Shown here in pieces: positions 1-64,000 of a stretch of 64,000 bases of DNA. Below the pieces are notes generated by a model, which had not been told where the DNA came from, did not search any database, and saw nothing but the letters and a program-made list of their open reading frames with translations. The DNA comes from Escherichia coli O157:H7 (GTDB taxonomy: Bacteria > Pseudomonadota > Gammaproteobacteria > Enterobacterales > Enterobacteriaceae): assembly GCF_013167455.1 (NCBI RefSeq), contig NZ_CP038328.1. One strand, 5' to 3'. How positions within the stretch are numbered: position 1 is the first letter of the stretch; the number at the start of each line of letters is the position of its first letter. The position numbers and the translations under genes are program-made.

Positions 1-12561: not shown

Positions 12562-15107
12562 CGTCCACCTCCGGAGAACAGACCACCATCGCGCATCTGC
12601 CCGGTCACAACATCCATTGCCGCCTTACGGGCTACGTCATAAACCGCCTTCAGTGCCTGTGGCCCTATCTGACCGTTCGTGCCGTCGTTGTTAATCACCA
12701 CATGGTTATTCTGCTCAAACGTCCCGGACGCCTGCGACCGGCTGTCCGCCATGCTGCCCGGTGTACCGACATAACCGCCGGTGGCATAGCCGCGCATCAG
12801 CCGGTAAAGATTTCCTACGCCAATCCGGCTGGTTGCCTCCTTCGTGAAGACAAATTCACCACGGTGAACAATCCCCGCTGGCTCATATTTGCCGCCGGTT
12901 CCCGTAAACCCTCCGGCCGCAAAATGGAATTTCGCCGCAGCTGCCTGAATGGCTGTACCGCCTGACGCTGATGCGCCGCCGCCAATGGCGCTGCCTATAC
13001 TTCCGACAATCCCCACCATTGCCTGCTTAAGCAGAATTTCTGTCATCATGGACAGCACGGAACGGGTGAAGCTGCGCCAGTTCTGTTCACTGCCGGTCAG
13101 CATCGCCGCCATATTCTGTGCAATACCATCAAAGGTCTGCGTGGCAGCACTTTTAACCTGCGACATACTGTCCGTGGCGCTCTCTTCCCACTCACTCCAG
13201 CCTGACCTGAGGCCTGCCATCCAGCTCCCGCGAAGCTGGTCTTCAGCTGCCCAGGTCTTTTTCTGCTCTGACATGACGTTATTCAGCGCCAGAGGATTAT
13301 CGCCATACTGTTCCTTCAGGCGCTGTTCCGTGGCTTCCCGCGCTGCCTGCCGGTCAGTCAGCCCCCGGTTTTTTGCATCAATGGCGGCCCGTTTTGCCCG
13401 TTGTTGCTGTGCGAATTTATCCGCCTGCTGTGCCAGCGCGTTCAGGTGCTCCTGATAGGTGACCTTGTCGCCAAGTACAGCCAGCTGGCGTTTGTACTCC
13501 AGCGTCTCGTCTTTATGCGCCAGCAGGGATTTCTCCTGTGCGGACAGCTGGCGACGTTGTGCCGCCTCCTCCAGTACCGCGAACTGACTTTCTGCCTTCC
13601 ACAAATCCCGGCGCTGCTGGCTGATTTTCTCATTCGCTCCGGCATGCTTCTCCAGCATCCGGAGTTCTGCCTGAAGCGTCAGCAGGGCAGCATGAGCACT
13701 GTCTTCCTGACGATCGCCCGCAGACACCTTCACGCCGGACTGTTTCGGCTTTTTCAGCGTCGCTTCATAGTCCTTTTTCGCCGCCGCCATCAGCGTGTTG
13801 TAATCTGCCTGCAGGATTTTCCCGTCTTTCAGTGCCTTATTCAGTTCTTCCTGACGGGCGGTATATTTCTCCAGCGGCGTCTGCAGGCGTTCGTAAGCCT
13901 TCTGCGCCTCTTCGGTATATTTCAGCCGTGACGCTTCGGTATCGCTCTGTTGCTGCGCATTTTTGTCCTGTTGACTCTGCTGCTCAGCCTTCTTTCGGGC
14001 GGCTTCAAGCGCAAGACGGGCCTTTTCACGATCATCCCAGTAACGCGCCCGCGCTTCATCGTTAACAAAATAATCATCCTTGCGCAGATTCCAGATATCG
14101 TCCGCTTTCTTAAACGCGGCCTCTGCCTTAATCAGCATCTCCTGCGCGGTATCAGGACGACCAATATCCAGCACCGCATCCCACATGGATTTGAATGCCC
14201 GTGCTGTCCTGTCTGCCCAGGTTTCCAGCGTGCCCATGTTCTCTTTCAGGCGGCGGGTCTGGTCATCAAACCCTTTCGTCGCGGCCTCGTTCGCCGCCTG
14301 CAATGCCCCGGCTTCTTCGCCGGAACGCTGCAACTGAGCAACATACGCAATCTGCTCCGCCGTCACGTTATGGAACTGGCGCGCCATCGCTGTCAGCCCC
14401 GACGTCGGGTCAGTGGTCAGCTTCCCGAAGGCTTCAGCGACCTTGTCCACCTCCACGCCTGATGCAGAGGAGAAACGCGCCACACTCTGGCTGATGGACG
14501 CAATCTGAGCCTCACCGCTTACCCCCGCCTTAACCAGTGCGCTGAGTGACTCGCTGGTCTGGTTAAACGTCAGCCCTGCCGCCTGCCCGGCTCTGGACAG
14601 GACCAGCATACGATCTGCCGTCAGCCCGGCCTGATTGCCGGAAAGGACCAGCGTTTTGTTGAAATCGGACAGGGTTGAGTTGCCCTGATACCAGGCATAC
14701 GCCAGCGCACCGGTCGCCACCGCCAGCGAGGTGGCCCCCACCATCGGCAGGGTGATCGCACCGGCAAGCCCCCGGAACATGGGGATCATCCCGCCGAAGG
14801 AGTCCTTCACCTGCCCCCCCTGTTGCAGCAGGATCAGCCACGGACTTTGCCCACCTGCAAGCTGCGTGGCCACGTCAGTGAACTGCGCAGGCAGCATACG
14901 CATGGCGGCTTTATACTGCCCGACGGAAATTCCCGCTTTCTGTGCAGCCAGCGCCTGCCGGCTCATCGACTGTTCAACGACTGCCGCTGTTTTTTTCGCA
15001 TCACTTTCCGTACCGGAAAAATGACGCCTGACTCTGGCCATCTGCTCGTCAAATCTGGCCGCATCCAGACTTAAATCAACGACCAGATCGCCTACCGGTT
15101 CAGCCAT
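12558..15107 (-). CDS. H: Tail tape measure protein H
   Basis: 849 aa, coiled-coil rich, lambda H-like. Confidence 0.9.
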   Translation of the reverse strand: MAEPVGDLVVDLSLDAARFDEQMARVRRHFSGTESDAKKTAAVVEQSMSRQALAAQKAGISVGQYKAAMRMLPAQFTDVATQLAGGQSPWLILLQQGGQVKDSFGGMIPMFRGLAGAITLPMVGATSLAVATGALAYAWYQGNSTLSDFNKTLVLSGNQAGLTADRMLVLSRAGQAAGLTFNQTSESLSALVKAGVSGEAQIASISQSVARFSSASGVEVDKVAEAFGKLTTDPTSGLTAMARQFHNVTAEQIAYVAQLQRSGEEAGALQAANEAATKGFDDQTRRLKENMGTLETWADRTARAFKSMWDAVLDIGRPDTAQEMLIKAEAAFKKADDIWNLRKDDYFVNDEARARYWDDREKARLALEAARKKAEQQSQQDKNAQQQSDTEASRLKYTEEAQKAYERLQTPLEKYTARQEELNKALKDGKILQADYNTLMAAAKKDYEATLKKPKQSGVKVSAGDRQEDSAHAALLTLQAELRMLEKHAGANEKISQQRRDLWKAESQFAVLEEAAQRRQLSAQEKSLLAHKDETLEYKRQLAVLGDKVTYQEHLNALAQQADKFAQQQRAKRAAIDAKNRGLTDRQAAREATEQRLKEQYGDNPLALNNVMSEQKKTWAAEDQLRGSWMAGLRSGWSEWEESATDSMSQVKSAATQTFDGIAQNMAAMLTGSEQNWRSFTRSVLSMMTEILLKQAMVGIVGSIGSAIGGGASASGGTAIQAAAAKFHFAAGGFTGTGGKYEPAGIVHRGEFVFTKEATSRIGVGNLYRLMRGYATGGYVGTPGSMADSRSQASGTFEQNNHVVINNDGTNGQIGPQALKAVYDVARKAAMDVVTGQMRDGGLFSGGGR

Positions 15108-15534
15108 ACCGGACTCCTCCTGCGATCCCTTCTGATACTGTCATCAGCATTACGTCATCCTCCGTCATGTCCGCCACATCCGGGGAAGCGGGGATAACTT
15201 CATTCCCGTCCGGGCCAAAACGAACGCCTCCAGCAAGCCCTGCCGCTTTCTGCATCAGCACATCATCTTCAGGCTCTTCGTCAGCCTCACGCCGGTTCAG
15301 CAGACTGAAATCCAGCGGATGCATATCCGGATCGCTGAAAAACAGGCTGAGCACGGTGTACGTCAGCCCGGAAAAGTGCATATCCAGCAGAACATCATGA
15401 AAATAATGGGTACTGTAAAAGCGGTGCCAGTCGGCATACTCCGTGGATGACATCCCGGCAAGCATGGCACGCCAGTCGGGTCGCCCCATCTCGCGCGCCA
15501 GTTTCAGGGCAAAACTCAGCTCACCGTCGAACAC
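15100..15534 (-). CDS. T: Tail assembly chaperone T segment (expressed as G-T by -1 frameshift)
   Basis: 144 aa ORF overlapping the G 3' end in the -1 frame. Confidence 0.8.
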   Translation of the reverse strand: MFDGELSFALKLAREMGRPDWRAMLAGMSSTEYADWHRFYSTHYFHDVLLDMHFSGLTYTVLSLFFSDPDMHPLDFSLLNRREADEEPEDDVLMQKAAGLAGGVRFGPDGNEVIPASPDVADMTEDDVMLMTVSEGIAGGVRYG

Positions 15535-15938
15535 TTTCCCGCAGAAACAGGCTCTGCAGGCCCGGCGTCCTCTGCCTGTTCAGGGGCATCATTCACCACA
15601 AACTCATACATACCGGACAGCCGGTACACCACGTTTTCAGCATGAGAAATTGCCTCCGCGGGCCAGGTGGTAAGCACTTCCTGCTCAATCTGTTTAACGG
15701 CTTCATTCATGGACGGCATCTGCGTCTTCTTCGGATGGTTATGCCACAGGGACATCGCCACCACAAAAGCGCCGGTTCTGATGGCGTCTTCCACAGTAAA
15801 CTTCCGGTTGCTGTCTGACTCCGCCTGTTCTGCCTGCCGTTTCATCAGGGCGAGATGCTCAATACGCTGCAGGGCTGACAGTTCAGAAAGCGTGACGGTC
15901 ACGCCGTTATGTTCAAATGATTCGGTTTTCAGGAACAT
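15516..15938 (-). CDS. G: Tail assembly chaperone G
   Basis: 140 aa, lambda G-like. Confidence 0.85.
   Translation of the reverse strand: MFLKTESFEHNGVTVTLSELSALQRIEHLALMKRQAEQAESDSNRKFTVEDAIRTGAFVVAMSLWHNHPKKTQMPSMNEAVKQIEQEVLTTWPAEAISHAENVVYRLSGMYEFVVNDAPEQAEDAGPAEPVSAGKCSTVS
15543..15549 (-). other. Programmed -1 frameshift slippery heptamer G GGA AAG (G/GT)
   Basis: CTTTCCC on + strand = GGGAAAG on the coding strand inside the G/T overlap. Confidence 0.65.
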
Positions 15939-15953
15939 CGCTGATTCTCCGGA

Positions 15954-16694
15954 TTAACTGGCGGTGACGTTGATTTCTGCAACCGCAGCAAACTCACCAT
16001 TACCGGATACGACCGGAATGTTGACCTTGCCTGCAGCAACACCTTTCACGGTGATGGTCATACCACTGACCGACACGGTGGCTTTTGTTTTATCCGCAGA
16101 CACCGCACGGAAGCTCTTGTCGGTTGCGCCTTCCGGCTGGAATGCCACGGTCAGCGTCGTGCTCTGCCCTTTCACCACCGAGGTGCTGGCAGGCGTCACG
16201 GTCATGCCGGTTGCCGCTGTTACCGTGCTGCGATCTTCTGCCATCGACGGACGTCCCACGTTGGTGACTTTCACCGTGCGGGTGATCACTTCCTTCGCCG
16301 TCACCGCCTTACCGATACTGCTGACCCAGCCGCGGAACACATCGACCGTGCCGTTCGGGAAGCGGATTTTATAGGCACGGGTATCACCTTCATTAAACCA
16401 CGCCAGCAGCGCCTGCTGCCCCTGCTCTCCGGGCATCCACGCCAGCGTGAAGCTGGTATCTCCAGCGGATTTCTGCCCCTGTCCGGTCGCGGCCCAGTCC
16501 GCATCTTCATCATCGAGATAACTGTCGTCATAGGACTCAGCGGTCAGTTCGCCGGGCGTCAGGTCTTTAACCTTTGCCAGACGCGACCAGTCATTGTCTG
16601 AAAGCGGGTTTGCATATGGGTCGCCGTTCCCGTTATAAACCCACAGTGTGGTCCCGGCCCCTTTCACCGGTGCCAGAGGATTTGGTGTTGGCAT
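15954..16694 (-). CDS. V: Major tail protein V
   Basis: 246 aa from [12 protein letters not shown]..., C-terminal Big_2-like domain. Confidence 0.9.
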
Positions 16695-16701
16695 ATCGTC
16701 C

Positions 16702-17097
16702 TCACATTTCATAGGTAATGACATAAGTCAGATCGGCTGAACTCCACAGGCCCGCATCATCGTCGCGCCGGTAGTCATAGCCACTGGCCACCATACTGGT
16801 GATCAAATCTGATAGTGCCGGGATATCGCTCATCACCGGATAAATCCGGGACTCCATCCACGCATCCAGCTCTGAATCCGGCACCTGAGCAGGCAGGAAA
16901 ACTTCGATATGCAGCTCCGCCTGCCAGGTATCGCTGTCCAGCTCTTCGCCCGTGTATTCAGCGCCGGTGAGATAAACGGCAACTGCCGGAAAATCCGCCT
17001 CATCAAAAACAGCGGGGCGACCATCAAAAAACGTCGCCCCGGTGTCATGCTTCTCCAGTGCATCCAGTACGGCTGCACGGAGTTCAGTATGTTTCAT
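16702..17097 (-). CDS. U: Tail terminator protein U
   Basis: 131 aa, lambda U-like. Confidence 0.9.
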
Positions 17098-17672
17098 CGC
17101 TTTATTACCATTCTCAGTTGATGCTGCAGCGCATAGCCCAGCTCTTTCGGAAGACGTTCACGCCGTATCCGCTCAATATTCTGTTTAAACGCCGTGGTCA
17201 GCGGCACCGCCATCGGGATTTTCACCACATCAATGGGGTAACGGTTTTTCCCGGCCACACGCTGCATGACATGCCACCGGCCATTTTTCAGTTGCTGAAT
17301 AAACGCGCCGGGAATACGACGGTTTCCCACCACAAGCACGCTGCCGCCACCTTTCAGGGATGAACGCTGCCCCTTTTTACGACGCCTGCGTCGGGACAGG
17401 ACAACCCGCGCGTTACCCAGCTTGATTACGGGCAAATCCCCCCGGTTAACCTTGATTCTGGCCTGCGGATTTTTAACCGTGGCCCTTTTCAGCCTGGCCC
17501 TTTCCTTTACCAGTTTCCGGCGTACTCTTGTCTCACGGGCAACCTGTGACGCCGACTGCGATATCGCGGATGAAGCAACGCGGTTAATGGCCATTGCTGA
17601 CGCACCAGGCACCGCCGTTTTGCTGATACGACTGAGGTTTTCAACGGCCTGCTCAAGACCTTTTATGGCCAT
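17094..17672 (-). CDS. Z: Tail completion protein Z
   Basis: 192 aa, lambda Z-like. Confidence 0.9.
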   Translation of the reverse strand: MAIKGLEQAVENLSRISKTAVPGASAMAINRVASSAISQSASQVARETRVRRKLVKERARLKRATVKNPQARIKVNRGDLPVIKLGNARVVLSRRRRRKKGQRSSLKGGGSVLVVGNRRIPGAFIQQLKNGRWHVMQRVAGKNRYPIDVVKIPMAVPLTTAFKQNIERIRRERLPKELGYALQHQLRMVIKR

Positions 17673-17683
17673 ACATCCCCCCT

Positions 17684-18037
17684 TCAGCGACGACGGTTAA
17701 CGGCAGGCGGTACGCCCCGCCCAAGCCAGAGATGACAGCTTCCGCCATCATCCGTCGAAATCCGGTCTATCCAGAAGTTTTCCTCACCGATGGTCAGCGT
17801 GTCTCCACGCCGCAGTTGCCGCACATCATCAGTCCGGACAAACAGGGACGGGCTGGAGCCTTCAACACGCACGCCCTGTCCGGCATAGCTGATATTTTCA
17901 GGGTCATCAAAAACACCACGTATTACTGCGCCGGACTGCTCACCGGATGTCATGGTGGCTGACGTTCCCATGTACCCGCGTATCGTTTCATCGGCGCGGG
18001 CAATGGCAGCATCGAACAGGTTATCGAAATCAGCCAC
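17684..18037 (-). CDS. FII: Head-tail joining protein FII
   Basis: 117 aa, lambda FII-like. Confidence 0.9.
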   Translation of the reverse strand: MADFDNLFDAAIARADETIRGYMGTSATMTSGEQSGAVIRGVFDDPENISYAGQGVRVEGSSPSLFVRTDDVRQLRRGDTLTIGEENFWIDRISTDDGGSCHLWLGRGVPPAVNRRR

Positions 18038-18048
18038 AGCGCCTCCCG

Positions 18049-18447
18049 TTATTGCATTCTGGCCAGGCCGCGCTCTGTCATTTCGGCTGCCACACCGGCA
18101 GAGACACGAAACGCCGTTCCCGGCAGCACAAATGCCACAGGTTCATCCCGCGTGACGTGAAGTGCATCAGTATGCAGCTTCACCAGTGCCACGACCGTGA
18201 CCAGTTCAGACGTATCCAGAATCACGGTATCCGGCTGCGCTGATCCCACCTCATTTTCATGTCCGGTCAGCACATTTTCCCGGCTGAGAGGGGTGTCCTG
18301 ACCGGCAGTTTCATCCGTGTCATCAAGCTCCTCTTCCAGCTCTGCCACACGGAGCGCCAGTTCTTCTTTCGTCCCCGTCAGGCTGACATCACGGTTCAGT
18401 TGTTCACCCAGCGAGCGGAGACGGGCAATCAGTTCATCTTTCGTCAT
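18049..18447 (-). CDS. FI: DNA packaging protein FI
   Basis: 132 aa from MTKDELIARLRSLGEQL..., lambda FI-like. Confidence 0.85.
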   Translation of the reverse strand: MTKDELIARLRSLGEQLNRDVSLTGTKEELALRVAELEEELDDTDETAGQDTPLSRENVLTGHENEVGSAQPDTVILDTSELVTVVALVKLHTDALHVTRDEPVAFVLPGTAFRVSAGVAAEMTERGLARMQ

Positions 18448-18488
18448 GGACTCCTCCACAGAAAAACAATGGCCCCGAAGGGCCATGA

Positions 18489-19514
18489 TTACGCCAGTTG
18501 TACGGACACGAACTCATCAGGGTCAGCCAGCAGCATCAGCGGTGCTGACTGAATCATGGTGAACTCACGCGCCGGATCGCCGGTGGTCACCCAGTTTTTC
18601 GGGTAACGGGCAGAGGCGTTAATGCCTTCGCGCTGTGCGTCCGCATCCTGAATGCAGCCATAGGTGCGCAGACCGCGTGCCTGAGTGTTCCCCAGCACCA
18701 TCGTGTTGTCCGGCAGGAAGTTCTTTTTGACGCCGTTTTCCACGTACTGTCCGGAATACACGACGATGGCCACATCGCCATACATTCCCTTATAAGACAC
18801 CGCTTTGCCCAGGTCTTTTACCGCTGTCTCCAGTTCGGAATGAGAGCCGCGACGGGTATCCAGCTTCTCCCTGACGGCTTTGAAGGAACGGAACAGCGCC
18901 CAGCCTTTCGGGTCAAACACGATGATATTCACCACGCCGCTGGCGTTCAGCGCGTAGGCTTCGATATCGTCGGTCGGGTCATACGTGGACTTGTCACGCT
19001 TGCTCCACTCCGTGCCGCCGGACTGCGTGATGTTGTTCGCCGCACTGCGGCCCATATCCACCTCAACCGGATCGAAGGCTTCACCGGTCATGGTGTATTT
19101 GCCCTTGAGCACGGCAGAAACTGCCTGCATCTCTTCGACCTGAGCAATGGCCAGCTCTTCGTCACGCATGTTCTGCATGATGATGCGACGGCGGCGGTAA
19201 GCCGGGTCCGCCAGATTCTGCGGATCTTCATCCGGCAGGCGACGCAGGGTCATCTGCGGATTCACTTCATGCTTCGGCTTGACATATCCCGGCGTAAATT
19301 CAGAGGTGGAGCCGCCACGGGAACGGATAACCTCACCAGAAACAATCGGCGAAACGTACAGCGCCATGTTTACCAGTCCCGGAATTTGTGAGAGATAGAC
19401 TTTCTCCGTGGTGAAGGGATAGCTCTCACGGAAAAAGAGACGCAGAAACAGCGGATCAAACTTAAATTTCTGCTCATTTGCCGCCAGCAGTTGGGCGGTT
19501 GTGTACATCGACAT
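18489..19514 (-). CDS. E: Major capsid protein E
   Basis: 341 aa from MSMYTTAQLLAANEQKFKF..., near-identical to recalled lambda gpE. Confidence 0.95.
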   Translation of the reverse strand: MSMYTTAQLLAANEQKFKFDPLFLRLFFRESYPFTTEKVYLSQIPGLVNMALYVSPIVSGEVIRSRGGSTSEFTPGYVKPKHEVNPQMTLRRLPDEDPQNLADPAYRRRRIIMQNMRDEELAIAQVEEMQAVSAVLKGKYTMTGEAFDPVEVDMGRSAANNITQSGGTEWSKRDKSTYDPTDDIEAYALNASGVVNIIVFDPKGWALFRSFKAVREKLDTRRGSHSELETAVKDLGKAVSYKGMYGDVAIVVYSGQYVENGVKKNFLPDNTMVLGNTQARGLRTYGCIQDADAQREGINASARYPKNWVTTGDPAREFTMIQSAPLMLLADPDEFVSVQLA

Positions 19515-19569
19515 AAAAAAATCCCGTAAAAAAAGCCGCACAGGCGGCCTTTAGTGATGAAGGGTCAGG

Positions 19570-19902
19570 TTAAACGATGCTGATTGCCGTTCCGGCAAAC
19601 GCGGTCCGTTTTTTCGTCTCGTCGCTGGCAGCCTCCGGCCAGAGCACATCCTCATAACGGAACGTGCCGGACTTGTAGAACGTCAGCGTGGTGCTGGTCT
19701 GGTCAGCAGCAACCGCAAGAATGCCAACGGCAGCACCGTCGGTGGTGCCATCCCACGCAACCAGCTTACGGCTGGAGGTGTCCAGCATCAGCGGGGTCAT
19801 TGCAGGCGCTTTCGCACTCAATCCGCCGGGCGCGGTTGCGGTATGAGCCGGGTCACTGTTGCCCAGCGGCTGGTAATGGGTAAAGGTTTCTTTGCTCGTC
19901 AT
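19570..19902 (-). CDS. D: Head decoration protein D
   Basis: 110 aa from [12 protein letters not shown]..., lambda gpD-like. Confidence 0.9.
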
Positions 19903-19911
19903 AAACATCCC

Positions 19912-21211
19912 TTACACTGGTGTGTTCAGCAAATCGTTAACGGCATCAGATGCCGGGTTACCTGCAGCCAGCGGTGCCGGTGCCCCCTGCATCAGACGAT
20001 CCAGCGCAGTATCACTGCGCGCCTGTGCACTCTGTGGTGCTGCGGCCAGAATGCGGCGGGCCGTTTCCACGGTCATACCGGGGGTTTCTGCCAGCACGCG
20101 GGCCTGTTCTTCGCGTCCGTGAGCCTCCTCACAGTTGAGGATCCCCATAATGCGGCTGTTTTCTGCCGCAACCGCAGCGGTGATCTGCGCGTTCACGTCC
20201 GGCTGCGCCGCGCTGGCGTTTTCGCCCTCCGTCGCTGGCACCACGCCAGTAACGTCAGCCTGCGAAGCAGTGGCTGAAACAGTTGTTGATTGAGTCTCTT
20301 TGGTCATTCGCCCTCCTGAGAGACGGGATTTACGTGCATCCAGTGCATCACGCATAACGGTGATCGCATCGGTGCTGTTGACAAGTTCATCAGCCAGTCC
20401 GGCATCAATGGCCTCCTGACCGCTGTACACTGCAGCCTCGGTATCCAGCACAGCCTGCACGGACAGGCCGGTATATGCCGACACCTTCTGCGCAAACATC
20501 CGGCGGGTTGCATCCATCCGGGACTGCAGTGTTTCCCGGACATCACCCGGTAGATGGCTGTAGGGGTTGCCATCCACCTTATGGCTGCCGCTGTAAATCA
20601 GCGTGATTTCCACGCCCTGTTTCTCCAGGGCAGCACCGTAATTACTGTGAGCCATCATGACGCCGATGGAGCCTGTCCGGGCGGTCTGCGTGACCAGACG
20701 CCGGGAGGCGGCGCTGGCAAGCAGCTGACCTGCACTGCAGTTCATGTCGTTGGCCAGCGCCCATACCGGTTTTATGTCTCGCACACGGGCGATGATGTCA
20801 GCACAGTCAAATGCTCCCGCCACCATCCCGCCCGGTGTGTCCATATCGAGCAGAATGCCGTCCACCATCGGATCGCTGGCAGCCTGTTGCAGACGGGCGA
20901 TAATGCCGTTGTAACCGGTCATTCCCGAATACGGCTGCAGCGCCCGCGTCCGGCTGACCAGCGTACCGGACACCGGCAGCACGGCGATGCCGTTCATGAC
21001 CTGATAACTCCGGGCCTGTCGTGGTCCGTCATCATCACCGGATAACGCCAGCGCCGCGGGTGCCTCTCCGGCAGTCAGGCTGTCGCCGGATACTGCATCC
21101 GTCAGGCGGCTGATCCCAAGCTGGCCTGCAAGCGCACAAAAGAAAACCCGCGCATAGGCGGGTTCAAGCATCAGCGGCTCATTAAAAGCCATGCTGGCAA
21201 TATGCGGGAGA

Positions 21212-21231
<20 letters not shown>
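19912..21231 (-). CDS. C: Head protease/minor capsid protein C (S49 family) with nested scaffold Nu3; GTG start inferred
   Basis: 439 aa from VTAELRNLPHIASMAFNE..., lambda C-like. Confidence 0.85.
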
Positions 21232-24912
<3,681 letters not shown>

Positions 24913-24938
<26 letters not shown>

Positions 24939-25458
24939 TCAGCAACCCCGGTATCAGTTCATCCAGCGCGGCTGCTTTGTTCATGGCTTTGATGATATCC
25001 CGTTTCAGGAAATCAACATGTCGGTTTTCCAGTTCCGGAAAACGCCGCTGCACCGACAGGGGGATCCCGTCGAGAATACTGGCAATTTCACCTGCGATCC
25101 GCGACAGCACGAAAGTACAGAATGCGGTTTCCACCACTTCAGCTGAGTCTCTGGCATTCTTCAGTTCCTGTGCGTCGGCCTGCGCACGCGTAAGTCGATG
25201 GCGTTCGTACTCAATAGTCCCTGGCTGGAGATCTGTCTCGCTGTCCTGCCTCAGTTCTTCAACTTCCCGGCGCAGCTTTTCGTTCTCAATTTCAGCATCC
25301 CTTTCGGCATACCATTTTATGGCGGCGGCAGAGTCATAAAGTACCTCATTACCCTTGCCACCACCCCGCAGAACGGGCATTCCCTGCTCCTGCCAGTTCT
25401 GAATGGTACGGATACTCGCGCCGAAAATGTCAGCCAGCTGCTTTTTGTTGACTTCCAT
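24913..25458 (-). CDS. nu1: Terminase small subunit Nu1
   Basis: 181 aa, lambda Nu1-like (MEVNKKQLADIFGASIRTIQNWQ...). Confidence 0.9.
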
Positions 25459-25558
25459 TGTTCATTCCACGGACAAAAACAGAGAAAGGAAACGACAGAG
25501 GCCAAAAAGCCCGTTTTCAGCACCTGTCGTTTCCTTTCTTTTCAGGGGGTGTTTTAAA

Positions 25559-25660
25559 TAAAAACATTAGGTTACGGCGAAGAAGAACGGAAACGCCTTA
25601 AACCGGAAAATTTTCATAAATAGTGAAAAACCGCGAGGTCGCCGCCCCGTAACCTGTCGG
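25559..25660 (-). other. Prophage cos site (cosN 25636..25647 = GGGCGGCGACCT on the minus strand, cosB toward Nu1)
   Basis: Reverse complement matches the recalled lambda left end GGGCGGCGACCTCGCGG...TTTATGAAAATTTTCCGGTTTAAGGCGTTTCCGTTCTTCTTCG. Confidence 0.85.
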
Positions 25661-25846
25661 ATCGCCGGAAAGGACCCGCAAAATGATAATAATTATCATC
25701 TACATGTCACAACGTGCATCTACGCCATCAAACCACGTCAAATAATCAATTATGACGCAGGTATCGTATTAATTGATCCGCATCAACTTAACGTAAAAAC
25801 AACTTCAGACAATACAAATCAGCGACACTGAATACGGGGCAACCTC

Positions 25847-26041
25847 ATGTCAACGAAGAACAGAACCCGCAGAACAACAACCCGCAACATCCGCTTTCCT
25901 AACCAAATGATTGAACAAATTAACATCGCTCTTGATCAAAAAGGGTCCGGAAATTTCTCAGCCTGGGTCATTGAAGCCTGCCGTCGGAGGCTAACGTCAG
26001 AAAAGAGAGCATATACATCAATTAAAAGTGATGAAGAATGA
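25847..26041 (+). CDS. Small prophage protein, YlcI-like (DUF3950)
   Basis: 64 aa; position and size match the DLP12 moron set. Confidence 0.45.
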   Translation: MSTKNRTRRTTTRNIRFPNQMIEQINIALDQKGSGNFSAWVIEACRRRLTSEKRAYTSIKSDEE

Positions 26042-26205
26042 ACATCCCGCGTTCTTCCCTCCGAACAGGACGATATTGTAAATTCACTTAATTACGAGGG
26101 CATTGCAGTAATTGAGTTGCAGTTTTACCACTTTCCTGACAGTGACAGACTGCGTGTTGGCTCTGTCACAGGTTAAGTAGTTTGAATGATTAGCAGTTAT
26201 GGTGA

Positions 26206-26412
26206 TCAGTCAACCACCAGGGAATAATCCTTCATATTATTATCGTGCTTCACCAACGCTGCCTCAATTGCCCTGAATGCTTCCAGAGACACCTTATGTT
26301 CTATACATGCAATTACAACATCAGGGTAACTCATAGAAATGGTGCTATTAAGCATATTTTTTACACGAATCAGATCCACGGAGGGATCATCAGCAGATTG
26401 TTCTTTATTCAT
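26206..26412 (-). CDS. Small prophage protein, YbcW-like
   Basis: 68 aa ORF in the AT-rich moron region. Confidence 0.4.
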
Positions 26413-26697
26413 TTTGTCGCTCCATGCGCTTGCTCTTCATCTAGCGGTTAAAATATTACTTCAAATCTTTCTGTATGAAGATTTGAGCACGTTGGCCTTA
26501 CATACATCTGTCGGTTGTATTTCCCTCCAGAATGCCAGCAGGACCGCACTTTGTTACGCAACCAATACTATTAATTGAAAACATTCCTAATATTTGACAT
26601 AAATCATCAACAAAACACAAAGAGGTCAGACCAGATTGAAACGATAAAAACGATAATGCAAACTACGCGCCCTCGTATCACATGGAAGGTTTTACCA

Positions 26698-27108
26698 ATG
26701 GCTCAGGTTGCCATTTTTAAAGAAATATTCGATCAAGTGCGAAAAGATTTAAACTGTGAATTGTTTTATTCTGAACTAAAACGTCACAATGTCTCACATT
26801 ATATTTACTATCTAGCCACAGATAATATTCACATTGTGTTAGAAAACGATAACACTGTGTTAATAAAAGGACTTAAAAAGGTTGTGAATGTTAAATTCTC
26901 AAGAAATACGCATCTTATAGAAACGTCCTATGATAGGTTGAAATCAAGAGAAATCACATTTCAGCAATACAGGGAAAATCTTGCTAAAGCAGGAGTTTTC
27001 CGATGGGTTACAAATATCCACGAACATAAAAGATATTACTATGCCTTTGATAATTCATTACTATTTACTGAGAGCATTCAGAACACTACACAAATCTTTC
27101 CACGCTAA
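26698..27108 (+). CDS. DUF1398 prophage protein, YbcV-like
   Basis: 136 aa from [13 protein letters not shown]... Confidence 0.5.
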
Positions 27109-27399
27109 ATCATCACGTCCGGTTTCTTCCGTGTCAGCACCGGGGCGTTGGCATAATGCAATACGTGTACGCGCTAAACCCTGTGTGCATCGTTATTAAT
27201 TATTCCCGGACACTCCCGCAGAGGAGTTTCCCTGTCAGGGCTGCGGACATAGTTAATCCGGGAATACAGTGACGATCCTTCGCATCTGACATACATTAAT
27301 AAATATTAACAATATGAGATTTCAACTCATTGTTTAGGGTTTGTTTAATTTTCTACACATACGATTCTGCGAACTTTAAAAAGCATCGGGAATAACACC

Positions 27400-27693
27400 A
27401 TGAAAAAAATGCTACTCGCTACTGCGCTGGCCCTGCTTATTACAGGATGTGCCCAACAGACGTTTACTGTTCAAAACAAACCGGCAGCAGTAACACCAAA
27501 GGAAACCATCACCCACCATTTCTTCGTCTCTGGAATTGGGCAGAAGAAAACTGTCGATGCAGCTAAAATTTGTGGCGGCGCAGAAAATGTTGTTAAAACA
27601 GAAACCCAGCAAACATTCGTAAATGGATTGCTCGGTTTTATTACTTTAGGCATTTATACTCCGCTGGAAGCGCGTGTGTATTGCTCACAATAA
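27400..27693 (+). CDS. bor: Bor lipoprotein (serum-resistance moron)
   Basis: 97 aa, lipobox LITGC, lambda Bor-like, transcribed opposite to late genes. Confidence 0.85.
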   Translation: MKKMLLATALALLITGCAQQTFTVQNKPAAVTPKETITHHFFVSGIGQKKTVDAAKICGGAENVVKTETQQTFVNGLLGFITLGIYTPLEARVYCSQ

Positions 27694-27724
27694 TTGCATG
27701 AGCTGCCCATCGATATGGGCAGCT

Positions 27725-37442: not shown

Positions 37443-38693
37443 TTACATATTCTTGATGATCGCGTCACCAAACTCTGAACATTTCAGCAGTTTAGCGCCT
37501 TCCATCAGACGTTCGAAGTCATAGGTTACGGTCTTGGCATTGATTGCGCCTTCCATACCTTTAACAATCAGGTCAGCCGCTTCAGTCCAACCCATATGGC
37601 GTAACATCATCTCAGCAGAGAGAATAATAGAACCTGGGTTAACTTTGTCCTGACCGGCATATTTCGGCGCAGTACCGTGGGTGGCTTCAAACAGGGCGCA
37701 TTCGTCACCGATGTTTGCGCCAGGGGCGATACCGATACCGCCAACCTGCGCTGCCAGGGCGTCAGAAATGTAGTCACCGTTCAGGTTCATACAGGCGATA
37801 ACATCATATTCAGCCGGACGCAGCAGGATCTGTTGCAGGAATGCATCAGCAATCACGTCTTTAATGACGATCTCTTTGCCGGTGTTCGGGTTTTTAACTT
37901 TCAGCCACGGGCCGCCGTCGATCAGTTCACCGCCAAACTCTTCACGCGCCAGCTCGTAGCCCCAGTCTTTAAACGCGCCTTCGGTGAACTTCATGATGTT
38001 GCCTTTGTGCACCAGAGTCACAGAGTCACGATCGTTAGCAATTGCGTATTCGATCGCTGCACGAACCAGACGTTTGGTGCCTTCTTCAGAACACGGCTTA
38101 ATACCGATACCGCAATGTTCCGGGAAGCGAATTTTCTTCACGCCCATCTCTTCACGCAGGAATTTAATCACTTTCTCGGCGTCGGCAGAGTCAGCTTTCC
38201 ATTCGATACCCGCATAAATGTCTTCCGAGTTTTCACGGAAGATAACCATATCGGTCAGTTCAGGGTGTTTAACCGGGCTTGGAGTGCCCTGATAGTAACG
38301 TACCGGACGCAGGCAGATGTAGAGATCCAGTTCCTGGCGCAGGGCAACGTTCAGAGAGCGAATACCGCCACCAACCGGAGTGGTCAGCGGGCCTTTAATG
38401 GCAACGCGATATTCACGAATCAGATCAAGGGTTTCAGCAGGCAGCCAGACGTCCTGACCATAAACCTGTGTGGATTTTTCACCGGTGTAAATTTCCATCC
38501 AGGAGATTTTACGCTCGCCTTTATAGGCTTTCTCGACTGCAGCGTCGACCACTTTCAGCATGGCTGGGGTTACATCTACACCGATTCCATCACCTTCAAT
38601 GTAAGGGATAATCGGATTTTCAGGAACGTTGAGTTTGCCGTTTTGCAGGGTGATCTTCTTGCCTTGTGCCGGAACAACTACTTTACTTTCCAT
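37443..38693 (-). CDS. icd: Isocitrate dehydrogenase (NADP)
   Basis: 416 aa, matches recalled E. coli Icd. Confidence 0.97.
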
Positions 38694-38864
38694 TCACCTC
38701 TCCTTCGAGCGCTACTGGTTTGCTCGTCTGCCACCACGTTGCATATGCGTTTGCGTCCTGCGATACGGATGCTTTAGAGCAATTTTTTGTTAATGATTTG
38801 TAATTGGCTTGTCAATACTACCCTATTGTTTGCCGTCATGAAAGATGCGCGTTATTAGGCTATA

Positions 38865-39518
38865 ATGCGGCAATTCATAATCTCTGAAAATACCATGCAA
38901 AAAACTTCTTTTAGAAATCACCAGGTTAAGCGATTCAGCTCACAACGTTCTACCAGGCGTAAACCTGAAAACCAGCCCACGCGTGTGATCCTGTTCAATA
39001 AACCCTACGATGTTCTTCCGCAGTTCACCGATGAAGCCGGACGCAAAACATTAAAAGAATTCATCCCGGTTCAGGGCGTTTATGCAGCAGGTCGTCTTGA
39101 CCGCGATAGCGAAGGGTTACTGGTGCTGACCAATAACGGCGCGTTGCAGGCGCGTTTAACCCAGCCGGGCAAACGCACCGGAAAAATCTATTATGTGCAG
39201 GTGGAAGGTATTCCCACACAAGACGCACTTGAAGCCTTGCGCAATGGCGTAACCTTAAATGATGGCCCTACCCTGCCCGCAGGCGCGGAGCTGGTTGACG
39301 AACCCGCGTGGTTATGGCCGCGGAATCCACCAATTCGTGAACGCAAAAGTATTCCCACCAGCTGGCTGAAGATCACCTTATATGAAGGACGTAATCGCCA
39401 GGTGCGCCGCATGACCGCCCATGTTGGTTTCCCCACGCTGCGACTGATTCGCTATGCGATGGGTGATTACTCTTTGGATAACCTTGCCAATGGCGAATGG
39501 CGAGAAGCAACAGAATAA
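38865..39518 (+). CDS. rluE: 23S rRNA pseudouridine synthase RluE
   Basis: 217 aa, pseudouridine synthase fold, conserved synteny. Confidence 0.93.
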
Positions 39519-39527
39519 GGATGCACA

Positions 39528-41149
<1,622 letters not shown>

Positions 41150-41184
41150 TTATTATCTTTACTTAAAACAAGGAAGCAGTGAAC

Positions 41185-41826
41185 GTGGCAAAGAATTACT
41201 ATGACATCACCCTCGCCCTGGCCGGTATTTGTCAGTCGGCACGCCTGGTGCAACAACTCGCTCACCAGGGGCATTGTGATGCCGATGCGCTACACGTCTC
41301 ACTCAACAGTATTATTGATATGAACCCCAGCTCGACGCTGGCGGTTTTTGGCGGTAGCGAAGCCAACCTGCGCGTCGGGCTGGAAACCCTGCTCGGCGTG
41401 CTCAATGCCAGCAGTCGCCAGGGCTTAAACGCCGAATTAACCCGCTACACACTCAGCCTGATGGTGCTTAAGCGCAAACTCTCCTCAGCGAAAGGTGCGC
41501 TCGACACTCTGGGCAACCGGATCAACGGCCTGCAACGCCAGCTCGAACACTTCGATTTACAGTCCGAAACGCTGATGAGCGCGATGGCTGCTATCTATGT
41601 TGATGTGATCAGCCCGCTTGGCCCGCGCATTCAGGTCACCGGTTCCCCTGCTGTACTGCAAAGCCCACAAGTGCAGGCGAAAGTTCGCGCAACCCTGCTG
41701 GCAGGCATTCGCGCCGCCGTGCTCTGGCACCAGGTCGGCGGCGGACGTCTGCAACTGATGTTTTCTCGTAATCGCCTGACCACTCAGGCAAAACAAATTC
41801 TTGCTCATTTAACCCCGGAGTTGTGA
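41185..41826 (+). CDS. hflD: High-frequency lysogenization protein HflD (GTG start inferred)
   Basis: 213 aa from (V)[20 protein letters not shown]. Confidence 0.9.
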
Positions 41827-43200
<1,374 letters not shown>

Positions 43201-43368
43201 ACTCGTACCAGTGCCGGATGGCGATGCTGTCCGGCCTGCTTATTAAGATTATCCGCTTTTTATTTTTTCACTTTACCTCCCCTCCCCCGCTGGTTTATTT
43301 AATGTTTACCCCCATAACCACATAATCGCGTTACACTATTTTAATAATTAAGACAGGGAGAAATAAAA

Positions 43369-44040
43369 ATGCGCGTACTGGTTGTTGAAGACAATGCGTT
43401 GTTACGTCACCACCTTAAAGTTCAGATTCAGGATGCTGGTCATCAGGTCGATGATGCAGAAGATGCCAAAGAAGCCGATTATTATCTCAATGAACATTTA
43501 CCGGATATTGCGATTGTCGATCTCGGATTGCCAGACGAGGACGGTCTGTCACTGATTTGCCGCTGGCGTAGCAATGATGTTTCACTGCCGATTCTGGTAT
43601 TAACCGCCCGTGAAAGCTGGCAGGACAAAGTCGAAGTATTAAGTGCCGGTGCTGATGATTACGTGACTAAACCGTTTCATATTGAAGAGGTGATGGCGCG
43701 AATGCAGGCATTAATGCGGCGTAATAGCGGCCTGGCTTCACAGGTCATTTCGCTCCCCCCGTTTCAGGTTGATCTCTCTCGCCGTGAATTATCTATTAAT
43801 GACGAAGTGATCAAACTGACCGCGTTCGAATACACCATTATGGAAACGTTGATACGCAATAATGGCAAAGTGGTCAGCAAAGATTCGTTAATGCTACAAC
43901 TCTATCCGGATGCGGAGCTGCGGGAAAGCCATACCATTGATGTACTGATGGGACGTCTGCGCAAAAAAATTCAGGCACAATATCCGCAAGAAGTGATTAC
44001 TACCGTTCGCGGCCAGGGCTATTTGTTCGAATTGCGCTGA
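43369..44040 (+). CDS. phoP: Response regulator PhoP
   Basis: 223 aa, OmpR-family regulator. Confidence 0.97.
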
Positions 44041-45500
44041 TGAAAAAATTACTGCGTCTTTTTTTCCCGCTCTCGCTGCGGGTACGTTTTCTGTTGGCAA
44101 CGGCAGCGGTAGTACTGGTGCTTTCGCTTGCCTACGGAATGGTCGCGCTGATCGGTTATAGCGTCAGTTTCGATAAAACTACGTTTCGGCTGTTACGTGG
44201 CGAGAGCAATCTGTTCTATACCCTTGCGAAGTGGGAAAACAATAAGTTGCATGTCGAGTTACCCGAAAATATCGACAAGCAAAGCCCCACCATGACGCTA
44301 ATTTATGATGAGAACGGGCAGCTTTTATGGGCGCAACGTGACGTGCCCTGGCTGATGAAGATGATCCAGCCTGACTGGCTGAAATCGAATGGTTTTCATG
44401 AAATTGAAGCGGATGTTAACGATACCAGCCTCTTGCTGAGTGGAGATCATTCGATACAGCAACAGTTGCAGGAAGTGCGGGAAGATGATGACGACGCGGA
44501 GATGACCCACTCGGTGGCGGTAAACGTCTACCCGGCAACATCGCGGATGCCAAAGTTAACCATTGTGGTGGTGGATACCATTCCGGTGGAGCTAAAAAGT
44601 TCCTATATGGTCTGGAGCTGGTTTATCTATGTGCTCTCAGCCAATCTGCTGTTAGTGATCCCGCTGCTGTGGGTCGCCGCCTGGTGGAGTTTACGCCCCA
44701 TCGAAGCCCTGGCAAAAGAAGTCCGCGAACTGGAAGAACATAACCGCGAATTGCTCAATCCAGCCACAACGCGAGAACTGACCAGTCTGGTACGAAACCT
44801 GAACCGATTGTTAAAAAGTGAACGCGAACGTTACGACAAATATCGTACAACGCTCACCGACCTGACCCATAGTCTGAAAACGCCACTGGCGGTGCTGCAA
44901 AGTACGCTGCGTTCTCTACGTAGTGAAAAGATGAGCGTCAGTGATGCTGAACCGGTAATGCTGGAGCAAATCAGCCGCATTTCACAGCAAATTGGCTACT
45001 ACCTGCATCGTGCCAGTATGCACGGCGGGACATTGCTCAGCCGCGAGCTGCATCCGGTCGCCCCACTGCTGGACAATCTCACCTCGGCGCTGAACAAAGT
45101 GTATCAACGCAAAGGGGTCAATATCTCTCTCGATATTTCGCCAGAGATCAGCTTTGTCGGTGAGCAGAACGATTTTGTCGAGGTGATGGGCAATGTACTG
45201 GATAATGCCTGTAAATATTGCCTCGAGTTTGTCGAAATTTCTGCAAGGCAAACCGACGAGCATCTCTATATTGTGGTCGAGGATGATGGCCCCGGTATTC
45301 CATTAAGCAAGCGAGAGGTCATTTTCGACCGTGGTCAACGGGTTGATACTTTACGCCCTGGGCAAGGTGTGGGGCTGGCGGTAGCCCGCGAAATCACCAA
45401 GCAATATGAGGGTAAAATCGTCGCCGGAGAGAGCATGCTTGGCGGTGCGCGGATGGAGGTGATTTTTGGTCGCCAGCATTCTACGCCGAAAGATGAATAA
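44040..45500 (+). CDS. phoQ: Sensor histidine kinase PhoQ
   Basis: 486 aa, two TM segments, HisKA/HATPase. Confidence 0.97.
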
Positions 45501-45586
45501 ATATGTCCTTTTATCACCACAGCAAGGCAACCCATTGATTTAATTAAACAACCCACACTGCAAAAAGTGCTAAAAACAGCAAATTG

Positions 45587-45607
45587 ACTACACCATTAAC
45601 TACACCG
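45587..45607 (+). repeat. Satellite att direct repeat, left copy
   Basis: Identical 21-mer to 56564..56584; flanks also similar. Confidence 0.6.
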
Positions 45608-45990
45608 TTCGGTGCACTGTATGAAACAACGTGGAACAAATAGACACAAGAAATATACAGGCGGGTAATCTTTCCAGGGGGAAGCGCACCAATTCATGAG
45701 GGGCGTTAATGTCGATATGGGGATCCCCATAACGGGGCTACCGGATTTTTTTTCCGGTTAACTGTTAATCAGGCTGGTGGGTTTTACCTGTTCGGTAGGT
45801 GTTATGATTATCGTAATACCTTTCCCCCAGTGGGGTAAAAGCTCCAACCGTAACGATGTTCGTTGTGGTTGCCTTGATGGTCTGCGTGGTCATTATGACC
45901 ATTCAGAATATGAAGGGTGACGCTTCCGACTTCCTCAAATTGAGGTTTCCGAAAATATCAGCGGGTTAGCGATTAATCTGACCATTAATT

Positions 45991-46013
45991 AAACTACGAA
46001 AATTTCGTAGTTT
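45991..46013. other. Perfect palindrome AAACTACGAAAATTTCGTAGTTT
   Basis: Read in sequence, ~90 bp downstream of the last satellite ORF; possible terminator or operator. Confidence 0.4.
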
Positions 46014-46100
46014 GTGAATATATTCCGGCCTTCTGATTAACAGTCCTCAGATGTGAGGATGTAGCCAGCGCAATTTTGCGTTATCGGGAATATCAGCAAG

Positions 46101-46382
46101 TTACCGCCGCAGCCGTTCCGGCTTCTTCCAGTGGTACGTTATTTTTTCTTTCTCCCGATACAGTTCAACGCGGCGATTGTAGGCCAGCATTTCAAGAACG
46201 CGGTTCCGTATGTTGCGCATATCAACGCCATTAAGTTCTATACCATCACGGCGCATCACTTCCGCTACAACACGCACATAATTTTCAGCGGTCACGCTGT
46301 CCGGCTGTGTGGCCTGTTCGTCATGCTGCTGGCTGATTCCGGCGACGCGGCGGATTAATCCCAGTAGTTCGGCTTCTGTCAT
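46101..46382 (-). CDS. Hypothetical protein, satellite, cos-proximal
   Basis: 93 aa ORF starting just left of cos copy A. Confidence 0.4.
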   Translation of the reverse strand: MTEAELLGLIRRVAGISQQHDEQATQPDSVTAENYVRVVAEVMRRDGIELNGVDMRNIRNRVLEMLAYNRRVELYREKEKITYHWKKPERLRR

Positions 46383-46416
46383 TGTGCCCCCATCGCTCTG
46401 ATAGTCTGGTGTCGTC

Positions 46417-46464
46417 GGGTCCTTCCTGGAATTATGGCCCGTTACGGGGCGGCGACCTCGCGGT
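46417..46464 (+). repeat. Satellite cos copy A (cosN GGGCGGCGACCT at 46448..46459), followed by a lambda-cosB-like tract to ~46637
   Basis: 48-bp inverted repeat with 47309..47356; downstream TTTATGAGAATTTTCCGG resembles the lambda left end. Confidence 0.8.
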
Positions 46465-46637
46465 TTTTATCTGTTTATGAGAATTTTCCGGCAAAAGTCA
46501 GATCCGATCTTCTTCTCTGTAACAGACTGTTTAACAATGAAAATATTAAAAAAAGAAAGGATCTGACACGAGGCATTTTAGCCAGAAAATGCCATTATCA
46601 GATCCTTTCTCATTTTTGTTCAATAATTGCGCGTCTG

Positions 46638-47180
46638 TTACTCGCCTTTCTTCTGTAGCAACTTTTCCGGTACGTTTCCGGTTGTTTCTTTCAAGTAATC
46701 AGCCAGTATCTGTGGGAGGTTGTCGGCAACTCTGGCACTGGCATTACAGGCTTTAACCACTTCCCTTTTAAGCCTGTCCAGCATGGCGGGGGTAATCTGT
46801 GGGAAGCTCCTTTGCATAGTAAGCGGGAGGCTGTCCATGATTGATGAAATCTGACTCGCCAGCTTTGAAAGCGCGTACAGGCAAAACTCAGTATCAATCA
46901 CGTCACCGCGATCGCGATCGTTTTTAAGTTCCTGCGCCTCTGCCTGTGCTGTCAGTAATCTGATCCTGACTCGTAAAAGTTCATCATCGTCAATCTCGCC
47001 TTTGTCGTTTATAAGCTGGCTAATTGCATTGTTAACCCTATTTTCTATCACGCTGGCAACATCATAAAACGCCTCACGGCCTTTACGCTCAACGGGAGTT
47101 ACTCCCCACTTGTCGAACGCTGTCGCACTTACACGGCAGCTTTTCGCCATGTTTTTTTTGTTCATCAGATGAGATTTCAT
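46638..47180 (-). CDS. Terminase small subunit homologue (Nu1-like), satellite-encoded
   Basis: 180 aa; C-terminal region aligns with the prophage Nu1 in this window (LTAQAEAQELKNDRDRGDVIDTEFCLYALSKLASQISSIMDSLPLTMQRSFPQ vs LTRAQADAQELKNARDSAEVVETAFCTFVLSRIAGEIASILDGIPLSVQRRFPE). Confidence 0.75.
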   Translation of the reverse strand: MKSHLMNKKNMAKSCRVSATAFDKWGVTPVERKGREAFYDVASVIENRVNNAISQLINDKGEIDDDELLRVRIRLLTAQAEAQELKNDRDRGDVIDTEFCLYALSKLASQISSIMDSLPLTMQRSFPQITPAMLDRLKREVVKACNASARVADNLPQILADYLKETTGNVPEKLLQKKGE

Positions 47181-47308
47181 TAATACACCAACTTAATTAC
47201 TGCTTCAGGTTGGTGTATTGCTTGCATCTTTCCCTTTTCATTCATAAAGATAGATCAAACAACAAAACCACCACCACCACCCTGAAAAGGCTCATAAATA
47301 GCGAAAAT

Positions 47309-47356
47309 CCGCGAGGTCGCCGCCCCGTAACGGGCCATAATTCCAGGAAGGACCCG
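47309..47356 (-). repeat. Satellite cos copy B (cosN complement at 47314..47325), inverted relative to copy A
   Basis: Exact 48-bp reverse complement of 46417..46464; first 23 bp also identical to the prophage cos at 25631..25653. Confidence 0.8.
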
Positions 47357-47357
47357 T

Positions 47358-47379
47358 AAAAAAGCCGGATTTCTCCGGC
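47358..47379 (-). terminator. Intrinsic terminator, copy 1 of a repeated satellite hairpin
   Basis: AAAAAAGCCGGATTTCTCCGGC; on the minus strand a hairpin plus T6 just after the stop of 47386..47799. Confidence 0.55.
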
Positions 47380-47385
47380 CTTGTC

Positions 47386-47799
47386 TCAGATGGTTTTCAG
47401 TATGCGATCGATGTCGCCGTCATCGCCCTGGTTTCTGCCATCGTATGCCATGCCAGCTGATACGGCTTGCGGGCTGTGCATGTCCATAAAGTTTTCAAAG
47501 GCTGCGGTAAGTTCCGGCGCAACCTTCGGACGTTCCTGCTCTATGGTCATGCTAAGGATGCTTTTAGCCGTACCAACATCGATACAAGGCACGTTTGCCA
47601 TTGCACGCAACAGCGGCTGATAGTCTTTATGCTCATGAAGCGCCATAATCGCATCAGCGCACGGCTTGTCCTGCTCTTCCAGTTTGTTTAGTTGATATAC
47701 GGCCTCATAGGTTGATAAACCTCTGTCAGCCATTGCCCGCGCTTCGACTTTAAATTTACTCGCCAGCGGTAGCGTCATGATGCTTTCATTCGTTGCCAT
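47386..47799 (-). CDS. Hypothetical protein in the satellite capsid module
   Basis: 137 aa, downstream of the D-like gene. Confidence 0.4.
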   Translation of the reverse strand: MATNESIMTLPLASKFKVEARAMADRGLSTYEAVYQLNKLEEQDKPCADAIMALHEHKDYQPLLRAMANVPCIDVGTAKSILSMTIEQERPKVAPELTAAFENFMDMHSPQAVSAGMAYDGRNQGDDGDIDRILKTI

Positions 47800-47811
47800 C
47801 GTTCCCCCTGC

Positions 47812-48147
47812 TTATCGGGCCAGCGGCTGAACGGATACGCCGGAACCCGCAAAGGCGGCGCATTTTTTCGCATCGGTGTCGACGCTCTCAGGCCAGTTAA
47901 CGGCGGCAATATTGAATATCCCCGTCTTGTAACACTGTGCTGATTTCTGCTTTGACGTGTCCACAGGGTACGAGGTCAGATAAACAGCCTTGCCAGATTC
48001 CTGACCATCCCACGGCTTAAACTCGCCATTGTCTGCCAGCATCAGCGGGGTAAATTCCTGAATAACGCCAGCATCAGCGGCAAAATGTACCAACGTCGTG
48101 GATACCTGCTGACTGCCTGCAAATAACTCAATGTATGGAGTGTCCAT
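47812..48147 (-). CDS. Head decoration protein homologue (gpD-like), satellite-encoded
   Basis: 111 aa; C-terminus KKCAAFAGSGVSV vs prophage [15 protein letters not shown]. Confidence 0.65.
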   Translation of the reverse strand: MDTPYIELFAGSQQVSTTLVHFAADAGVIQEFTPLMLADNGEFKPWDGQESGKAVYLTSYPVDTSKQKSAQCYKTGIFNIAAVNWPESVDTDAKKCAAFAGSGVSVQPLAR

Positions 48148-48159
48148 AGAATCCCCCCG

Positions 48160-49215
48160 TTAACCAATTTTGACGGTAACAAATTTGCGAATATCTGCCG
48201 GTACCGGCTGCGGTGCACTGTGTGTCTGCACGTACTCAATCGCCGGATCGCCGTCCTCAATCCAGTTTTTCGGGTAAAACATGTTTTGTGTTGCGCCCGT
48301 TCTTACCGCTTCCTGATCCATTATCGCACCATAGGCCACCAGCCCTTTATTGTTGGTGTTACCCAGGACCAGCAAATCAGGCTCAAGGAAATATTTTTCG
48401 GTACCATCGCTGTCAGTGTATTTGCCGGAATAGACGATAAGGGCCAGATCACCAAGATAGCCTTTAAAGCTCACCACTTCGCCCAGGTTTTTACAGGCCA
48501 GTTCGGCGGCGGATTCTGAACCACGGGAAAGATCGTACAGCTCACGGAATTTTTTAAAGCTGCGTAATGTGCGCCATACCTCAGCGCCCATAATCATGAC
48601 GTTTGCGGGGCAACCAGCCTGATCAGCATAAAGCTCGATGTCATAGATTGGGTCGTGCATGTCTTTATCCTGCTCGGACCATTTTTTACCCTTGGCCTGC
48701 TCTATGATGCAGTTTTCCGGTATTTTCCAGTCGATTTCATAGCGTTCTATGCCTTCGCCCTCAATGATGTTTTTTCCGGTCGTTACCGCATTCACCGCCA
48801 GCCATTCCACGCGTGCCTTAATGGCGTTTATCTGGCGGCGCATGTTGCCAGTAATCAGGCGCATACGGCGATAGGTAGGGTCGTTAAGCTGTGCCGGATC
48901 TTCTCCAGCCATGCGCATGATGGTTTTCGTTGGATCGATTTCGTGCTTTGGCTTCATGTAGCCAGGTTTGATTGTGCTGGTTTCGTACCCTTTATCGCGC
49001 TGAACCTGGCTACCCACCATAGGCGAACAAAACGCCGACATGGTGACTTCTTCAATGTCCAGGGTATCCAGCATGATGTTTTGCGTGCTGAATGTCGCCA
49101 CGTTCGGGAAAAACAGCGTGGTAAACAGAGGGCTGAATTTAAAATCCGCAATATCCCCGCGATTCAGGTACATGAAAAGCTGGTTAGTGTTAAGTGCCGT
49201 TGCTTTGCCTGCCAT
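48160..49215 (-). CDS. Major capsid protein homologue (gpE-like), satellite-encoded
   Basis: 351 aa; alignable along its length with prophage gpE (e.g. KPGYMKPKHEIDP vs TPGYVKPKHEVNP; YPKNWIEDGDPAIEY vs YPKNWVTTGDPAREF). Confidence 0.85.
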   Translation of the reverse strand: MAGKATALNTNQLFMYLNRGDIADFKFSPLFTTLFFPNVATFSTQNIMLDTLDIEEVTMSAFCSPMVGSQVQRDKGYETSTIKPGYMKPKHEIDPTKTIMRMAGEDPAQLNDPTYRRMRLITGNMRRQINAIKARVEWLAVNAVTTGKNIIEGEGIERYEIDWKIPENCIIEQAKGKKWSEQDKDMHDPIYDIELYADQAGCPANVMIMGAEVWRTLRSFKKFRELYDLSRGSESAAELACKNLGEVVSFKGYLGDLALIVYSGKYTDSDGTEKYFLEPDLLVLGNTNNKGLVAYGAIMDQEAVRTGATQNMFYPKNWIEDGDPAIEYVQTHSAPQPVPADIRKFVTVKIG

Positions 49216-49454
49216 TATTCACCCCCATAATTTTTATGCATCCCAAGCGCCGCAAGTAAATAAGAGCGTACAAGTGAACCTATCGACGGCTCCGGCGTCA
49301 TCAGCGGATCCAGTCCAGCCGCAACGCCAGCTTCATAGTTTTTTTTGTGGCGCTGCTTGAGCACCTCCACGATTTCGGGGCTTATGTACACCGAAACACC
49401 GCTTTTTTTCTCTTCAGCCATAGTAAGAAATTCCTCTTCGACTAAAAAAATCAT
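49215..49454 (-). CDS. Hypothetical small protein upstream of the capsid gene
   Basis: 79 aa ORF, stop overlaps the capsid start; possible internal start at MAEEKK. Confidence 0.35.
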   Translation of the reverse strand: MIFLVEEEFLTMAEEKKSGVSVYISPEIVEVLKQRHKKNYEAGVAAGLDPLMTPEPSIGSLVRSYLLAALGMHKNYGGE

Positions 49455-49586
49455 AACTGGATGTTTATCCAGTCCTGATTATAATCAGAATTGCATTTTA
49501 TGCAATGATATTGAGTTATGTTGCAAATTATGAAATGATTATCCCGATCACGAACGCCAGTGCATCCAAAAACCTCATATGCAAAA

Positions 49587-49624
49587 GCCCGATAAGAACC
49601 CTCTGACCTTATCGGGCTTTTTTT
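49587..49624 (+). terminator. Plus-strand intrinsic terminator, convergent with the satellite operon
   Basis: GCCCGATAAG-n11-CTTATCGGGC followed by T7. Confidence 0.5.
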
Positions 49625-49630
49625 GGGCGC

Positions 49631-49652
49631 AAAAAAGCCGGATTGCTCCGGC
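49631..49652 (-). terminator. Intrinsic terminator, copy 2 of the repeated hairpin
   Basis: AAAAAAGCCGGATTGCTCCGGC just after the stop of 49673..49897. Confidence 0.55.
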
Positions 49653-49672
49653 TATGTGTGCTGTGTGCTGGC

Positions 49673-49897
49673 TCAGTCTCTGATCTCTTTCAGAAATTCT
49701 ATCAATGCATCTATCTGTTCAGGATTTACCGCCAGCATTTCACCGGATAGAGCACATCTCACAAAACCATGCTGATCCTTTTCAATCAGTGCGCCCGTCT
49801 CCAGGAATGCGCGGTAATCATTGATGCTCATCGTCTCCATGTTGTCAGCATGGTATTTATCACGCTGTTTTAATATCTCATCAAATTTCATCGGCAT
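49673..49897 (-). CDS. Hypothetical protein
   Basis: 74 aa ORF with its own terminator. Confidence 0.35.
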   Translation of the reverse strand: MPMKFDEILKQRDKYHADNMETMSINDYRAFLETGALIEKDQHGFVRCALSGEMLAVNPEQIDALIEFLKEIRD

Positions 49898-49993
49898 TGT
49901 TTTTTTCCTCTGTTGTGTCTGTTTGTTTCAGATAGTAACTATGCCTGACCGTGACGAAAACCCGGTAATGCGCCATACCGTTTCAACTGGTGC

Positions 49994-50016
49994 AAAAAAA
50001 GCCGGATTTCTCCGGC
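49994..50016 (-). terminator. Intrinsic terminator, copy 3 of the repeated hairpin
   Basis: AAAAAAAGCCGGATTTCTCCGGC just after the stop of 50024..50296. Confidence 0.55.
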
Positions 50017-50023
50017 TGTTTGA

Positions 50024-50296
50024 TTAGCTGTCCTGGTAATTGCGCCATATTTCATCACCAGCACCATCTATACCCATTTCGGCATAAGTGCGATCGACTG
50101 CCTTTTTCAGGTCTCCGAAATTATCCGGCGGCTCCGGTGCCCTCTGTGCCTTCCTTGAACATTCCAGCCGTCGCATCGTGATGTGATGCCGTTCCTTGTC
50201 TGTCTCCACCAGCTGCATGACTTCACCCCATCGCGCCGCCGCCCTCCGGTAAAAGCCTTTCGCCTCCAGTTCCTCCGCTATGCGGTCATGTACCAT
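50024..50296 (-). CDS. Small regulator, possibly PerC-family (family assignment tentative)
   Basis: 90 aa from MVHDRIAEELEAKGFYRRAAARWGEVM...; resemblance to PerC/Pch is from memory only. Confidence 0.35.
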   Translation of the reverse strand: MVHDRIAEELEAKGFYRRAAARWGEVMQLVETDKERHHITMRRLECSRKAQRAPEPPDNFGDLKKAVDRTYAEMGIDGAGDEIWRNYQDS

Positions 50297-50306
50297 CGTC
50301 ACCCCC

Positions 50307-50717
50307 TCAGAACGAAATATCATCACCGTAAGGGTCATCGCCTCCCGCTGGTGGCTGATTACCCTGTGTGCCTGTGGTTTTGCGTCTGTTCCCGCCTGGA
50401 CGTGCCGCGCGGGCACTGATTACGCTGTCTGCGATAACCTGCCAGCCCTGCCGCGTTTCTCCGTTCTGTCCGGTCCACTGGCTTACCTGCATCGTGCCGG
50501 ATACGCTGGCAACATCGCCTTTTTGATGTTTAGCCAGGAAGCCGGCCTGTTTGCCAAATGCGATGACCGATAACCATAACGTCGCCTGTCCGTCCTGTGC
50601 CTGGCTGCATGGCAAAGATACCGCCATACGCGCCAGCGTCATCGGTGTGCCCTTGCTGGTCTGTTTTACCTGCGGGTCGTCCACCAGCCGCCCGTAAGCG
50701 GCTATCTGTGCCGTCAT
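50307..50717 (-). CDS. ssb: Single-stranded DNA-binding protein
   Basis: 136 aa, Gly/Gln-rich linker and acidic C-terminal tail ...DDPYGDDISF. Confidence 0.75.
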   Translation of the reverse strand: MTAQIAAYGRLVDDPQVKQTSKGTPMTLARMAVSLPCSQAQDGQATLWLSVIAFGKQAGFLAKHQKGDVASVSGTMQVSQWTGQNGETRQGWQVIADSVISARAARPGGNRRKTTGTQGNQPPAGGDDPYGDDISF

Positions 50718-50995
50718 AATTCCACCTCTCCGGTTTTAACGTTGATGGTTGTTACCTGTTCCGCTTCGGCAATCTCCCGTTCTGTCAGCGTGGCAAAGTT
50801 TGCCGCCGCCGTGGTCATGAATGCGCTTATCAGGTCGGGATGTTCCTTCGCGTATCCTTCCCGCGTGTGGCGGTCTATCGTTCTGATTGCCACCTTTAAG
50901 GTGTGCTCAGTCATGTCTAACGCTTTATATTTTGGCTCTGTTCTGTCTCTGCGTTTTTGGGTCATTTCTCGCAACCTCTCACTTTTTCGCCTCAC
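50714..50995 (-). CDS. Hypothetical protein
   Basis: 93 aa ORF immediately downstream of the iteron region. Confidence 0.35.
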   Translation of the reverse strand: MRRKSERLREMTQKRRDRTEPKYKALDMTEHTLKVAIRTIDRHTREGYAKEHPDLISAFMTTAAANFATLTEREIAEAEQVTTINVKTGEVEL

Positions 50996-51167
50996 TTTTT
51001 CAAGCGTCTCACTTCGTCGCAGTTGGGATTTTCGGTTTTTCTATGTGTGTGTTTCATAAGTATTTTTTTACCCCTCACTTTTGAGGATGTATACAGGTCG
51101 AAAAGTGAGGGAGAGCGGGCTAATTTTGGCCCTCTTTCTATCCCCCTCGCTTTTGCTCCTCACTTTT
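50978..51167. repeat. Putative satellite replication origin: at least six CTCACTTTT-type iterons in both orientations
   Basis: Copies at 50978, 50991, 51008 (variant), 51074, 51101 (inverted), 51146 (variant), 51159; directly 3' of rep. Confidence 0.55.
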
Positions 51168-52566
51168 ATAGCGGCGCTACATCATCCCCATCGATACGAA
51201 TAACCCCATCTTTTTCCAGCTTGTACAGCCAGCGCCGGAAGTTTTTCATTTCATACCCCAGCTTTTTCATGTCATCACGTAACAGCGGGATCGTGCACTT
51301 GTCGCCGTTCTGTGTGCGTGAACGGATGCACCCCCATAGCGCGGTATGGTTTTCCGTCTTGTTCCCTGCCTCCTCGATGCGCTCCAGTTCAACAGGAGGG
51401 CGCGGATCATCCACCACCACCAGCGACGTGATTAATTCACCGTCAGCGTCGGTAAAAAGCTCCACCACGCGTAAGTCATATGCGGCTTCTTTGAGTTCCT
51501 CCGCGTCCTTCATTTTGGTGCATGAGATAACCAGCGCTTCGCTTCCTGCGTCCTCCCTGCGTATCCGGTATTCAGCATCCAGCGAAGCACGAAATGCACT
51601 GGAACCGCGCGCGCCTTTCGTCTCATCCTTGCCGGAATGGTGAACCACCAGCACCGTGGCCCCTGTGCGTCGTTTCAGTTCGTCACAACCACGGATAAAC
51701 GCCCCCATATCACGGGAATCATTTTCATCATTCCCACCAAAGCAACGCGCCAGCGTATCCAGAATAATCATGCGTACAGGTTTACCCGTTTCCCGCTCCA
51801 CCTGACGGGCAGCGATAACCATTTCATCAACATCAAGCGGGGCAGCCGGAAAGATGGGGCGGTTTACCAGATACAGATTTTTCACCTGCTCATCGTGCAC
51901 AACCTCCCAGGCTTTTACACGACGCGGAACACCTATACCGCCTTCACCAACCACATAGAGAACCGCACCATGTGCAACCCTGCGGCCTCCCCACTGGCGA
52001 CCAGTGGCAACATGGCACGCCCACGATCCGGCAAGGAATGATTTATAGGACCCGCTAGCCCCGTATATGCTGCATAGCGATACCGCCGGAATAATCCCCT
52101 TAACCACGTAATCCAGTTGCGTGTCGTATCCGGTAGATCCAACGCTCATCGGTAGCGTGGTTTTTCGCTGGTGGTTTTTTTCTTCCGCCGGCTCTTTCCC
52201 GCGCACCCGTTCCAGGTATTCGCGCCAGTTCTCCCGCATATGGCTGTGCATCCCTTCGGGGTAATAATTCGCATCAGTTACACCCGCCGCCGCCAGCTTG
52301 TGCGCAATGGCATTAATATTTGATGGCCTGATGTGGCCTGCCTTGTACAGCCGGACACAATAGCGCCCCTCGTCGATGATTCTCAGTTCTGCCAGTTCAT
52401 CCAGTTGATCATCAGCCAGCACAACGGGAGGCACATTATCGCCAGCCAGTCGCCCGTCCTGTTCCTGCCACTGTTTCGCATGTGCCCAGGCATCACTACC
52501 CGCAAAAATAATGACTTCGGTCATCTTGTCGTAAGGCTGTTTTTTTAAGTTCGGTGCGCTTTTCAT
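51166..52566 (-). CDS. Replication protein, RecA-fold P-loop ATPase (RepA/AAA_25-like helicase)
   Basis: 466 aa; Walker A-like GASGSYKS and Walker B-like RMIILDTLA; upstream of iterons. Confidence 0.65.
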   Translation of the reverse strand: MKSAPNLKKQPYDKMTEVIIFAGSDAWAHAKQWQEQDGRLAGDNVPPVVLADDQLDELAELRIIDEGRYCVRLYKAGHIRPSNINAIAHKLAAAGVTDANYYPEGMHSHMRENWREYLERVRGKEPAEEKNHQRKTTLPMSVGSTGYDTQLDYVVKGIIPAVSLCSIYGASGSYKSFLAGSWACHVATGRQWGGRRVAHGAVLYVVGEGGIGVPRRVKAWEVVHDEQVKNLYLVNRPIFPAAPLDVDEMVIAARQVERETGKPVRMIILDTLARCFGGNDENDSRDMGAFIRGCDELKRRTGATVLVVHHSGKDETKGARGSSAFRASLDAEYRIRREDAGSEALVISCTKMKDAEELKEAAYDLRVVELFTDADGELITSLVVVDDPRPPVELERIEEAGNKTENHTALWGCIRSRTQNGDKCTIPLLRDDMKKLGYEMKNFRRWLYKLEKDGVIRIDGDDVAPL

Positions 52567-52862
52567 TTCTTGCCCCTGAATCCGTTAACCATGGTTTTCA
52601 GCTTCTGGATGTTTGCCCGTGCCCTGGCGTTGCTGGTGGGCACGTTATGCGGCGCGGTCTGTACCAGAGAAAAATCACGCCGGAACTGATAAACAGGCAT
52701 CACGCAATCATATTCGTAACCTTCACGGCGGTAGGTTACGCGCCGTTCTTCCACGCCCTTAATCATTACCGTGCCGCCGTACTGGTCGCGGTAAATATCA
52801 CCGCGCGTAAATTTAGGGTGAGTGTTGCCACTGGCAGTTAAGCCAGAATATTTAAGTTTCAT
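52563..52862 (-). CDS. Hypothetical protein
   Basis: 99 aa, stop overlaps rep start. Confidence 0.35.
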   Translation of the reverse strand: MKLKYSGLTASGNTHPKFTRGDIYRDQYGGTVMIKGVEERRVTYRREGYEYDCVMPVYQFRRDFSLVQTAPHNVPTSNARARANIQKLKTMVNGFRGKK

Positions 52863-52867
52863 TATTT

Positions 52868-53101
52868 TTATTCTCCGGTGTGCTGTTCTTTATATCTGTC
52901 GTGCAATAGATCTATTTCTTGCAGTTCCATTATTACAGGCTCAAGAAGCGTTATTAATGCCGTGGCAATTCTTGATTTTTGTTTGTCGCGTTCATTGTCG
53001 CCAAGTGTTTCAAGCCATATGCGCAATATTTCCATCATGTTTTCACTGTGAGAAAGTGCAAGAAATGCGCGGTCTATTGTTTGGTGGTAAATATCACGCA
53101 T
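52868..53101 (-). CDS. Hypothetical protein
   Basis: 77 aa, tightly packed in the operon. Confidence 0.3.
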   Translation of the reverse strand: MRDIYHQTIDRAFLALSHSENMMEILRIWLETLGDNERDKQKSRIATALITLLEPVIMELQEIDLLHDRYKEQHTGE

Positions 53102-53558
53102 GGCTTACATCCTCAGGAAATTTTCTTCTATAACGCGCCTCTGCCACATATTCCGCATAATCGGCGGCGATATTCAGTACATCAAGCCCCGTTGATTTAT
53201 ATTCTCTCGTGGAAAGTAAGAAAAAAGCCGCTCTAATAAGTTCTGGCATTGACGAAAGCGCATCAGCCGCATCATCAGGAACGCCGGAAAATTCCTGTTT
53301 CAGGGAATTAAAACGATCATCACGCATAACCCCCCCATTTTCACAATCAGCAATCAGGATAGCTTTGGCCTCATTCAGCGCCGTATCAGCACTAAATTGC
53401 ATGACAGCCAGTGAGTGAGGAACGAAAGCACCGGCATATTCTGTTTCGCTGGTGGCGTGCTTATGTGCCCTGTCCGCGATAACAGAAATATCAATCAGCG
53501 CGTGCATCAGCGTTTTGATGGCTTCGGCGGCTGCGTCCGGTGTGGTTTTATTGTGCAT
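53094..53558 (-). CDS. Hypothetical protein
   Basis: 154 aa, overlapping neighbours on both sides. Confidence 0.4.
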   Translation of the reverse strand: MHNKTTPDAAAEAIKTLMHALIDISVIADRAHKHATSETEYAGAFVPHSLAVMQFSADTALNEAKAILIADCENGGVMRDDRFNSLKQEFSGVPDDAADALSSMPELIRAAFFLLSTREYKSTGLDVLNIAADYAEYVAEARYRRKFPEDVSHA

Positions 53559-53760
53559 AAAGCATCCCCTGAATATTCGTGTTAATCATTCCGGCACGTT
53601 TTGTGATTTCCTGTAATGATTCCCTTGTGGCGACAATTGCTTCATCTGGTAAGTGGTAATTACACACCACGCGACCTTTATCCACATTGACCAGTAGCTG
53701 CCCTGTGAATTTCTCACGAAACTGAATGCGGTTAAGGTCAGTAAGTGACAGATTAATCAT
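53548..53760 (-). CDS. Hypothetical protein
   Basis: 70 aa from MINLSLTDL...; RBS AGGAGG; ATGATTAA overlap with the upstream gene. Confidence 0.35.
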   Translation of the reverse strand: MINLSLTDLNRIQFREKFTGQLLVNVDKGRVVCNYHLPDEAIVATRESLQEITKRAGMINTNIQGMLYAQ

Positions 53761-53950
53761 GGCGCACCTCCTGACGAATACGGGCGGCAAATACAGCAAC
53801 ACAACCGGACGGGCAACGGTTACGCGCTTCGCGTTCCGTCCAGGCGGTTACGTGGATGATTTGAGATTCTCCGGCACTCAGTGCCAGAAAACGCCACACA
53901 AAGGCCGTTTGTGTGTGTACAAGGTGTGGTATATGATTTACGGCAACCAT
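53753..53950 (-). CDS. Hypothetical protein, first gene of the satellite leftward operon
   Basis: 65 aa from MVAVNHIPHL...; RBS GGAG 5 nt upstream. Confidence 0.35.
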   Translation of the reverse strand: MVAVNHIPHLVHTQTAFVWRFLALSAGESQIIHVTAWTEREARNRCPSGCVAVFAARIRQEVRHD

Positions 53951-54040
53951 AACGGCTCCTAGTTTACGTTGTTGGTTAGACGCCCCGTATGTGTTCCCAG
54001 CACTGCGGGGCGTTGATTTTTGTGTAATGGCAAGTACAAT

Positions 54041-54080
54041 GGTAATTACCATGTAGGTATAGCAATAAAGGGTAATTACC
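54041..54080. promoter_or_regulatory. Two perfect 10-bp palindromes GGTAATTACC, 30 bp apart, in the divergent control region
   Basis: Copies at 54041..54050 and 54071..54080, each followed by ATGT; the second abuts the RHH start codon. Confidence 0.5.
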
Positions 54081-54254
54081 ATGTCAACACCATTAGAAAA
54101 ACGTTCGCCTCCATACCAAATGCGATTACCGGAAGACTTCAGAGCGCAGCTAGAAGAAGCTGCTAAGGCCGATGGCGACACATCTTTAGCCACTTGGATT
54201 AAACGCGTTCTCCGCAAAGAATTACAGCAACGCGGCATAGAACCCAAAGGATAA
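54081..54254 (+). CDS. Ribbon-helix-helix (Arc/MetJ-like) DNA-binding protein
   Basis: 57 aa by manual translation (MSTPLEKRSPPYQMRLPEDFRAQLEEAAKADGDTSLATWIKRVLRKELQQRGIEPKG); below the ORF-track cutoff. Confidence 0.5.
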   Translation: MSTPLEKRSPPYQMRLPEDFRAQLEEAAKADGDTSLATWIKRVLRKELQQRGIEPKG

Positions 54255-54296
54255 AAACTATCAGCGCCGTGGTGTGAGGTATTACGGCGCATTGCT

Positions 54297-54485
54297 ATGC
54301 AGGACAACACAATGACCGATAAAGAATTGACCAAAACATTATCACCGGCACGGAAAAGACGGCGCAGAAAGATAGAGCATGAATCAGAAAGATTCGCGCC
54401 ATGTGCTTTTGCCCTTGAGCAATTCCTTAAAGAGTACAGGGAAACGCGCCCATTGCAGGTATGGCAACGAACTGAACCAGACTGA
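54297..54485 (+). CDS. Hypothetical small basic protein
   Basis: 62 aa with KRRRRK; downstream of the RHH gene, before the + strand terminator. Confidence 0.3.
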   Translation: MQDNTMTDKELTKTLSPARKRRRRKIEHESERFAPCAFALEQFLKEYRETRPLQVWQRTEPD

Positions 54486-54578
54486 TAGCATTGCCCACCA
54501 GCCTGATAGCGGCTATCATCCCCGTGCTTATGTTTGGGATCATATACACATAAGGCGCAGCGGGTTATCTGTTCAGAA

Positions 54579-54608
54579 AGGCGGCTCCATTTCGGGGCCG
54601 CTTTTTTT
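54579..54608 (+). terminator. Intrinsic terminator closing the RHH transcription unit
   Basis: GCGGCTCC-ATTTC-GGGGCCGC followed by T7. Confidence 0.5.
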
Positions 54609-54754
54609 ATGCCTGAAAAACCCCAATTTTGTGGTTTTCCAGTCTCACCAGGGCGAACGAATCCCCGCCCACGTTCTGGCGTATATTCAATCTTCATGGT
54701 TATAGCTCTGTGTTCAGATGATTGATGTGTGGCGGCTGTGTGCCGCCAGCGTGA

Positions 54755-54943
54755 TTAATGAACTGCCTTGCAGCTATCCTTCCAGGCCAGAACCTCGGAT
54801 AAAGACCAGCCAACGGAACGACCGCCAAGTTTACGACGTGATGGGAATTGTCCGGCCTTTTCCAGGCGGTAGCGACACGTACGGCTAAGGCCGGTTAGTT
54901 TTTCGCATTCTTTTTCACGTATAAACCGATCAGTGCTTAACAC
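54755..54943 (-). CDS. alpA: AlpA-family transcriptional regulator (excisionase-like)
   Basis: 62 aa; pattern ...LTGLSRTCRYRLEKAGQFP...GGRSVGWSLSEVLAW typical of AlpA. Confidence 0.75.
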   Translation of the reverse strand: MLSTDRFIREKECEKLTGLSRTCRYRLEKAGQFPSRRKLGGRSVGWSLSEVLAWKDSCKAVH

Positions 54944-55307
54944 TATTGCCCCCTTTCGTTTCTTAAAGAGTCATCAGGTGTCTTATTGTGTCGTATTGTT
55001 CCCGCTAGAGTGATGAATGGCAAATACTGAGGATGTATGATTTACAGAAAATGAAAAAGTAAGAATAAAATCTTTTAAATTCATGTTAATACAAAGGCAT
55101 AAAATATTGTTCCATGCCTTTTTTCTCGCTCTTTAAAGAGTGATTCGCTAGTGTATAAAAAACCAGTAACACATTAAAAATCAGCTACTTATAAATCCGT
55201 ACGCTTTTTCGCCTCTTGTTCGTAGTTGTTCCACATTGTTGCTCATTGTTGCACGTTGTATCTGTTCGCATATCCAGTATGCGCATACTGAAAAAACACG
55301 AAAAAAA

Positions 55308-56558
55308 TTATTTTCTTCTGGCTACTGGTAGCGTGGTTACGTTTTCATGTGTTCCCGCCAGTATCCCTAACCGCTCCGTCCACATATCCAGCGCATTGCG
55401 TTTCGCATCCAGATAACGGGAATGATTATAAACTCGCTGCATTCCTGGCATCTGGTGGCCTGTAAGCTGCTCCACGACATGCGGATCAACGCCTAAATCG
55501 TTCAGCATGGTTGTAAAGGTGCGCCGGATGTCATGCAGTGACCAGTGAGGGTGATTAAGCCTCCTGTGCGCTAATCTTCCATACTGCGATACGCTGGCCT
55601 CCTGTTTCACTTCCCCCAGCAATAAGCCCGTGTGCCTGTTCTGCTCCACCAGCTGCGTGATGAACGGCAGTATTGCTTCCGGTATAGGCCGGAATATGGC
55701 TACCTTCGTTTTGCTGTGCTCCTTCGGAACGGTCCAGAGCATTTCGGTAAAATCCCACTCGCTGATCTCCGATAACCTCAGTTCTACCGTCCGGCATCCG
55801 AACACAATCAGGAGGCGGATTAACGCGATGTAGTAGGGGGAGAATATTTTTTTGTCCAGTGCCTGCAATAATTCGCCCAGTTCTTTGGTGCTTAAGACAC
55901 GCTCGCTTATATCCGGTTTTTTCCCAACGTCCGCCACACTCATATCATCAAGAACGTTGCTGATTGCATAGCGCCGCCTCCGGCAGAACTTAAGCGCCTG
56001 TTTGCACGTCTGTAGCAAGAATCCGGCAGTAACAGGCGTTCGCTTTGCCACCTGGTCAAAACAGGCCAGCCAGTGCCGTAGCTCGCATTTATCCAGCGGC
56101 ATAGCACCAATGTGCTGTATTACGTGATTATTAAGGCGCTTTTTCAGGGCGGCATAATCCACGCGGTTTTCCTTTGCGTACGACTCAAGCCAGTAGGTGA
56201 GCGCATCGCCAACCGTTACCGGCTTTAACGCTTCCTGTACGGTGTAATTAAGCTCATGACGTGGATTTTTCCCCTCTGCCAGCCATGCGCGACACTGGGC
56301 GGCTTTTTCCCTGGCTGATTTCAGGCTCAGATCAGGATAATTTCCCAGCTTAATGCGTTCCGGTGGTGCCCCCCTTCCCGTTCCGGCCCTGTAAGTGAAA
56401 TACCAGGTTAAAAGGCCACTGGTTGAATGCCTGACGCTCAGGTTTCCACCGTCATTAAGAAAGGCTGTTTTTTGGGCGGGTGTGCCGTTGATTTTCCTCA
56501 GCTGTGTATCGCTCAGTTTGTTAAGTGCTCTGCTCATAATTTTGATTCCGGTCATCAC
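55308..56558 (-). CDS. int: Tyrosine integrase (P4/satellite-type)
   Basis: 416 aa; C-terminal catalytic residues; adjacent to the right att repeat. Confidence 0.9.
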   Translation of the reverse strand: MMTGIKIMSRALNKLSDTQLRKINGTPAQKTAFLNDGGNLSVRHSTSGLLTWYFTYRAGTGRGAPPERIKLGNYPDLSLKSAREKAAQCRAWLAEGKNPRHELNYTVQEALKPVTVGDALTYWLESYAKENRVDYAALKKRLNNHVIQHIGAMPLDKCELRHWLACFDQVAKRTPVTAGFLLQTCKQALKFCRRRRYAISNVLDDMSVADVGKKPDISERVLSTKELGELLQALDKKIFSPYYIALIRLLIVFGCRTVELRLSEISEWDFTEMLWTVPKEHSKTKVAIFRPIPEAILPFITQLVEQNRHTGLLLGEVKQEASVSQYGRLAHRRLNHPHWSLHDIRRTFTTMLNDLGVDPHVVEQLTGHQMPGMQRVYNHSRYLDAKRNALDMWTERLGILAGTHENVTTLPVARRK

Positions 56559-56563
56559 AATTA

Positions 56564-56584
56564 ACTACACCATTAACTACACCG
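56564..56584 (+). repeat. Satellite att direct repeat, right copy (preceded by a tandem ATTAACTACACC unit)
   Basis: Identical 21-mer to 45587..45607. Confidence 0.6.
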
Positions 56585-56785
56585 ATCGTTGCACAAAGGG
56601 CTACAACGTGAAACAAGCTGGAACAAGGAAAATCACAAATCTGTTTATAATCAAAAATATAATGAACAATCTGAAACATTATGAAACGGCAAAAAACACT
56701 AATTGATAAAATATGTCCATACTTCACGCATTACGTTAAGCATCCGTTATAATCGGTTGCAGATACCAGCCTGTGGATGCTTAAC

Positions 56786-57907
56786 ATGGAATACCAACTC
56801 ACTCTTAACTGGCCCGATTTTCTTGAACGTCACTGGCAGAAACGCCCGGTGGTGTTAAAACGCGGCTTTAATAATTTTATTGACCCGATCTCTCCAGACG
56901 AGTTGGCGGGTCTGGCGATGGAAAGCGAAGTCGACAGTCGACTGGTCAGTCACCAGGATGGAAAATGGCAGGTCAGCCACGGTCCGTTCGAAAGCTACGA
57001 TCATCTCGGTGAAACTAACTGGTCATTGTTAGTGCAAGCAGTGAACCACTGGCATGAGCCGACCGCCGCGCTGATGCGACCGTTCCGTGAACTACCGGAC
57101 TGGCGTATTGATGATCTGATGATCTCTTTTTCTGTACCTGGCGGCGGCGTCGGCCCGCATCTCGATCAGTACGACGTGTTTATCATTCAGGGTACCGGAC
57201 GTCGTCGCTGGCGAGTGGGCGAGAAGCTGCAAATGAAACAGCACTGCCCACATCCGGATCTGTTACAGGTCGATCCGTTCGAAGCCATCATCGATGAAGA
57301 GCTGGAGCCTGGCGATATTCTTTATATTCCGCCAGGATTCCCGCATGAAGGCTACGCGCTGGAAAATGCGATGAACTATTCCGTGGGTTTTCGCGCGCCA
57401 AATACGCGGGAATTAATTAGCGGATTTGCCGATTATGTGCTGCAACGCGAACTGGGCGGCAACTACTACAGCGATCCTGATGTTCCACCTCGCGCTCATC
57501 CTGCGGACGTTCTGCCGCAAGAGATGGATAAACTGCGTGAGATGATGCTCGAATTGATCAACCAGCCGGAACACTTTAAGCAATGGTTTGGCGAGTTTAT
57601 ATCCCAGTCACGTCATGAACTGGATATCGCGCCGCCGGAGCCGCCTTATCAGCCAGATGAAATCTACGATGCGCTGAAACAAGGTGATGTGCTGGTGCGC
57701 CTGGGTGGTCTGCGCGTATTGCGCATTGGCGACGACGTGTATACCAATGGTGAGAAGATCGATTCCCCGCACCGTCCGGCACTGGATGCACTCGCCAGCA
57801 ACATTGCGCTGACTGCGGAGAATTTTGGCGATGCGCTGGAAGATCCGTCATTCCTCGCGATGCTCGCGGCGCTGGTCAATAGCGGGTATTGGTTCTTCGA
57901 AGGGTAA
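56786..57907 (+). CDS. roxA: Ribosomal protein uL16 hydroxylase RoxA (YcfD), JmjC/cupin
   Basis: 373 aa from MEYQLTLNWPDFLERHWQKRP. Confidence 0.93.
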   Translation: MEYQLTLNWPDFLERHWQKRPVVLKRGFNNFIDPISPDELAGLAMESEVDSRLVSHQDGKWQVSHGPFESYDHLGETNWSLLVQAVNHWHEPTAALMRPFRELPDWRIDDLMISFSVPGGGVGPHLDQYDVFIIQGTGRRRWRVGEKLQMKQHCPHPDLLQVDPFEAIIDEELEPGDILYIPPGFPHEGYALENAMNYSVGFRAPNTRELISGFADYVLQRELGGNYYSDPDVPPRAHPADVLPQEMDKLREMMLELINQPEHFKQWFGEFISQSRHELDIAPPEPPYQPDEIYDALKQGDVLVRLGGLRVLRIGDDVYTNGEKIDSPHRPALDALASNIALTAENFGDALEDPSFLAMLAALVNSGYWFFEG

Positions 57908-57922
57908 GTTTGGATTTAAGCC

Positions 57923-57955
57923 GGATGCGGCATCACATGCCGCATCCCTTTTCGC
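57923..57955 (+). terminator. REP-like hairpin terminator between roxA and pepT
   Basis: GGATGCGGCAT-CAC-ATGCCGCATCC followed by CTTTTCG. Confidence 0.5.
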
Positions 57956-59182
57956 TTACTTCCGTTGCGCCGTTAACTCGGCAATACGGACGATCACCTG
58001 CACCGCTTTTTCCATACCTTCCAGAGTCACAAACTCATGCTTACCATGATAGTTGTAACCGCCAGTGAACAGGTTCGGGCACGGTAATCCCATAAACGAC
58101 AACTGCGCGCCGTCGGTACCGCCGCGGATCGGTTTCAGTTCCGGTTCAATATCGCAGTCACGCATCGCCTGCTGGGCGATATCGAGAATATGCGGATGCT
58201 CAACCACTTTCTCGCGCATATTGTAGTAACTGTCTTCAATCACCAATTCAATGTAGCAATCAGGATGTAACCCTTTGCCCACTTTTTTGGCGATCTCCAT
58301 CATTTTACGTTTACGCGCTTCAAACTGTTTACGGTCGAAATCACGGATGATGTAGTGCATATCGGCCCGTTCAACGGTGCCTTTCATGCTCGCCAGGTGA
58401 TAGAAACCTTCATAGCCTTCTGTCATTTCCGGGCTTTCATCCGCCGGAACTTCCGCATGAATACGTGCCGCCAGCGACAGCGCATTTACCATCACTCCTT
58501 TCGCCGTGCCCGGATGAACATTGTTACCGACAATTTTGATATTGACCGATGCGGCGTTGAAGTTTTCAAACTCCAGTTCGCCTACGCCACCACCATCAAC
58601 AGTGTAAGCCCAGCGGGCATCGAAGGCATCAACATCAAAATGTTTCGCCCCTTTGCCCACTTCTTCATCCGGGGTAAAGGCGACGCGAATATCACCATGC
58701 GGAATGTTTTTCTGTTGCAATACCGCCAGCGCGGTCATGATTTCTGCAATACCTGCTTTGTCATCGGCACCTAACAAGGTTTTACCATCGGTGGTAATCA
58801 GCGTCTGACCCAGTAGCTGATGCAGCACCGGGAACATAACCGGTGATAAAACTTCATCGCCGATACCCAGCGCAATATCGCCACCGCGATAGTTTTCAAC
58901 AATTTGCGGATTCACATTTTTGCCGCTGCAATCCGGTGAGGTATCCACATGAGAAATAAAGCCAATCGCCGGGATATCGCCAGGGACGTTAGCCGGTAAC
59001 GTCGCCATCAAAGTGCCCTTCTCACTTAAGGTCACATTGATAAGCCCCATCTCTTCGAGCTGCTCTTTCAGCAGATGCAATAACTTCCATTGGCCTTCCG
59101 TGCTGGGAACCTGTCTCACCCCTGCTTTTGATTGGGTATCCAGAGACACGTAGTTCAAAAATCGCTCAAGTAGTTTATCCAT
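57956..59182 (-). CDS. pepT: Peptidase T (tripeptide aminopeptidase)
   Basis: 408 aa from [18 protein letters not shown]. Confidence 0.97.
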
Positions 59183-59431
59183 GTAGTCACCCTCACTTTT
59201 TGTGACAACATTATTAAGAAGCAAGAAAAGACAAATATTGCGTCAGGTCACTTTTACCCCTGCAAGCGGGAATATTTATCAGCATTACCTTAATGAATAT
59301 AAAGCTAAGCCAGTAATTCACAACAAAGATTGGCGATTCAAGCGGTTTGCCGTAGAATTACCGCCCTCATTAAGAGTCACCAAGGTGGTTAACCACAAAC
59401 CCCGCATCGGTAAGCCATCCGTTGCGTTTAC

Positions 59432-64000: not shown

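What the first reader, a model, noticed from the sequence alone, without database searches (positions are those of the whole stretch)
45587..56584. ~11 kb phage-satellite (PICI-like) island between phoQ and roxA
The phoQ-roxA intergenic region carries an 11 kb element bounded by 21-bp direct repeats. It has a P4-type tyrosine integrase and AlpA at one end, a single compact leftward operon with a RecA-fold Rep ATPase, iterons and SSB, and a packaging module whose cos matches the lambdoid prophage 20 kb away. It lacks portal, protease, large terminase and tail genes, so it must parasitise a helper phage. This is the best candidate in the window for a not-yet-characterised system; whether this exact architecture is already described cannot be decided without a database search.
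Basis: partly seen in the sequence, partly recalled or inferred. Interest (0 to 1): 0.75.

Follow-up and report, generated by a model that had tools for sequence, protein, structure and literature searches.

The report
Known E. coli phage satellite (PICI)
The 11-kb island between phoQ and roxA is a real phage satellite, but it is 99.9% identical to the already catalogued E. coli PICI EcCIRM12579, so it is an ordinary member of a well-studied family whose only untested detail is that it carries its own small terminase instead of the Rpp protein of its characterised sibling.

Summary
The island is real and is a phage satellite, but it is not new. It is an 11,210-bp insertion (window 45509-56718) into the phoQ-roxA spacer, which is empty in K-12. 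It is 99.9% identical over its whole length to EcCIRM12579, a PICI listed in Table S1 of Fillol-Salom 2018 with the same att core (GGACATATTT).

Its gene set is integrase, AlpA, a replication initiator with an adjacent ori, capsid homologs and TerS. That is the SatelliteFinder "Type A" PICI, of which 97% were found in E. coli. The experimentally characterised EcCICFT073 sits at the same site, and its capsid-module proteins are 96-98% identical.

- The 21-bp repeats are internal and are probably integrase arm sites. They are not the boundaries.
- There are two inverted cos sites flanking terS, as in EcCICFT073.
- The neighbouring prophage shares only cosQ-cosN, not cosB specificity.
- Three terminators and two rightward ORFs interrupt the supposed single operon.

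In Sakai and EDL933 the same site holds a different element, the capsid-forming PICI EcCIEDL933 (Sp7).

The one uncharacterised aspect is a 0.8-kb cassette exactly between the cos arms. It encodes a mosaic Nu1-family TerS (N15-like DNA-binding domain, lambdoid-like tail) where EcCICFT073 has RppA.

The parts
45499..45508 (+). attL core AAATATGTCC, which overlaps the phoQ stop codon region
   Evidence: Junction comparison with the K-12 empty site. It is the reverse complement of the published att GGACATATTT of EcCICFT073 and EcCIRM12579.
45587..45607 (+). Probably integrase arm-type sites.
   Evidence: ACTACACC occurs only four times in the window, two at each island end and all on the + strand. 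The integrase has an Arm-DNA-bind_3 domain. The function is inferred.
46101..46382 (-). 93-aa conserved terminal gene of unknown function (phrog_1561)
   Evidence: It is 88% identical to the EcCICFT073 homolog. It is also present at the end of the Sakai cf-PICI Sp7, at 91.5% nt identity.
46416..46616 (+). cos copy B. cosQ and cosN (cohesive-end equivalent 46447-46458), then a lambda-architecture cosB: R3 at 46497-46514, R2 at 46550-46567, R1 at 46598-46616. The R sequence is of the GGATCTGA type. The site points rightward into the 3' end of terS.
   Evidence: (inverted repeats I6 and I16). The same R type sits upstream of TerS-TerL-portal in a lambdoid prophage of E. coli 1303. It corresponds positionally to the second EcCICFT073 cos.
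46638..47180 (-). terS, a 180-aa Nu1-family small terminase with mosaic ancestry
   Evidence: phrog_57, E 8e-53, full length. 35% identical to the prophage Nu1. Best phage hit is N15 gp1 at 44%. By domain: the DBD is 56% identical to N15 and 26-34% to lambda types. The core and C-terminus are 66% and 49% identical to the strain-1303 type.
47200..47356 (-). cos copy A, upstream of terS. cosQ and cosN (47325-47314), a (GGT)n run at 47280-47268, and a TTGTTGTTT motif at 47265-47257 that matches the mapped R3 of N15.
   Evidence: R3-N15 is at bp 48-60 according to Murialdo & Feiss. Copy A is conserved together with terS in L005, L006 and L007.
47355..47384 (-). Intrinsic-terminator hairpin T3, immediately upstream of cosQ of copy A
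   Evidence: Repeat family D2. The same hairpin is in EcCICFT073.
47386..47799 (-). 137-aa protein with weak similarity to the C-terminal (Nu3/scaffold) part of the lambda-type head protease
   Evidence: phrog_1999. phrog_53 positions 495-567 of 583, E 4.7e-9. No Pfam match. 96% identical to EcCICFT073 c1501.
47812..48147 (-). Head decoration protein homolog (lambda D-like)
   Evidence: phrog_49. 35% identical to the prophage D protein and 98% to EcCICFT073 c1500.
48160..49215 (-). Major capsid protein homolog (lambda E-like)
   Evidence: phrog_29, E 1.5e-107. 43% identical to the prophage E protein and 96.6% to EcCICFT073 c1499.
49628..50021 (-). Two further copies of the terminator hairpin (49628-49657 and 49992-50021), flanking a 74-aa ORF (49673-49897)
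50024..50296 (-). PerC-family regulator, homolog of PchE in Sakai Sp7
50307..50717 (-). Single-stranded DNA-binding protein
   Evidence: phrog_44. TIGR00621 above its cut-off.
50978..51165 (-). Replication origin: six AAGTGAG iterons around an A+T-rich stretch, directly 3' of rep
   Evidence: The position matches the PICI ori rule stated in Fillol-Salom 2018.
51166..52566 (-). Replication initiator/helicase, RepA family (AAA_25)
   Evidence: Pfam AAA_25, E 5e-43. phrog_2850 matched end to end. It replaces the primase of EcCICFT073.
52563..52862 (-). RgdR homolog: DUF4222, 99 aa, RGD at residues 20-22
   Evidence: Translation. Annotation. RgdR/ECs1581 is described in Flockhart 2012. 78% nt identity to the Sakai copy.
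52868..53950 (-). Four small genes, including an Icd-like protein (53753-53950)
54081..54485 (+). Two unannotated rightward small ORFs. 54081-54254 is Arc-like ribbon-helix-helix. 54312-54485 is 96% identical to CFT073 C_RS30800.
   Evidence: They overlap a RefSeq 'Icd-like pseudogene'.
54755..54943 (-). alpA, the AlpA-type activator/excisionase-family HTH
   Evidence: phrog_2790 and phrog_66. The role of AlpA was shown in EcCICFT073.
55308..56537 (-). P4-type tyrosine integrase
   Evidence: Pfam. phrog_1. Same protein accession as in EcCIRM12579.
56564..56584 (+). Right internal repeat, two copies of ACTACACC
56709..56718 (+). attR core AAATATGTCC

Best explanation
This is a classical (non-capsid-forming) E. 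coli phage-inducible chromosomal island. It is the EcCIRM12579 allele of the EcCICFT073 family, integrated at the roxA(ycfD)-phoQ att site.

Proposed life cycle:
1. Integration and excision. A P4-type tyrosine integrase recombines at the 10-bp core AAATATGTCC. The boundaries are shown here. Use of the ACTACACC repeats as arm sites is inferred.
2. Induction. A lambdoid helper switches on alpA. AlpA then activates the leftward genes, leading to excision and replication. This was shown for EcCICFT073 and EcCIEDL933 and is inferred for this island.
3. Replication. The RepA-type AAA_25 initiator acts on the AAGTGAG iterons directly 3' of its gene, with the island's own SSB. The anatomy is shown; the function is inferred.
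4. Packaging is cos-type. The island keeps helper-compatible cosQ and cosN but has its own cosB. EcCICFT073 uses RppA to retarget the helper TerS. This island instead encodes a complete Nu1-family TerS. Its N15-like DNA-binding domain should bind the N15-like R3 motif of cos copy A. Its lambdoid-like C-terminal tail should recruit the helper's large terminase. That would divert the helper's TerL, portal, procapsids and tails to island concatemers. All of this step is inferred.
5. The second, inverted cos (copy B) carries a full R3/R2/R1 set of a lambdoid specificity class. It probably allows packaging by the unmodified terminase of such a phage, as the non-essential cos2 does in EcCICFT073. 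This is inferred.
6. The E-like, D-like and Nu3-like capsid homologs have no known role. Deleting c1499 or c1500 in EcCICFT073 changed neither transfer nor interference.
7. RgdR and PerC homologs are host-regulatory cargo.
For: Identity:
- 99.9% nt identity over 11,402 nt to EcCIRM12579, with identical protein accessions for Int, AlpA, RgdR, MCP, Dec, TerS and p93.
- Same att core and same locus as listed in Table S1 of Fillol-Salom 2018.
- All five SatelliteFinder PICI core components are present, with no forbidden head-tail, terL, tail or lysis genes.
- The backbone is 82-97% identical to EcCICFT073, in the same gene order at the same site.

Life-cycle steps known from relatives:
- Dependence on alpA, int and pri-rep, two functional cos sites, and mobilisation by lambda and phi80.
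- The Rpp mechanism.

TerS model:
- Full-length Nu1-family match with no similarity to RppA.
- The C-terminal TerL-binding region, which Rpp proteins lack, is retained.
- The DBD is 56% identical to N15 gp1, against 26-34% to lambda types.
- Copy A shares TTGTTGTTT with the mapped R3 of N15.
- Copy A and terS are co-inherited in islands at three att sites, while copy B is absent, truncated or of another R type.
- Homology with EcCICFT073 breaks exactly at the inner edges of the 76-nt inverted cos arms.
- The TerS cassette is found in 765 of 5426 complete E. coli genomes.
Against: - No experiment on this allele was found. 'EcCIRM12579' occurs in no main text of the searched library.
- The published excision, replication and packaging data for the O157 element at this site concern the different cf-PICI allele of Sakai/EDL933.
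- The proposed R3 motif lies about 9 bp further from cosN than in N15, and R3-cosN spacing is reported to be critical in lambda.
- L007 has a TerS C-terminus identical to this one but a different copy-B R type. So copy B and the TerS tail are not strictly co-adapted.
- No O157 genome in the collection carries a prophage with the copy-B cosB type, so the natural helper is unknown.
- Most of the 362 genomes that carry the whole island are O157-lineage, which is compatible with vertical inheritance alone.
Confidence: 0.85

Rival explanations
1. The island TerS works like Rpp. It heterodimerises with the helper's TerS, blocks recognition of the phage cos, and needs the helper TerS to bring in TerL.
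For: It occupies exactly the rppA position between the two cos arms. Both proteins have Nu1-like winged-helix domains. The central oligomerisation region is 52-66% identical to lambdoid TerS, so mixed oligomers are conceivable.
Against: It has no detectable sequence similarity to RppA or to RppC in the PDB. It is full length and keeps a conserved C-terminal region equivalent to the TerL-binding domain, which Rpp proteins lack.
Confidence: 0.2
2. It is an inert, decaying cryptic element (the older 'degraded P4/lambdoid chimera' reading) that is inherited only vertically in the O55/O157 lineage.
For: No direct mobility data exist for this allele. RefSeq marks one Icd-like pseudogene. Most full-length copies are in O157-type genomes.
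Against: All core ORFs are intact and match their families end to end. The att, ori and both cosN sites are intact. The same modules recur at other att sites with other integrases, which argues for ongoing mobility of the family. The sibling EcCICFT073 transfers at high frequency.
Confidence: 0.08
3. It is a capsid-forming PICI or a P4-like satellite.
For: It encodes an MCP, a decoration protein and a TerS. Its Int, AlpA and Icd-like genes resemble P4 functions.
Against: It has no terL, portal, protease, head-tail adaptor or connector, which are the features that define cf-PICIs. It has no psu, delta, sid, epsilon or alpha primase, and its cos is lambda type.
Confidence: 0.02

Closest known systems
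EcCIRM12579 (E. coli O55:H7 RM12579; Table S1 of Fillol-Salom et al. 2018, ISME J)
   Same: 99.9% nt identity over the whole island. Same att core, same locus, same 11.2-kb size and the same proteins.
   Different: A few point differences. One small-ORF region (window about 53094-53558) is organised slightly differently. It has been catalogued but, as far as the searched library shows, not studied experimentally.
EcCICFT073 (prototype Gram-negative PICI)
   Same: Same att site and gene order. Int, AlpA, RgdR, SSB, PerC, MCP, Dec, p137 and p93 are homologous, at 88-98% protein identity for the MCP, Dec, p137 and p93 proteins compared. It also has two inverted cosQ-cosN arms.
   Different: Its replication module is a primase rather than the RepA-helicase. 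Between the cos arms it carries RppA (144 aa) with its own cosB, instead of a 180-aa TerS with an N15-like cosB plus a lambda-architecture cosB.
EcCIEDL933 = Sp7 (Sakai) = CP-933C / O-island 51 (EDL933), the prototype capsid-forming PICI
   Same: Same att site. The int-alpA region is 94% identical, SSB-PerC/PchE-p74 is 94% identical, and the terminal p93 gene is 91.5% identical. It also has an RgdR homolog.
   Different: It is 15.5 kb and has a complete HK97-type head and packaging module (MCP, protease, portal, adaptor, TerS, TerL) and a primase. It steals only tails. The published excision/packaging results and OI-51 deletion phenotypes belong to that allele, not to this one.
SaPI TerS-type hijacking (SaPI1/SaPIbov1 TerS, as summarised in the cf-PICI preprint)
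   Same: In concept, a satellite-encoded small terminase pairs with the helper's large terminase and recognises a satellite-specific packaging site (introduction).
   Different: SaPIs use pac/headful packaging, have an unrelated TerS family, and have a separate Ppi protein to block the phage TerS. This island is a cos system and no Ppi equivalent was identified.
Phage N15 cos/gp1
   Same: It is the closest phage TerS (44% overall, 56% in the DBD). It shares the TTGTTGTTT R3 motif, and its cosB has no lambda-type R2/R1.
   Different: The motif is displaced by about 9 bp by a (GGT)n run. The TerS C-terminal half is closer to a lambdoid (strain-1303-type) TerS than to N15.
Satellite phage P4
   Same: P4-type integrase, a Vis/AlpA-type regulator, an Icd-like gene, about 11 kb in size, helper-dependent cos packaging.
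   Different: It has no psu-delta-sid, epsilon or alpha. The cos and the capsid homologs are lambda type, not P2 type. Fillol-Salom 2018 argue that the two groups evolved independently.

Membership tests
PICI (SatelliteFinder model; de Sousa et al. 2023) | Integrase | tested here: met
   Pfam Arm-DNA-bind_3 + Phage_int_M + Phage_integrase.
PICI (SatelliteFinder model; de Sousa et al. 2023) | Regulator homologous to AlpA, MerR or Stl | tested here: met
   phrog_2790 and phrog_66 excisionase/transcriptional regulator. Same protein accession as in EcCIRM12579.
PICI (SatelliteFinder model; de Sousa et al. 2023) | Primase-replicase module | tested here: met
   AAA_25 RepA-type initiator with adjacent iterons. 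It is a helicase-type rather than a primase-type allele. Whether it hits one of SatelliteFinder's five profiles was not run.
PICI (SatelliteFinder model; de Sousa et al. 2023) | Capsid morphogenesis gene | tested here: met
   MCP phrog_29 and decoration phrog_49.
PICI (SatelliteFinder model; de Sousa et al. 2023) | Small terminase | tested here: met
   phrog_57, E 8e-53.
PICI (SatelliteFinder model; de Sousa et al. 2023) | Absence of other phage structural or lysis genes (terL, head-tail connector/adaptor, tail, holin) | tested here: met
   None found in the RefSeq annotation or in PHROG scans of all ORFs.
PICI (Fillol-Salom 2018 criteria) | A specific att site not used by prophages; size about 10-15 kb; ori immediately 3' of rep | tested here: met
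   att GGACATATTT at ycfD-phoQ, as listed for PICIs. Size 11.2 kb. Iterons directly 3' of rep.
PICI (Fillol-Salom 2018 criteria) | Helper-phage-dependent induction, replication, packaging and high-frequency transfer; interference with the helper | not testable with these tools
   Shown for EcCICFT073, not for this allele.
Rpp-type E. coli PICI | Encodes an Rpp protein (about 135-153 aa, lacking the TerL-binding tail) | tested here: not met
   BLASTP of the island TerS against RppA finds nothing. No PDB hit to RppC. The protein is 180 aa and has a conserved C-terminal tail.
Capsid-forming PICI (cf-PICI) | terL, portal, prohead protease, head-tail adaptor and connector | tested here: not met
   Absent here. 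Present in the Sakai allele at the same site.
P4-like satellite | psu-delta-sid operon, epsilon/ash, alpha primase-helicase | tested here: not met
   No ORF matches such families in PHROGs. Only Int, an AlpA-type regulator and an Icd-like gene are shared.

The most novel reading that the evidence does not exclude
TerS-type classical PICIs may be a mechanistically distinct branch from the Rpp paradigm, and a commoner one. Three parts to the reading:
1. A mosaic Nu1-family TerS (N15-type DNA-binding domain fused to a lambdoid-type oligomerisation and TerL-binding half) takes the helper's TerL directly to an island-specific, N15-like cosB, bypassing the helper TerS.
2. The DBD and cos copy A stay fixed, while the TerS tail and a second, inverted, helper-type cos diversify to match different helpers.
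3. The whole specificity cassette is exchanged between islands by recombination at the inverted cosQ-cosN arms.
Probability: 0.4. Interest if true: 0.4.

Novelty: already known. Interest (0 to 1): 0.2.

Why it matters
As a discovery it matters little. The element is a catalogued PICI of a well-described family. Its regulatory cargo (RgdR and PerC/Pch homologs) is already linked to LEE/T3S control in EHEC.

Two points have practical value:
1. O157:H7 lineages carry different satellites at the OI-51 site: a classical PICI in TW14359, EC4115 and others, and the cf-PICI EcCIEDL933 in Sakai and EDL933. Results obtained on one allele (packaging of Sp7, OI-51 deletion phenotypes) should not be transferred to the other.
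2. The mechanistic model for classical E. coli PICIs rests on Rpp. The TerS cassette seen here is found in 765 of 5426 complete genomes, against 269 for the RppA cassette, and appears untested. RppB and RppC were not counted, so this is not a full comparison.

Tried and rejected
- I first equated the island with Sakai Sp7 / CP-933C / OI-51 on the basis of shared location and RgdR. I withdrew this after reading the Sakai record. Sp7 is a 15.5-kb cf-PICI that shares only the int-alpA, SSB-PerC and p93 segments.
- The 21-bp direct repeat as att is rejected by the K-12 junction comparison.
- The adjacent prophage as cognate helper is rejected as unsupported. Its R-elements differ from both island cos sites. 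It lacks cI/cro and has a truncated O gene. The Sakai prophage that fits this description, Sp8, was not inducible.
- The idea that terS is really Rpp found no sequence support.
- A PDB sequence search with TerS gave only chance hits.
- NCBIfam gave nothing for TerS, MCP, Dec, p137 or AlpA. Pfam gave nothing for p137.
- The phage collection holds no close relative of the island TerS (best 44%) and no full match to copy B.
- A coordinate conversion from TW14359 to the window failed for the prophage genes because of a frame offset. I redid the comparison from window ORFs.
- Strict co-variation of the copy-B R type with the TerS C-terminus is contradicted by L007.
- Base composition shows no marked anomaly across the island.

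Full report
**1. What is there**

The window is E. coli O157:H7 DNA. The region is 100% identical to TW14359, EC4115, SS52 and many others. All main ORFs between phoQ (44040-45500, +) and roxA (56777-57907, +) lie on the minus strand. K-12 derivatives have phoQ and roxA separated by a 75-bp spacer, so the block is an insertion.

Comparing both junctions with K-12 shows that K-12-like sequence ends at 45508 and resumes at 56709. A 10-bp duplicated core, AAATATGTCC, is at 45499-45508 and 56709-56718. The inserted DNA is therefore 45509-56718, which is 11,210 bp. The core is the reverse complement of GGACATATTT, the att published for EcCICFT073 and EcCIRM12579 at ycfD-phoQ.

Each copy is a pair of ACTACACC octamers. 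This octamer occurs nowhere else in the 64-kb window. Because the integrase has an arm-binding domain, I read these as arm-type sites. That reading is an inference.

**2. Gene content**

From the roxA end the island carries:
- A P4-type tyrosine integrase: Arm-DNA-bind_3, Phage_int_M and Phage_integrase.
- An AlpA-type HTH.
- Icd-like and small hypothetical genes.
- A 99-aa DUF4222 protein with RGD at residues 20-22, which is a homolog of RgdR/ECs1581.
- A 466-aa RepA-family AAA_25 ATPase that matches phrog_2850 end to end.
- Six AAGTGAG iterons within 180 bp directly 3' of that gene, as many as in all the rest of the window.
- An SSB and a PerC-family regulator.
- A lambda-E-like major capsid protein, 43% identical to the neighbouring prophage's E.
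- A D-like decoration protein, 35% identical to the prophage's D.
- A 137-aa protein with weak similarity to the Nu3/scaffold end of lambda-type head proteases.
- A 180-aa Nu1-family small terminase.
- A conserved 93-aa gene.

No portal, protease, large terminase, tail or lysis gene is present.

**3. cos**

The 16-mer GGGCGGCGACCTCGCG occurs three times in the window against 0.03 expected. One copy is in the icd-integrated lambda-like prophage (25647, -) and two are in the island (46447 + and 47325 -).

The two island copies are the cores of a 76-nt, 91% inverted repeat that brackets terS.
- Copy A lies upstream of terS and is co-oriented with it. It shares cosQ and cosN with the prophage and then diverges completely.
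- Copy B lies downstream of terS and points back into it. It also has a lambda-architecture cosB with three R-like elements, at 46497-46514, 46550-46567 and 46598-46616.
- The copy-B R sequence is of the GGATCTGA type. The prophage has GGAAACGACAG.

So "cos matches the prophage 20 kb away" holds only for cosQ-cosN. The prophage has a complete lambda-type head and tail set, but it lacks cI/cro and its O gene is truncated. It fits the description of Sakai Sp8, which did not circularise, replicate or package. That equation is inferred, not tested. I found no support for it as the helper.

**4. Identity**

- *EcCICFT073.* The prototype Gram-negative PICI sits at the same att site with the same gene order. 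The backbone is 82-97% identical at the nucleotide level. Its MCP (c1499), Dec (c1500) and 137-aa protein are 96-98% identical to those here. It has the same pair of inverted cos arms, published as cos1 and cos2, and both are functional.
- *EcCIRM12579.* Table S1 of Fillol-Salom 2018 also lists this element (O55:H7, ycfD-phoQ, 11.2 kb, same att). The window island is 99.9% identical to it over 11,402 nt, and most proteins share RefSeq accessions.
- *SatelliteFinder class.* The PICI model has five core components: integrase, regulator, primase-replicase, capsid morphogenesis and small terminase. Elements with all five (Type A; 375 found) were 97% from E. coli. The island has all five and none of the forbidden components.

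The element and its architecture are therefore already known.

**5. A correction worth recording**

I first took the island for Sakai Sp7 / EDL933 CP-933C / O-island 51, which the literature places between ycfD and phoQ. The sizes did not fit (15.5 kb, annotated "HNH; terL"), and Asadulghani scored Sp7 as having portal, head and packaging genes.

The Sakai record shows that Sp7 is a different allele. It is a 15.46-kb capsid-forming PICI with HK97-type MCP, protease, portal, adaptor, TerS, TerL and a primase. This is the EcCIEDL933 type. It shares with the window island only:
- int-alpA-Icd, at 94%;
- RgdR, at 78%;
- SSB-PerC/PchE-p74, at 94%;
- the terminal p93 gene, at 91.5%.

Hence the published excision, replication and packaging of Sp7 and the OI-51 deletion phenotypes were obtained on the cf-PICI allele, not on this element.

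**6. What differs from the characterised sibling**

Against EcCICFT073 there are two module swaps.
- *Replication.* A RepA-helicase replaces the primase.
- *Packaging.* The 0.8 kb lying exactly between the inner edges of the inverted cos arms (46492-47280) has no homology. EcCICFT073 has rppA there, encoding 144 aa. This island has terS.

The TerS shows no similarity to RppA or to anything in the PDB. It is a full-length Nu1-family protein (phrog_57, E 8e-53) and is 35% identical to the prophage Nu1 over its whole length. No phage in the collection has a close relative; the best is N15 gp1 at 44%.

Identity by domain shows a mosaic:

| Region of island TerS | N15 gp1 | Strain-1303 lambdoid TerS | Prophage Nu1 |
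|---|---|---|---|
| DNA-binding domain (1-50) | 56% | 26% | 34% |
| Core (76-125) | 48% | 66% | 52% |
| C-terminus (126-166) | 32% | 49% | 32% |

Copy A shares TTGTTGTTT with N15 exactly where R3-N15 was mapped, at bp 48-60. In the island the motif is displaced by about 9 bp by a (GGT)n run.

TerS-type islands occur at three or more att sites with different integrases and replication modules.
- In these islands terS and copy A are conserved together, and the DBD is 94-98% identical.
- Copy B is absent (L005), truncated to cosQ plus half of cosN (L006), or has another R type (L007).
- The copy-B R type of this island is found, co-oriented, upstream of TerS-TerL-portal in a lambdoid prophage of E. 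coli 1303. It is found in no prophage of O157 genomes.
- The TerS cassette is in 765 of 5426 complete genomes and the RppA cassette in 269. RppB and RppC were not counted.

**7. Mechanism**

The steps shown in relatives are these. The helper activates alpA. AlpA activates the island genes. int and pri-rep are needed. Packaging is cos-dependent and uses helper virion proteins. The capsid homologs c1499 and c1500 are dispensable for transfer and interference.

For this allele I infer the same cycle with one change. The island's own TerS binds copy A through its N15-like domain and brings in the helper's TerL through its lambdoid-like tail. Rpp proteins lack that tail. Copy B would serve as a secondary, helper-type cos.

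The main rival is an Rpp-like dependence on the helper TerS. The decisive experiment is island transfer from a helper that lacks its own terS.

Weak points of the model:
- There is no experiment on this allele.
- The R3 motif is shifted by 9 bp, and R3-cosN spacing matters in lambda.
- The copy-B type and the TerS tail are not strictly coupled, as L007 shows.
- The helper is unknown.

**8. Other structure**

The "single leftward operon" is interrupted by three copies of one intrinsic-terminator hairpin on the minus strand, at 47355-47384, 49628-49657 and 49992-50021.

Two rightward small ORFs overlap a RefSeq "Icd-like pseudogene":
- 54081-54254 is Arc-like, E 1.5e-6.
- 54312-54485 is 96% identical to an annotated CFT073 gene.

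**9. Verdict**

The element is a known, catalogued PICI of a well-studied family, so interest is low. The residual novelty is the untested TerS-type packaging cassette.

Noticed in passing
window 45509-56718, compared with L011 (Sakai) 1212-16672: Within O157:H7 the same att site holds two different satellites. TW14359, EC4115 and others have a classical PICI. Sakai and EDL933 have the cf-PICI EcCIEDL933/Sp7. The two share int-alpA, SSB-PerC and the terminal p93 gene but have entirely different replication and morphogenesis modules.
   Followed up: partly
window 47355-47384, 49628-49657, 49992-50021 (- strand): Three 80-87% identical copies of one intrinsic-terminator hairpin (GCCGGA..TCCGGC followed by a T run) lie inside the leftward gene array. 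One sits directly before cosQ of copy A. This suggests antitermination or separate transcription units.
   Followed up: no
window 55216-55260 (-), 45625-45639 (+), 56602-56626 (+): AACAAnnnnnAACAA-type repeats phased at 10 bp lie upstream of alpA and near both island ends. They are candidate binding sites for AlpA or an excision factor.
   Followed up: no
window 54081-54254 (+) and 54312-54485 (+): Two unannotated rightward small ORFs lie opposite to the main gene direction. One is Arc-like ribbon-helix-helix (phrog_228, E 1.5e-6). The other is 96% identical to CFT073 C_RS30800. They overlap a 314-aa minus-strand ORF that RefSeq calls an Icd-like pseudogene. Related islands have a YlcI/YnfO gene at this position.
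   Followed up: partly
window 47268-47280 (-), compared with L004 10612-10623: The copy-A cosB contains GTGGTGGTGGTGG. EcCICFT073's upstream cos has the inverse complement, CACCACCACCAC, a few bp further from cosN. The length of the GGT run varies among islands (L005, L006, L007).
   Followed up: no
L006 8990-9020: In E. coli MEW the second cos is reduced to cosQ plus the left half of cosN and is fused directly to the terS stop codon. This looks like a natural deletion of cosB and half of cosN.
   Followed up: no
L004 11150-11309 (-): EcCICFT073's downstream cos carries three ATGTCCGG-type repeats arranged like R3/R2/R1. The original paper reported finding no phage-type cosB in the island.
   Followed up: no
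window about 2500-37300 (prophage at icd): The lambda-like prophage has a complete Nu1-A-W-B-C-D-E-FI head and tail set. It has no cI/cro, a truncated O gene and a frameshifted recombinase. It carries emrE (an SMR efflux gene), bor and lom as cargo.
   Followed up: no
window 45509-46100: About 590 bp at the phoQ-proximal end of the island contain no convincing ORF.
   Followed up: no

What the first reader, a model, noticed from the sequence alone, without database searches (positions are those of the whole stretch)
46417..47356. Two inverted 48-bp cos copies flanking the satellite terS
The 48-mer CCGCGAGGTCGCCGCCCCGTAACGGGCCATAATTCCAGGAAGGACCCG occurs at 47309..47356 and as an exact reverse complement at 46417..46464, ~850 bp apart, bracketing the Nu1-like gene. 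Both contain the lambda cosN 12-mer, and the first 23 bp equal the prophage cos at 25631..25653. Copy A has a lambda-cosB-like tract but terS is convergent to it; copy B is co-oriented with terS but has a different spacer with an 11-bp inverted repeat (AATACACCAAC) at the terS start. This could be an invertible packaging switch, a dual-cos device, or a recombination scar.
Basis: seen in the sequence. Interest (0 to 1): 0.7.

Follow-up and report, generated by a model that had tools for sequence, protein, structure and literature searches.

The report
Two inverted cos sites in satellite
An 11-kb phage satellite in E. coli O157:H7 has two opposed DNA-packaging (cos) sites around its own small-terminase gene. 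A sister island is already known to have two functional cos sites, and comparison with relatives suggests one site serves the satellite's terminase and the other copies a helper phage's site.

Summary
Each arm holds cosQ, the lambda cosN 12-mer and the start of cosB. The arms flank a full-length Nu1-family terS.

The host element is an 11-kb PICI-type satellite at the phoQ/roxA site. EcCICFT073 sits at the same site with the same layout, but with rppA in place of terS. Copy B matches its published cos1 and copy A its cos2; both were shown functional in 2018-2019. The two-cos device is therefore already known.

What appears not to be published:
- The two sites are inverted.
- Copy A is a complete lambda-type cos (R3-I1-R2-R1). 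Its R boxes match a real phage family (SerU-LTIIb), and other islands carry other phage box types at that position.
- The TerS DNA-binding domain tracks the upstream co-oriented cos, not copy A.
- The cos-bounded module lies in the opposite orientation in 5 of about 490 E. coli genomes, from two island lineages.

A programmed switch is not supported: there is no adjacent invertase, and no flip was found among the O157-lineage genomes. A dead scar is also unlikely.

Verdict: a new variant of a known kind, of moderate interest.

The parts
45587..56584 (-). Satellite island (PICI type, about 11 kb) between phoQ and roxA, bounded by a 21-bp direct repeat ACTACACCATTAACTACACCG. Contains int, alpA-like HTH, RepA-type helicase, ssb, perC, MCP, Dec, a 137-aa gene, terS and a 93-aa gene.
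   Evidence: Annotation of an identical O157:H7 record, direct repeat, same site and layout as EcCICFT073.
46416..46463 (+). Copy A, exact 48-nt arm: cosQ GGGTCCT 46417-46423, 23-nt spacer, cosN 46447-46458, then CGCGG. Equivalent to EcCICFT073 cos2. Its polarity would direct packaging rightwards in the window.
   Evidence: Mapped to cos2 through supplementary Fig. S1A of PMC6739421 and the CFT073 sequence.
46459..46620 (+). cosB of copy A: I2-like tract, R3-like CAGATCCGATCTTCTTC (46499-46515), I1-like spacer, R2-like inverted AAAGAAAGGATCTGAC (46552-46567), R1-like CAGATCCTTTCTC (46599-46611). Collinear with lambda cosB but with different box sequences.
   Evidence: Repeats I2 and I3, alignment with lambda-type and other phage cos sites, boxes nearly identical to SerU-LTIIb prophage cosB.
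46638..47180 (-). Satellite terS, 180 aa, full-length Nu1 family. The likely true start is the second ATG (M6).
   Evidence: Pfam Phage_Nu1 E 9.5e-22. PHROG 57 E 8e-53. 36% identity to lambda Nu1 over the full length, E 1e-33. Best phage relative only 44% identical. No similarity to RppA.
47181..47313 (-). cosB of copy B (cos1 type): I2-like TTTTCGCTATTTATGAGC, a GGTGGTGGTGGTGG tract (47268-47282) at the R3-equivalent position, conserved blocks, and the 11-bp inverted repeat 47182-47192 / 47209-47219 next to the terS start.
   Evidence: Conserved across 51 unique relatives. R3-PICI position as proposed in PMC9026076.
47309..47356 (-). Copy B, exact 48-nt arm: cosQ 47349-47355, cosN 47314-47325. 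Equivalent to EcCICFT073 cos1. Co-oriented with terS, so its polarity would direct packaging leftwards in the window.
47358..47381 (-). Terminator-like hairpin GGCCGGAGAAAUCCGGC followed by U6, directly between the 137-aa gene stop and cosQ of copy B.
   Evidence: Fold -18 kcal/mol, z -4.5. Conserved in relatives.
47386..47799 (-). Conserved 137-aa flank gene (PHROG 1999), with weak similarity to the C-terminal part of head-maturation protease profiles.
   Evidence: Same gene in CFT073.
46101..46382 (-). Conserved 93-aa flank gene (PHROG 1561).
25455..25678 (-). cos (cosQ, cosN 25636-25647, lambda R3/R2/R1) of the resident lambda-like prophage, followed by a lambda-type Nu1 gene. This prophage is a candidate helper and has the same cosN as both satellite copies.

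Best explanation
The region is the packaging module of an EcCICFT073-family phage satellite. It consists of two complete lambda-type cos sites in opposite polarity with the satellite's own small-terminase gene between them.

Copy B (47281-47356, equivalent to cos1) is the satellite's primary site. The Nu1-like TerS made from the adjacent gene binds copy B's satellite-specific cosB. Through its Nu1-type C-terminal region it recruits the large terminase of a lambda-like helper. That enzyme nicks the lambda-identical cosN and packages concatemeric satellite DNA starting through terS. Packaging ends at the next copy B, which carries cosQ in the correct polarity.

Copy A (46416-46620, equivalent to cos2) is a captured phage cos with a full R3-I1-R2-R1 cosB. 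Its boxes belong to a different lambdoid terminase specificity, the SerU-LTIIb type. A helper carrying that TerS could therefore package the island directly, in the opposite direction.

Opposite polarity lets the two initiators coexist. A motor that starts at one site meets the other from its cosB side, which by lambda rules is not a termination substrate. No terS-deleted or terS-duplicated chromosomes would then be produced.

The identical arms reflect shared functional constraint on cosQ, cosN and I2, plus gene conversion in the O157 lineage. As a by-product, the arms allow rare inversion and exchange of the module.

What is shown: the anatomy, the homology to cos1/cos2, the covariation and the orientation polymorphism. 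What is inferred: which protein binds which site, the direction of packaging and the rationale for inversion.
For: 1. Same att site, flank genes and two inverted cosN sites in EcCICFT073. Its cos1 and cos2 sequences match positions B and A. Both were shown functional, and cos1 is the site used with RppA (PMC6092414, PMC6739421).

2. All 80 IMG/VR relatives of this TerS have the upstream co-oriented cos with a conserved cosB. The downstream cos is variable, truncated or absent.

3. The TerS DNA-binding region is nearly invariant across the cos2 variants, and identical TerS proteins occur with both alpha and beta boxes.

4. In strain RM10466 the terS N-terminal 112 aa are phage-type (PhiR5_1-like). 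There the upstream cos carries PhiR5_1-type R boxes, while the downstream cos keeps alpha boxes. This is a natural domain swap linking the DNA-binding domain to the upstream site.

5. Copy A aligns collinearly with phage cos sites. Its boxes match SerU-LTIIb phage cosB (R3 17/18, R2 20/21, R1 11/12), which there sits directly upstream of a phage terS. The beta and gamma variants resemble PhiR5_1 and CFT073 phage 4.

6. TerS is a full-length Nu1 homologue, including the C-terminal region aligned to the part of Nu1 that binds gpA.

7. 22 of 25 rppA-type islands also have both sites inverted, and in some the two sites carry different cosN sequences.
Against: No experiment exists for this island. 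Binding of TerS to copy B's cosB is inferred from co-occurrence only.

In EcCICFT073, deleting cos2 increased transfer by lambda and phi80, so cos2 can be costly with those helpers.

A spread of 40 of the 692 E. coli records matching the SerU-LTIIb cosB/terS region listed no O157:H7 strain. The search was not exhaustive, but copy A may have no cognate helper in this host.

Many relatives do without cos2.

The rule that an inverted cos is ignored during termination comes from established lambda knowledge. It was not tested here.
Confidence: 0.6

Rival explanations
1. Programmed invertible switch. The 845-bp segment flips at appreciable frequency to change packaging direction or terS expression, as in the Mu G, P1 C or Hin segments.
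For: Inverted repeats bound the segment. Both orientations exist among natural islands: 5 genomes, two lineages. The arms are perfectly homogenised in the O157 lineage.
Against: No invertase gene is in or next to the segment; the only recombinase is the island integrase about 8 kb away. No flipped copy appears among the 218 records that carry this region at >=99% identity. In most islands the perfect repeat is only 21-37 nt and is simply cosN plus its constrained flanks. The segment carries its own upstream region behind a terminator-like hairpin, and both cos sites are unchanged by a flip, so there is no obvious on/off output.
Confidence: 0.05
2. Copy A is a non-functional duplication or recombination scar left by module exchange.
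For: Many relatives lack it or keep only a truncated remnant (joint GGGCGGCG|GTTACTC in L047-L056). Deleting cos2 raised EcCICFT073 transfer in the laboratory.
Against: Copy A keeps every lambda cos sub-site in the correct order and spacing. At least five different intact cassettes occupy the same position, several matching real phage cosB types. EcCICFT073 cos2 supports plasmid transduction, and residual island transfer remains after cos1 deletion. In most islands the two arms are not recent copies of each other, because their cosQ-cosN spacers differ.
Confidence: 0.1
3. Copy A acts mainly as a decoy or interference element. A multicopy phage-type cosB would soak up helper TerS or terminase, or provoke unproductive cleavage. 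This would lower helper yield rather than serve satellite packaging.
For: The R boxes are phage-type and swappable. The site sits on a replicating element. Rpp-type islands are known to interfere at the TerS step (PMC6739421).
Against: A functional phage-type cos would also be packaged, so the decoy and backup-cos roles are hard to separate. No interference phenotype was attributed to cos2 in the published work. Cleavage at both sites of one unit would also damage the satellite.
Confidence: 0.15
4. The inverted pair drives bidirectional in-situ packaging (lateral transduction) of both chromosomal flanks, phoPQ-purB on one side and roxA-pepT on the other.
For: The two sites point outwards in opposite directions relative to each other.
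Against: cos systems need a terminal cos to finish packaging and are stated not to perform lateral transduction (PMC12829572). Copy A points into the island, not directly into the flank.
Confidence: 0.03

Closest known systems
cos1 and cos2 of the E. coli PICI EcCICFT073 (Fillol-Salom et al. 2018 ISME J; 2019 Mol Cell)
   Same: Same chromosomal att site, same flank genes (137-aa and 93-aa ORFs, MCP, Dec), and the same two cosQ-cosN units in inverted orientation around one small gene. Copy B aligns with cos1 and copy A with cos2.
   Different: The intervening gene here is a full-length Nu1-type terS (180 aa) rather than rppA (144 aa), with no similarity between them. The cos2-type cosB has different R boxes (CAGATCC... 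versus ATGTCCGGTT...). The arms are homogenised to 48 identical nt here, against 25 nt in CFT073. The papers do not mention the inverted arrangement or R repeats in cos2.
Bacteriophage lambda cos (cosQ-cosN-cosB with I2, R3, I1, R2, R1) and Nu1
   Same: Copy A is collinear with lambda cos over about 200 bp, with an identical cosN and cosQ heptamer. TerS is a Nu1 homologue.
   Different: The R-box sequence differs (AGATCC versus CGTTTCC). The gene following R1 is convergent, not co-oriented. Copy B has no recognisable lambda-type R boxes.
cosB of lambdoid prophage SerU-LTIIb (KU052038)
   Same: The R3, R2 and R1 boxes are nearly identical to those of copy A and in the same order.
   Different: In the phage the boxes precede a phage-type terS in the same orientation, and its cosN and spacer differ (GGGTCTGGGGAC-type).
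cos-type staphylococcal islands SaPIbov5 and SaPIbov4, and TerS-encoding pac SaPIs
   Same: These satellites either carry a helper-type cos or encode their own TerS to redirect helper packaging. SaPIbov4 is said to have two putative cos sites.
   Different: Unrelated sequences and hosts. SaPI TerS works with pac (headful) packaging. No inverted dual-cos module has been described for them.
Invertase-driven invertible segments (Mu G, P1 C, Salmonella Hin)
   Same: A short segment bounded by inverted repeats and found in both orientations in nature.
   Different: No invertase gene is present. The repeats are packaging sites. Flips are rare and fixed within lineages.

Membership tests
lambda-type cos site (copy A) | cosN 12-nt cohesive-end sequence | tested here: met
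   GGGCGGCGACCT at 46447-46458, identical to lambda and to the resident prophage.
lambda-type cos site (copy A) | cosQ heptamer GGGTCCT upstream of cosN at lambda-like spacing | tested here: met
   46417-46423, 23 nt before cosN, the same spacing as in the lambda-like prophage.
lambda-type cos site (copy A) | cosB with three R boxes (R3 forward, R2 inverted, R1 forward) around an I1 spacer | tested here: met
   Boxes at 46499-46515, 46552-46567 (inverted) and 46599-46611. Collinear with lambda in alignment A1. The TAAC..TG..TTT core of the I1 region is invariant in all six aligned cos sites.
lambda-type cos site (copy A) | Cleavage by terminase and cos-dependent packaging | not testable with these tools
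   Shown only for the homologous EcCICFT073 cos2 (PMC6092414).
lambda-type cos site (copy B) | cosQ, cosN and I2-like tract | tested here: met
   47349-47355, 47314-47325, then TTTTCGCTATTTATGAGC.
lambda-type cos site (copy B) | lambda-type R3/R2/R1 boxes | tested here: not met
   No repeated R boxes. Instead there is a GGTGGTGG tract at the R3-equivalent position plus conserved satellite-specific blocks. The same conclusion was reached for PICI cos in PMC9026076.
EcCICFT073-type PICI (Gram-negative cos PICI) | Integrase, alpA-like regulator and primase/helicase replication module, about 10 kb, unidirectional genes, att site not used by prophages | tested here: met
   Annotation of an identical record and the att repeat. 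Same site as EcCICFT073.
EcCICFT073-type PICI (Gram-negative cos PICI) | Rpp protein that redirects helper TerS | tested here: not met
   The gene at that position is a Nu1-family TerS with no BLASTP similarity to RppA. The island works like the family but uses a different redirecting protein.
EcCICFT073-type PICI (Gram-negative cos PICI) | Induction, excision and transfer by a helper phage | not testable with these tools
   No experimental data for this island.
Nu1-family small terminase | Phage_Nu1 domain and full-length alignment, including the C-terminal region aligned to Nu1's TerL-binding part | tested here: met
   PF07471 E 9.5e-22. 36% identity to lambda Nu1, residues 6-166 against 3-180.
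Site-specific invertible segment | Adjacent invertase or recombinase gene | tested here: not met
   Only terS lies inside the segment. The neighbours are structural genes and small ORFs.
Site-specific invertible segment | Both orientations present within one lineage or population | tested here: not met
   No flip among the 218 records carrying this region at >=99% identity. Flips occur only in two diverged lineages. Within-culture heterogeneity cannot be tested with assemblies.

The most novel reading that the evidence does not exclude
The inverted dual-cos module may be a two-specificity, bidirectional packaging device that widens the satellite's helper range. One site would be read by the satellite's own TerS (or Rpp) together with helper TerL. 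The other would be a swappable copy of a helper phage's own cos.

The module's inversion and exchange between islands may be driven by terminase itself. Cutting both inverted cosN sites releases a fragment with two identical 12-nt cohesive ends, which can re-anneal in either orientation or into another island. That would be a recombinase-independent route to DNA inversion and cassette exchange. In both inverted islands the exchange point maps to the <=28-nt shared stretch that contains cosN.
Probability: 0.15. Interest if true: 0.65.

Novelty: new variant of a known kind. Interest (0 to 1): 0.45.

Why it matters
PICI satellites move virulence and defence genes among enterobacteria, and which helper phages can package them sets their host range. 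The published work on EcCICFT073 left cos2 unexplained: it is functional, dispensable, and even costly with lambda and phi80.

The comparison here offers a concrete, testable explanation. cos2 would be a captured, exchangeable phage-type cos with intact R boxes for other terminase specificities. It is held in inverted polarity so that it does not interfere with termination at cos1.

The analysis also shows that the O157:H7 island at this site uses a full Nu1-type TerS instead of Rpp. That gives a second solution to the same packaging-redirection problem within one island family.

If the terminase cut-and-flip idea held, it would be a new way of rearranging DNA.

Tried and rejected
1. A PDB sequence search with TerS gave no significant hit, neither to RppC nor to the Nu1 N-terminal domain. 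The divergent DNA-binding domain therefore could not be modelled by homology.

2. The consensus promoter/terminator scan found nothing useful and missed the clear hairpin after the 137-aa gene. That hairpin was confirmed by folding instead.

3. The 11-bp inverted repeat at the terS start folds well (z -3.8). Only its left arm (ACACCAACCTGAA) is conserved in relatives and the right arm drifts. I therefore do not treat it as a conserved hairpin or operator.

4. I looked for a recent same-lineage flip. Strain RM10466 has flanks 98-98.5% identical to an inverted island (blastn), but it carries a different, chimeric terS module, so it is not a clean flip.

5. I looked for a resident O157 prophage with alpha-type boxes. 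The SerU-LTIIb-type cosB/terS region covers >=80% of the query in 38 genomes, and none of the 40 listed records was O157:H7. The search was not exhaustive.

6. The lateral-transduction reading was rejected on published grounds.

7. I did not run structure prediction, the large protein searches or the genome-contig scan. The IMG/VR and E. coli collections already answered the architectural questions.

Full report
**Observation**

The 48-mer CCGCGAGGTCGCCGCCCCGTAACGGGCCATAATTCCAGGAAGGACCCG occurs exactly twice in the window. One copy is at 47309-47356 on the + strand. The other, its reverse complement, is at 46416-46463. None occurred in 100 shuffles.

Without gaps the repeat extends to 76 nt at 91% (46416-46491 / 47281-47356). 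The lambda cosN 12-mer is present in both arms and once more at 25636-25647. That third copy belongs to a resident prophage whose cos, R boxes and Nu1 gene are almost identical to lambda.

Each arm begins exactly at the cosQ heptamer GGGTCCT and runs through cosN into the first bases of cosB. The identical part is therefore the part of a lambda cos that the large terminase reads. The two copies diverge where the small terminase would read.

**Context**

The window is E. coli O157:H7. The repeat lies in an island of about 11 kb between phoQ and roxA, bounded by a 21-bp direct repeat.

All island genes are on the - strand: integrase, a small HTH regulator, Icd-like genes, a RepA-type helicase, ssb, perC, a lambda E-like major capsid protein, a D-like decoration protein, a 137-aa ORF, terS and a 93-aa ORF.

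terS is a full-length Nu1-family small terminase:
- Pfam Phage_Nu1, E 9.5e-22.
- 36% identity to lambda Nu1 over the whole length, including the C-terminal region.
- Its best phage relative is only 44% identical.

**This is the published two-cos arrangement**

E. coli CFT073 carries the PICI EcCICFT073 at the same chromosomal site with the same flank genes, but with rppA (144 aa) where terS lies here. CFT073 also has two cosN copies in inverted orientation around that gene.

[quoted passage not shown] Deleting cos1 reduces transfer, deleting cos2 increases it, and deleting both abolishes it (PMC6092414). They also showed that the RppA-TerS complex recognises the cosB of cos1 (PMC6739421).

Their supplementary sequences fix the correspondence. 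cos1 is the site upstream of and co-oriented with rppA, which is window copy B. cos2 is the site next to the 93-aa gene, which is window copy A.

Neither those papers nor the Murialdo and Feiss review mention that the sites are inverted, and the review treats only cos1. [quoted passage not shown]

**What copy A is**

Copy A aligns collinearly with lambda-type phage cos sites over about 200 bp: cosQ, spacer, cosN, I2, R3 (forward), an I1-like spacer, R2 (inverted) and R1 (forward). The box sequence is CAGATCC(G/T)(A/T)TCT instead of lambda's CGTTTCC.

The same boxes occur in the cosB of the lambdoid prophage SerU-LTIIb, matching at R3 17/18, R2 20/21 and R1 11/12. There they sit directly upstream of a phage-type terS.

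Among 80 IMG/VR loci encoding this TerS at 80-100% identity, the downstream position is variable:
- an alpha cassette, as in the window;
- a beta cassette (CATGTCGTTTC boxes, like phage PhiR5_1);
- a gamma cassette, like CFT073 phage 4;
- cassettes with other cosN sequences;
- a truncated remnant;
- nothing at all.

Copy A is thus an intact, exchangeable, phage-type cos, and it is accessory.

**What copy B is**

All 80 relatives have the upstream co-oriented cos. Its cosB is strongly conserved across 51 unique sequences, while cosN itself varies between lineages.

The TerS DNA-binding region is almost invariant whatever cos2 cassette is present, and identical TerS proteins occur with alpha and beta cassettes.

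Strain RM10466 provides a natural swap. Its island at the same phoQ site has a chimeric terS whose first 112 residues are phage-type (PhiR5_1-like). Its upstream cos carries PhiR5_1-type R boxes, while the downstream cos keeps alpha boxes.

The DNA-binding domain therefore covaries with the upstream cos and not with cos2. This agrees with the RppA/cos1 experiments.

**Orientation**

I built the sequence with the 46464-47308 segment inverted and searched 5,426 complete E. coli genomes. Five genomes carry that configuration, against 487 with the window's configuration.

The five represent two island lineages at different att sites, tqsA and tRNA-Pro/yejM. The two lineages have different integrases and different cos2 cassettes. 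In both, the flank-specific cosQ-cosN spacers stay with the flanks. The exchange point therefore lies within the <=28 nt that contain cosN.

No record in the inverted-construct search reached 80% coverage at more than about 91% identity, so none of the 218 records that carry this region at >=99% identity is flipped.

In 29 two-cos loci the perfect repeat is usually 21-37 nt. The 48-nt identity is specific to the O157 lineage, where the cos1 arm carries the spacer type normally found at cos2. That points to gene conversion between the arms.

22 of 25 rppA-type islands also have both sites inverted, and in some the two sites have different cosN sequences.

**Mechanism (inferred)**

The satellite TerS binds copy B's cosB and recruits a lambda-like helper's large terminase to the lambda-identical cosN. 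Packaging proceeds through terS and round the concatemer to the next copy B.

Copy A offers a second, independent entry point for helpers whose own TerS reads its boxes, and it packages in the opposite direction.

Lambda termination requires cosQ to be met before cosN; this is established lambda biology and was not tested here. An inverted second cos would therefore be ignored by a motor started at the first. Two direct cos sites would instead yield chromosomes lacking or duplicating terS.

The arms also allow rare inversion and module exchange. This could occur by homologous recombination. Alternatively, terminase could cut both sites, which would leave a fragment with two identical cohesive ends.

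**Rivals**

A programmed switch is unlikely: there is no invertase, orientation is fixed within lineages, and a flip has no obvious output. A dead scar is unlikely because the anatomy is intact, the cassettes are diverse and phage-matched, and cos2 is functional in CFT073. A decoy role for copy A cannot be excluded. Lateral transduction is unlikely for cos systems.

**Verdict**

The feature is real and functionally meaningful, but its core, two cos sites in this island family, is already published. The new elements are:
- the TerS-for-Rpp substitution;
- the recognition that cos2 is a complete, exchangeable phage-type cos;
- the inverted polarity and a rationale for it;
- natural inversion of the module.

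Interest is moderate.

Noticed in passing
L113 (NZ_CP028381.1, strain RM10466) 9370-10400: An island at the same phoQ site carries a chimeric terS: 112 N-terminal residues are phage-type (PhiR5_1-like) and the C-terminus is satellite-type. Its upstream cos has phage-type R boxes. This is a natural domain swap within the module.
   Followed up: partly
L057-L067, L073, L077, L083 (upstream cos); L109, L110: cosN itself varies between related islands (GGGCGTCAGGCG, GGGCGGAAGGCG, GGGCGGCAGACG, GGGTAGCCATAC and others) while cosB of cos1 stays constant. In L109 and L110 the two cos sites of one island have different cosN sequences, which suggests matching to different large terminases.
   Followed up: partly
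window 47268-47282 versus L002 7603-7615: At the R3-equivalent position (about bp 44-58 from the left end), TerS-type islands have GGTGGTGGTGGTGG. Rpp-type islands have the reverse complement, CACCACCACCAC, at bp 55-65. The significance is unknown.
   Followed up: no
L047-L056, downstream of terS: cos2 is reduced to cosQ plus half of cosN, joined directly to the terS stop region (GGGCGGCG|GTTACTC). This is a clean deletion of cosB, showing that cos2 was lost secondarily in that lineage.
   Followed up: no
H1 and H2 (NZ_AP026082.1, NZ_CP038398.1); L008 downstream region: In some O157 and related genomes an IS3-family element (IS1203) is inserted in the module. It splits terS (annotated twice) or replaces the cosN-R3 part of copy A.
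   Followed up: no
window 47386-47799: The conserved 137-aa ORF next to copy B has weak similarity (E 5e-9) to the C-terminal part of head-maturation protease profiles. That is the region corresponding to the lambda Nu3 scaffold. With the E-like and D-like genes, the island may encode capsid-remodelling functions.
   Followed up: no
window 25636-25647 and 47314-47325: The prophage cos and satellite copy B are in the same polarity, 21.7 kb apart on the chromosome. This is probably coincidental. The prophage (integrated next to icd) has lambda-identical cosN, R boxes and Nu1, and is a candidate resident helper.
   Followed up: no
window 47357-47385: A strong terminator-like hairpin lies directly between the 137-aa gene and cosQ of copy B and is conserved in relatives. 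The consensus terminator scan missed it.
   Followed up: partly

What the first reader, a model, noticed from the sequence alone, without database searches (positions are those of the whole stretch)
47358..50016. Three near-identical intrinsic terminators punctuate the satellite operon, plus a convergent terminator
The hairpin AAAAAAGCCGGATT(T/G)CTCCGGC occurs three times (47358, 49631, 49994), each a few nucleotides after a minus-strand stop, reading as hairpin plus T6 on the transcribed strand. Reusing the same terminator within one operon suggests read-through control by antitermination. At 49587..49624 a strong plus-strand terminator faces the operon, preceded by an AT-rich tract with the palindrome TTGCATTTTATGCAA, which could mark a short antisense or small RNA.
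Basis: seen in the sequence. Interest (0 to 1): 0.5.

Follow-up and report, generated by a model that had tools for sequence, protein, structure and literature searches.

The report
Reused terminator hairpin at satellite module boundaries
Three copies of one textbook transcription-stop hairpin mark the ends of separate gene cassettes in an E. coli O157:H7 phage satellite, and the same hairpin recurs across this satellite family where gene modules have been swapped; this is a modest, tidy finding.

Summary
AAAAAAGCCGGATT(T/G)CTCCGGC occurs three times, against 0 expected by chance. On the minus strand it reads as a 7-bp G+C-rich stem, a GNRA tetraloop and T6-7, placed 5-19 nt after a stop codon.

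The island lies between phoQ and roxA. It is a classical Gram-negative phage-inducible chromosomal island (PICI) of the EcCICFT073 type.

The hairpin is used throughout this family. I found 168 copies in 80 related islands, behind at least 8 unrelated gene ends. It is also present in about 40 of 45 close relatives of the capsid-forming PICI EcCIEDL933. Homology breakpoints pile up at T2, about 23-fold over expectation. The orf74 cassette is a present/absent unit flanked by two hairpin copies.

T2 is followed by a conserved bidirectional terminator and then a conserved promoter with a palindromic operator. The three hairpins therefore end separate transcription units. They do not punctuate one operon.

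My best reading is ordinary intrinsic terminators that insulate cassettes and also serve as recombination joints. Regulated antitermination is not shown: I found no nut site and no Q- or N-like gene. It is not excluded either, because rpp and orf74 have no recognisable promoter of their own. The plus-strand small RNA remains possible but untested.

The parts
47358..47380 (-). T1: hairpin GGCCGGA-GAAA-TCCGGCT plus T6. It is the terminator of the capsid operon (orf68, capsid, decoration, orf137) and directly abuts cosQ (ACGGGTCCT) of the adjacent cos site.
   Evidence: Identical at this position in 73 of 80 related loci.
49631..49653 (-). T2: hairpin AGCCGGA-GCAA-TCCGGCT plus T6. It is the terminator of the 74-aa accessory gene and the main mosaic breakpoint of the island family.
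   Evidence: 62 of 641 homology endpoints fall within 12 nt of it.
49994..50017 (-). T3: hairpin AGCCGGA-GAAA-TCCGGCT plus T7. It lies at the end of the alpA-to-perC (pchE-like) gene string.
   Evidence: 17 homology endpoints fall at it.
49963..49980 (-). Weak second hairpin after T3 (CGGTA..TACCG followed by GGTTTTCG, -6.5 kcal/mol).
49583..49625 (+). Bidirectional terminator with a 14-bp stem and 11-nt loop. The tail is T7 on the plus strand but only U4 on the minus strand, so it is stronger in the plus direction. It always accompanies the capsid-operon promoter.
   Evidence: Stems are invariant and loops variable in 56 distinct sequences.
49478..49505 (-). Candidate sigma-70 promoter of the capsid operon: TTGCAT, 16 nt, TATAAT. 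The -10 lies inside the invariant palindrome TGATTATAATCA, which also reads TATAAT on the plus strand.
49490..49506 (.). Perfect palindrome ATTGCATTTTATGCAAT over the -35 and spacer of the promoter; a candidate operator. A second, imperfect copy lies at 49520-49536, 30 bp away.
   Evidence: The half-sites are conserved across relatives.
49447..49474 (-). Conserved leader hairpin (ACTGGAT-AAAC-ATCCAGT, -9.8 kcal/mol), then TATGA and T7, just after the promoter and before the orf68 ribosome-binding site. The U-run is not adjacent to the stem, so this is not a canonical terminator.
49654..50017 (-). The orf74 cassette: T3 hairpin, leader and the 74-aa gene, up to the start of the T2 hairpin. The repeat period is 364 bp. 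The unit is bounded by two direct copies of the hairpin and is absent in relatives such as L168. The gene is 42.7% G+C, against 55-59% for its upstream neighbours.
47386..49421 (-). Capsid operon: orf68, a lambda E-like major capsid protein, a lambda D-like decoration protein, and orf137 (similar to the C-terminal part of a head maturation protease).
47281..47356 (-). Lambda-type cos site (cosQ GGGTCCT, cosN GGGCGGCGACCT) immediately downstream of T1. Its inverted partner lies at 46416-46491. Together they flank the Rpp (TerS-like) gene at 46638-47180.
   Evidence: Two cos sites and Rpp are described for EcCICFT073 in PMC6092414 and PMC6739421.

Best explanation
The three hairpins are ordinary Rho-independent terminators. 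They end three separate transcription units of a classical Gram-negative PICI. T3 ends the alpA-replication-perC string. T2 ends a small accessory cassette (orf74). T1 ends the capsid operon, just before the cos site and rpp.

I infer that they work as insulators. Accessory regulators such as the PerC/PchE-like gene can then be expressed in the quiescent island without turning on the capsid operon and rpp. The capsid operon runs from its own operator-controlled promoter downstream of T2 and the bidirectional terminator.

The copies are near-identical because they are copies of one family-wide boundary hairpin, not three independent inventions. The same 7-bp stem with a GNRA loop follows at least 8 unrelated gene ends across this island family. 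This 23-30-bp repeat is where cassettes have been gained, lost or exchanged. Exchanges include the swap between the lambda-like capsid module and the HK97-like module of capsid-forming PICIs.

orf74 and rpp have no recognisable promoter. They are most simply expressed by the fraction of polymerases that read through T3 and T1, that is, by attenuation.

Shown here: the sequence anatomy, the conservation, the contexts and the breakpoints. Inferred: that termination occurs in vivo, the insulating role, recombination at the hairpin, and leaky read-through.
For: Anatomy. Each copy has a 7-bp stem with 5 G-C pairs, a GAAA or GCAA tetraloop and T6-7. Energies are -12.1 to -13.6 kcal/mol, and each lies 5-19 nt after a co-oriented stop codon. 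No comparably strong minus-strand terminator lies between alpA and T3.

Generic terminator form. The exact 20-specified-base sequence occurs in at least 120 unrelated bacterial contigs, one copy each, where my own estimate of chance gives about 0.5. One of these is an enterobacterial locus with no homologue of any island protein.

Family-wide reuse. There are 168 copies in 80 islands, behind at least 8 unrelated upstream contexts and ahead of 4 downstream contexts. Loops vary (GAAA, GCAA, GTAA, GAAG, GAAAA) while the stem is almost invariant, and two of the three stem variants seen give G-U wobbles.

Boundary role. Homology with L002, L003 and L004 ends at 49652, 49632 and 49623 respectively. 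In the 80-locus comparison, 62 of 641 endpoints fall within 12 nt of T2, which covers 0.4% of the island, and 17 fall at T3. BLAST matches in 1000 E. coli genomes break at the same points. The orf74 cassette is flanked by hairpin copies, is absent in L168 and has a lower G+C content. The same hairpin lies 281 nt upstream of the capsid gene in about 40 of 45 EcCIEDL933-type capsid-forming PICIs.

Separate units. The promoter, operator and leader downstream of T2 are conserved in 56 distinct sequences.

Accessory status. The hairpin is absent from the phage collection and is found in only 794 of 5426 E. coli genomes.
Against: No transcript data were available, so termination itself is inferred.

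No sigma-70-like promoter scoring at least 7 of 12 lies between T1 and rpp, and only one 7 of 12 candidate lies between T3 and orf74. Strong terminators directly upstream of genes the island needs fit regulated read-through as well as leaky read-through.

The stem never shows a compensatory double change, so the RNA structure has no covariation support. Conservation could equally reflect a constraint at the DNA level.

Breakpoints do not pile up at T1. There the hairpin, cosQ and cosN move as one block.

The exact hairpin arises independently in unrelated bacteria. Convergence, rather than shared ancestry, therefore cannot be fully excluded for individual copies.
Confidence: 0.6

Rival explanations
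1. Conditional terminators. In the quiescent island the hairpins stop transcription. After helper-phage induction, a processive antitermination factor lets polymerase run from alpA, or from the capsid promoter, through T3, T2 and T1 into rpp. The factor would be an unrecognised island protein, or a helper Q-type protein loaded at an island promoter.
For: All island genes are co-oriented (PMC6092414). rpp and orf74 follow strong terminators and have no recognisable promoter. In lambda the equivalent gene, Nu1, is reached only by Q-modified polymerase crossing cos (established knowledge). The capsid promoter has a DNA palindrome in its -35 and spacer region, a -10-like TATGAT about 20 nt into the transcript, and a hairpin followed by a U-run. 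This layout is loosely reminiscent of Q-dependent late promoters.
Against: No boxA-like sequence lies near the hairpins on the transcribed strand. No island ORF matches a Q or N family in PHROGs. The island's AlpA is a 62-aa PF05930 protein, whereas the Pseudomonas antiterminator called AlpA has eight helices and a Q21-like fold; it gave no sequence match at E of 1 or below. The capsid promoter region has no similarity to any phage in the collection and does not share the layout of lambda pR'. Identical terminators are not needed for processive antitermination, and there is no conserved flank for a sequence-specific RNA-binding antiterminator. T2 is backed by a second terminator and followed by its own promoter.
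Confidence: 0.2
2. The hairpin is mainly a DNA-level element: a dedicated cassette-exchange or recombination site, or an accessory part of the cos packaging signal. On this view termination is incidental.
For: Breakpoints are strongly enriched at T2 and T3, and the orf74 cassette is flanked by direct hairpin repeats. T1 is fused to cosQ in all relatives. In 20 loci the copy behind ssb is followed by a degenerate cos-like sequence.
Against: The T-run is conserved with the hairpin, and every copy lies on the transcribed strand just after a stop codon. Two of the three stem variants seen give G-U wobbles, which preserve an RNA helix but not a DNA helix. There is no integron-type integrase, and the hairpin is far shorter than an attC site. 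T2 and T3 in the window have no cos sequence next to them. Lambda, as I recall its right-end sequence (not fetched here), has no hairpin before cosQ, and the hairpin is absent from the phage collection. Ordinary homologous recombination at a 23-30-bp repeat is enough to explain the pattern.
Confidence: 0.1
3. The three copies are independent convergent terminators. A 7-bp G+C-rich stem with a GNRA loop is simply an optimal design, so the identity of the copies carries no history and no extra function.
For: The exact sequence occurs in at least 120 unrelated genomes across many phyla, including a locus in an enterobacterium with no homologue of any island protein.
Against: In E. coli the hairpin is found in only 794 of 5426 genomes, so it is not used by core genes. 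Within this island family it follows at least 8 unrelated genes with an invariant stem. Homology breakpoints and a cassette gain/loss polymorphism coincide with it.
Confidence: 0.1

Closest known systems
Canonical Rho-independent (intrinsic) terminators of E. coli with GNRA tetraloops
   Same: A G+C-rich 7-bp stem, a 4-nt GNRA loop, 6-7 U residues immediately 3' of the stem, and a position just after a stop codon on the coding strand.
   Different: Nothing structural differs. The unusual point is that one exact hairpin is reused three times in 2.7 kb and throughout an island family.
Phage 'morons': accessory genes carried with their own promoter and factor-independent terminator between conserved phage genes (from my own knowledge of Hendrix, Juhala and colleagues)
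   Same: orf74, and perC in other arrangements, is a present/absent insert between conserved modules. It ends in its own terminator and has a deviant G+C content.
   Different: A convincing promoter belonging to the cassette was not found. The cassettes all share the same terminator, which is not part of the moron definition.
Conserved boundary or 'linker' sequences at module junctions in lambdoid phage mosaics (modular evolution, Susskind and Botstein; from my own knowledge)
   Same: A short conserved sequence lies at gene or module boundaries, and homology between relatives starts and stops there.
   Different: Here the linker is itself a functional-looking terminator, and the elements are satellites rather than phages. 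Recombination at the site is inferred, not demonstrated.
EcCICFT073-type Gram-negative PICIs and the capsid-forming PICI EcCIEDL933 (PMC6092414, PMC6739421, bioRxiv 10.1101/2022.09.08.507074)
   Same: The island has the int, alpA, replication, ssb, perC, lambda-like capsid and decoration, Rpp and two-cos-site layout of EcCICFT073. A capsid-forming PICI occupies the same phoQ-roxA site in another O157:H7 strain and shares T2 and T3.
   Different: The three PICI papers I searched contain no occurrence of 'terminator'.
Lambda late-operon control (pR', Q, tR') and N/nut antitermination
   Same: Co-oriented genes are interrupted by strong terminators, and a TerS-like gene lies just beyond cos.
   Different: No nut site, no Q or N homologue and no pR'-like sequence were found.
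Intra-operon attenuating terminators, such as the one in rpsU-dnaG-rpoD or after gene VIII of filamentous phage (from my own knowledge)
   Same: A terminator sits between a gene needed in large amounts (capsid) and one needed in small amounts (rpp), with no promoter in between.
   Different: The efficiency of T1 and the actual rpp transcript are unknown.

Membership tests
Rho-independent terminator | G+C-rich stem-loop of about 5-14 bp with a short loop | tested here: met
   The stem has 7 bp, 5 of them G-C, or 9 bp in T1. The loop is a GNRA tetraloop. Energies are -12.1 to -13.6 kcal/mol.
Rho-independent terminator | Run of U residues immediately 3' of the stem | tested here: met
   T6, T6 and T7 directly follow the stem. 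Run lengths of T5-T8 are seen in relatives.
Rho-independent terminator | Located downstream of, and co-oriented with, a coding region | tested here: met
   Each lies 5, 19 or 6 nt after a minus-strand stop codon. This holds for 168 copies in relatives.
Rho-independent terminator | Transcript 3' ends at the U-run in vivo or in vitro | not testable with these tools
   No transcript data were available. The PICI papers do not mention terminators.
Processive antitermination system (lambda N/nut type) | boxA and boxB nut site in the transcript upstream of the terminators, and an N-like protein | tested here: not met
   The only boxA-like hits in the island are the cos-internal CGCTATTTA (minus strand) and a pair at 55127-55142 in the alpA-int intergenic region, none near the hairpins. 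No N family match was found.
Processive antitermination system (Q/qut type) | Q protein, a Q-binding element in a late promoter, a -10-like pause element, and a promoter-proximal terminator | tested here: inconclusive
   The island has no Q homologue. The capsid promoter has a palindrome, a -10-like TATGAT and a leader hairpin with a U-run. It shows no similarity to phage late promoters or to lambda pR'. A helper Q acting in trans was not testable.
Pseudomonas AlpA-type antiterminator | Homology to P. aeruginosa AlpA (eight helices, Q21-like fold) | tested here: not met
   The island's AlpA is 62 aa and belongs to PF05930. Its only match among solved structures is a 73-aa AlpA-family protein. 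The Pseudomonas protein is described as eight helices with a Q21-like fold.
Moron-type accessory cassette | Presence/absence between conserved neighbours | tested here: met
   The window has perC, hairpin, orf74, hairpin and bidirectional terminator in that order. L168 and the class of 13 loci with a second perC variant have perC, hairpin and bidirectional terminator with no orf74.
Moron-type accessory cassette | Own terminator | tested here: met
   T2 follows orf74 by 19 nt.
Moron-type accessory cassette | Own promoter | tested here: inconclusive
   Only one weak candidate was found: TTTTCG, 17 nt, TACTAT, scoring 7 of 12.
Moron-type accessory cassette | Base composition different from neighbours | tested here: met
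   orf74 is 42.7% G+C, against 54.9% for perC and 58.9% for ssb.
Classical Gram-negative PICI (EcCICFT073 type) | int, alpA and a replication gene, with unidirectional genes, in an island of about 10-15 kb at a fixed chromosomal site | tested here: met
   RefSeq annotation of the identical region shows about 11 kb between phoQ and roxA with all genes on one strand. AlpA matches its Pfam family.
Classical Gram-negative PICI (EcCICFT073 type) | Lambda-type cos site(s) plus Rpp (a TerS-like protein), and capsid and decoration homologues | tested here: met
   A 76-nt inverted pair carrying cosQ and cosN flanks a TerS-like gene. This matches the published description.
Classical Gram-negative PICI (EcCICFT073 type) | Induction and transfer by a helper phage | not testable with these tools
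   This needs an experiment. It has been shown for EcCICFT073 in PMC6092414, not for this island.
REP/BIME intergenic palindromes | Hundreds of copies per E. coli genome in core intergenic regions, with no obligatory T-run | tested here: not met
   The hairpin is present in only 794 of 5426 genomes, with a median of 2 places per genome. It is always followed by a T-run.
Integron attC cassette sites | IntI integrase, and an imperfect palindrome of 57-141 bp with R and L boxes | tested here: not met
   The only recombinase is a P4-type tyrosine integrase at the island end. The element is an 18-nt hairpin.

The most novel reading that the evidence does not exclude
The hairpins are conditional stops. 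In the quiescent island they wall off the virulence-regulator cassettes, the capsid operon and rpp from one another. After helper-phage induction an as yet unrecognised factor makes RNA polymerase terminator-resistant, so that T3, T2 and especially T1 are read through and rpp is switched on. The factor would be one of the island's proteins of unknown function, or a helper Q-type protein loaded at the palindrome-bearing capsid promoter. This would be a satellite that borrows or mimics late-gene antitermination. The plus-strand RNA ending at 49624 could act as a counter-transcript at the same control point.
Probability: 0.15. Interest if true: 0.6.

Novelty: new member of a known kind. Interest (0 to 1): 0.3.

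Why it matters
The transcription map of Gram-negative PICIs has not been described. The papers I could search on EcCICFT073 and EcCIEDL933 do not mention terminators.

This analysis proposes where the transcription units of these islands end. It also shows that the capsid operon has its own conserved promoter and operator. And it shows that the junction between the replication/accessory half and the packaging half is marked by one conserved hairpin in both classical and capsid-forming PICIs.

This gives a concrete picture of how cargo genes such as perC/pchE-like virulence regulators, and even whole packaging modules, could be swapped. It also gives simple targets for testing how rpp and the capsid genes are timed. 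The result is useful for annotating and engineering these satellites, but it does not change how terminators or satellites are understood.

Tried and rejected
1. AlpA as antiterminator. I recalled that AlpA of P. aeruginosa is a Q-like antiterminator. The island's AlpA is a 62-aa PF05930 protein, while the Pseudomonas protein has eight helices and a Q21-like fold, and there was no sequence match. The shared name is a coincidence.

2. The capsid-forming PICI EcCIEDL933. I first suspected the island was this element. It is not: it has no TerL, portal or protease gene, and it matches the EcCICFT073 type. A capsid-forming PICI does sit at the same site in another O157:H7 strain.

3. orf74 as RgdR. 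This is wrong. RgdR is the 99-aa DUF4222 protein at 52563-52862, which carries R20-G21-D22.

4. The 76-nt inverted repeat around the TerS-like gene as an invertible segment. It is in fact the known pair of cos sites flanking Rpp.

5. Known RNA families. No Rfam family matches anywhere in the island at E of 1 or below.

6. The genome-contig scan for the hairpin. It was useful only to show that the sequence is a generic terminator form.

7. The hairpin in helper phages. It is absent from the phage collection.

8. The capsid promoter as a relative of phage late promoters. There was no BLAST similarity, and lambda pR' has a different layout.

9. nut or boxA sites, and further copies of the operator palindrome elsewhere in the island. 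I found no boxA-like site near the hairpins and no further operator copy.

10. A consensus fold of the putative plus-strand RNA. Only the terminator is solid. The other helix merely reflects the DNA operator repeats.

11. Published EHEC small-RNA and Term-seq work. HnrS lies in other prophages, and no supplementary 3'-end table is held.


Full report
**Observation.** The pattern AAAAAAGCCGGATTKCTCCGGC matches exactly at 47358-47379, 49631-49652 and 49995-50016. Nothing else in the 64-kb window matches even with two mismatches, and shuffled sequence gave 0.00 matches. On the minus strand each copy reads (A/G)GCCGGA-G(A/C)AA-TCCGGCT followed by T6, T6 or T7. That is a 7-bp stem with five G-C pairs, a GNRA tetraloop and a U-run. 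Hairpin energies are -13.6, -12.1 and -12.1 kcal/mol. The stems begin 5, 19 and 6 nt after the stop codons of three minus-strand ORFs: the 137-aa ORF, the 74-aa ORF and the PerC-family ORF. Similarity among the three copies is limited to the hairpin and its T-run. The plus-strand terminator (14 perfect pairs at 49583-49596 and 49608-49621, then T7) and the palindrome (ATTGCATTTTATGCAAT, 49490-49506) are both present.

**Where we are.** The window is E. coli O157:H7. The same 5 kb is 100% identical in EC4115, TW14359 and many other strains. RefSeq annotation places an island of about 11 kb between phoQ and roxA, with every gene on the minus strand. In transcription order these are: integrase, AlpA, Icd-like genes, several small ORFs, the 99-aa DUF4222 protein, a RepA-type helicase, SSB, a PerC-family regulator, a 74-aa ORF, a 68-aa ORF, major capsid, head decoration, a 137-aa ORF, a terminase-small-subunit-like gene and a 93-aa ORF. 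PHROGs confirms the lambda E-like capsid, the D-like decoration protein and the TerS-like protein.

This is the gene set of the classical Gram-negative PICI EcCICFT073. That element carries capsid and decoration homologues, two cos sites and the TerS-like protein Rpp (PMC6092414 and PMC6739421). It is not the capsid-forming PICI EcCIEDL933. The DUF4222 protein carries R20-G21-D22 and is therefore RgdR.

The 76-nt inverted repeat at 46416-46491 and 47281-47356 contains the lambda-type elements cosQ (GGGTCCT) and cosN (GGGCGGCGACCT). It corresponds to the two published cos sites. T1 abuts cosQ directly.

**The hairpin is a generic terminator form.** The hits come from Bacteroidota, Bacillota, Pseudomonadota and other phyla, almost always as a single copy per contig. 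From the stated size of the collection, I estimate about 0.5 matches by chance for 20 specified bases. The one Enterobacteriaceae hit encodes no homologue of any island protein. So this is a form that evolution reaches repeatedly.

**Within E. coli it belongs to these islands.** The hairpin is absent from 50,697 phage records. Only 794 of 5426 complete E. coli genomes hold a match, with a median of two places per genome. The listed matches that carry annotation lie at PerC-family genes. It is therefore not a core-genome terminator and not a REP-type repeat.

I fetched 80 loci through the capsid protein (92-100% identity). These carry 168 copies, all on the transcribed strand. The copies follow at least eight unrelated upstream sequences: three PerC variants, orf74, orf137, two SSB ends and two other gene ends. 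They precede four kinds of downstream sequence: the bidirectional terminator plus capsid promoter, a cos site, a degenerate cos-like sequence, and the orf74 leader. The loop varies (GAAA, GCAA, GTAA, GAAG, and GAAAA in L002). The stem is almost invariant, and two of the three stem variants seen give G-U wobbles. The loop variant tends to travel with the upstream gene.

In capsid-forming PICIs of the EcCIEDL933 type, fetched through their HK97-type capsid gene, the same hairpin lies 281 nt upstream of that gene in about 40 of 45 loci. A second copy lies 354 nt further upstream in about 16 of them. More distant capsid-forming PICIs (66-70% capsid identity) lack it.

**The hairpins are mosaic boundaries.** Homology between the window and L002 ends at 49652, the last base of T2, and resumes at the SSB stop codon. 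L003 is a capsid-forming PICI at the same phoQ-roxA site in another O157:H7 strain. Its homology with the window starts at 49632, the first base of T2. Homology with L004 ends at 49623, the end of the bidirectional terminator.

Across the 80 loci, 62 of 641 internal homology endpoints fall within 12 nt of T2. That stretch is 0.4% of the island, so the enrichment is about 23-fold, and it is the top-ranked bin. Seventeen endpoints fall at T3 and 23 at the bidirectional terminator. None falls at T1, because the hairpin, cosQ and cosN form one conserved block there. The breaks in that region lie at the inner ends of the two cos arms. BLAST matches over 1000 E. coli genomes break at the same coordinates.

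The orf74 unit has a 364-bp period and is flanked by two direct copies of the hairpin. It is missing in L168 and in a further class of loci, where perC runs straight into one hairpin and then the bidirectional terminator. The gene is 42.7% G+C, against 55-59% for perC and ssb. This is the pattern expected for gain or loss of a moron-like cassette by recombination at the repeated hairpin.

**Not one operon.** Between alpA and T3 there is no comparably strong minus-strand terminator. T3 therefore ends the long early gene string.

T2 is followed 6 nt later by the 14-bp-stem bidirectional terminator. After that comes a block that is conserved in 56 distinct sequences. The block has four parts:
- An imperfect operator-like copy at 49520-49536.
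- The perfect palindrome ATTGCA-N5-TGCAAT.
- TTGCAT, a 16-nt spacer and TATAAT, with the -10 lying inside the invariant palindrome TGATTATAATCA.
- A leader hairpin (CTGGAT-NAAC-ATCCAG) followed by TATGA, a T-run and the orf68 ribosome-binding site.

It reads most simply as an operator. No further copy exists elsewhere in the island.

The capsid operon therefore has its own promoter, and T1 ends it. My own promoter scan found nothing scoring at least 7 of 12 between T1 and rpp, and only one weak 7 of 12 candidate between T3 and orf74. Those two genes probably depend on read-through.

**Antitermination.** I looked for the parts such a system would need. No boxA-like sequence lies near the hairpins on the transcribed strand. 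No island ORF matches a Q or N family; most of the small ORFs belong to PHROGs families of unknown function. The island's AlpA is a 62-aa PF05930 protein. The Pseudomonas antiterminator of the same name has eight helices and a Q21-like fold, and it gave no sequence match. The capsid promoter has no similarity to any phage in the collection. Lambda pR', which I fetched for comparison, has a different layout.

Processive antiterminators do not require identical terminators. The lack of any conserved flank argues against a factor that binds RNA next to the hairpin. The promoterless position of rpp and orf74 does keep regulated read-through alive as a minority hypothesis.

**The plus-strand terminator and a possible small RNA.** The bidirectional terminator has T7 on the plus strand but only U4 on the minus strand. 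It travels with the capsid promoter, not with the hairpin. In the class of loci where a cos-like remnant of about 170 nt separates them, it stays next to the promoter. That suggests a role tied to plus-strand transcription out of the promoter region.

Two plus-strand promoter candidates exist. TGGATG-16-TATAAT scores 9 of 12 and shares the palindromic -10, giving an RNA of about 134 nt. TTGAGT-17-AATGAT scores 8 of 12, giving an RNA of about 80 nt. A consensus fold shows only the terminator as a solid element, and Rfam has no match. The small-RNA idea is plausible and untested.

**Verdict.** These are ordinary intrinsic terminators in form. The added value is that they are three copies of one family-wide boundary hairpin. 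That hairpin separates independently acquired or exchanged units of Gram-negative PICIs. It also marks the point at which the lambda-like and HK97-like packaging modules are interchanged. None of this appears in the three PICI papers I searched, which contain no occurrence of 'terminator'. It is still a new instance of known things: terminators, moron-like cassettes and mosaic junctions. Interest is modest.

Noticed in passing
window 45501-56600; L003 (NZ_CP038324.1): O157:H7 strains carry two different satellites at the same phoQ-roxA site. The window strain type has a classical PICI with lambda-like capsid and decoration genes. Strain NE 1169-1 has a capsid-forming PICI with TerL, portal, protease and an HK97-type capsid. 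The two share the int-to-orf74 half and the terminal 93-aa gene. The switch point is exactly the T2 hairpin.
   Followed up: partly
L004 8480-8650 (minus strand) and 20 of the IMG/VR loci L125-L204: In one arrangement the hairpin behind ssb is followed by a degenerate cos-like sequence (ACGGGTCCTCCTGGCGGGG...ACGGGGCGGAGGGGCGCGGAAAAAAGC) of about 170 nt before the bidirectional terminator. It could be a decayed third cos site or a cos of different specificity.
   Followed up: no
window 49939-50067 (minus strand): RefSeq annotates a 42-aa hypothetical protein here, and a frameshifted 'trigger factor' in other strains. It runs straight through the T3 hairpin and overlaps the end of perC, so it is most likely an annotation artefact.
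   Followed up: no
window 47386-47799 (minus strand): The 137-aa ORF that ends the capsid operon matches the C-terminal part of a head maturation protease family (phrog_53, E = 4.7e-9). This recalls the lambda Nu3 scaffold nested in the C protease gene, so it may be a scaffold-like protein.
   Followed up: no
window 47181-47260 (minus strand): Just before the rpp start codon there is an 11-bp-stem hairpin (AATACACCAAC...GTTGGTGTATT), and no obvious Shine-Dalgarno sequence. This hints at translational control or a different start codon for rpp.
   Followed up: no
L205 (lambda 44707-44722) compared with L004 8336-8352: The 12-mer CAAAATGCAATC in the lambda 6S RNA region just upstream of tR' is identical to the right half of the capsid-promoter operator in relatives of the island. 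The window itself has AAAATGCAAT. This may be chance.
   Followed up: partly
window 49475-49486: The invariant 12-bp palindrome TGATTATAATCA reads TATAAT on both strands. It could therefore serve overlapping divergent promoters that compete for RNA polymerase.
   Followed up: partly
one search hits H1 and H2 (NZ_AP026082.1, NZ_CP038398.1): In some O157:H7 strains an IS3-family element (IS1203-like) is inserted in this island within the 5-kb region. The insertion splits the TerS-like gene annotation in two.
   Followed up: no
window 52563-52862 (minus strand): The DUF4222 protein annotated as hypothetical is the published LEE regulator RgdR. It has R20-G21-D22 and is 99 aa, as described in PMC3378721.
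   Followed up: partly

Follow-up and report, generated by a model that had tools for sequence, protein, structure and literature searches.

The open reading frame at positions 50024..50296 of the window, by which we mean the whole 64,000-nt stretch of Escherichia coli O157:H7 DNA that was analysed, is, judging from its sequence, an allele of pchE, a group 3 homologue of PerC, in the form carried by TW14359-like strains. The gene sits on an 11-kb satellite of the PICI type that is a mosaic variant of the island known as OI-51, CP-933C, Sp7 or EcCIEDL933. We propose that this TW14359-type allele probably acts in the control of curli and flagella, through regulator and nucleoid-protein complexes, and that it does not activate LEE1 as PerC does. 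The pchE gene, its island and the PerC family are already known and annotated: the RefSeq label for the product, both here and in TW14359, is “PerC family transcriptional regulator”, and positions 35000-64000 of the window are 99.993% identical to O157:H7 TW14359. What is specific to the window is the lineage I/II-type allele of pchE together with the mosaic island around it.

The reading frame lies on the minus strand, with an ATG at 50296 and a TAA at 50026-50024 (the coordinates include the stop codon), and encodes 90 aa. The initial annotation had reported a 90-aa protein here with no mention of its strand. A GAGGGGG Shine-Dalgarno sequence is located 5-6 nt 5ʹ of the ATG. We rejected a GTG start at 50416, which would extend the protein to 130 aa, because the longer frame overlaps ssb and the Pfam model begins at the ATG of the 90-aa form. 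Relative to the Sakai allele dN/dS is 0.23, and the median for 511 allele pairs is 0.255; hence, pchE is under purifying selection, with a dN/dS of about 0.25. The DNA of the gene was found in 725 of 5426 complete E. coli genomes, and in 358 at an identity of at least 99%. One 100%-identical match, CP061267, is labelled a plasmid, but is a chromosome fragment that includes phoPQ and roxA, and lends no support to plasmid carriage. The Pfam and PHROG matches described below, the Shine-Dalgarno sequence, the intrinsic terminator, the dN/dS and the spread across E. coli genomes together establish that 50024..50296 is a genuine gene and not a chance ORF.

The initial annotation had also suggested a member of the PerC/Pch family, to be checked by a profile search. 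That search gives a significant match: Pfam PerC (PF06069) aligns with the protein at 146 bits (E 4.3e-43), from residues 1-89 to positions 1-89 of the 90 in the model. PHROG 994 matches as well (E 3e-47), and EPEC PerC (from pMAR2) is 40% identical over 89 residues (E 4e-18). In an alignment of 57 sequences that represent the family, R17 and A19 are invariant, and A7, L10, E11, G14, R18, A20, R22, W23 and C46 are near-invariant; the window protein retains every one of these residues. The full-length Pfam match, the similarity to EPEC PerC and the retention of the conserved residues establish membership of the PerC family. All 57 representatives match PerC alone in profile searches, and PerC-family proteins are also present in the genomes of virulent and temperate phages. 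In the window, pchE is the sole member of the family.

Within the family, the closest named relative is PchE of the Sakai strain (ECs_1588), which is likewise 90 aa long and is identical at 81 of 90 positions (90%). The nine substitutions (Q28L, H38Q, I39V, R52K, A53P, K64R, A79V, G80S and Q88P) all fall outside the family-conserved residues. The syntenic gene in Sakai is pchE, in “prophage Sp7” between roxA and phoQ. EPEC PerC and the group 1 proteins PchA/B/C belong to the same Pfam family, are of similar size, are 40–44% identical to the window PchE over its full length, and share with it C46 and the motif AExLExxG(L/F)YRRAAxRW. However, there is no close identity to group 1: the window protein shares only 44% identity with P0055, whose first residues, MLHDHL, are those specified by the published pchA/B/C primers. 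The genomic settings differ too. PerC is encoded on a plasmid beside the AraC-type PerA and PchA/B/C are encoded in lambdoid prophages, whereas PchE is encoded on a satellite; thus, carriage by a lambdoid prophage with SOS induction, as for group 1, does not describe the window gene, which lies in an 11-kb satellite.

The arrangement around pchE shows that the gene is the last of three tightly packed cistrons, running from the edge of an iteron-containing origin to a strong intrinsic terminator:

50966..51165, minus strand: intergenic region with iterons, a putative satellite replication origin (sequence and heptamer count)
50714..50965, minus strand: small hypothetical protein, homologue of ECs1586, first cistron (phrog_1231)
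50307..50717, minus strand: ssb, single-stranded DNA-binding protein, homologue of ECs1587, middle cistron (phrog_44, E 4.5e-39)
50024..50296, minus strand: pchE allele, 90-aa PerC-family protein, group 3 Pch (Pfam match, identity to Sakai, dN/dS)
49992..50021, minus strand: intrinsic terminator 3ʹ of pchE (repeat family and terminator scan)

The ECs1586-like gene and ssb overlap by 4 nt, and 10 nt separate the stop codon of ssb from the ATG of pchE. The terminator follows the pchE stop codon by 6 nt, with a stem of AGCCGGA/TCCGGCT (50017-50000) and then a run of T. It is one of three near-identical terminators between modules of the island (49992-50021, 49628-49657 and 47355-47384), and the terminator scan found 8 where 2.1 were expected. 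Upstream, six of the window's 12 matches to the heptamer AAGTGAG are clustered within 188 bp (50978-51165) immediately beyond the helicase gene, as would be expected for the replication origin of a PICI; we regard this six-iteron region as a putative origin.

A published analysis that combined RNA-seq with 5ʹ-RACE placed the start of the pchE transcript at a G that precedes ECs1586 by 10 nt and pchE by 675-680 nt, and described the ECs1586-ECs1587-pchE RNA as polycistronic (PMC7369912). The equivalent distance in the window is 679 nt. Since the published geometry holds in the window, the start of the pchE operon probably lies near 50975, at the edge of the iteron region. In addition, transcription of pchE was reported without induction, and SOS/prophage induction lowered the transcript more than 6-fold (PMC6265319). 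By extension from these studies of the Sakai-type allele, the resident island in the window would transcribe the operon without induction. From the origin-proximal promoter, transcription would then run no further than pchE, whose expression would resemble that of a lysogenic-conversion gene, with the capsid genes silent.

The initial annotation had placed the gene on a satellite, and the surrounding sequence bears this out. The element is bounded by attachment-site repeats and includes the following features:

45582..45607, no strand: left attachment-site direct repeat, AATTGACTACACCATTAACTACACCG, just after phoQ (repeat search)
46447-46463 and 47309-47325: lambda-type cosN cores, one on either side of the terS-like gene
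46638..49215, minus strand: packaging/capsid module (PHROGs and PDB sequence matches)
46638-47180, minus strand: terS-like protein
47386-47799, minus strand: 137-aa protein
47812-48147, minus strand: gpD-like decoration protein
48160-49215, minus strand: lambda gpE-like major capsid protein (PDB 3bqw, E 9e-232; lambda gpE 7vi9, E 1.6e-80)
51166..52566, minus strand: RepA-family helicase/primase-like replication protein (phrog_2850, E 3e-267)
54755..54943, minus strand: AlpA-family regulator/excisionase (phrog_2790)
55308..56537, minus strand: tyrosine integrase of the P4 type, at the roxA-proximal end (phrog_1, E 2e-76)
56559..56584, no strand: right attachment-site direct repeat, identical to the left copy at 25 of 26 positions

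The 26-nt repeats are 10,977 bp apart, which delimits an element of about 11.0 kb between phoQ and roxA. Reading from roxA to phoQ, all genes are on the minus strand, in the order integrase, AlpA, a broken Icd-like gene, several small proteins, a DUF4222 protein, the RepA-type helicase, the pchE operon, the gpE-like capsid protein, the gpD-like decoration protein, the 137-aa protein and the terS-like protein. The element thus has the composition of a PICI-type satellite: an integrase at one end, AlpA, a replication gene with iterons, a length in the range of ~10-15 kb and att repeats, but no tail or lysis family in a scan of 17 island proteins. Searches of the island against Rfam returned no match, none of the island genes encodes an AraC-family partner, and a PDB sequence search of the small proteins of the packaging module found no homologue of Rpp. 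A 76-nt inverted repeat that surrounds the terS-like gene contains the two cosN cores, and the neighbouring lambdoid prophage has an identical core; the two in the island are packaging determinants of the element's own that are compatible with a helper phage. EcCICFT073 likewise has two cos sites (PMC6739421), and helper-phage induction and high-frequency transfer are known for the related elements EcCIEDL933 and EcCICFT073. A wider survey gives the same setting, with the pchE relative in a satellite backbone in 80 of 80 related loci.

Comparison with Sakai shows how far the island is a mosaic. Sp7 (OI-51, CP-933C, the cf-PICI EcCIEDL933) occupies the same site between roxA and phoQ and has the same ECs1586-ssb-pchE cassette. 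Only three parts are common to the two islands, which agree at 98% in the integrase end, at 78% in part of the RgdR region and at 94% in the pchE cassette. The identity of 94% for the cassette extends over positions 49632-50967, which puts the window gene at the position orthologous to that of the group 3 gene. In contrast, the replicase of Sp7 is a P4-alpha primase and that of the window island is a RepA-type helicase, with no similarity in that stretch, and the HK97-type head/protease/portal/terL module of Sp7 is replaced in the window by the lambda E/D-type capsid and decoration genes and the terS-like gene. This pattern agrees with a comparative genomic hybridization study, which found the ORFs of Sp7 to be divergent in lineage I/II and lineage II strains, with pchE still hybridizing in lineage I/II (PMC1890555). 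We surveyed 80 loci in IMG/VR that encode relatives of PchE at 60-100% identity. All 80 place the gene in a satellite backbone, and in 68 of them it comes directly after ssb. The module that follows pchE is of the lambda-E/D type in 43 loci and of the HK97 type in 23, and RgdR is present in 67.

What does PchE do? Published experiments used the Sakai-type allele, which is nine substitutions away from the window allele. The published primers match Sakai exactly and have 3-4 mismatches to the window; hence, the published data apply to a 90%-identical allele and not to the exact window protein. Over-expression of PchE reduced csgD expression more than 7-fold, repressed csgA, and reduced curli, biofilm formation and adherence to HEp-2 cells, and deletion of pchE slightly increased Congo-red binding; most of the phenotypes come from plasmid over-expression, and the effects of deletion are small (PMC6265319). 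PchE also raises flhDC, fliC and motility, and lowers eae, stpA and adherence to HEp-2 cells, while over-expression of the Sakai protein raised ler 2.1-fold (PMC7369912). PerC and PchA/B/C activate LEE1 by relieving silencing by H-NS, whereas PchE is reported to act on csgD and flhDC and not to activate LEE1. According to work cited in PMC6265319 (Iyoda & Watanabe 2004, Porter 2005), only group 1 Pch proteins are needed for full expression of ler and espA and for adherence; groups 2 and 3 are described there as not required for ler/espA and as having little effect on LEE. Likewise, according to PMC11773190, which cites Porter 2005, LEE1-lacZ fusions were unaffected by the PerC-like genes of EcCIEDL933 and EcCICFT073. 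The initial annotation had assigned the 90-aa protein to the activators of the LEE regulon; given these accounts of group 3 genes in PMC6265319 and PMC11773190, as far as they are summarized there, we do not retain that role.

The LEE-activating gene of this island family has been identified elsewhere in the element. Deletion of OI-51 reduced LEE expression and colonization of sheep, and the effect was mapped to ECs1581, which encodes RgdR (Flockhart et al., PMC3378721). RgdR, which is 99 aa long and has RGD at residues 20-22, is an activator of LEE1 and a repressor of motility; activity is also reported for the TW14359 variant (PMC3378721). Two genes of the window are relevant to type III secretion:

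52563..52862, minus strand: RgdR homologue (ECs1581-like, DUF4222, 99 aa), 81% identical to Sakai ECs1581
61779..63140, plus strand: espK, T3SS effector gene (TW14359 annotation, locus 26780-28141; Sakai ECs_1568 espK)

The homologue in the window keeps the RGD motif. It is RgdR and not PchE for which activation of LEE1/T3S has been shown experimentally in the island family. The initial annotation had suggested that the satellite could modulate host virulence gene expression if its reading of the gene was correct. This idea is right, but through a different gene, since the LEE effect was mapped to RgdR, of which the window carries a homologue. The effector-like gene to which the same annotation drew attention is espK, and it lies outside the satellite, beyond roxA-pepT-potAB.

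RgdR and PchE are encoded in the same satellite backbone, and both are small and have pleiotropic effects, but RgdR belongs to DUF4222, a family unrelated to PerC. Their reported effects are roughly opposite, if the separate reports are set against one another: with RgdR, T3S and Congo-red binding go up and motility goes down, whereas with PchE motility goes up and curli and adherence go down. The papers on PchE make no mention of RgdR.

A predicted structure of PchE bears on its mechanism. An AlphaFold2 model (pLDDT 85.5) has five helices, at residues 5-13, 16-29, 33-50, 60-74 and 81-85. Neither the protein alone nor the profile of 57 sequences identified a true relative in sequence searches of the PDB; the weak matches to PACSIN2 and MIT-domain proteins had E-values of 0.01 or higher. 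A Foldseek search of the PDB with the model returned nothing at E < 1. Its top matches, MIT/TPR-like helical bundles with probabilities of at most 0.5, were not used. Profile searches of the 57 PerC-family representatives detected no helix-turn-helix or other DNA-binding family. PchE is thus predicted to be all-helical, with no recognizable DNA-binding fold in the model.

A second clue comes from the ANR family (Aar, Rnr, Cnr), whose members, like PchE, are small all-helical proteins. The NCBIfam profile ANR_neg_reg (NF033650) matches residues 7-52 of the window PchE at 20.4 bits (E 3.3e-4), which is below the curated cut-off of 32 bits; the genuine Aar from pAA-EA11 scores 65.5 bits. Sub-threshold matches in the same register, at 14-29.5 bits (best E 5e-7), occur in 9 of 11 PerC-family proteins, among them EPEC PerC and the two alleles of PchE. 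Moreover, the spacing of A7, E11, A19 and W23 in PchE equals that of the ANR consensus residues A10, E14, A22 and W26 (A-x3-E-x7-A-x3-W), and these ANR residues are needed for the activity of Aar according to the literature. Two weak plasmid matches, from Salmonella and Providencia, that came up as ANR candidates were rejected as being PerC-like. An hhalign comparison of the PerC alignment with Aar alone was not significant, and a comparison with an alignment of Aar relatives gave a probability of 1% and an E-value of 0.045, although that alignment is too shallow for a fair test, as the search for Aar homologues gave five close sequences. Because the hhalign comparisons with Aar are not significant, the similarity between the PerC and ANR families stays suggestive. 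There are differences as well: Aar is 66 aa long and the ANR profile covers 54 residues, whereas PchE has 90 aa and an extra conserved C-terminal helix outside the profile, and ANR proteins have AraC-type partners, whereas the PchE island has no gene for an AraC partner nearby. ANR proteins bind AraC-type activators and H-NS; for example, Aar binds H-NS and AggR (PMC5570504, PMC4983702). PchA relieves silencing by H-NS/StpA/Hha, but co-precipitation of PchA with H-NS was not obtained by the authors of that study (PMC4764244).

Together, these observations suggest how the satellite-encoded PchE may work. Extrapolating from the papers on the Sakai-type allele, the window protein would repress csgD, curli and biofilm formation and raise flhDC and flagella, with an effect on ler that would be at most roughly 2-fold; it would not be an activator of LEE1 like PerC or PchA/B/C. 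We propose that PchE most likely remodels regulator/nucleoid-protein complexes, which may be silencing complexes of the H-NS/StpA type or partner transcription factors, and that it would do so at csgD and flhDC. With PchA and the distantly similar ANR proteins as models, PchE would not be a classical sequence-specific activator.

An alternative explanation is that PchE is an activator of ler (LEE1) like PerC and PchA/B/C, through which the satellite switches on the T3SS regulon. PchE is a true member of the PerC family, with 40% full-length identity to EPEC PerC, the over-expressed Sakai protein raised ler 2.1-fold (PMC7369912), some PerC homologues encoded by PICIs activate LEE according to Fillol-Salom 2018, and the published data come from the Sakai-type allele and not from that of the window. 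Nonetheless, we consider this very unlikely. Group 2 and 3 Pch proteins are dispensable for ler/espA and have little effect on LEE in the account given by PMC6265319, LEE1-lacZ did not respond to the PerC-like genes of EcCIEDL933 and EcCICFT073 as PMC11773190 relates it from Porter 2005, PchE lowers eae and HEp-2 adherence (PMC7369912), it is only 44% identical to the group-1-like P0055, and the LEE activator of the island was mapped genetically to RgdR (PMC3378721). An opposite proposal is that PchE is an ANR-like anti-activator or repressor that binds an AraC-family activator or H-NS and turns down virulence genes, including LEE. There is a precedent in EcCIMP1_025, a PerC-like protein of the PICI EcCIMP1 that is ~40% identical to the PerC-like proteins of EcCIEDL933 and EcCICFT073: it strongly silences LEE1, assayed as LEE1-lux, in Citrobacter rodentium, and its authors suggest a relationship to ANR (PMC11773190). 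Silencing of this kind is not reported for PchE. The in-register ANR_neg_reg matches of up to 29.5 bits (E 5e-7), with key ANR residues shared, and the repression of csgD, eae and adherence by PchE (PMC6265319, PMC7369912) fit this proposal. However, the score of PchE is under the curated ANR cut-off, hhalign with Aar relatives is not significant, the conserved C-terminal helix falls outside the 54-residue profile, the island has no AraC-family partner gene, and ler went slightly up and not down on over-expression (PMC7369912), so that we regard an ANR-like repressor of LEE as rather improbable.

It is also conceivable, but unlikely, that PchE primarily serves the life cycle of the satellite, by controlling the downstream capsid/packaging module, countering silencing of the island by the host or interacting with the helper phage, for example, and that the host phenotypes are side effects of over-expression. 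The gene is fixed at the junction of replication and packaging functions in 80 of 80 loci, next to two unrelated capsid modules and several types of replicase. It is co-transcribed with ssb and under purifying selection, PerC-family proteins occur in virulent and temperate phages too, and the phenotypes of the deletion in the host are weak (PMC6265319). These points must be set against the transcription of pchE in the uninduced state and its decrease of more than 6-fold on SOS/prophage induction (PMC6265319), and against the terminator between pchE and the capsid genes. Moreover, no packaging or transfer phenotype is reported, and PerC is nowhere mentioned in the main text of the cf-PICI paper. 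A broader possibility, which we put forward tentatively and hold to be doubtful, is that PchE and RgdR are an antagonistic pair of conserved backbone genes within one satellite family, and that PerC proteins are a remote, C-terminally extended branch of ANR that acts by protein contact. PchE would then favour a motile, non-adherent host, with flagella up and curli, eae and adherence down, and RgdR would favour an adherent host with the T3SS on, with LEE and Congo-red binding up and motility down; PerC proteins would contact regulators of the H-NS/StpA or AraC type and would not be DNA-binding “activators”. The three rival explanations of PchE action are not mutually exclusive.

The initial annotation assigned the family correctly, and its reading of the protein as a LEE activator is largely superseded by published work. 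More generally, it would be a mistake to label a gene “LEE activator” on the strength of a PerC-family match in EHEC. At least three functional groups make up the family, and pchE belongs to the group that controls curli, biofilm and flagella, while the influence of the satellite on type III secretion runs through RgdR. The window carries a lineage I/II-type mosaic of this island. If PchE and RgdR are indeed opposing switches, phage satellites would set the balance between adhesion and motility of an important pathogen.

Comparison with Sakai Sp7/EcCIEDL933 shows the 11-kb PICI-type satellite between phoQ and roxA (45582-56584) to be a mosaic of that island. The two islands have in common the integrase end and the cassette carrying pchE, the 90-aa PerC-family gene. 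They differ in the replicase, a RepA helicase in the window island and a P4-alpha primase in Sakai Sp7, and in the capsid module. Sakai Sp7 has a complete HK97-type set, whereas the window island has a lambda E/D-type capsid and decoration protein, without portal, protease or terL. Both types of module recur 3ʹ of PchE in IMG/VR loci, where the lambda E/D type is the more frequent (43, versus 23 for HK97). The following features are discussed here:

47355-47384, 49628-49657 and 49992-50021, minus strand, three near-identical intrinsic terminators (GCCGGAGAAATCCGGC followed by a T-run)
48160-49215, minus strand, satellite major capsid protein, matching PDB 3bqw and lambda gpE
49939-50067, minus strand, 42-aa "hypothetical protein" annotated in RefSeq
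52563-52862, minus strand, RgdR homologue (ECs1581, DUF4222), with RGD at residues 20-22
53753-54697, minus strand, broken Icd-like gene, a pseudogene in RefSeq
61779-63140, plus strand, espK

The major capsid protein is essentially that of PDB 3bqw (E 9e-232), an entry titled "putative capsid protein of prophage", and lambda gpE is a clear relative (E 1.6e-80). The terS-like gene is flanked by a 76-nt inverted repeat (arms 46416-46491 and 47281-47356, 91%), both arms of which contain the lambda cosN core GGGCGGCGACCTCGCGG. Since an identical third core lies at 25631-25647, in the lambdoid prophage of the window's left part, that prophage could be a packaging helper.

AAGTGAG occurs six times within 188 bp (50978-51165), five times on the minus strand and once inverted, in the stretch that separates the helicase stop from the opening gene of the pchE operon. 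This region is a putative replication origin of the satellite, and the published pchE transcription start maps to the edge of the cluster. Each of the three GCCGGAGAAATCCGGC terminators marks a junction between satellite modules. Together they may block expression of the capsid genes until some factor is induced that permits read-through; this factor could be AlpA. The 42-aa RefSeq ORF, probably annotated in error, overlaps pchE at its 3ʹ end and extends across the pchE terminator.

The broken Icd-like gene, which lies in the interval from alpA to the replication genes, has an intact 430-aa version in CP061267 (locus L004, 4455-5747). The window satellite may be partly decayed. Downstream of alpA are two 17-nt copies of AA(T/G)GGTAATTACCATGT (54038-54054 and 54068-54084), at a spacing of 30 nt; the palindrome GGTAATTACC is present in both. 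They look like operators.

The only 100% "plasmid" match, CP061267.1 ("plasmid pSTEC1024_3"), is evidently a stretch of chromosome that was entered as a plasmid; phoPQ, roxA, pepT and mnmA are all on it. The region from espK to 64000 belongs to a lambdoid prophage, which in Sakai is Sp6, and forms its effector-rich end; it has no relation to the satellite. Downstream of espK (63200-64000) are a small hypothetical gene, which is EspO in Sakai, and then an NleB fragment and IS remnants.

The RgdR homologue shares 81% identity with its Sakai counterpart. RgdR has been described as the OI-51 activator of LEE1 and type III secretion and as a repressor of motility. The reported effects of RgdR and PchE, encoded on the same island, are roughly opposite.

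What the first reader, a model, noticed from the sequence alone, without database searches (positions are those of the whole stretch)
50978..51167. Putative satellite origin: CTCACTTTT iterons immediately 3' of rep
At least six copies of CTCACTTTT (two variants, one inverted) lie in ~190 bp directly after the Rep ATPase gene, in an A/T-rich context, the usual layout of an iteron origin beside its initiator.
Basis: partly seen in the sequence, partly recalled or inferred. Interest (0 to 1): 0.45.

Follow-up and report, generated by a model that had tools for sequence, protein, structure and literature searches.

The report
Replication origin of a phage satellite
The repeated CTCACTTTT motifs just after the rep gene are very probably the replication origin of a known 11-kb E. 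coli phage satellite (EcCIRM12579), which is the expected layout for such islands; the new part is that one amino acid of the Rep protein appears to decide which version of the repeat it reads.

Summary
There are five exact CTCACTTTT copies (four on the + strand, one inverted) and two degenerate ones in 50978-51167. They fill the gap between the stop codon of a RepA-family helicase gene (51166-52566, minus strand) and the next gene. No simulated window held more than one copy in such a span.

The island is 99.9% identical to EcCIRM12579, a phage-inducible chromosomal island (PICI) catalogued by Fillol-Salom et al. 2018. That paper places PICI origins 3' of rep, as two iteron sets flanking an AT-rich tract.

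In more than 90 related loci the iterons keep the same positions while the spacers diverge.

The iteron's second base co-varies without exception with Rep residue 442:
- Asn goes with CTCAC.
- His or Lys goes with CCCAC.
- Gly or Ser goes with CGCAC.

Residue 442 sits at the start of the recognition helix of a confidently predicted C-terminal winged-helix domain.

No DnaA box, promoter or terminator lies in the region, and the cos site is elsewhere. Replication itself was not tested, and this Rep class has no published functional test that I could find.

This is a known kind of feature, so interest is low to moderate. The apparent one-residue, one-base specificity code is the only new element.

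The parts
50966..51168 (.). Whole putative ori: the intergenic region between the ATG of the 83-aa gene and the rep stop codon
   Evidence: The layout is conserved in about 90 related loci.
50978..50986 (+). Iteron L1, CTCACTTTT (exact). Its complement also supplies the GAGG Shine-Dalgarno-like sequence of the downstream gene.
   Evidence: Conserved at about 192 nt from the rep stop in relatives.
50991..50999 (+). Iteron L2, CTCACTTTT (exact), 13 bp after L1
51007..51015 (+). Iteron L3, the degenerate copy CTCACTTCG
   Evidence: family D2. Conserved at about 162 nt from the rep stop.
51030..51072 (.). AT-rich, least stable duplex tract (70-77% A+T); candidate unwinding element
   Evidence: nearest-neighbour free energy, 92nd-98th percentile of the window
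51074..51082 (+). Iteron C1, left arm of the central inverted pair (CCCTCACTTTT)
   Evidence: inverted repeat I2: 11-nt arms, 100% complementary, 18 nt apart
51083..51100 (.). 18-bp centre between the inverted iterons, containing GTATAC. A (T)ATATAC core is kept in all iteron classes and genera.
51101..51109 (-). Iteron C2, the inverted copy
   Evidence: The single-strand hairpin with C1 is -9.7 kcal/mol, z -4 to -5.6.
51146..51154 (+). Iteron R1, the variant CTCGCTTTT
   Evidence: Conserved at 24 nt from the rep stop.
51159..51167 (+). Iteron R2, CTCACTTTT (exact), overlapping the rep stop codon by 2 nt
51166..52566 (-). rep: 466-aa RepA-family helicase, the proposed initiator. Pfam AAA_25 covers residues 148-315. 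It has an N-terminal 125-aa alpha/beta domain and a C-terminal winged helix.
51169..51381 (-). Codons 396-466 of rep: the winged-helix DNA-binding domain, with the recognition helix at residues 443-452
51241..51243 (-). Codon 442 (AAC, Asn): the candidate specificity residue that reads base pair 2 of the iteron
   Evidence: Extended to other genera and families.
50714..50965 (-). Downstream 83-aa gene (phrog_1231, function unknown), conserved next to the ori
50307..50717 (-). Island-encoded single-stranded-DNA-binding protein, a likely accessory to replication

Best explanation
The repeat cluster is the origin of replication of an AlpA-type phage-inducible chromosomal island (EcCIRM12579 type). 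When a helper phage induces the island, Rep is made. Rep has three parts: a 125-aa N-terminal domain, a RepA-like RecA-fold hexameric helicase, and a C-terminal winged helix. The winged helix binds the 9-10 bp iterons (C)CTCACTTTT, and residue Asn442 at the start of the recognition helix reads the second base pair. Rep occupies a tandem pair at each end of the ori (13-bp spacing) and a central inverted pair. The DNA then opens at the AT-rich tract and/or at the GTATAC centre, the helicase loads itself without DnaA, and the island's own SSB coats the strands. Replication produces concatemers that are packaged from the island's cos site.

Shown here: the sequence anatomy, its conservation, the domain architecture and the residue-base covariation.

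Inferred by analogy with SaPI and EcCICFT073: Rep binding, melting, self-loading and dependence on induction.
For: 1. The cluster is non-random and sits exactly between the rep stop codon and the next gene.

2. The island is a PICI. It is 99.9% identical to EcCIRM12579 and is bounded by the published att core. For this family, PMC6092414 places the ori 3' of rep, with two iteron sets around an AT-rich tract, and showed rep-ori-dependent plasmid maintenance for EcCICFT073.

3. In 57 distinct Rep C-terminus/ori combinations from 82 loci, the iterons stay at about 11, 24, 61(-), 96, 162, 179 and 192 nt from the rep stop. The spacers diverge.

4. Iteron base 2 switches in all copies together and matches Rep residue 442. 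Asn goes with T in 28 combinations and His goes with C in 29, with no exceptions.

5. Residue 442 is the only one of 466 Rep columns that predicts the iteron class perfectly. The next best column reaches 79%. Residues 443-466, which lie closer to the ori, reach at most 75%. The best column of the flanking 83-aa protein reaches 93%.

6. The Asn/His state needs 6-10 changes on Rep trees.

7. The rule extends to other lineages. Gly or Ser goes with CGCAC in Enterobacter and Klebsiella. In distant primase-helicase fusions carrying the same C-terminal domain, Asn goes with CTCAC, and His and Lys go with CCCAC.

8. The C-terminal domain is a confident winged helix, and residue 442 caps its recognition helix. 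The best structural matches are Orc/Cdc6 and MCM winged-helix domains.

9. SaPI Reps use a C-terminal winged helix to recognise iterons placed 3' of rep (PMC9371898).

10. The island encodes an SSB two genes downstream.
Against: - There is no experimental evidence for this Rep class. The only tested Gram-negative PICI replicon, EcCICFT073, has a different helicase body and different iterons, GGTAGAYAG.
- Most iterons point the same way, whereas SaPI oris are described as having opposed sets.
- The AT-rich tract is modest: 43 bp at about 75% A+T.
- Codon 442 is only about 75 bp from the ori, and the C-terminus plus ori is exchanged by recombination as one cassette. Part of the covariation therefore reflects linkage, and the Fisher p-value of 7e-17 is not corrected for phylogeny.
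- The priming mechanism is unknown, because no recognisable primase domain was found in this Rep.
Confidence: 0.85

Rival explanations
1. The repeats are primarily transcriptional operator sites. They would be bound by Rep, or by another island regulator, to control the downstream ssb-perC-capsid operon or rep itself, rather than acting as an origin.
For: The central 11-bp inverted pair with an 18-bp spacer looks like an operator. The leftmost iterons overlap the ribosome-binding region of the next gene. Iteron-binding initiators of plasmids commonly autoregulate (general knowledge).
Against: No sigma-70-like promoter was found on either strand in 50700-51400, and no sense-strand terminator either. 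Seven sites spread over 190 bp around an AT-rich tract and abutting the initiator's stop codon fit the origin layout documented for PICIs (PMC6092414, PMC9371898). A regulatory side-role is not excluded and could coexist with origin function.
Confidence: 0.07
2. The repeats are bound by a protein other than Rep, for example the conserved 83-aa product of the adjacent gene or a helper-phage or host factor. Rep would then act only as a helicase.
For: The 83-aa gene (phrog_1231, function unknown) is always adjacent. Its residue 5 predicts the iteron class in 93% of combinations.
Against: Only Rep residue 442 predicts the class perfectly, and it lies on the recognition helix of a winged-helix domain. 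Distant relatives that lack the 83-aa gene (L096-L099, L090-L093) keep both the iterons and the residue-base rule.
Confidence: 0.04
3. The cluster is a packaging (cos/pac) signal, or a decayed and non-functional repeat remnant.
For: Terminase small subunits also bind repeated sites. The island encodes a TerS. One relative (L055) has lost the central ori by recombination between the left and right iteron pairs.
Against: An exact lambda-type cosN with conserved flanks lies elsewhere, at 47314-47325 upstream of terS. The iterons are conserved in position and co-evolve with Rep across genera, which is not expected of a remnant.
Confidence: 0.02

Closest known systems
Gram-negative PICI replication origins (EcCICFT073 rep-ori; Fillol-Salom et al. 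2018, PMC6092414)
   Same: The element family, att site (roxA/ycfD-phoQ) and flanking genes are the same: DUF4222 upstream, then a small ORF, ssb and perC downstream. The ori lies immediately 3' of rep, with iteron sets around an AT-rich tract. The window's island is 99.9% identical to EcCIRM12579, which is listed in that paper's Table S1.
   Different: EcCICFT073 Rep is a 584-aa primase-family protein that shares only the first 125 aa with this Rep (62% identity). Its iterons are GGTAGAYAG, and its ori contains a near-consensus DnaA box, TTATCCACT. Here Rep is a RepA/AAA_25 helicase, the iterons are CTCACTTTT, and there is no DnaA box. Only EcCICFT073 has been tested functionally.
SaPI replication origins and Rep initiator-helicases (Ubeda et al.; Qiao et al. 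2022, PMC9371898)
   Same: The ori abuts the 3' end of rep. Short iterons are split around an AT-rich centre. Rep is a self-loading helicase whose C-terminal winged helix recognises the iterons. The proposed mechanism is loading of two hexamers on either side of the melted region.
   Different: SaPI Reps have SF3/MCM-like or SF6 motors, with a separate or fused primase, and their iterons are 5-6 bp long and opposed across the AT tract. Here the motor is RepA-like (RecA fold, AAA_25), the iterons are 9-10 bp, most point the same way with one central inverted pair, and no primase domain was detected. There is no sequence homology.
IncQ plasmid RSF1010 replication system (RepA helicase, RepC iteron-binding initiator, RepB primase)
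   Same: RSF1010 RepA is the only solved structure detectable by sequence (1g8y, E=0.0055, residues 150-321). It defines the same helicase family. Replication is driven by iterons.
   Different: In RSF1010, origin recognition (RepC, 20-bp iterons) and unwinding (RepA) are separate proteins. Here a winged-helix origin-binding domain is fused to the helicase, and the iterons are short.
Classical iteron plasmids (pSC101, R6K, P1, F; Rep_3/RepA-type initiators)
   Same: Repeated initiator-binding sites lie next to an AT-rich unwinding element, beside the initiator gene. DNA recognition is by a winged helix.
   Different: Those iterons are 17-22 bp long and helically phased. The initiator has no helicase activity, and DnaA boxes and DnaB/DnaC loading are required. 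None of these features is seen here.

Membership tests
PICI/SaPI-type rep-ori module | The ori lies immediately 3' of the replication initiator gene | tested here: met
   The iteron array spans 50978-51167 and the rep stop codon is 51166-51168.
PICI/SaPI-type rep-ori module | Multiple short iterons in two sets flanking an AT-rich tract | tested here: met
   The left set is L1-L3, the AT-rich tract is 51030-51072, and C1, C2, R1 and R2 lie on the other side. The layout is conserved in relatives.
PICI/SaPI-type rep-ori module | The initiator is a helicase with a C-terminal winged-helix domain that sets iteron specificity | tested here: met
PICI/SaPI-type rep-ori module | The rep-ori fragment drives autonomous, Rep-dependent replication | not testable with these tools
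   This needs cloning into a conditional vector. It has been published only for EcCICFT073, which has a different Rep and different iterons (PMC6092414).
Gram-negative PICI (AlpA type) | About 8-15 kb island with flanking att repeats, integrase, alpA, unidirectional genes, a replication module, packaging-interference genes, and no lysis or tail genes | tested here: met
   att core GGACATATTT at 45499 and 56709. Also int, an AlpA-like gene, rep, ssb, perC, capsid, decoration and terS, all on the minus strand. 99.9% identical to EcCIRM12579.
EcCICFT073-type ori (the experimentally tested one) | The same iteron sequence and a homologous DNA-binding part of Rep | tested here: not met
   The iterons are GGTAGAYAG against CTCACTTTT here. 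The Reps align only over residues 1-125.
Classical plasmid iteron origin (Rep_3/RepA class) | 17-22 bp phased iterons, DnaA box(es), and an initiator without helicase activity | tested here: not met
   The iterons are 9-10 bp with 13-bp spacing. There is no DnaA box within one mismatch in 50966-51168. Rep carries an AAA_25 helicase domain.
Lambda-type cos packaging site | cosN sequence GGGCGGCGACCT with flanking terminase-binding sites | tested here: not met
   cosN is at 47314-47325 and 46447-46458, not in the iteron region.

The most novel reading that the evidence does not exclude
A single residue at the N-terminal cap of the winged-helix recognition helix of Rep (position 442) sets origin specificity by reading base pair 2 of the iteron. 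Asn goes with T:A, His or Lys with C:G, and Gly or Ser with G:C. The rule holds from E. coli PICIs to distant primase-helicase fusions in other integrative elements. If true, satellites switch replicon specificity by exchanging a cassette of about 340 bp, from codon 442 through the ori. That would create cross-reacting or orthogonal replicons among islands that share one cell or one att site. Such a one-residue, one-base code would be simple to re-engineer.
Probability: 0.6. Interest if true: 0.5.

Novelty: already known. Interest (0 to 1): 0.3.

Why it matters
As stated, the finding re-identifies the expected origin of a catalogued phage satellite, so it adds little by itself. It does pin down the exact ori anatomy for the RepA-helicase class of E. 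coli PICIs. Relatives of this rep-ori region are present in about 11% of complete E. coli genomes (604 of 5426), and this class has not been tested functionally as far as I could find.

The comparative analysis also yields a precise, cheap experiment: N442H swaps tested against CTCAC and CCCAC oris. That experiment addresses how satellite initiators recognise their origins, and whether co-resident islands can cross-activate or exclude each other's replication.

Tried and rejected
- **DnaA boxes:** none within one mismatch in the ori, so a DnaA-dependent plasmid-type origin was rejected.
- **Promoter and terminator scan of 50700-51400:** no promoter was found. The only hairpin is weak and on the wrong strand. 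The central inverted pair is followed by an A-run, not a T-run, on the sense strand, so it is not a rep terminator.
- **Rfam scan of the island:** no hit. No tRNA at the island ends.
- **cos/pac reading:** rejected, because exact cosN sites lie near terS.
- **PDB sequence search with Rep:** only a marginal hit to RSF1010 RepA.
- **Full-length AF2 model:** poor for parts of the helicase core (mean pLDDT 65), so only the N- and C-terminal domains were interpreted.
- **Plasmid search for an autonomous replicon using this Rep:** the full-length hits are large records that look like chromosomal pieces. A 17-kb Klebsiella 'plasmid' carries an integrase and a tail gene. None of these is clean evidence of autonomous replication.
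- **Phage collection:** no full-length homologue.
- **Initial identification as EcCIEDL933/Sp7:** this was wrong. That cf-PICI occupies the same att site in Sakai and EDL933 but has a different Rep and different iterons, TAACCCGCA.
- **Literature search for the iteron sequence together with 'iteron':** nothing found. Fig. 2a of PMC6092414, which may draw this ori, could not be read.

Full report
**Observation**

The region 50978-51167 holds CTCACTTTT exactly at 50978, 50991, 51074 and 51159 on the + strand, and at 51101-51109 on the - strand. CTCGCTTTT lies at 51146 and CTCACTTCG at 51007. Only two other exact copies occur in the 64-kb window. In 300 Markov simulations no 190-bp span held more than one copy.

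All island genes here are on the minus strand. The array begins 13 bp upstream of the ATG (50965) of an 83-aa gene. It ends two bases inside the stop codon (51166-51168) of a 466-aa ORF.

The region as a whole is only mildly A+T-rich, at 42-46% G+C. A 43-bp tract at 51030-51072 is 70-77% A+T and is the least stable duplex locally.

**Context**

The 466-aa protein is a RepA-family helicase. Pfam AAA_25 covers residues 148-315 with E=5e-43, it matches phrog_2850 over its full length, and RefSeq names it 'helicase RepA family protein'.

The element it belongs to has the following parts:
- a tyrosine integrase (55308-56558);
- an AlpA-like excisionase/regulator (54755-54943);
- a DUF4222 gene, then rep, then the repeats;
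- an 83-aa gene, an SSB and a PerC-family regulator;
- lambda-E-like capsid and D-like decoration genes;
- a lambda-type cos site and a Nu1-like TerS.

The island lies between phoQ and roxA (ycfD) and is bounded by the 10-bp repeat GGACATATTT at 45499 and 56709. That repeat and that site are the ones published for EcCICFT073 and EcCIRM12579 (Table S1 of PMC6092414).

The window's island is 99.9% identical over 11.0 kb to EcCIRM12579 of E. coli O55:H7 RM12579. There is one base difference in the ori (50971) and one substitution in Rep, E60D. So this is a catalogued phage-inducible chromosomal island.

My first guess, EcCIEDL933/Sp7, was wrong. That cf-PICI occupies the same site in Sakai but carries another Rep and other iterons.

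**What is known**

Fillol-Salom et al. 2018 state that in Gram-negative PICIs the region immediately 3' of the replication initiator gene is the origin. [quoted passage not shown] They also showed that EcCICFT073 rep plus ori maintains a thermosensitive plasmid, and that mutating rep abolished this while deleting ori significantly reduced it (PMC6092414).

For SaPIs, Rep is a self-loading helicase. Its C-terminal winged-helix domain recognises 5-6 bp iterons immediately downstream of rep, and about half of these lie on each side of an AT-rich centre (PMC9371898).

EcCICFT073 is not the same replicon as the one here. Its Rep is a 584-aa primase-family protein that shares only residues 1-125 with this Rep (62% identity). 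Its iterons are GGTAGAYAG, and its ori has a near-consensus DnaA box.

**Comparative evidence**

The ori region has relatives in 604 of 5426 complete E. coli genomes. I collected 7 diverged genomic loci and 80 IMG/VR loci.

In 57 distinct Rep C-terminus/ori combinations, the iterons sit at nearly fixed distances from the rep stop: about 11 and 24 (a tandem pair), 61(-) and 96(+) (an inverted pair), and 162, 179 and 192. The intervening spacers diverge.

The iteron core comes in two forms, CTCACTTTT and CCCACTTTT. Within a locus nearly all copies share one form. The exceptions are two recombinant oris whose outermost iteron is of the other class.

The form matches Rep residue 442 without exception. 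Asn goes with T in 28 combinations (44 loci), and His goes with C in 29 combinations (38 loci). Four further loci whose Rep is only 63% identical also follow the rule.

An association scan over every Rep column shows that residue 442 is the only perfect predictor of iteron class:

| Protein columns scanned | Best prediction of iteron class |
|---|---|
| Rep residue 442 | 100% |
| Next best Rep column | 79% |
| Rep residues 443-466 (closer to the ori) | at most 75% |
| Adjacent 83-aa protein, best column | 93% |

(All.)

On neighbour-joining trees of Rep, the Asn/His state needs 6-10 changes. Pairs of Reps that differ at 442 and at only one or two other residues carry different ori classes. Their spacers also differ, so the switch happens by recombination of a cassette running from codon 442 through the ori, not by parallel point mutations. 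Linkage therefore contributes to the association. It cannot explain why the residues between codon 442 and the ori are less well associated than 442 itself.

**Extension of the rule to other lineages**

| Residue at position 442 | Iteron core | Loci |
|---|---|---|
| Asn | CTCAC | E. coli family; L096 (CCTCACTTTT); L097 (CTCA repeats) |
| His | CCCAC | E. coli family; L086-L089; L098 |
| Lys | CCCAC | L099 |
| Gly or Ser | CGCA(C/T)TT | Enterobacter L090, L092, L093; Klebsiella L095 |

The Enterobacter and Klebsiella relatives (Rep about 60% identical) keep the same architecture. A tandem set abuts the rep stop, and an inverted pair surrounds (T)ATATAC.

A profile of the C-terminal domain finds only 74 cluster representatives among 1.84 billion proteins. 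Many sit at the C-terminus of Zn-ribbon-primase/Toprim/AAA_25 fusions. L096-L099 are four such loci, and they follow the rule.

The pattern agrees with the general preference of Asn for adenine and of His and Lys for guanine in protein-DNA contacts (my own knowledge, not tested here).

**Structure**

The N-terminal 125 residues fold as an alpha/beta domain (pLDDT 76-91). The otherwise unrelated Reps of EcCICFT073 and Sp7 share this domain at 62-67% identity. The exchangeable unit is therefore the helicase body, the C-terminal domain and the ori.

**Mechanism proposed**

1. Rep is expressed after helper induction (inferred from the family).
2. Rep binds the iterons through its winged helix (inferred from covariation and fold).
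3. Binding at two terminal tandem pairs and a central inverted pair assembles helicase rings on either side of the AT-rich tract (by analogy with SaPI Rep).
4. Melting occurs at 51030-51072 and/or at the class-independent GTATAC centre between the inverted iterons.
5. The helicase self-loads without DnaA, since the ori has no DnaA box.
6. The island's SSB stabilises the open strands.

How priming occurs is unknown.

**Rivals**

- **An operator-only role:** this is unlikely, because no promoter is detected. A secondary regulatory role remains possible.
- **Binding by the adjacent 83-aa protein:** this is disfavoured by the association scan, and by distant loci that lack that gene but keep the rule.
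- **A packaging signal:** this is excluded, because the lambda-type cos lies at 47314-47325.

**Verdict**

The feature belongs to a known kind and lies in a catalogued island, so it is essentially already known, although this Rep/iteron class has no published functional test that I could find. The apparent one-residue, one-base specificity code is the only new and testable element.

Noticed in passing
window 47314-47325 (-), 46447-46458 (+), 25636-25647 (-): The island carries two lambda-type cos sites, each an exact cosN GGGCGGCGACCT with about 65 bp of conserved flank. They are in inverted orientation on either side of terS (46638-47180). A third exact cosN belongs to a lambdoid prophage elsewhere in the window.
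   Followed up: partly
window 52192-52566 (-) (Rep residues 1-125); L009 2242-3996; L094 6601-8733: Three different PICIs occupy the same roxA-phoQ att site: this island, EcCICFT073, and Sakai Sp7/EcCIEDL933. They have unrelated Rep bodies and different iterons (CTCACTTTT, GGTAGAYAG, TAACCCGCA) but share the first 125 aa of Rep at 62-67% identity, as well as the flanking genes. This implies cassette exchange of the helicase body, C-terminal domain and ori.
   Followed up: partly
L055 (IMG/VR UViG_2541047774_000008), ori downstream of rep: This is a natural deletion variant. The ori has collapsed to a single tandem iterons pair, apparently by recombination between the left and right 44-nt direct repeats. 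In the window these repeats are 168 bp apart (family D1).
   Followed up: no
L043, L045, L046 ori regions: These oris are mosaics. The outermost left iteron is CCCAC in an otherwise CTCAC ori paired with an Asn442 Rep. This marks a recombination joint inside the left iteron set.
   Followed up: no
window 45587-45607 and 56564-56584: A 21-bp direct repeat, ACTACACCATTAACTACACCG, lies just inside both island ends, in addition to the published 10-bp att core. Its reverse complement matches the att core listed for another PICI, EcCIDI14, in Table S1 of PMC6092414. It may be an integrase-binding repeat or an alternative att.
   Followed up: no
L009 4152-4170 (EcCICFT073 ori): The experimentally tested EcCICFT073 ori contains a near-consensus DnaA box, TTATCCACT, embedded among its iterons. 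The ori studied here has none. This suggests the two replicons depend on the host differently.
   Followed up: no
window 53753-54697 (-): This is a long spurious-looking 314-aa ORF. It overlaps a region that RefSeq annotates as a truncated Icd-like cell-division-inhibitor pseudogene. An intact small Icd-like gene lies next to it.
   Followed up: no
IMG/VR loci sharing a genome identifier (for example L034+L074, L076+L077, L066+L069): Some genomes carry two or three islands with this Rep family. Pairs can be of the same iteron class (Asn+Asn, His+His) or mixed (His+Asn). Co-resident islands are therefore not always orthogonal in ori specificity. Whether these are truly single genomes was not checked.
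   Followed up: no

Follow-up and report, generated by a model that had tools for sequence, protein, structure and literature searches.

The window, a 64,000-nucleotide stretch of Escherichia coli O157:H7 DNA (GCF_013167455.1, NZ_CP038328.1), carries an island of roughly 11 kb that lies between phoQ and roxA, extends from ~45.5 to 56.6 kb, and is 100% identical to O157:H7 genomes. A prophage at icd adjoins it within the window. The island's gene order is int, alpA, a control region, five small ORFs (ORF1-5), a replicase, SSB, PerC, capsid and TerS, with int, alpA and rep in a single orientation on the minus strand. The only virion genes in the PGAP annotation are those for the major capsid, head decoration and small terminase, and there are no tail or lysis genes. 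The same picture is seen in Gram-negative PICIs such as EcCICFT073 (PMC6092414), which are ~11 kb long (the published size criterion is about 12-15 kb), keep int, alpA and the replication genes co-oriented, carry rgdR, and have capsid and terS homologues but neither tail nor lysis genes. Judged by this order and content, the island is a Gram-negative PICI, i.e., a phage satellite, as the initial annotation had proposed. The features discussed below are the following:

55308..56558, minus strand: tyrosine integrase, at the roxA-proximal end of the island (ORF list and PGAP annotation)
54755..54943, minus strand: alpA-type HTH regulator/excisionase homologue (phrog_2790, E 2.5e-17; 45% identity to P4 orf88/vis)
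54081..54254, plus strand: divergent 57-aa ribbon-helix-helix (RHH) protein, candidate operon repressor (phrog_228, Arc-like repressor, E 1.5e-6)
54038..54087, minus strand: putative early promoter and two candidate operators, a reading of the sequence rather than a mapped transcription start
53980..54013, minus strand: conserved 5'-leader hairpin, then an invariant CT(A/G)ACCA, ~30 nt before the ORF1 start (covariation among 13 variants)
53753..53950, minus strand: ORF1, 65 aa, Icd-like/P4 Kil-like, first gene of the operon (NF033153; phrog_1743, phrog_29966)
53548..53760, minus strand: ORF2, 70 aa, rare exchangeable cassette (phrog_340, E 1e-23)
53094..53558, minus strand: ORF3, 154 aa, in-frame fusion of cassettes c7 (residues 1-~76) and c5 (residues 78-154) (phrog_5146, phrog_24341)
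53330..53336, minus strand: poly-G tract, 7 G on the coding strand, setting the c7/c5 reading frame (length comparison among loci)
52868..53101, minus strand: ORF4, 77 aa, acidic helical protein, constant neighbor of RgdR (phrog_2196, E 1e-42)
52563..52862, minus strand: ORF5, 99 aa, RgdR allele (DUF4222) by sequence, translationally coupled to the replicase (DUF4222 naming, phrog_285, RGD motif)
51166..52566, minus strand: replicase, 466 aa, RepA-type helicase (Pfam AAA_25 at residues 148-315, E 5e-43; phrog_2850)

The element has already been annotated and partly characterized, and it is not a new kind of system. Comparison of the two sequences makes it a mosaic variant of the O157:H7 O-island 51 (OI-51, or CP-933C), which occupies the same site (phoQ/roxA-ycfD) and has the same skeleton of int, alpA, an Icd-like gene, small ORFs, a DUF4222 gene, a replicase, SSB, PerC (PchE) and capsid genes. 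The OI-51 replicase is DUF927/P4-alpha-like, whereas that of the window island is a RepA/AAA_25 helicase. Different genes also fill the three cassette positions from the Icd-like gene to RgdR, with a distant relative only at the ORF4 position. The island was first described as a highly degraded cryptic prophage. The relatives of OI-51 have since been classed as PICIs, all with rgdR, and rgdR is found in all analyzed E. coli PICIs.

ORF1-5 encode 65, 70, 154, 77 and 99 aa and run along the minus strand from 53950 down to 52563. The genes are closely packed: ORF1 and ORF2 overlap by 8 nt (ATGATTAA), ORF2 and ORF3 by 11 nt, and ORF3 and ORF4 by 8 nt (ATGCGTGA), after which 5 nt separate ORF4 from ORF5, and ORF5 overlaps the replicase by 4 nt (ATGA). 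The same five genes are called by NCBI PGAP in the 100%-identical O157:H7 genomes, so the five ORFs of the initial annotation stand with their sizes, coordinates and place between the control region and rep. Each has a PHROG family match (E 1e-23 to 3e-92), and crude pN/pS among alleles is 0.42-0.74. Together with the homologue clusters, these values identify ORF1-5 as real coding genes, and they are probably co-transcribed with rep. In the four-zone organization already described for Gram-negative PICIs (PMC10111431), the block corresponds to the second, “dynamic” zone, flanked by those for integration and replication. Pfam, PADLOC and PDB matched nothing for ORF2, ORF3 or ORF4. Lacking any Pfam match, these three therefore have no Bro-N domain, a typical component of PICI dynamic zones, and Pfam found neither Bro-N nor associated DNA-binding domains in them or in a 314-aa open frame. 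The earlier description of unknown genes without recognizable motifs holds for ORF2-4, but not for ORF1, which has an NF033153 match and belongs to the Icd/Kil family, nor for ORF5, which has DUF4222 and an RGD motif and is an allele of the studied RgdR (PMC3378721).

ORF1 begins at its own ATG, with AGGAG 5 nt upstream, and its residues 17-60 match the NF033153 Icd-like profile at 64.8 bits (cutoff 25; E 5e-18). The eta/kil ORF of P4 matches the same models, and P4 Kil and ORF1 have this domain in common and are both 65 aa from an internal start. On these profile matches, ORF1 carries an Icd-like domain also present in P4 Kil and is the counterpart of that protein. An FVWRF amino-acid motif is kept across ORF1 alleles. 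A terminator-like hairpin inside the gene (53915-53895) was rejected as a conserved attenuator, since other Icd alleles have the peptide motif without it. The 314-aa open frame (54697-53753), which is in frame with ORF1, was considered as an Eta-like long protein and set aside. Its 249 N-terminal residues match no PHROG or Pfam family, and the RHH gene and a 62-aa ORF belonging to a PHROG family lie on the other strand. Codon-position analysis did not discriminate, since the DNA is almost invariant. The frame is provisionally treated here as an antisense shadow.

Among 89 related loci, the block proves to be made of two kinds of genes. ORF2 is found in only eight of them, with a 121-aa relative in 15 of the 89. 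It has just 29 homologue clusters, all from E. coli or E. albertii, and no match in deposited phage genomes. ORF3 has 495 homologue clusters at 90% identity. Its residues 1-73 match phrog_5146 and its residues 78-154 match phrog_24341, and in most related loci each of these parts is a gene of its own (c7 in 52/89, c5 in 57/89, fused in 15/89). The poly-G tract doubles as ribosome-binding site for c5, which has an internal start at 53326-53324 (M78 of ORF3). With 7 G, c7 and c5 are fused; with 8 or 9 G, they are two genes. The tract has 7 G in 15 loci, 8 in 20, 9 in 12, 10 in one and 11 in one, and the range of 7 to 11 is also seen where the flanking sequences are identical. The c5 half retains its own start in every frame state. 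As read from these alignments, two cassettes are fused in ORF3, in a frame set by a slippery G tract. Its AF2 model is all-alpha with low confidence (pLDDT 61.5), and Dps/ferritin-like four-helix matches to it (E > 0.01) were discarded as generic. Comparison of the helical cassettes c1, c5, c7 and c13 by hhalign gave no sign of paralogy (probabilities < 2%). The resulting mosaic is extensive, with 57 architectures counted among about 66 related loci. By their distribution, ORF2 and both halves of ORF3 are exchangeable cassettes confined to E. coli and close relatives.

ORF4 and RgdR, the most conserved of the five, do not behave as variable accessory cargo; both travel with the replicase. ORF4, which has 525 homologue clusters at 90% identity and a pN/pS of 0.42, is directly upstream of RgdR in 82 of the 89 loci, or 85 when distant relatives are included by profile. 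RgdR in turn directly precedes a replicase in all 89 (RepA in 48, primase in 34, DUF927 in 5). In this survey the constant unit is therefore ORF4, RgdR and a replicase, while ORF2 and ORF3 are swappable. A scan of genome contigs with a DUF4222 alignment found only two loci. Even at 30-35% identity, DUF4222 relatives still overlap by 4 nt with DUF927, D5_N or zinc-finger primases. Lambdoid phages have a DUF4222-like ORF immediately ahead of replication gene O. Near-identical RgdR alleles adjoin different replicase bodies. This counts against a partnership specific to one replicase, unless the two proteins meet through a common N-terminal domain. Such a domain exists: the N-terminal ~120 aa of the replicase are common to other satellite replicase types, with 41-59% identity in the D5_N-primase and DUF927 replicases of related loci.

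The identity of ORF5 is supported at several levels. In PGAP the identical protein, WP_000770178.1, is annotated as DUF4222 domain-containing; ORF5 matches phrog_285 (E 1e-32), and its relatives at 30-35% identity carry precomputed PF13973 matches. RgdR was described in 2012 as an activator of the LEE virulence island (Flockhart et al.; PMC3378721), and the mutagenesis of ECs1581 and ECED1_1787 altered RGD at 20-22 and K35 (PMC3378721). R20-G21-D22 and K35 are present in ORF5. Its core (residues 20-68) shares 48 of 49 residues with ECs1581, the allele of the EDL933-derived strain WS4202, with H45R as sole difference. Beyond the core D10A and both termini differ, giving 81% identity overall. 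On this alignment, ORF5 is an allele of RgdR, and by orthology LEE1 activation and motility repression are its putative activities. The published work reports these two effects along with non-specific DNA binding. Strains deleted for rgdR or OI-51 show lower LEE expression and adherence and are shed less by sheep, and the UPEC orthologue C1493 (83% similarity) is interchangeable with ECs1581. RgdR is predicted to fold into an SH3/Tudor-like barrel and then a basic C-terminal helix, and its model matches only uncharacterized small barrel proteins and DUF1653 among viral structures.

Upstream of ORF1, a candidate promoter can be read from a -35 TTGACA (54087-54082), a 17-nt spacer and a -10 TGCTAT (54064-54059). 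This consensus-read promoter is absent from the list of a generic promoter scan. Two ATGGTAATTACCAT-type palindromes at 54068-54084 and 54038-54054, whose repeats were confirmed, are candidate operators. Across related loci TTGACA is invariant, the palindromes at fixed positions around it differ with the RHH allele, and each of the eight RHH alleles has its own operator palindrome. The RHH protein, which has a weak NF041551 YlcI/YnfO match and whose relatives are annotated YlcI/YnfO by PGAP, is a candidate repressor predicted to act on the GGTAATTACC palindromes. Nothing useful was found in the literature on YlcI/YnfO or a PICI inducer. In 2018 the existence of a PICI repressor was called unclear (PMC6092414), and it is here that the window island offers a divergent RHH gene and paired candidate operators. 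The RHH gene is present in only 20 of the 89 related loci, and a P4-type C4/isrK RNA takes its place in at least two. Control therefore differs between relatives. No C4/isrK immunity RNA matched Rfam over the window island at E <= 1, nor over 53900-54320 at E <= 10, in a search that found both the CI/C4 and isrK-like RNAs in P4. The leader hairpin matched no Rfam family. Among its 13 variants, 94% of cells are paired and compensatory changes occur in seven of nine pairs, a level reached by none of 500 shuffles.

The left operon of satellite P4 (vis/orf88, eta/kil with CI RNA, epsilon, orf151, orf106, alpha) has the same order: an alpA-type gene, an Icd-like/Kil gene, small ORFs with 8-nt overlaps, and a replicase. 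Epsilon, which derepresses the helper, sits at a place equivalent to the small ORFs. The P4 replicase is of another type, and P4 control by CI (C4) RNA and seqA (isrK) is absent from the window island. Compared with P4 proteins, ORF1-5 have no significant similarity, and only alpA matches (orf88). BLASTP and TBLASTN gave nothing significant for ORF2-5 as homologues of epsilon, orf151 and orf106. A stretch of 29% identity between RgdR and the N-terminus of orf151 (E 0.06 in a six-protein database) was rejected, as PHROG and NCBIfam do not support it. The genes sid, delta and psu are not present in the window island, and PGAP lists no sid or psu homologues. In the immI operon of phage P1, the cell-division inhibitor icd is translated ahead of the antirepressor ant. 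Like ORF1, icd is a small Icd-family ORF heading a translationally coupled operon under an immunity element; unlike immI, the window operon has no C4 RNA and no downstream ant homologue. In ECOR61, a prophage-like six-gene unit with an Icd-like protein and a DNA primase produces growth arrest upon expression of a phage accessory gene, with the Icd-like protein as likely effector (Silas et al.).

We favor the explanation, to which we give a probability of about 60%, that ORF1-5 are the promoter-proximal genes of an early, pre-replication PICI operon. A single transcript would start from a sigma-70 promoter, repressed by the divergent RHH protein through the two allele-specific palindromes. Positive input would come from AlpA activated by the helper phage, as in EcCICFT073, in which AlpA activates downstream PICI genes (PMC6092414). 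Ribosomes would then be carried from ORF1 to rep by translational coupling. After induction of the island, ORF1 might impose a transient block of host division, or toxicity, while RgdR and probably ORF4 would serve the replication or early regulation of their own island. The effects of RgdR on LEE1 and motility would follow incidentally from a general ability to bind DNA or RNA polymerase, and the variable helical cassettes may be protein-binding adaptors for helper or host partners; a part for ORF2-4 in helper sensing or interference is speculative. One observation fits poorly: in the published work, deleting rgdR had its effect with no helper induced. The gene must therefore be expressed in the resting island, which a single repressed operon leaves unexplained; a consensus match at 52957-52929, upstream of rgdR, is a candidate for a weak internal start that would account for it. 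A bolder and rather less likely proposal joins three ideas. DUF4222/RgdR would primarily be a replication-coupled factor of satellites and some lambdoid phages, working through the N-domain common to otherwise unrelated satellite replicases or through its Tudor-like barrel on host RNA polymerase, with the LEE effect as collateral. The divergent RHH protein with allele-specific operator pairs would be the master repressor in a subset of Gram-negative PICIs, interchangeable with a P4-type CI RNA module. The slippery G tract would be a true switch between split and fused forms of the two cassette proteins.

Part or all of the block could also be an anti-phage or abortive-infection module, in which the operon responds to a phage protein and the cell is halted or killed by the Icd-like protein, which would shield the population or keep out non-helper phages, with the variable cassettes as sensors. 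The growth arrest seen with the Icd-like protein of ECOR61 points in this direction, a likeness taken from the Icd-like and primase genes, as do the highly mosaic cassettes with their variable helical segments and a relatively high pN/pS (0.4-0.7). Yet the layout is found in essentially all E. coli PICIs, and it lies within the replication operon rather than in a cargo hotspot. Furthermore, the initial annotation's suggestion of anti-phage accessory genes finds no echo in PADLOC-DB 2.0: zero families at E <= 1 match any of the five proteins, the RHH protein or a 93-aa ORF. We find a defense role unlikely; it and the early-operon explanation are mutually compatible.

Somewhat less probable still is that the genes are host-adaptation cargo (morons), with RgdR serving LEE type III secretion and motility and its neighbors modulating virulence, without any satellite role. 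Although the deletion phenotypes, the activation of LEE1 and repression of motility by RgdR, and a PerC-family gene in the same island agree with this, DUF4222 genes also occur in LEE-negative UPEC, in commensals and in distant metagenomic relatives, always with the 4-nt overlap with the replicase. The non-specific DNA binding of RgdR and the presence of rgdR in all analyzed E. coli PICIs speak against it as well. It is highly improbable that ORF2, ORF3 and ORF4 are decaying or spurious frames of a degraded prophage, making no functional protein: ribosome-binding sites and coupled starts are retained, each ORF has its PHROG family, ORF3 and ORF4 have hundreds of homologue clusters, pN/pS is below 1, the ORF4 position is kept in 82-85 of 89 loci, and the c5 start survives in every frame state. 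These points outweigh the original description as a highly degraded cryptic prophage, the absence of family (Pfam) or structure matches for ORF2-4, and the dependence of the ORF3 frame on a homopolymer, possibly a frameshift lesion.

The early-operon explanation matters beyond this island. RgdR is known from the literature as a virulence regulator of EHEC O157:H7. Were its conserved task to lie in satellite replication, one would have to reconsider how satellite induction relates to LEE expression, and lineage differences in the block could add to O157 lineage differences in virulence regulation. For the silencing and induction of Gram-negative PICIs, a repressor/operator pair that co-varies by allele is a directly testable candidate. 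ORF2, ORF3 and ORF4 have no known function, yet they are common in E. coli genomes; a 1.9-kb query over the block (52400-54300) matches in part 1814 of 5426 complete genomes.

The five genes lie in an island of about 11 kb flanked by phoQ (44040-45500) and roxA/ycfD (56777-57907). In a single orientation, this island carries an integrase, an alpA-type regulator, the control region, ORF1-ORF5, the replicase, a 93-aa ORF, SSB, a PerC-family gene, the major capsid protein, a head decoration protein, and the small terminase, and its gene list contains no tail or lysis genes. The initial annotation had proposed five overlapping ORFs of 65, 70, 154, 77, and 99 aa at 52563-53950. These are borne out by the sequence exactly as written, and the gene order of the island places them, as it had stated, between the control region and rep. 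They run head to tail on the minus strand from 53950 to 52563:

The five-gene block
53950-53753, minus strand, ORF1, 65 aa
53760-53548, minus strand, ORF2, 70 aa
53558-53094, minus strand, ORF3, 154 aa
53101-52868, minus strand, ORF4, 77 aa
52862-52563, minus strand, ORF5, 99 aa

ORF1 and ORF2 overlap by 8 nt (ATGATTAA), ORF2 and ORF3 by 11 nt, and ORF3 and ORF4 by 8 nt (ATGCGTGA). A gap of 5 nt separates ORF4 from ORF5, which in turn overlaps the replicase by the 4 nt ATGA. A purine-rich ribosome-binding site precedes every start, and the NCBI pipeline also annotates these five genes in genomes with 100% identity across the block. Each of the five matches a PHROG family, homologues at 90% identity form 495 clusters for ORF3 and 525 for ORF4, and a crude estimate of pN/pS among alleles gives 0.42-0.74. 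On the basis of these matches, clusters, and ratios, ORF1-ORF5 are genuine genes and not chance ORFs.

The window comes from the chromosome of E. coli O157:H7; strains TR01, 130, and NCCP 13918 match it at 100% identity, and O55:H7 DEC5A at 99.8%. O-island 51/CP-933C (OI-51) has the same site and layout (PMC3378721), and its relatives have been placed among the Gram-negative phage-inducible chromosomal islands (PICIs) by Fillol-Salom et al. (PMC6092414). The EDL933-derived strain WS4202 has an island at this same site, but its replicase is of the DUF927 type and its small genes differ. Judged by its sequence, the window island is a mosaic sibling of OI-51, distinct from the EDL933 copy. Its PerC-family regulator gene (about 50024-50296, minus strand) is a 273-nt gene annotated by PGAP; the PerC-like gene of the EDL933/Sakai island is named PchE in Flockhart's description (PMC3378721).

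ORF5 is labeled DUF4222 by PGAP. RgdR (ECs1581), the 99-aa DUF4222 protein of OI-51, is an activator of LEE1 and type III secretion and a repressor of motility, and its DNA binding is not sequence-specific (PMC3378721). Flockhart et al. list residues D10, R20, Q27, K35, H45, and R61 for ECs1581 (PMC3378721). All six are found in the WS4202 protein, whereas ORF5 has A10, R45, and divergent termini, and retains R20-G21-D22, Q27, K35, and R61. ORF5 and WS4202 RgdR share 48 of 49 residues in the core (20-68) and 81% identity overall. This combination of conserved core and divergent termini fits the pattern described between O157 lineages, in which a constant core contrasts with varying termini and upstream sequence (PMC3378721). 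Because the core is conserved, and because the UPEC orthologue C1493 (83% similarity) functionally replaces ECs1581 (PMC3378721), the ORF5 allele is probably active. Within ORF4, some 65 nt upstream of the rgdR start, there is a promoter-like consensus match (52929-52957, minus strand; TTAATA and AATAAT with a 17-nt spacer, preceded by TG), which could be a source of rgdR expression in the uninduced island, although the scan that gave it found no more sites overall than expected by chance.

The gene after ORF5 encodes a 466-aa RepA-type helicase (Pfam AAA_25, E = 5e-43). For comparison, 89 loci with RgdR relatives were collected from IMG/VR, E. coli genomes, and metagenomes, and the surrounding ORFs were clustered. 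RgdR stands immediately before the replicase in 89/89 loci, whether the latter belongs to the RepA helicase (48), primase (34), or DUF927 (5) clusters. Metagenome DUF4222 relatives only 30-35% identical to RgdR retain the 4-nt overlap with the next gene, here a DUF927, D5_N/DUF5906, or zinc-finger primase. Lambdoid phages of E. coli and Klebsiella also have a DUF4222-like ORF between a cII-like gene and replication gene O (at 3501-3641, plus strand, in both L007 and L008, the loci of phages vB_EcoS-733R5 and ST101-KPC2phi6.3), where the depositors annotated an opposite-strand ORF in its place. In related islands, the replicase N-terminal domain (residues 1 to about 120; window 52200-52566) is 41-59% identical across RepA, D5_N-primase, and DUF927 replicases, always directly follows the DUF4222 gene, and has no Pfam match. 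Since near-identical RgdR alleles adjoin different replicase bodies, a direct partnership would be possible only via this shared domain or a host factor.

Upstream of RgdR, the loci are highly mosaic. Variability among related islands, a check proposed in the initial annotation, amounts to 57 distinct architectures among about 66 loci with sufficient upstream sequence. The constant skeleton consists of int, alpA, a control stretch ending in an Icd-like gene, variable small genes, an ORF4-type gene, RgdR, the replicase, the 93-aa ORF, and SSB. ORF4 is directly 5' of RgdR in 82/89 loci, or 85/89 if distant relatives found by profile are included. ORF2 is present in only 8/89, and a 121-aa relative in 15/89; its family comprises 29 clusters from E. 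coli and E. albertii, and none was found in deposited phage genomes. ORF3 is a fusion of two cassette genes, c7 (52 of the 89 loci) and c5 (57), which are separate in most loci and fused in 15. A second fusion of adjoining cassettes is c13::c7, and in the c7 family the N-terminal helix is conserved but the remainder exists in three or four strongly divergent versions. The description of all five genes as unknown holds for ORF2-ORF4, which have no significant match in Pfam, no match in PADLOC, and nothing below E of about 1 among PDB sequences, with single sequences or a profile. It does not hold for ORF5, an allele of a published regulator, or for ORF1, which belongs to a named family. The AlphaFold model of ORF3 is all-helical and of low confidence (pLDDT 61.5); its structural matches fall short of significance, and a ferritin/Dps-like identity was set aside.

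c7 and c5 meet at a G tract (53330-53336) that serves as the ribosome-binding site for an internal c5 start. It is followed by TTATG, which places this start at 53326-53324, M78 of ORF3. With 7 G, as here, c7 is in frame with c5 and the two are fused; with 8 or 9, c7 ends in the two other frames and c5 is a gene of its own. The tract has 7 G in 15 loci, 8 in 20, 9 in 12, 10 in 1, and 11 in 1, homopolymer assembly error being possible in these lengths. It spans 7-11 even where the flanks are identical, and from this between-locus comparison it looks like a site of recurrent slippage.

ORF1 matches NF033153 with 64.8 bits (cutoff 25). P4 eta/kil (the old “cI” ORF) matches this family (E = 8e-21) and the same PHROG via its C-terminal 65 residues, and by these matches ORF1 is an Icd-like gene, the counterpart of P4 Kil. 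The P4 left operon (orf88/vis, eta/kil, epsilon, orf151, orf106, alpha) has the same plan and the same 8-nt overlaps, but no sequence similarity was found between ORF2-5 and epsilon, orf151, or orf106. A 314-codon uninterrupted frame (54697-53753, minus strand), which PGAP labels a partial Icd-like pseudogene, ends in ORF1 and in its frame, recalling the nesting of Eta and Kil. For its upstream 249 residues, neither PHROG nor Pfam gave a match, and the opposite strand has two small plus-strand ORFs with PHROG matches. For these reasons the long form was set aside, and the 65-aa ORF1, with its own AGGAG and ATG, is taken as the gene.

The control region lies outside the block but governs its expression:

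Features of the control region
54081-54254, plus strand, divergent from the operon, RHH (ribbon-helix-helix) gene, 57 aa, Arc-like PHROG match, relatives named YlcI/YnfO
54087-54082 (-35, TTGACA) and 54064-54059 (-10, TGCTAT), minus strand, putative promoter with 17-nt spacer, read from sequence
54038-54054 and 54068-54084, putative operator palindromes ATGGTAATTACCAT, two copies 30 bp apart
54013-53980, minus strand, 5' leader hairpin, then invariant CT(A/G)ACCA (to 53973)

One palindrome lies within the promoter spacer and the other across the expected start. The RHH gene occurs in 20/89 loci as eight alleles, each with its own palindrome pair (for example GGTAATTACC, GGTGTACACC, and TACGTACGTA) at the same two positions around an invariant TTGACA. 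A specific repressor/operator pair is well supported by this covariation, which makes the RHH protein a candidate master repressor for a subset of Gram-negative PICIs, in which the existence of a repressor has been called unclear by Fillol-Salom et al. (PMC6092414). P4 has its CI (C4) RNA and an isrK-like target just upstream of kil; both are absent from the window. P4-type C4 (CI) and isrK-like RNAs take the place of the RHH gene in 2 of 17 other loci tested (L059, 2677-2862; L083, 2888-3073), so the immunity module is exchangeable between protein and RNA types. Across 13 variants, 94% of the leader hairpin is paired, and 7 of its 9 pairs show compensatory changes. Neither the 500 shuffles nor any slid register approached these values, and no Rfam family matches the hairpin. 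A 62-aa ORF downstream of the RHH gene (54297-54485, plus strand; phrog_21027, E = 3e-16) shows only 2-3 differences in 189 nt between islands with different RHH, alpA, and int genes beside it. The stretch may encode a conserved protein or an RNA, or act as a recombination anchor.

The gene packing, family assignments, constant ORF4-RgdR-replicase unit, cassette exchange, G tract, and repressor/operator covariation are direct observations. We give a probability of about 0.6 to the overall picture of a repressed, coupled early operon, and rate its single steps much lower. A single transcript would start near 54050 and be held off by the RHH protein until helper-dependent AlpA activation or repressor loss switches it on, with translational coupling from ORF1 to rep. 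ORF1 might delay division or be toxic, RgdR and ORF4 might support replication or early regulation, and the ORF2, c7, and c5 proteins might bind helper or host proteins in the manner of adaptors. The effect of RgdR on LEE would then be a side product of its binding to DNA or polymerase in general. An anti-phage function of the block, whose main support is the ECOR61 report, is compatible with such an operon, but we consider it unlikely. Somewhat less likely still is pure virulence cargo, which agrees with the published phenotypes but clashes with the DUF4222 distribution and the coupling to replicases. That the genes are pseudogenes is contradicted by their conservation and is highly improbable.

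The island was already annotated and partly characterized, with one gene a published regulator and one in a named family, and the variability of the PICI zone holding the block is in the literature (PMC10111431). To this, the present analysis adds the cassette map, a fusion controlled by a homopolymer, the constant unit of ORF4, RgdR, and a replicase whose N-domain is shared, a predicted barrel fold for RgdR, a candidate repressor with co-varying operators, and a conserved leader hairpin. A few kb from the satellite, a prophage (window 1-37329, tyrosine integrase at 36187-37329) is integrated beside icd (37443-38693); in CFT073, a prophage located at icd is known to act as helper for EcCICFT073 (PMC10111431).

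What the first reader, a model, noticed from the sequence alone, without database searches (positions are those of the whole stretch)
54041..54254. RHH regulator with twin perfect palindromic operators in the satellite control region
GGTAATTACC is a perfect 10-bp palindrome present twice, 30 bp centre to centre, each followed by ATGT; the second abuts the start of a 57-aa Arc/MetJ-type RHH gene, and the leftward structural operon starts ~130 bp away on the other strand. This looks like an autoregulated repressor/operator pair that could be the satellite master switch.
Basis: partly seen in the sequence, partly recalled or inferred. Interest (0 to 1): 0.5.

Follow-up and report, generated by a model that had tools for sequence, protein, structure and literature searches.

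The report
Unannotated Arc-like repressor in a phage satellite
A small, unannotated DNA-binding protein gene in an E. coli O157:H7 phage satellite sits next to two matching palindromes that overlap two facing promoters, so it is very probably a self-regulating repressor of the satellite's early genes, a candidate for the repressor that has not yet been found in Gram-negative satellites.

Summary
GGTAATTACC occurs exactly twice (54041, 54071), each followed by ATGT. It is the only twin 10-bp palindrome in the window (11 of 5000 shuffles). The window carries a capsid-forming PICI satellite of E. coli O157:H7, matching the published description of EcCIEDL933.

The 57-aa ORF (54081-54254, +) is a real ribbon-helix-helix gene (pN/pS 0.19; homologues in many Gammaproteobacteria). 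RefSeq does not annotate it.

In 72 related loci the two operators keep their positions, and their sequence changes with the β-strand residues that read DNA: QYQMRL with GGTnnnnACC, QYQ(I/L)RL with TGTAATTACA, QFPMRL with GGTATATACC.

O1 abuts the -10 of the RHH promoter. O2 lies in the spacer of a conserved leftward promoter whose -35 (TTGACA) is the complement of RHH codons 1-3.

The best reading is an autoregulated Arc-like repressor that also shuts an internal early promoter for the icd/replication operon. "Master switch" is only partly supported, because published genetics show that AlpA is the essential activator.

The gene lies antisense inside a P4 eta-like ORF, at the place where P4 keeps its immunity RNA. 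No binding or expression experiment exists.

The parts
54081..54254 (+). 57-aa ribbon-helix-helix (Arc-like) repressor gene, not annotated in RefSeq
   Evidence: ORF. PHROG 228 'Arc-like repressor' E=1.5e-6; Pfam Arc only E=0.041. 93 homologue clusters, mostly 57 aa. pN/pS 0.19 in this frame; codon-position variability 0.14/0.07/0.34. AF2 model has an extended N-terminus plus two helices, and all 45 Foldseek PDB hits are RHH proteins.
54039..54052 (.). Operator O1: perfect 14-bp palindrome ATGGTAATTACCAT (core 54041-54050). It abuts the -10 of the RHH promoter and covers both predicted start sites.
   Evidence: Position conserved and sequence co-varies with the β-strand.
54069..54082 (.). Operator O2: AGGGTAATTACCAT (core 54071-54080). 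It covers the RHH ribosome-binding region and start codon, and lies in the spacer of the leftward promoter.
54013..54040 (+). Predicted RHH promoter P_R: -35 TTGATT (54013-54018), 16-nt spacer, -10 TACAAT (54035-54040); predicted start near 54047, inside O1
   Evidence: Consensus scan. The same arrangement, with the -10 ending 41-42 nt before the ATG, is found in most related loci. Start site is inferred.
54059..54087 (-). Predicted leftward promoter P_L: -35 TTGACA (54087-54082, complement of RHH codons 1-3), 17-nt spacer containing O2, -10 TGCTAT (54064-54059, weak in this allele); predicted start near 54052
   Evidence: PWM scan: TTGACA, 17-18 nt, TATnAT-like hexamer at the same place in about 40 distinct loci. 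41 of 46 distinct loci begin ATGTCAA, although TCA is only 27% of other Ser codons. Function is inferred.
53980..54013 (.). Conserved hairpin followed on the + strand by a T-run that overlaps the -35 of P_R. It lies in the leader of the leftward transcript.
   Evidence: Inverted repeat I9. 10 of 13 pairs show compensatory changes across 30 loci. Role unknown.
54297..54485 (+). orf62, probable second gene of the rightward unit
   Evidence: PHROG 21027 E=3e-16. Homologues only in E. coli/Shigella, but they sit behind at least four different regulator alleles. pN/pS 0.41 (small sample).
54580..54610 (+). Intrinsic terminator ending the rightward unit (GGCGGCTCC-loop-GGGGCCGC-TTTTTTT)
   Evidence: z-score -3.55.
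53753..54697 (-). 314-codon P4 eta-like ORF, open from the alpA stop codon (54754), running antisense through orf62, the RHH gene and the operators, and ending in the Icd-like domain
   Evidence: NF033153 phage_ICD_like at residues 266-309 here and 161-208 in P4 Eta. The antisense frame is open in 30 of 45 RHH genes against 12.6 expected.
53753..53950 (-). Icd-like gene (kil-like nested short form), first gene downstream of P_L
   Evidence: RefSeq annotation. NF033153 E=5e-18.
54755..54943 (-). alpA, the published activator of the satellite
   Evidence: literature.

Best explanation
The 57-aa protein is an Arc-like ribbon-helix-helix repressor. It binds the two palindromes O1 and O2, whose centres are 30 bp apart (about three helical turns, so on the same face of the DNA). 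O1 abuts the -10 of the repressor's own rightward promoter and covers its predicted start site. O2 covers its ribosome-binding site and start codon. The gene should therefore limit its own expression. The same two sites also bracket the -10 of a leftward sigma-70 promoter: O2 fills its spacer and O1 covers its start. That promoter faces the RHH promoter and leads into the icd-like/replication/packaging gene array. Bound repressor should keep this internal early promoter shut in the resting satellite. Induction would come from upstream: AlpA-dependent transcription reads leftward through a long eta-like ORF and hence through the repressor gene in antisense. Shown here: the gene is real and under selection; it has the RHH fold; the operators are conserved and change with the DNA-reading residues; both promoters match consensus at conserved positions. 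Inferred: actual binding, both start sites, repression of the leftward promoter, and the link to AlpA.
For: Gene reality: 93 homologue clusters across Enterobacterales, Pasteurellales, Aeromonas, Oceanimonas and Gilliamella; pN/pS 0.19. Fold. Operators: the pair is unique in the window and lies at the same two positions in about 40 distinct loci. Specificity classes match the β-strand: QYQMRL with GGTnnnnACC, QYQ(I/L)RL with TGTAATTACA, QFPMRL with GGTATATACC, PFQFRL with GTGTCAnTACAC. The switches occurred between close relatives at least twice: L028 and L029 are 88% identical in the helices, L027 and L045 are 90%. Promoters; conserved P_R and P_L geometry; ATGTCAA in 41 of 46 loci. Module behaviour: other E. 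coli PICIs carry different RHH-like regulators at the same place, each with its own palindromes. Synteny with alpA, int, Bro-N, icd-like and primase genes. Literature: whether Gram-negative PICIs have a global repressor is 'unclear' (PMC6092414).
Against: There is no binding, footprint, start-site or expression data. Pfam Arc is below threshold (E=0.041), and no single Foldseek E-value is significant. In this particular allele the leftward -10 is poor (TGCTAT, PWM score 8.6 against 11-15 elsewhere), so P_L may be weak here. AlpA alone is necessary, and its overexpression is used to drive the cycle, so the RHH cannot be an absolute block. The covariation is partly confounded by shared ancestry. 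Two Pantoea loci (L047, L049) show no obvious operators at the expected place.
Confidence: 0.68

Rival explanations
1. The RHH only regulates its own small rightward unit (RHH plus orf62). The leftward promoter match is not functional, and the leftward genes are transcribed solely from the alpA promoter.
For: AlpA is necessary for induction, and overexpression is used to drive the cycle. The window's leftward -10 is weak. The RHH and orf62 form a unit with its own terminator.
Against: TTGACA, a 17-nt spacer and a TATnAT-like hexamer recur at the same position in about 40 distinct loci. The Ser2 codon is fixed as TCA. This is hard to explain without a function on the other strand. orf62 is absent outside E. 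coli/Shigella, so it cannot be the conserved target.
Confidence: 0.17
2. The RHH is the antitoxin of a type II toxin-antitoxin pair, with orf62 or the Icd-like protein as toxin. The palindromes would be the usual autoregulation site of such a pair.
For: Many RHH antitoxins autoregulate through promoter palindromes. Some sources label homologues 'HicB family antitoxin'. Foldseek hits include VapB, MazE9 and AtaR.
Against: There is no co-conserved downstream partner. orf62 has no homologue in any of the 72 loci. In Xenorhabdus, alpA follows about 170 bp after the RHH with no plausible gene between them. The protein is only the 57-aa DNA-binding domain and has no toxin-binding tail. The 'HicB' labels reflect the shared RHH domain only.
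Confidence: 0.04
3. The + strand ORF is spurious. The real gene is the long minus-strand 'Icd-like' ORF that RefSeq partly annotates, and the palindromes are sites for another factor such as AlpA, integrase or IHF.
For: RefSeq annotates only the minus strand here. The minus frame is open for 314 codons.
Against: The + frame has the lowest pN/pS of all six frames (0.19 against 0.40 for the best antisense frame). The protein keeps its length and sequence across several orders of Gammaproteobacteria. The N-terminal 250 residues of the minus ORF match no family. The operator sequence follows RHH β-strand residues, not the alpA or int type.
Confidence: 0.03
4. The RHH is a ParG/omega-like centromere-binding or copy-control protein for the excised replicon, not a switch for the operon.
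For: Weak PHROG matches to RHH N-termini of partition proteins (E=0.004-0.008). It sits near the replication genes.
Against: No ParA-type ATPase is nearby. There are only two sites, placed exactly on promoter elements, rather than an array of repeats.
Confidence: 0.03

Closest known systems
Phage P22 immI Arc (and Mnt) repressors
   Same: A small (about 53-57 aa) RHH protein. It has a symmetric operator placed on closely spaced, facing promoters, so one protein controls its own transcription and the opposing transcription. Arc is among the best fold and profile matches. The P22 promoter layout is recalled from my own knowledge and was not checked here.
   Different: Sequence similarity is marginal (Pfam E=0.041). 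There are two separate palindromes 30 bp apart rather than one 21-bp operator. The host is a satellite, not a phage. There is no antirepressor gene downstream.
Satellite phage P4 immunity region (PLE promoter, CI/C4 RNA and seqA/isrK inside the eta ORF, nested kil)
   Same: The gene order matches: alpA/vis homologue, then a long ORF ending in an Icd-like domain (NF033153 in both), with an internal leftward promoter and a control element inside that ORF (PMC10111431).
   Different: P4's control element is an RNA on the same strand (C4 and isrK found in P4). Neither RNA is found here or in 7 related loci. Here the same place holds a protein repressor gene on the opposite strand with DNA operators.
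Stl/Rpr master repressors of Gram-positive PICIs (SaPIs)
   Same: A repressor gene transcribed divergently from the replication/packaging operon of a phage-inducible island (PMC6092414).
   Different: No family relationship to Stl was found or tested. Relief by a helper-phage protein is unknown here. This island needs the activator AlpA, which SaPIs lack.
CopG-type plasmid RHH autorepressors
   Same: A 45-57 aa RHH protein binding a pseudo-palindrome that overlaps the promoter of a replication operon. CopG is among the fold hits.
   Different: CopG is the first gene of the operon it represses. Here the repressor faces the operon.
YlcI/YnfO family (NF041551; DUF3950) of E. coli cryptic prophages
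   Same: Distant homologues (NF041551 E=0.0014; 32% identity over 50 residues). They occupy exactly the same slot in other E. coli PICIs, each with its own palindromes.
   Different: They are longer (59-101 aa) with a C-terminal extension, and they have different operators. I found no functional study of them.

Membership tests
Ribbon-helix-helix (Arc/MetJ) superfamily | Significant sequence-profile match to an RHH family | tested here: inconclusive
   PHROG 228 'Arc-like repressor' E=1.5e-6, but Pfam Arc PF03869 only E=0.041, below threshold. NF041551 scored 18.7 bits against a cut-off of 30. A PDB sequence search gave only spurious helical repeats.
Ribbon-helix-helix (Arc/MetJ) superfamily | N-terminal strand followed by two helices of about 14 residues | tested here: met
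   AF2 model: extended residues up to 17, helices 18-31 and 36-50, mean pLDDT 76. All 45 Foldseek PDB hits are RHH proteins (Arc, AmrZ, NikR, CopG, antitoxins), at rmsd 0.8-1.4 Å over 36-38 residues, though E-values are all above 1.
Ribbon-helix-helix (Arc/MetJ) superfamily | Dimer whose paired β-strands read bases of a symmetric operator | tested here: inconclusive
   Indirect only. Operator sequence changes in step with β-strand residues, at least twice independently. Dimerisation and binding cannot be tested with these tools.
Type II toxin-antitoxin, RHH antitoxin | Co-conserved toxin gene in the same operon | tested here: not met
   orf62 is absent from all 72 related loci, and no conserved downstream + strand ORF exists.
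P4-type immunity region | alpA/vis homologue followed by a long ORF ending in the Icd/Kil-like domain | tested here: met
   The minus frame is open from the alpA stop to 53753. NF033153 is at the C-terminus here and in P4 Eta.
P4-type immunity region | CI (C4) RNA and seqA (isrK) elements inside that ORF | tested here: not met
   Rfam finds both in P4. It finds none in the window at E<=1 or in 7 related loci at gathering score.
P4-type immunity region | Promoter internal to the long ORF that drives the early operon | tested here: inconclusive
   A conserved consensus match, P_L. No transcript data.
Capsid-forming PICI (cf-PICI) | int, alpA, replication module, and its own capsid and small terminase genes, with no tail or lysis genes | tested here: met
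   RefSeq annotation of the identical region in O157:H7 strain TR01 shows int, alpA (annotated as an HTH regulator), RepA helicase, SSB, PerC, major capsid, head decoration and terS between phoQ and roxA. That this is EcCIEDL933 itself is inferred from the serotype and gene content as described in 10.1101/2022.09.08.507074.
SaPI Stl-type master repressor | Repression lifted by binding of a helper-phage protein | not testable with these tools
   No data.

The most novel reading that the evidence does not exclude
This RHH and its allelic replacements are the long-sought repressor (immunity) module of Gram-negative PICIs. It would be a protein repressor, encoded antisense inside a translated P4 eta-like ORF, that has taken the place and role of P4's CI immunity RNA. 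It would shut the internal early promoter after establishment. It would itself be silenced when AlpA-driven transcription and translation run through it from the opposite direction. The many alleles with private operators would define immunity groups among co-resident satellites.
Probability: 0.35. Interest if true: 0.7.

Novelty: new member of a known kind. Interest (0 to 1): 0.5.

Why it matters
Gram-positive PICIs are held silent by a master repressor. [quoted passage not shown]

This gene is invisible in RefSeq annotation of 327 complete E. coli genomes. Its family is widespread in satellites of Enterobacterales and Pasteurellaceae.

It gives a concrete candidate that is cheap to test: a 57-aa protein, a 60-bp DNA target, and predicted specificity-switching residues. 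The candidate function is control of the early promoter of these islands, including the cf-PICI now used as a model.

It also suggests that alternative regulator cassettes define immunity types among satellites. Finally, it offers a natural set of RHH/operator specificity pairs for studying recognition.

Tried and rejected
1. Rfam scan for C4/CI, isrK or other RNAs in the control region: nothing at E<=1 apart from two terminator-like chance matches. No such RNAs in 7 related loci either.

2. PDB sequence search with the family profile: only designed helical repeat proteins, which is uninformative.

3. Toxin-antitoxin reading: rejected for lack of a conserved partner.

4. Extra operators elsewhere: ATGGTnnnnACCAT occurs only at O1 and O2 within the island. 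The hits at 35310 and 44568 lie outside it and are at chance level. The one-mismatch copy GGTAATTACA at 53655 is also at chance level.

5. Direct BLASTP of the 314-aa ORF against P4 Eta was not significant. The relationship rests on the shared C-terminal NF033153 domain and on gene order.

6. Two shuffle scripts timed out. A mononucleotide shuffle was used instead, so the chance estimate does not preserve dinucleotides.

7. My first hand count put the leftward -35 three bases off, giving a 20-nt spacer. The PWM scan corrected this to a 17-nt spacer.

8. Literature searches for RHH regulators in PICIs and for YlcI/YnfO function found nothing relevant.

Full report
**What the window is**

The region between phoQ and roxA is 100% identical to E. 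coli O157:H7 chromosomes. All its annotated genes are on the minus strand: integrase (55308-56558), alpA (54755-54943), an Icd-like gene (53753-53950), small ORFs, a RepA-family helicase (51166-52566), SSB, PerC, major capsid, head decoration protein and small terminase. This is the gene content of a capsid-forming PICI. By serotype and description I infer it is EcCIEDL933 (10.1101/2022.09.08.507074).

**The observation**

GGTAATTACC is at 54041 and 54071, each followed by ATGT, with the second ending one base before an ATG.

- The first copy is a perfect 14-bp palindrome, ATGGTAATTACCAT. The second matches 13 of those 14 positions.
- It is the only twin identical 10-bp palindrome in the window. 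Such a pair arose in 11 of 5000 shuffles.

**Is the 57-codon ORF a gene?**

RefSeq does not call it in any of the 327 complete E. coli genomes that carry this allele. It annotates a minus-strand 'Icd-like' pseudogene over the same bases instead. The evidence that the ORF is real is strong.

- There are 93 clusters of homologues, nearly all 56-58 aa, in Enterobacterales, Pasteurellales, Aeromonas, Oceanimonas and Gilliamella.
- Among 24 distinct 57-codon genes, pN/pS is 0.19 in this frame. The other five frames give 0.40 to 2.6. Variability by codon position is 0.14, 0.07 and 0.34.
- PHROG 228 'Arc-like repressor' matches at E=1.5e-6. Pfam Arc reaches only E=0.041.
- The AlphaFold model has an extended N-terminus and two helices (18-31, 36-50). 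All 45 Foldseek PDB hits are ribbon-helix-helix proteins, though none has a significant E-value on its own.

**Operators in related loci**

A scan of one genome per species returned 72 loci. In about 40 distinct loci there are again two palindromes. One ends at or within a base of the ATG, and the other lies 30-35 bp upstream. Their sequence follows the residues of the predicted β-strand, the part of an RHH protein that reads bases:

| β-strand | Operator |
|---|---|
| xQYQMRL | GGTnnnnACC (GGTAATTACC, GGTCGTTACC, and others) |
| xQYQ(I/L)RL | TGTAATTACA |
| PQFPMRL | GGTATATACC |
| PPFQFRL | GTGTCAnTACAC |

These switches are not one ancient split.

- L028 (Pasteurella testudinis; I-type strand, TGTAATTACA) is 88% identical in the helices to L029 (Testudinibacter; M-type strand, GGTAATTACC).
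- L027 (QFPMRL; GGTATATACC) is 90% identical to L045 (I-type strand; TGTAATTACA).

In L014 the second site is the reverse complement of the first, as expected for a symmetric site. This is the strongest evidence available without an experiment that the protein binds these sites. Two Pantoea loci lack obvious sites at the expected place.

**Promoters**

On the + strand there is TTGATT (54013-54018), a 16-nt spacer, and TACAAT (54035-54040). The -10 runs straight into O1, and the predicted start (about 54047) is inside O1. The same layout recurs in most loci.

A position-weight scan also found a leftward promoter that I had first miscounted by hand.

- Its -35 TTGACA is the complement of RHH codons 1-3 (54087-54082).
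- Its 17-nt spacer contains O2.
- Its -10 lies between O2 and O1 (54064-54059).
- In other loci the -10 reads TATTAT, TATGAT, CATAAT or TATAGT, with scores of 11-15. In this window it is the weak TGCTAT (score 8.6). A related E. coli allele has TACTAT.
- 41 of 46 distinct loci begin ATGTCAA, although TCA makes up only 27% of other serine codons in the same genes. This points to selection on the DNA sequence itself.

The two predicted starts face each other about 5 nt apart, inside O1. A repressor on O1 and O2 would therefore block both promoters. The start sites and the repression are inferences.

**The rightward unit**

After the RHH gene comes orf62 (54297-54485), followed by a strong terminator (54580-54610). 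orf62 has homologues only in E. coli and Shigella and in none of the 72 loci. That rules out a conserved toxin partner.

In E. coli PICIs with other integrases, alpA types and primases, orf62 follows at least four other regulator alleles, each with private palindromes:

- a 59-aa RHH with GTGTCATCACAC;
- YlcI/YnfO-like proteins of 59 and 101 aa, with GGTGTATTTCACC/GGTGAAATACAC and GTGTGTTTCATG/CATGAAACACAC respectively;
- a 65-aa DUF3950 protein with TGTGCGCACA.

The 101-aa allele sits at the same roxA site, next to the identical alpA protein (same RefSeq accession), and is a distant homologue of the RHH. The regulator and its sites therefore move as a cassette, as immunity regions do.

**The other strand**

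The minus frame is open from the alpA stop codon (54754) to 53753. A 314-codon ORF (ATG at 54697) runs antisense through orf62, the RHH gene, the operators and a hairpin, and ends in the Icd-like domain.

- P4 has the same layout: vis (the alpA homologue), then eta (8812-8168), whose C-terminus matches the same NCBIfam domain.
- According to PMC10111431, P4 eta contains an internal constitutive promoter and the CI immunity RNA. Kil is its nested short form, and translation of eta from the upstream late promoter prevents termination.
- Rfam finds C4 and isrK inside P4 eta. It finds nothing in this window or in 7 related loci.
- In 20 loci the antisense frame is open for 180-529 codons, always in the phase where wobble positions coincide, and in most of them it ends in an Icd-like C-terminus.
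- 30 of 45 distinct RHH genes carry no antisense stop in that phase, against 12.6 expected from synonymous resampling (shared ancestry inflates this figure).
- The first 250 residues of the long ORF match no protein family.

My reading is that the frame is kept open so that it can be translated, not because its protein product matters. This remains unproven.

**A conserved hairpin**

The hairpin at 53980-54013 lies between the Icd-like start codon and the RHH promoter. 10 of its 13 pairs show compensatory changes across 30 loci. On the + strand it looks like a terminator whose T-run overlaps the -35 of the RHH promoter. On the minus strand it lies in the leader of the leftward transcript. I could not assign it a role.

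**How it most likely works**

The RHH binds O1 and O2, holds its own level steady, and shuts the internal leftward promoter, which is the analogue of P4's PLE. Published work shows that an alpA mutation abolishes induction, and alpA overexpression is used to drive EcCIEDL933 reproduction. The RHH is therefore not the master switch.

The following is plausible but inferred. AlpA-dependent transcription from upstream bypasses the repressed promoter and, running antisense through the RHH gene, lowers repressor production. The repressed promoter may serve mainly on entry into a new cell, or as an immunity function.

**Novelty**

The mechanism is a familiar kind: an Arc/CopG-type autorepressor sitting on facing promoters. 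New here are the gene itself, which is unannotated and undescribed in the literature I could search, its place in Gram-negative PICIs, and its antisense position inside an eta-like ORF.

Noticed in passing
window 53753-54754 (minus strand): A 314-codon ORF, in frame with alpA and starting right after its stop codon, runs antisense through two + strand genes and the whole control region and ends in the Icd-like domain, as P4 eta/kil does. Long antisense open frames in the same phase recur in 20 related loci.
   Followed up: partly
window 53980-54013 (with T-run to about 54025): A hairpin conserved across several orders of Gammaproteobacteria, with compensatory changes in 10 of 13 pairs and a conserved loop (GTGTTCC.AGCAC). 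It is terminator-like on the + strand and sits in the leader of the leftward transcript on the other. No Rfam family matches. Role unknown.
   Followed up: partly
window 54081-54254; 327 complete E. coli genomes: RefSeq never annotates the RHH gene. It places an 'Icd-like' pseudogene on the opposite strand over the same bases.
   Followed up: yes
L074 2740-3166; L077 1660-2072; L079 2170-2443; L081 2130-2443; L082 2110-2443: Other E. coli PICIs carry different small RHH-like regulators (YlcI/YnfO, DUF3950, a 59-aa RHH) in the same slot, each with its own palindromes (for example TGTGCGCACA, GTGTGTTTCATG/CATGAAACACAC). This looks like a set of immunity-type cassettes.
   Followed up: partly
window 54297-54485: orf62, with a basic RKRRRRK stretch and an ERFAPCAFALE motif, is kept behind all these regulator alleles in E. 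coli and Shigella but is absent elsewhere. Function unknown.
   Followed up: partly
window 54580-54610: A strong + strand intrinsic terminator lies inside the eta-like ORF, 145 nt downstream of alpA on the other strand. It has an A-rich 5' flank, so it may also act weakly on leftward transcripts. This could matter if PICI AlpA is an antiterminator like Pseudomonas AlpA (PMC7969949).
   Followed up: no
window 54059-54064 versus L075 3159-3164: The leftward -10 reads TGCTAT in this O157:H7 island but TACTAT in a related E. coli island. This is a single-base difference at the critical second position. The operators are identical in the two.
   Followed up: no
window 53895-53915 (minus strand): A terminator-like hairpin (CACACAAA-CGGCC-TTTGTGTG followed by GCGTTTTCTG) lies 35 nt inside the Icd-like gene. 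The T-run codes for a conserved WRFLA motif, and the hairpin is not conserved in other loci.
   Followed up: partly
L014 6387-8531: In Serratia sp. PL17 the RHH module lies next to a tape-measure gene on the opposite strand. This may be a satellite embedded in a prophage late region, as described in PMC10111431.
   Followed up: no
L030 9745-9814; L067 9718-9785: The Rfam int-alpA RNA motif (RF02996) is present in two related loci. It was not detected between int and alpA in the window, even at E<=1.
   Followed up: no
window 2570-2768 (minus strand): Rfam IS009 RNA match (229 bits). It is unrelated to the satellite.
   Followed up: no
L031-L035 (Photorhabdus), about 4770 and 6001: Two RHH homologues about 1.2 kb apart in the same locus. 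The copy at 6001 appears to start at a non-ATG codon (TTG) next to GGTATATACC-type palindromes.
   Followed up: no
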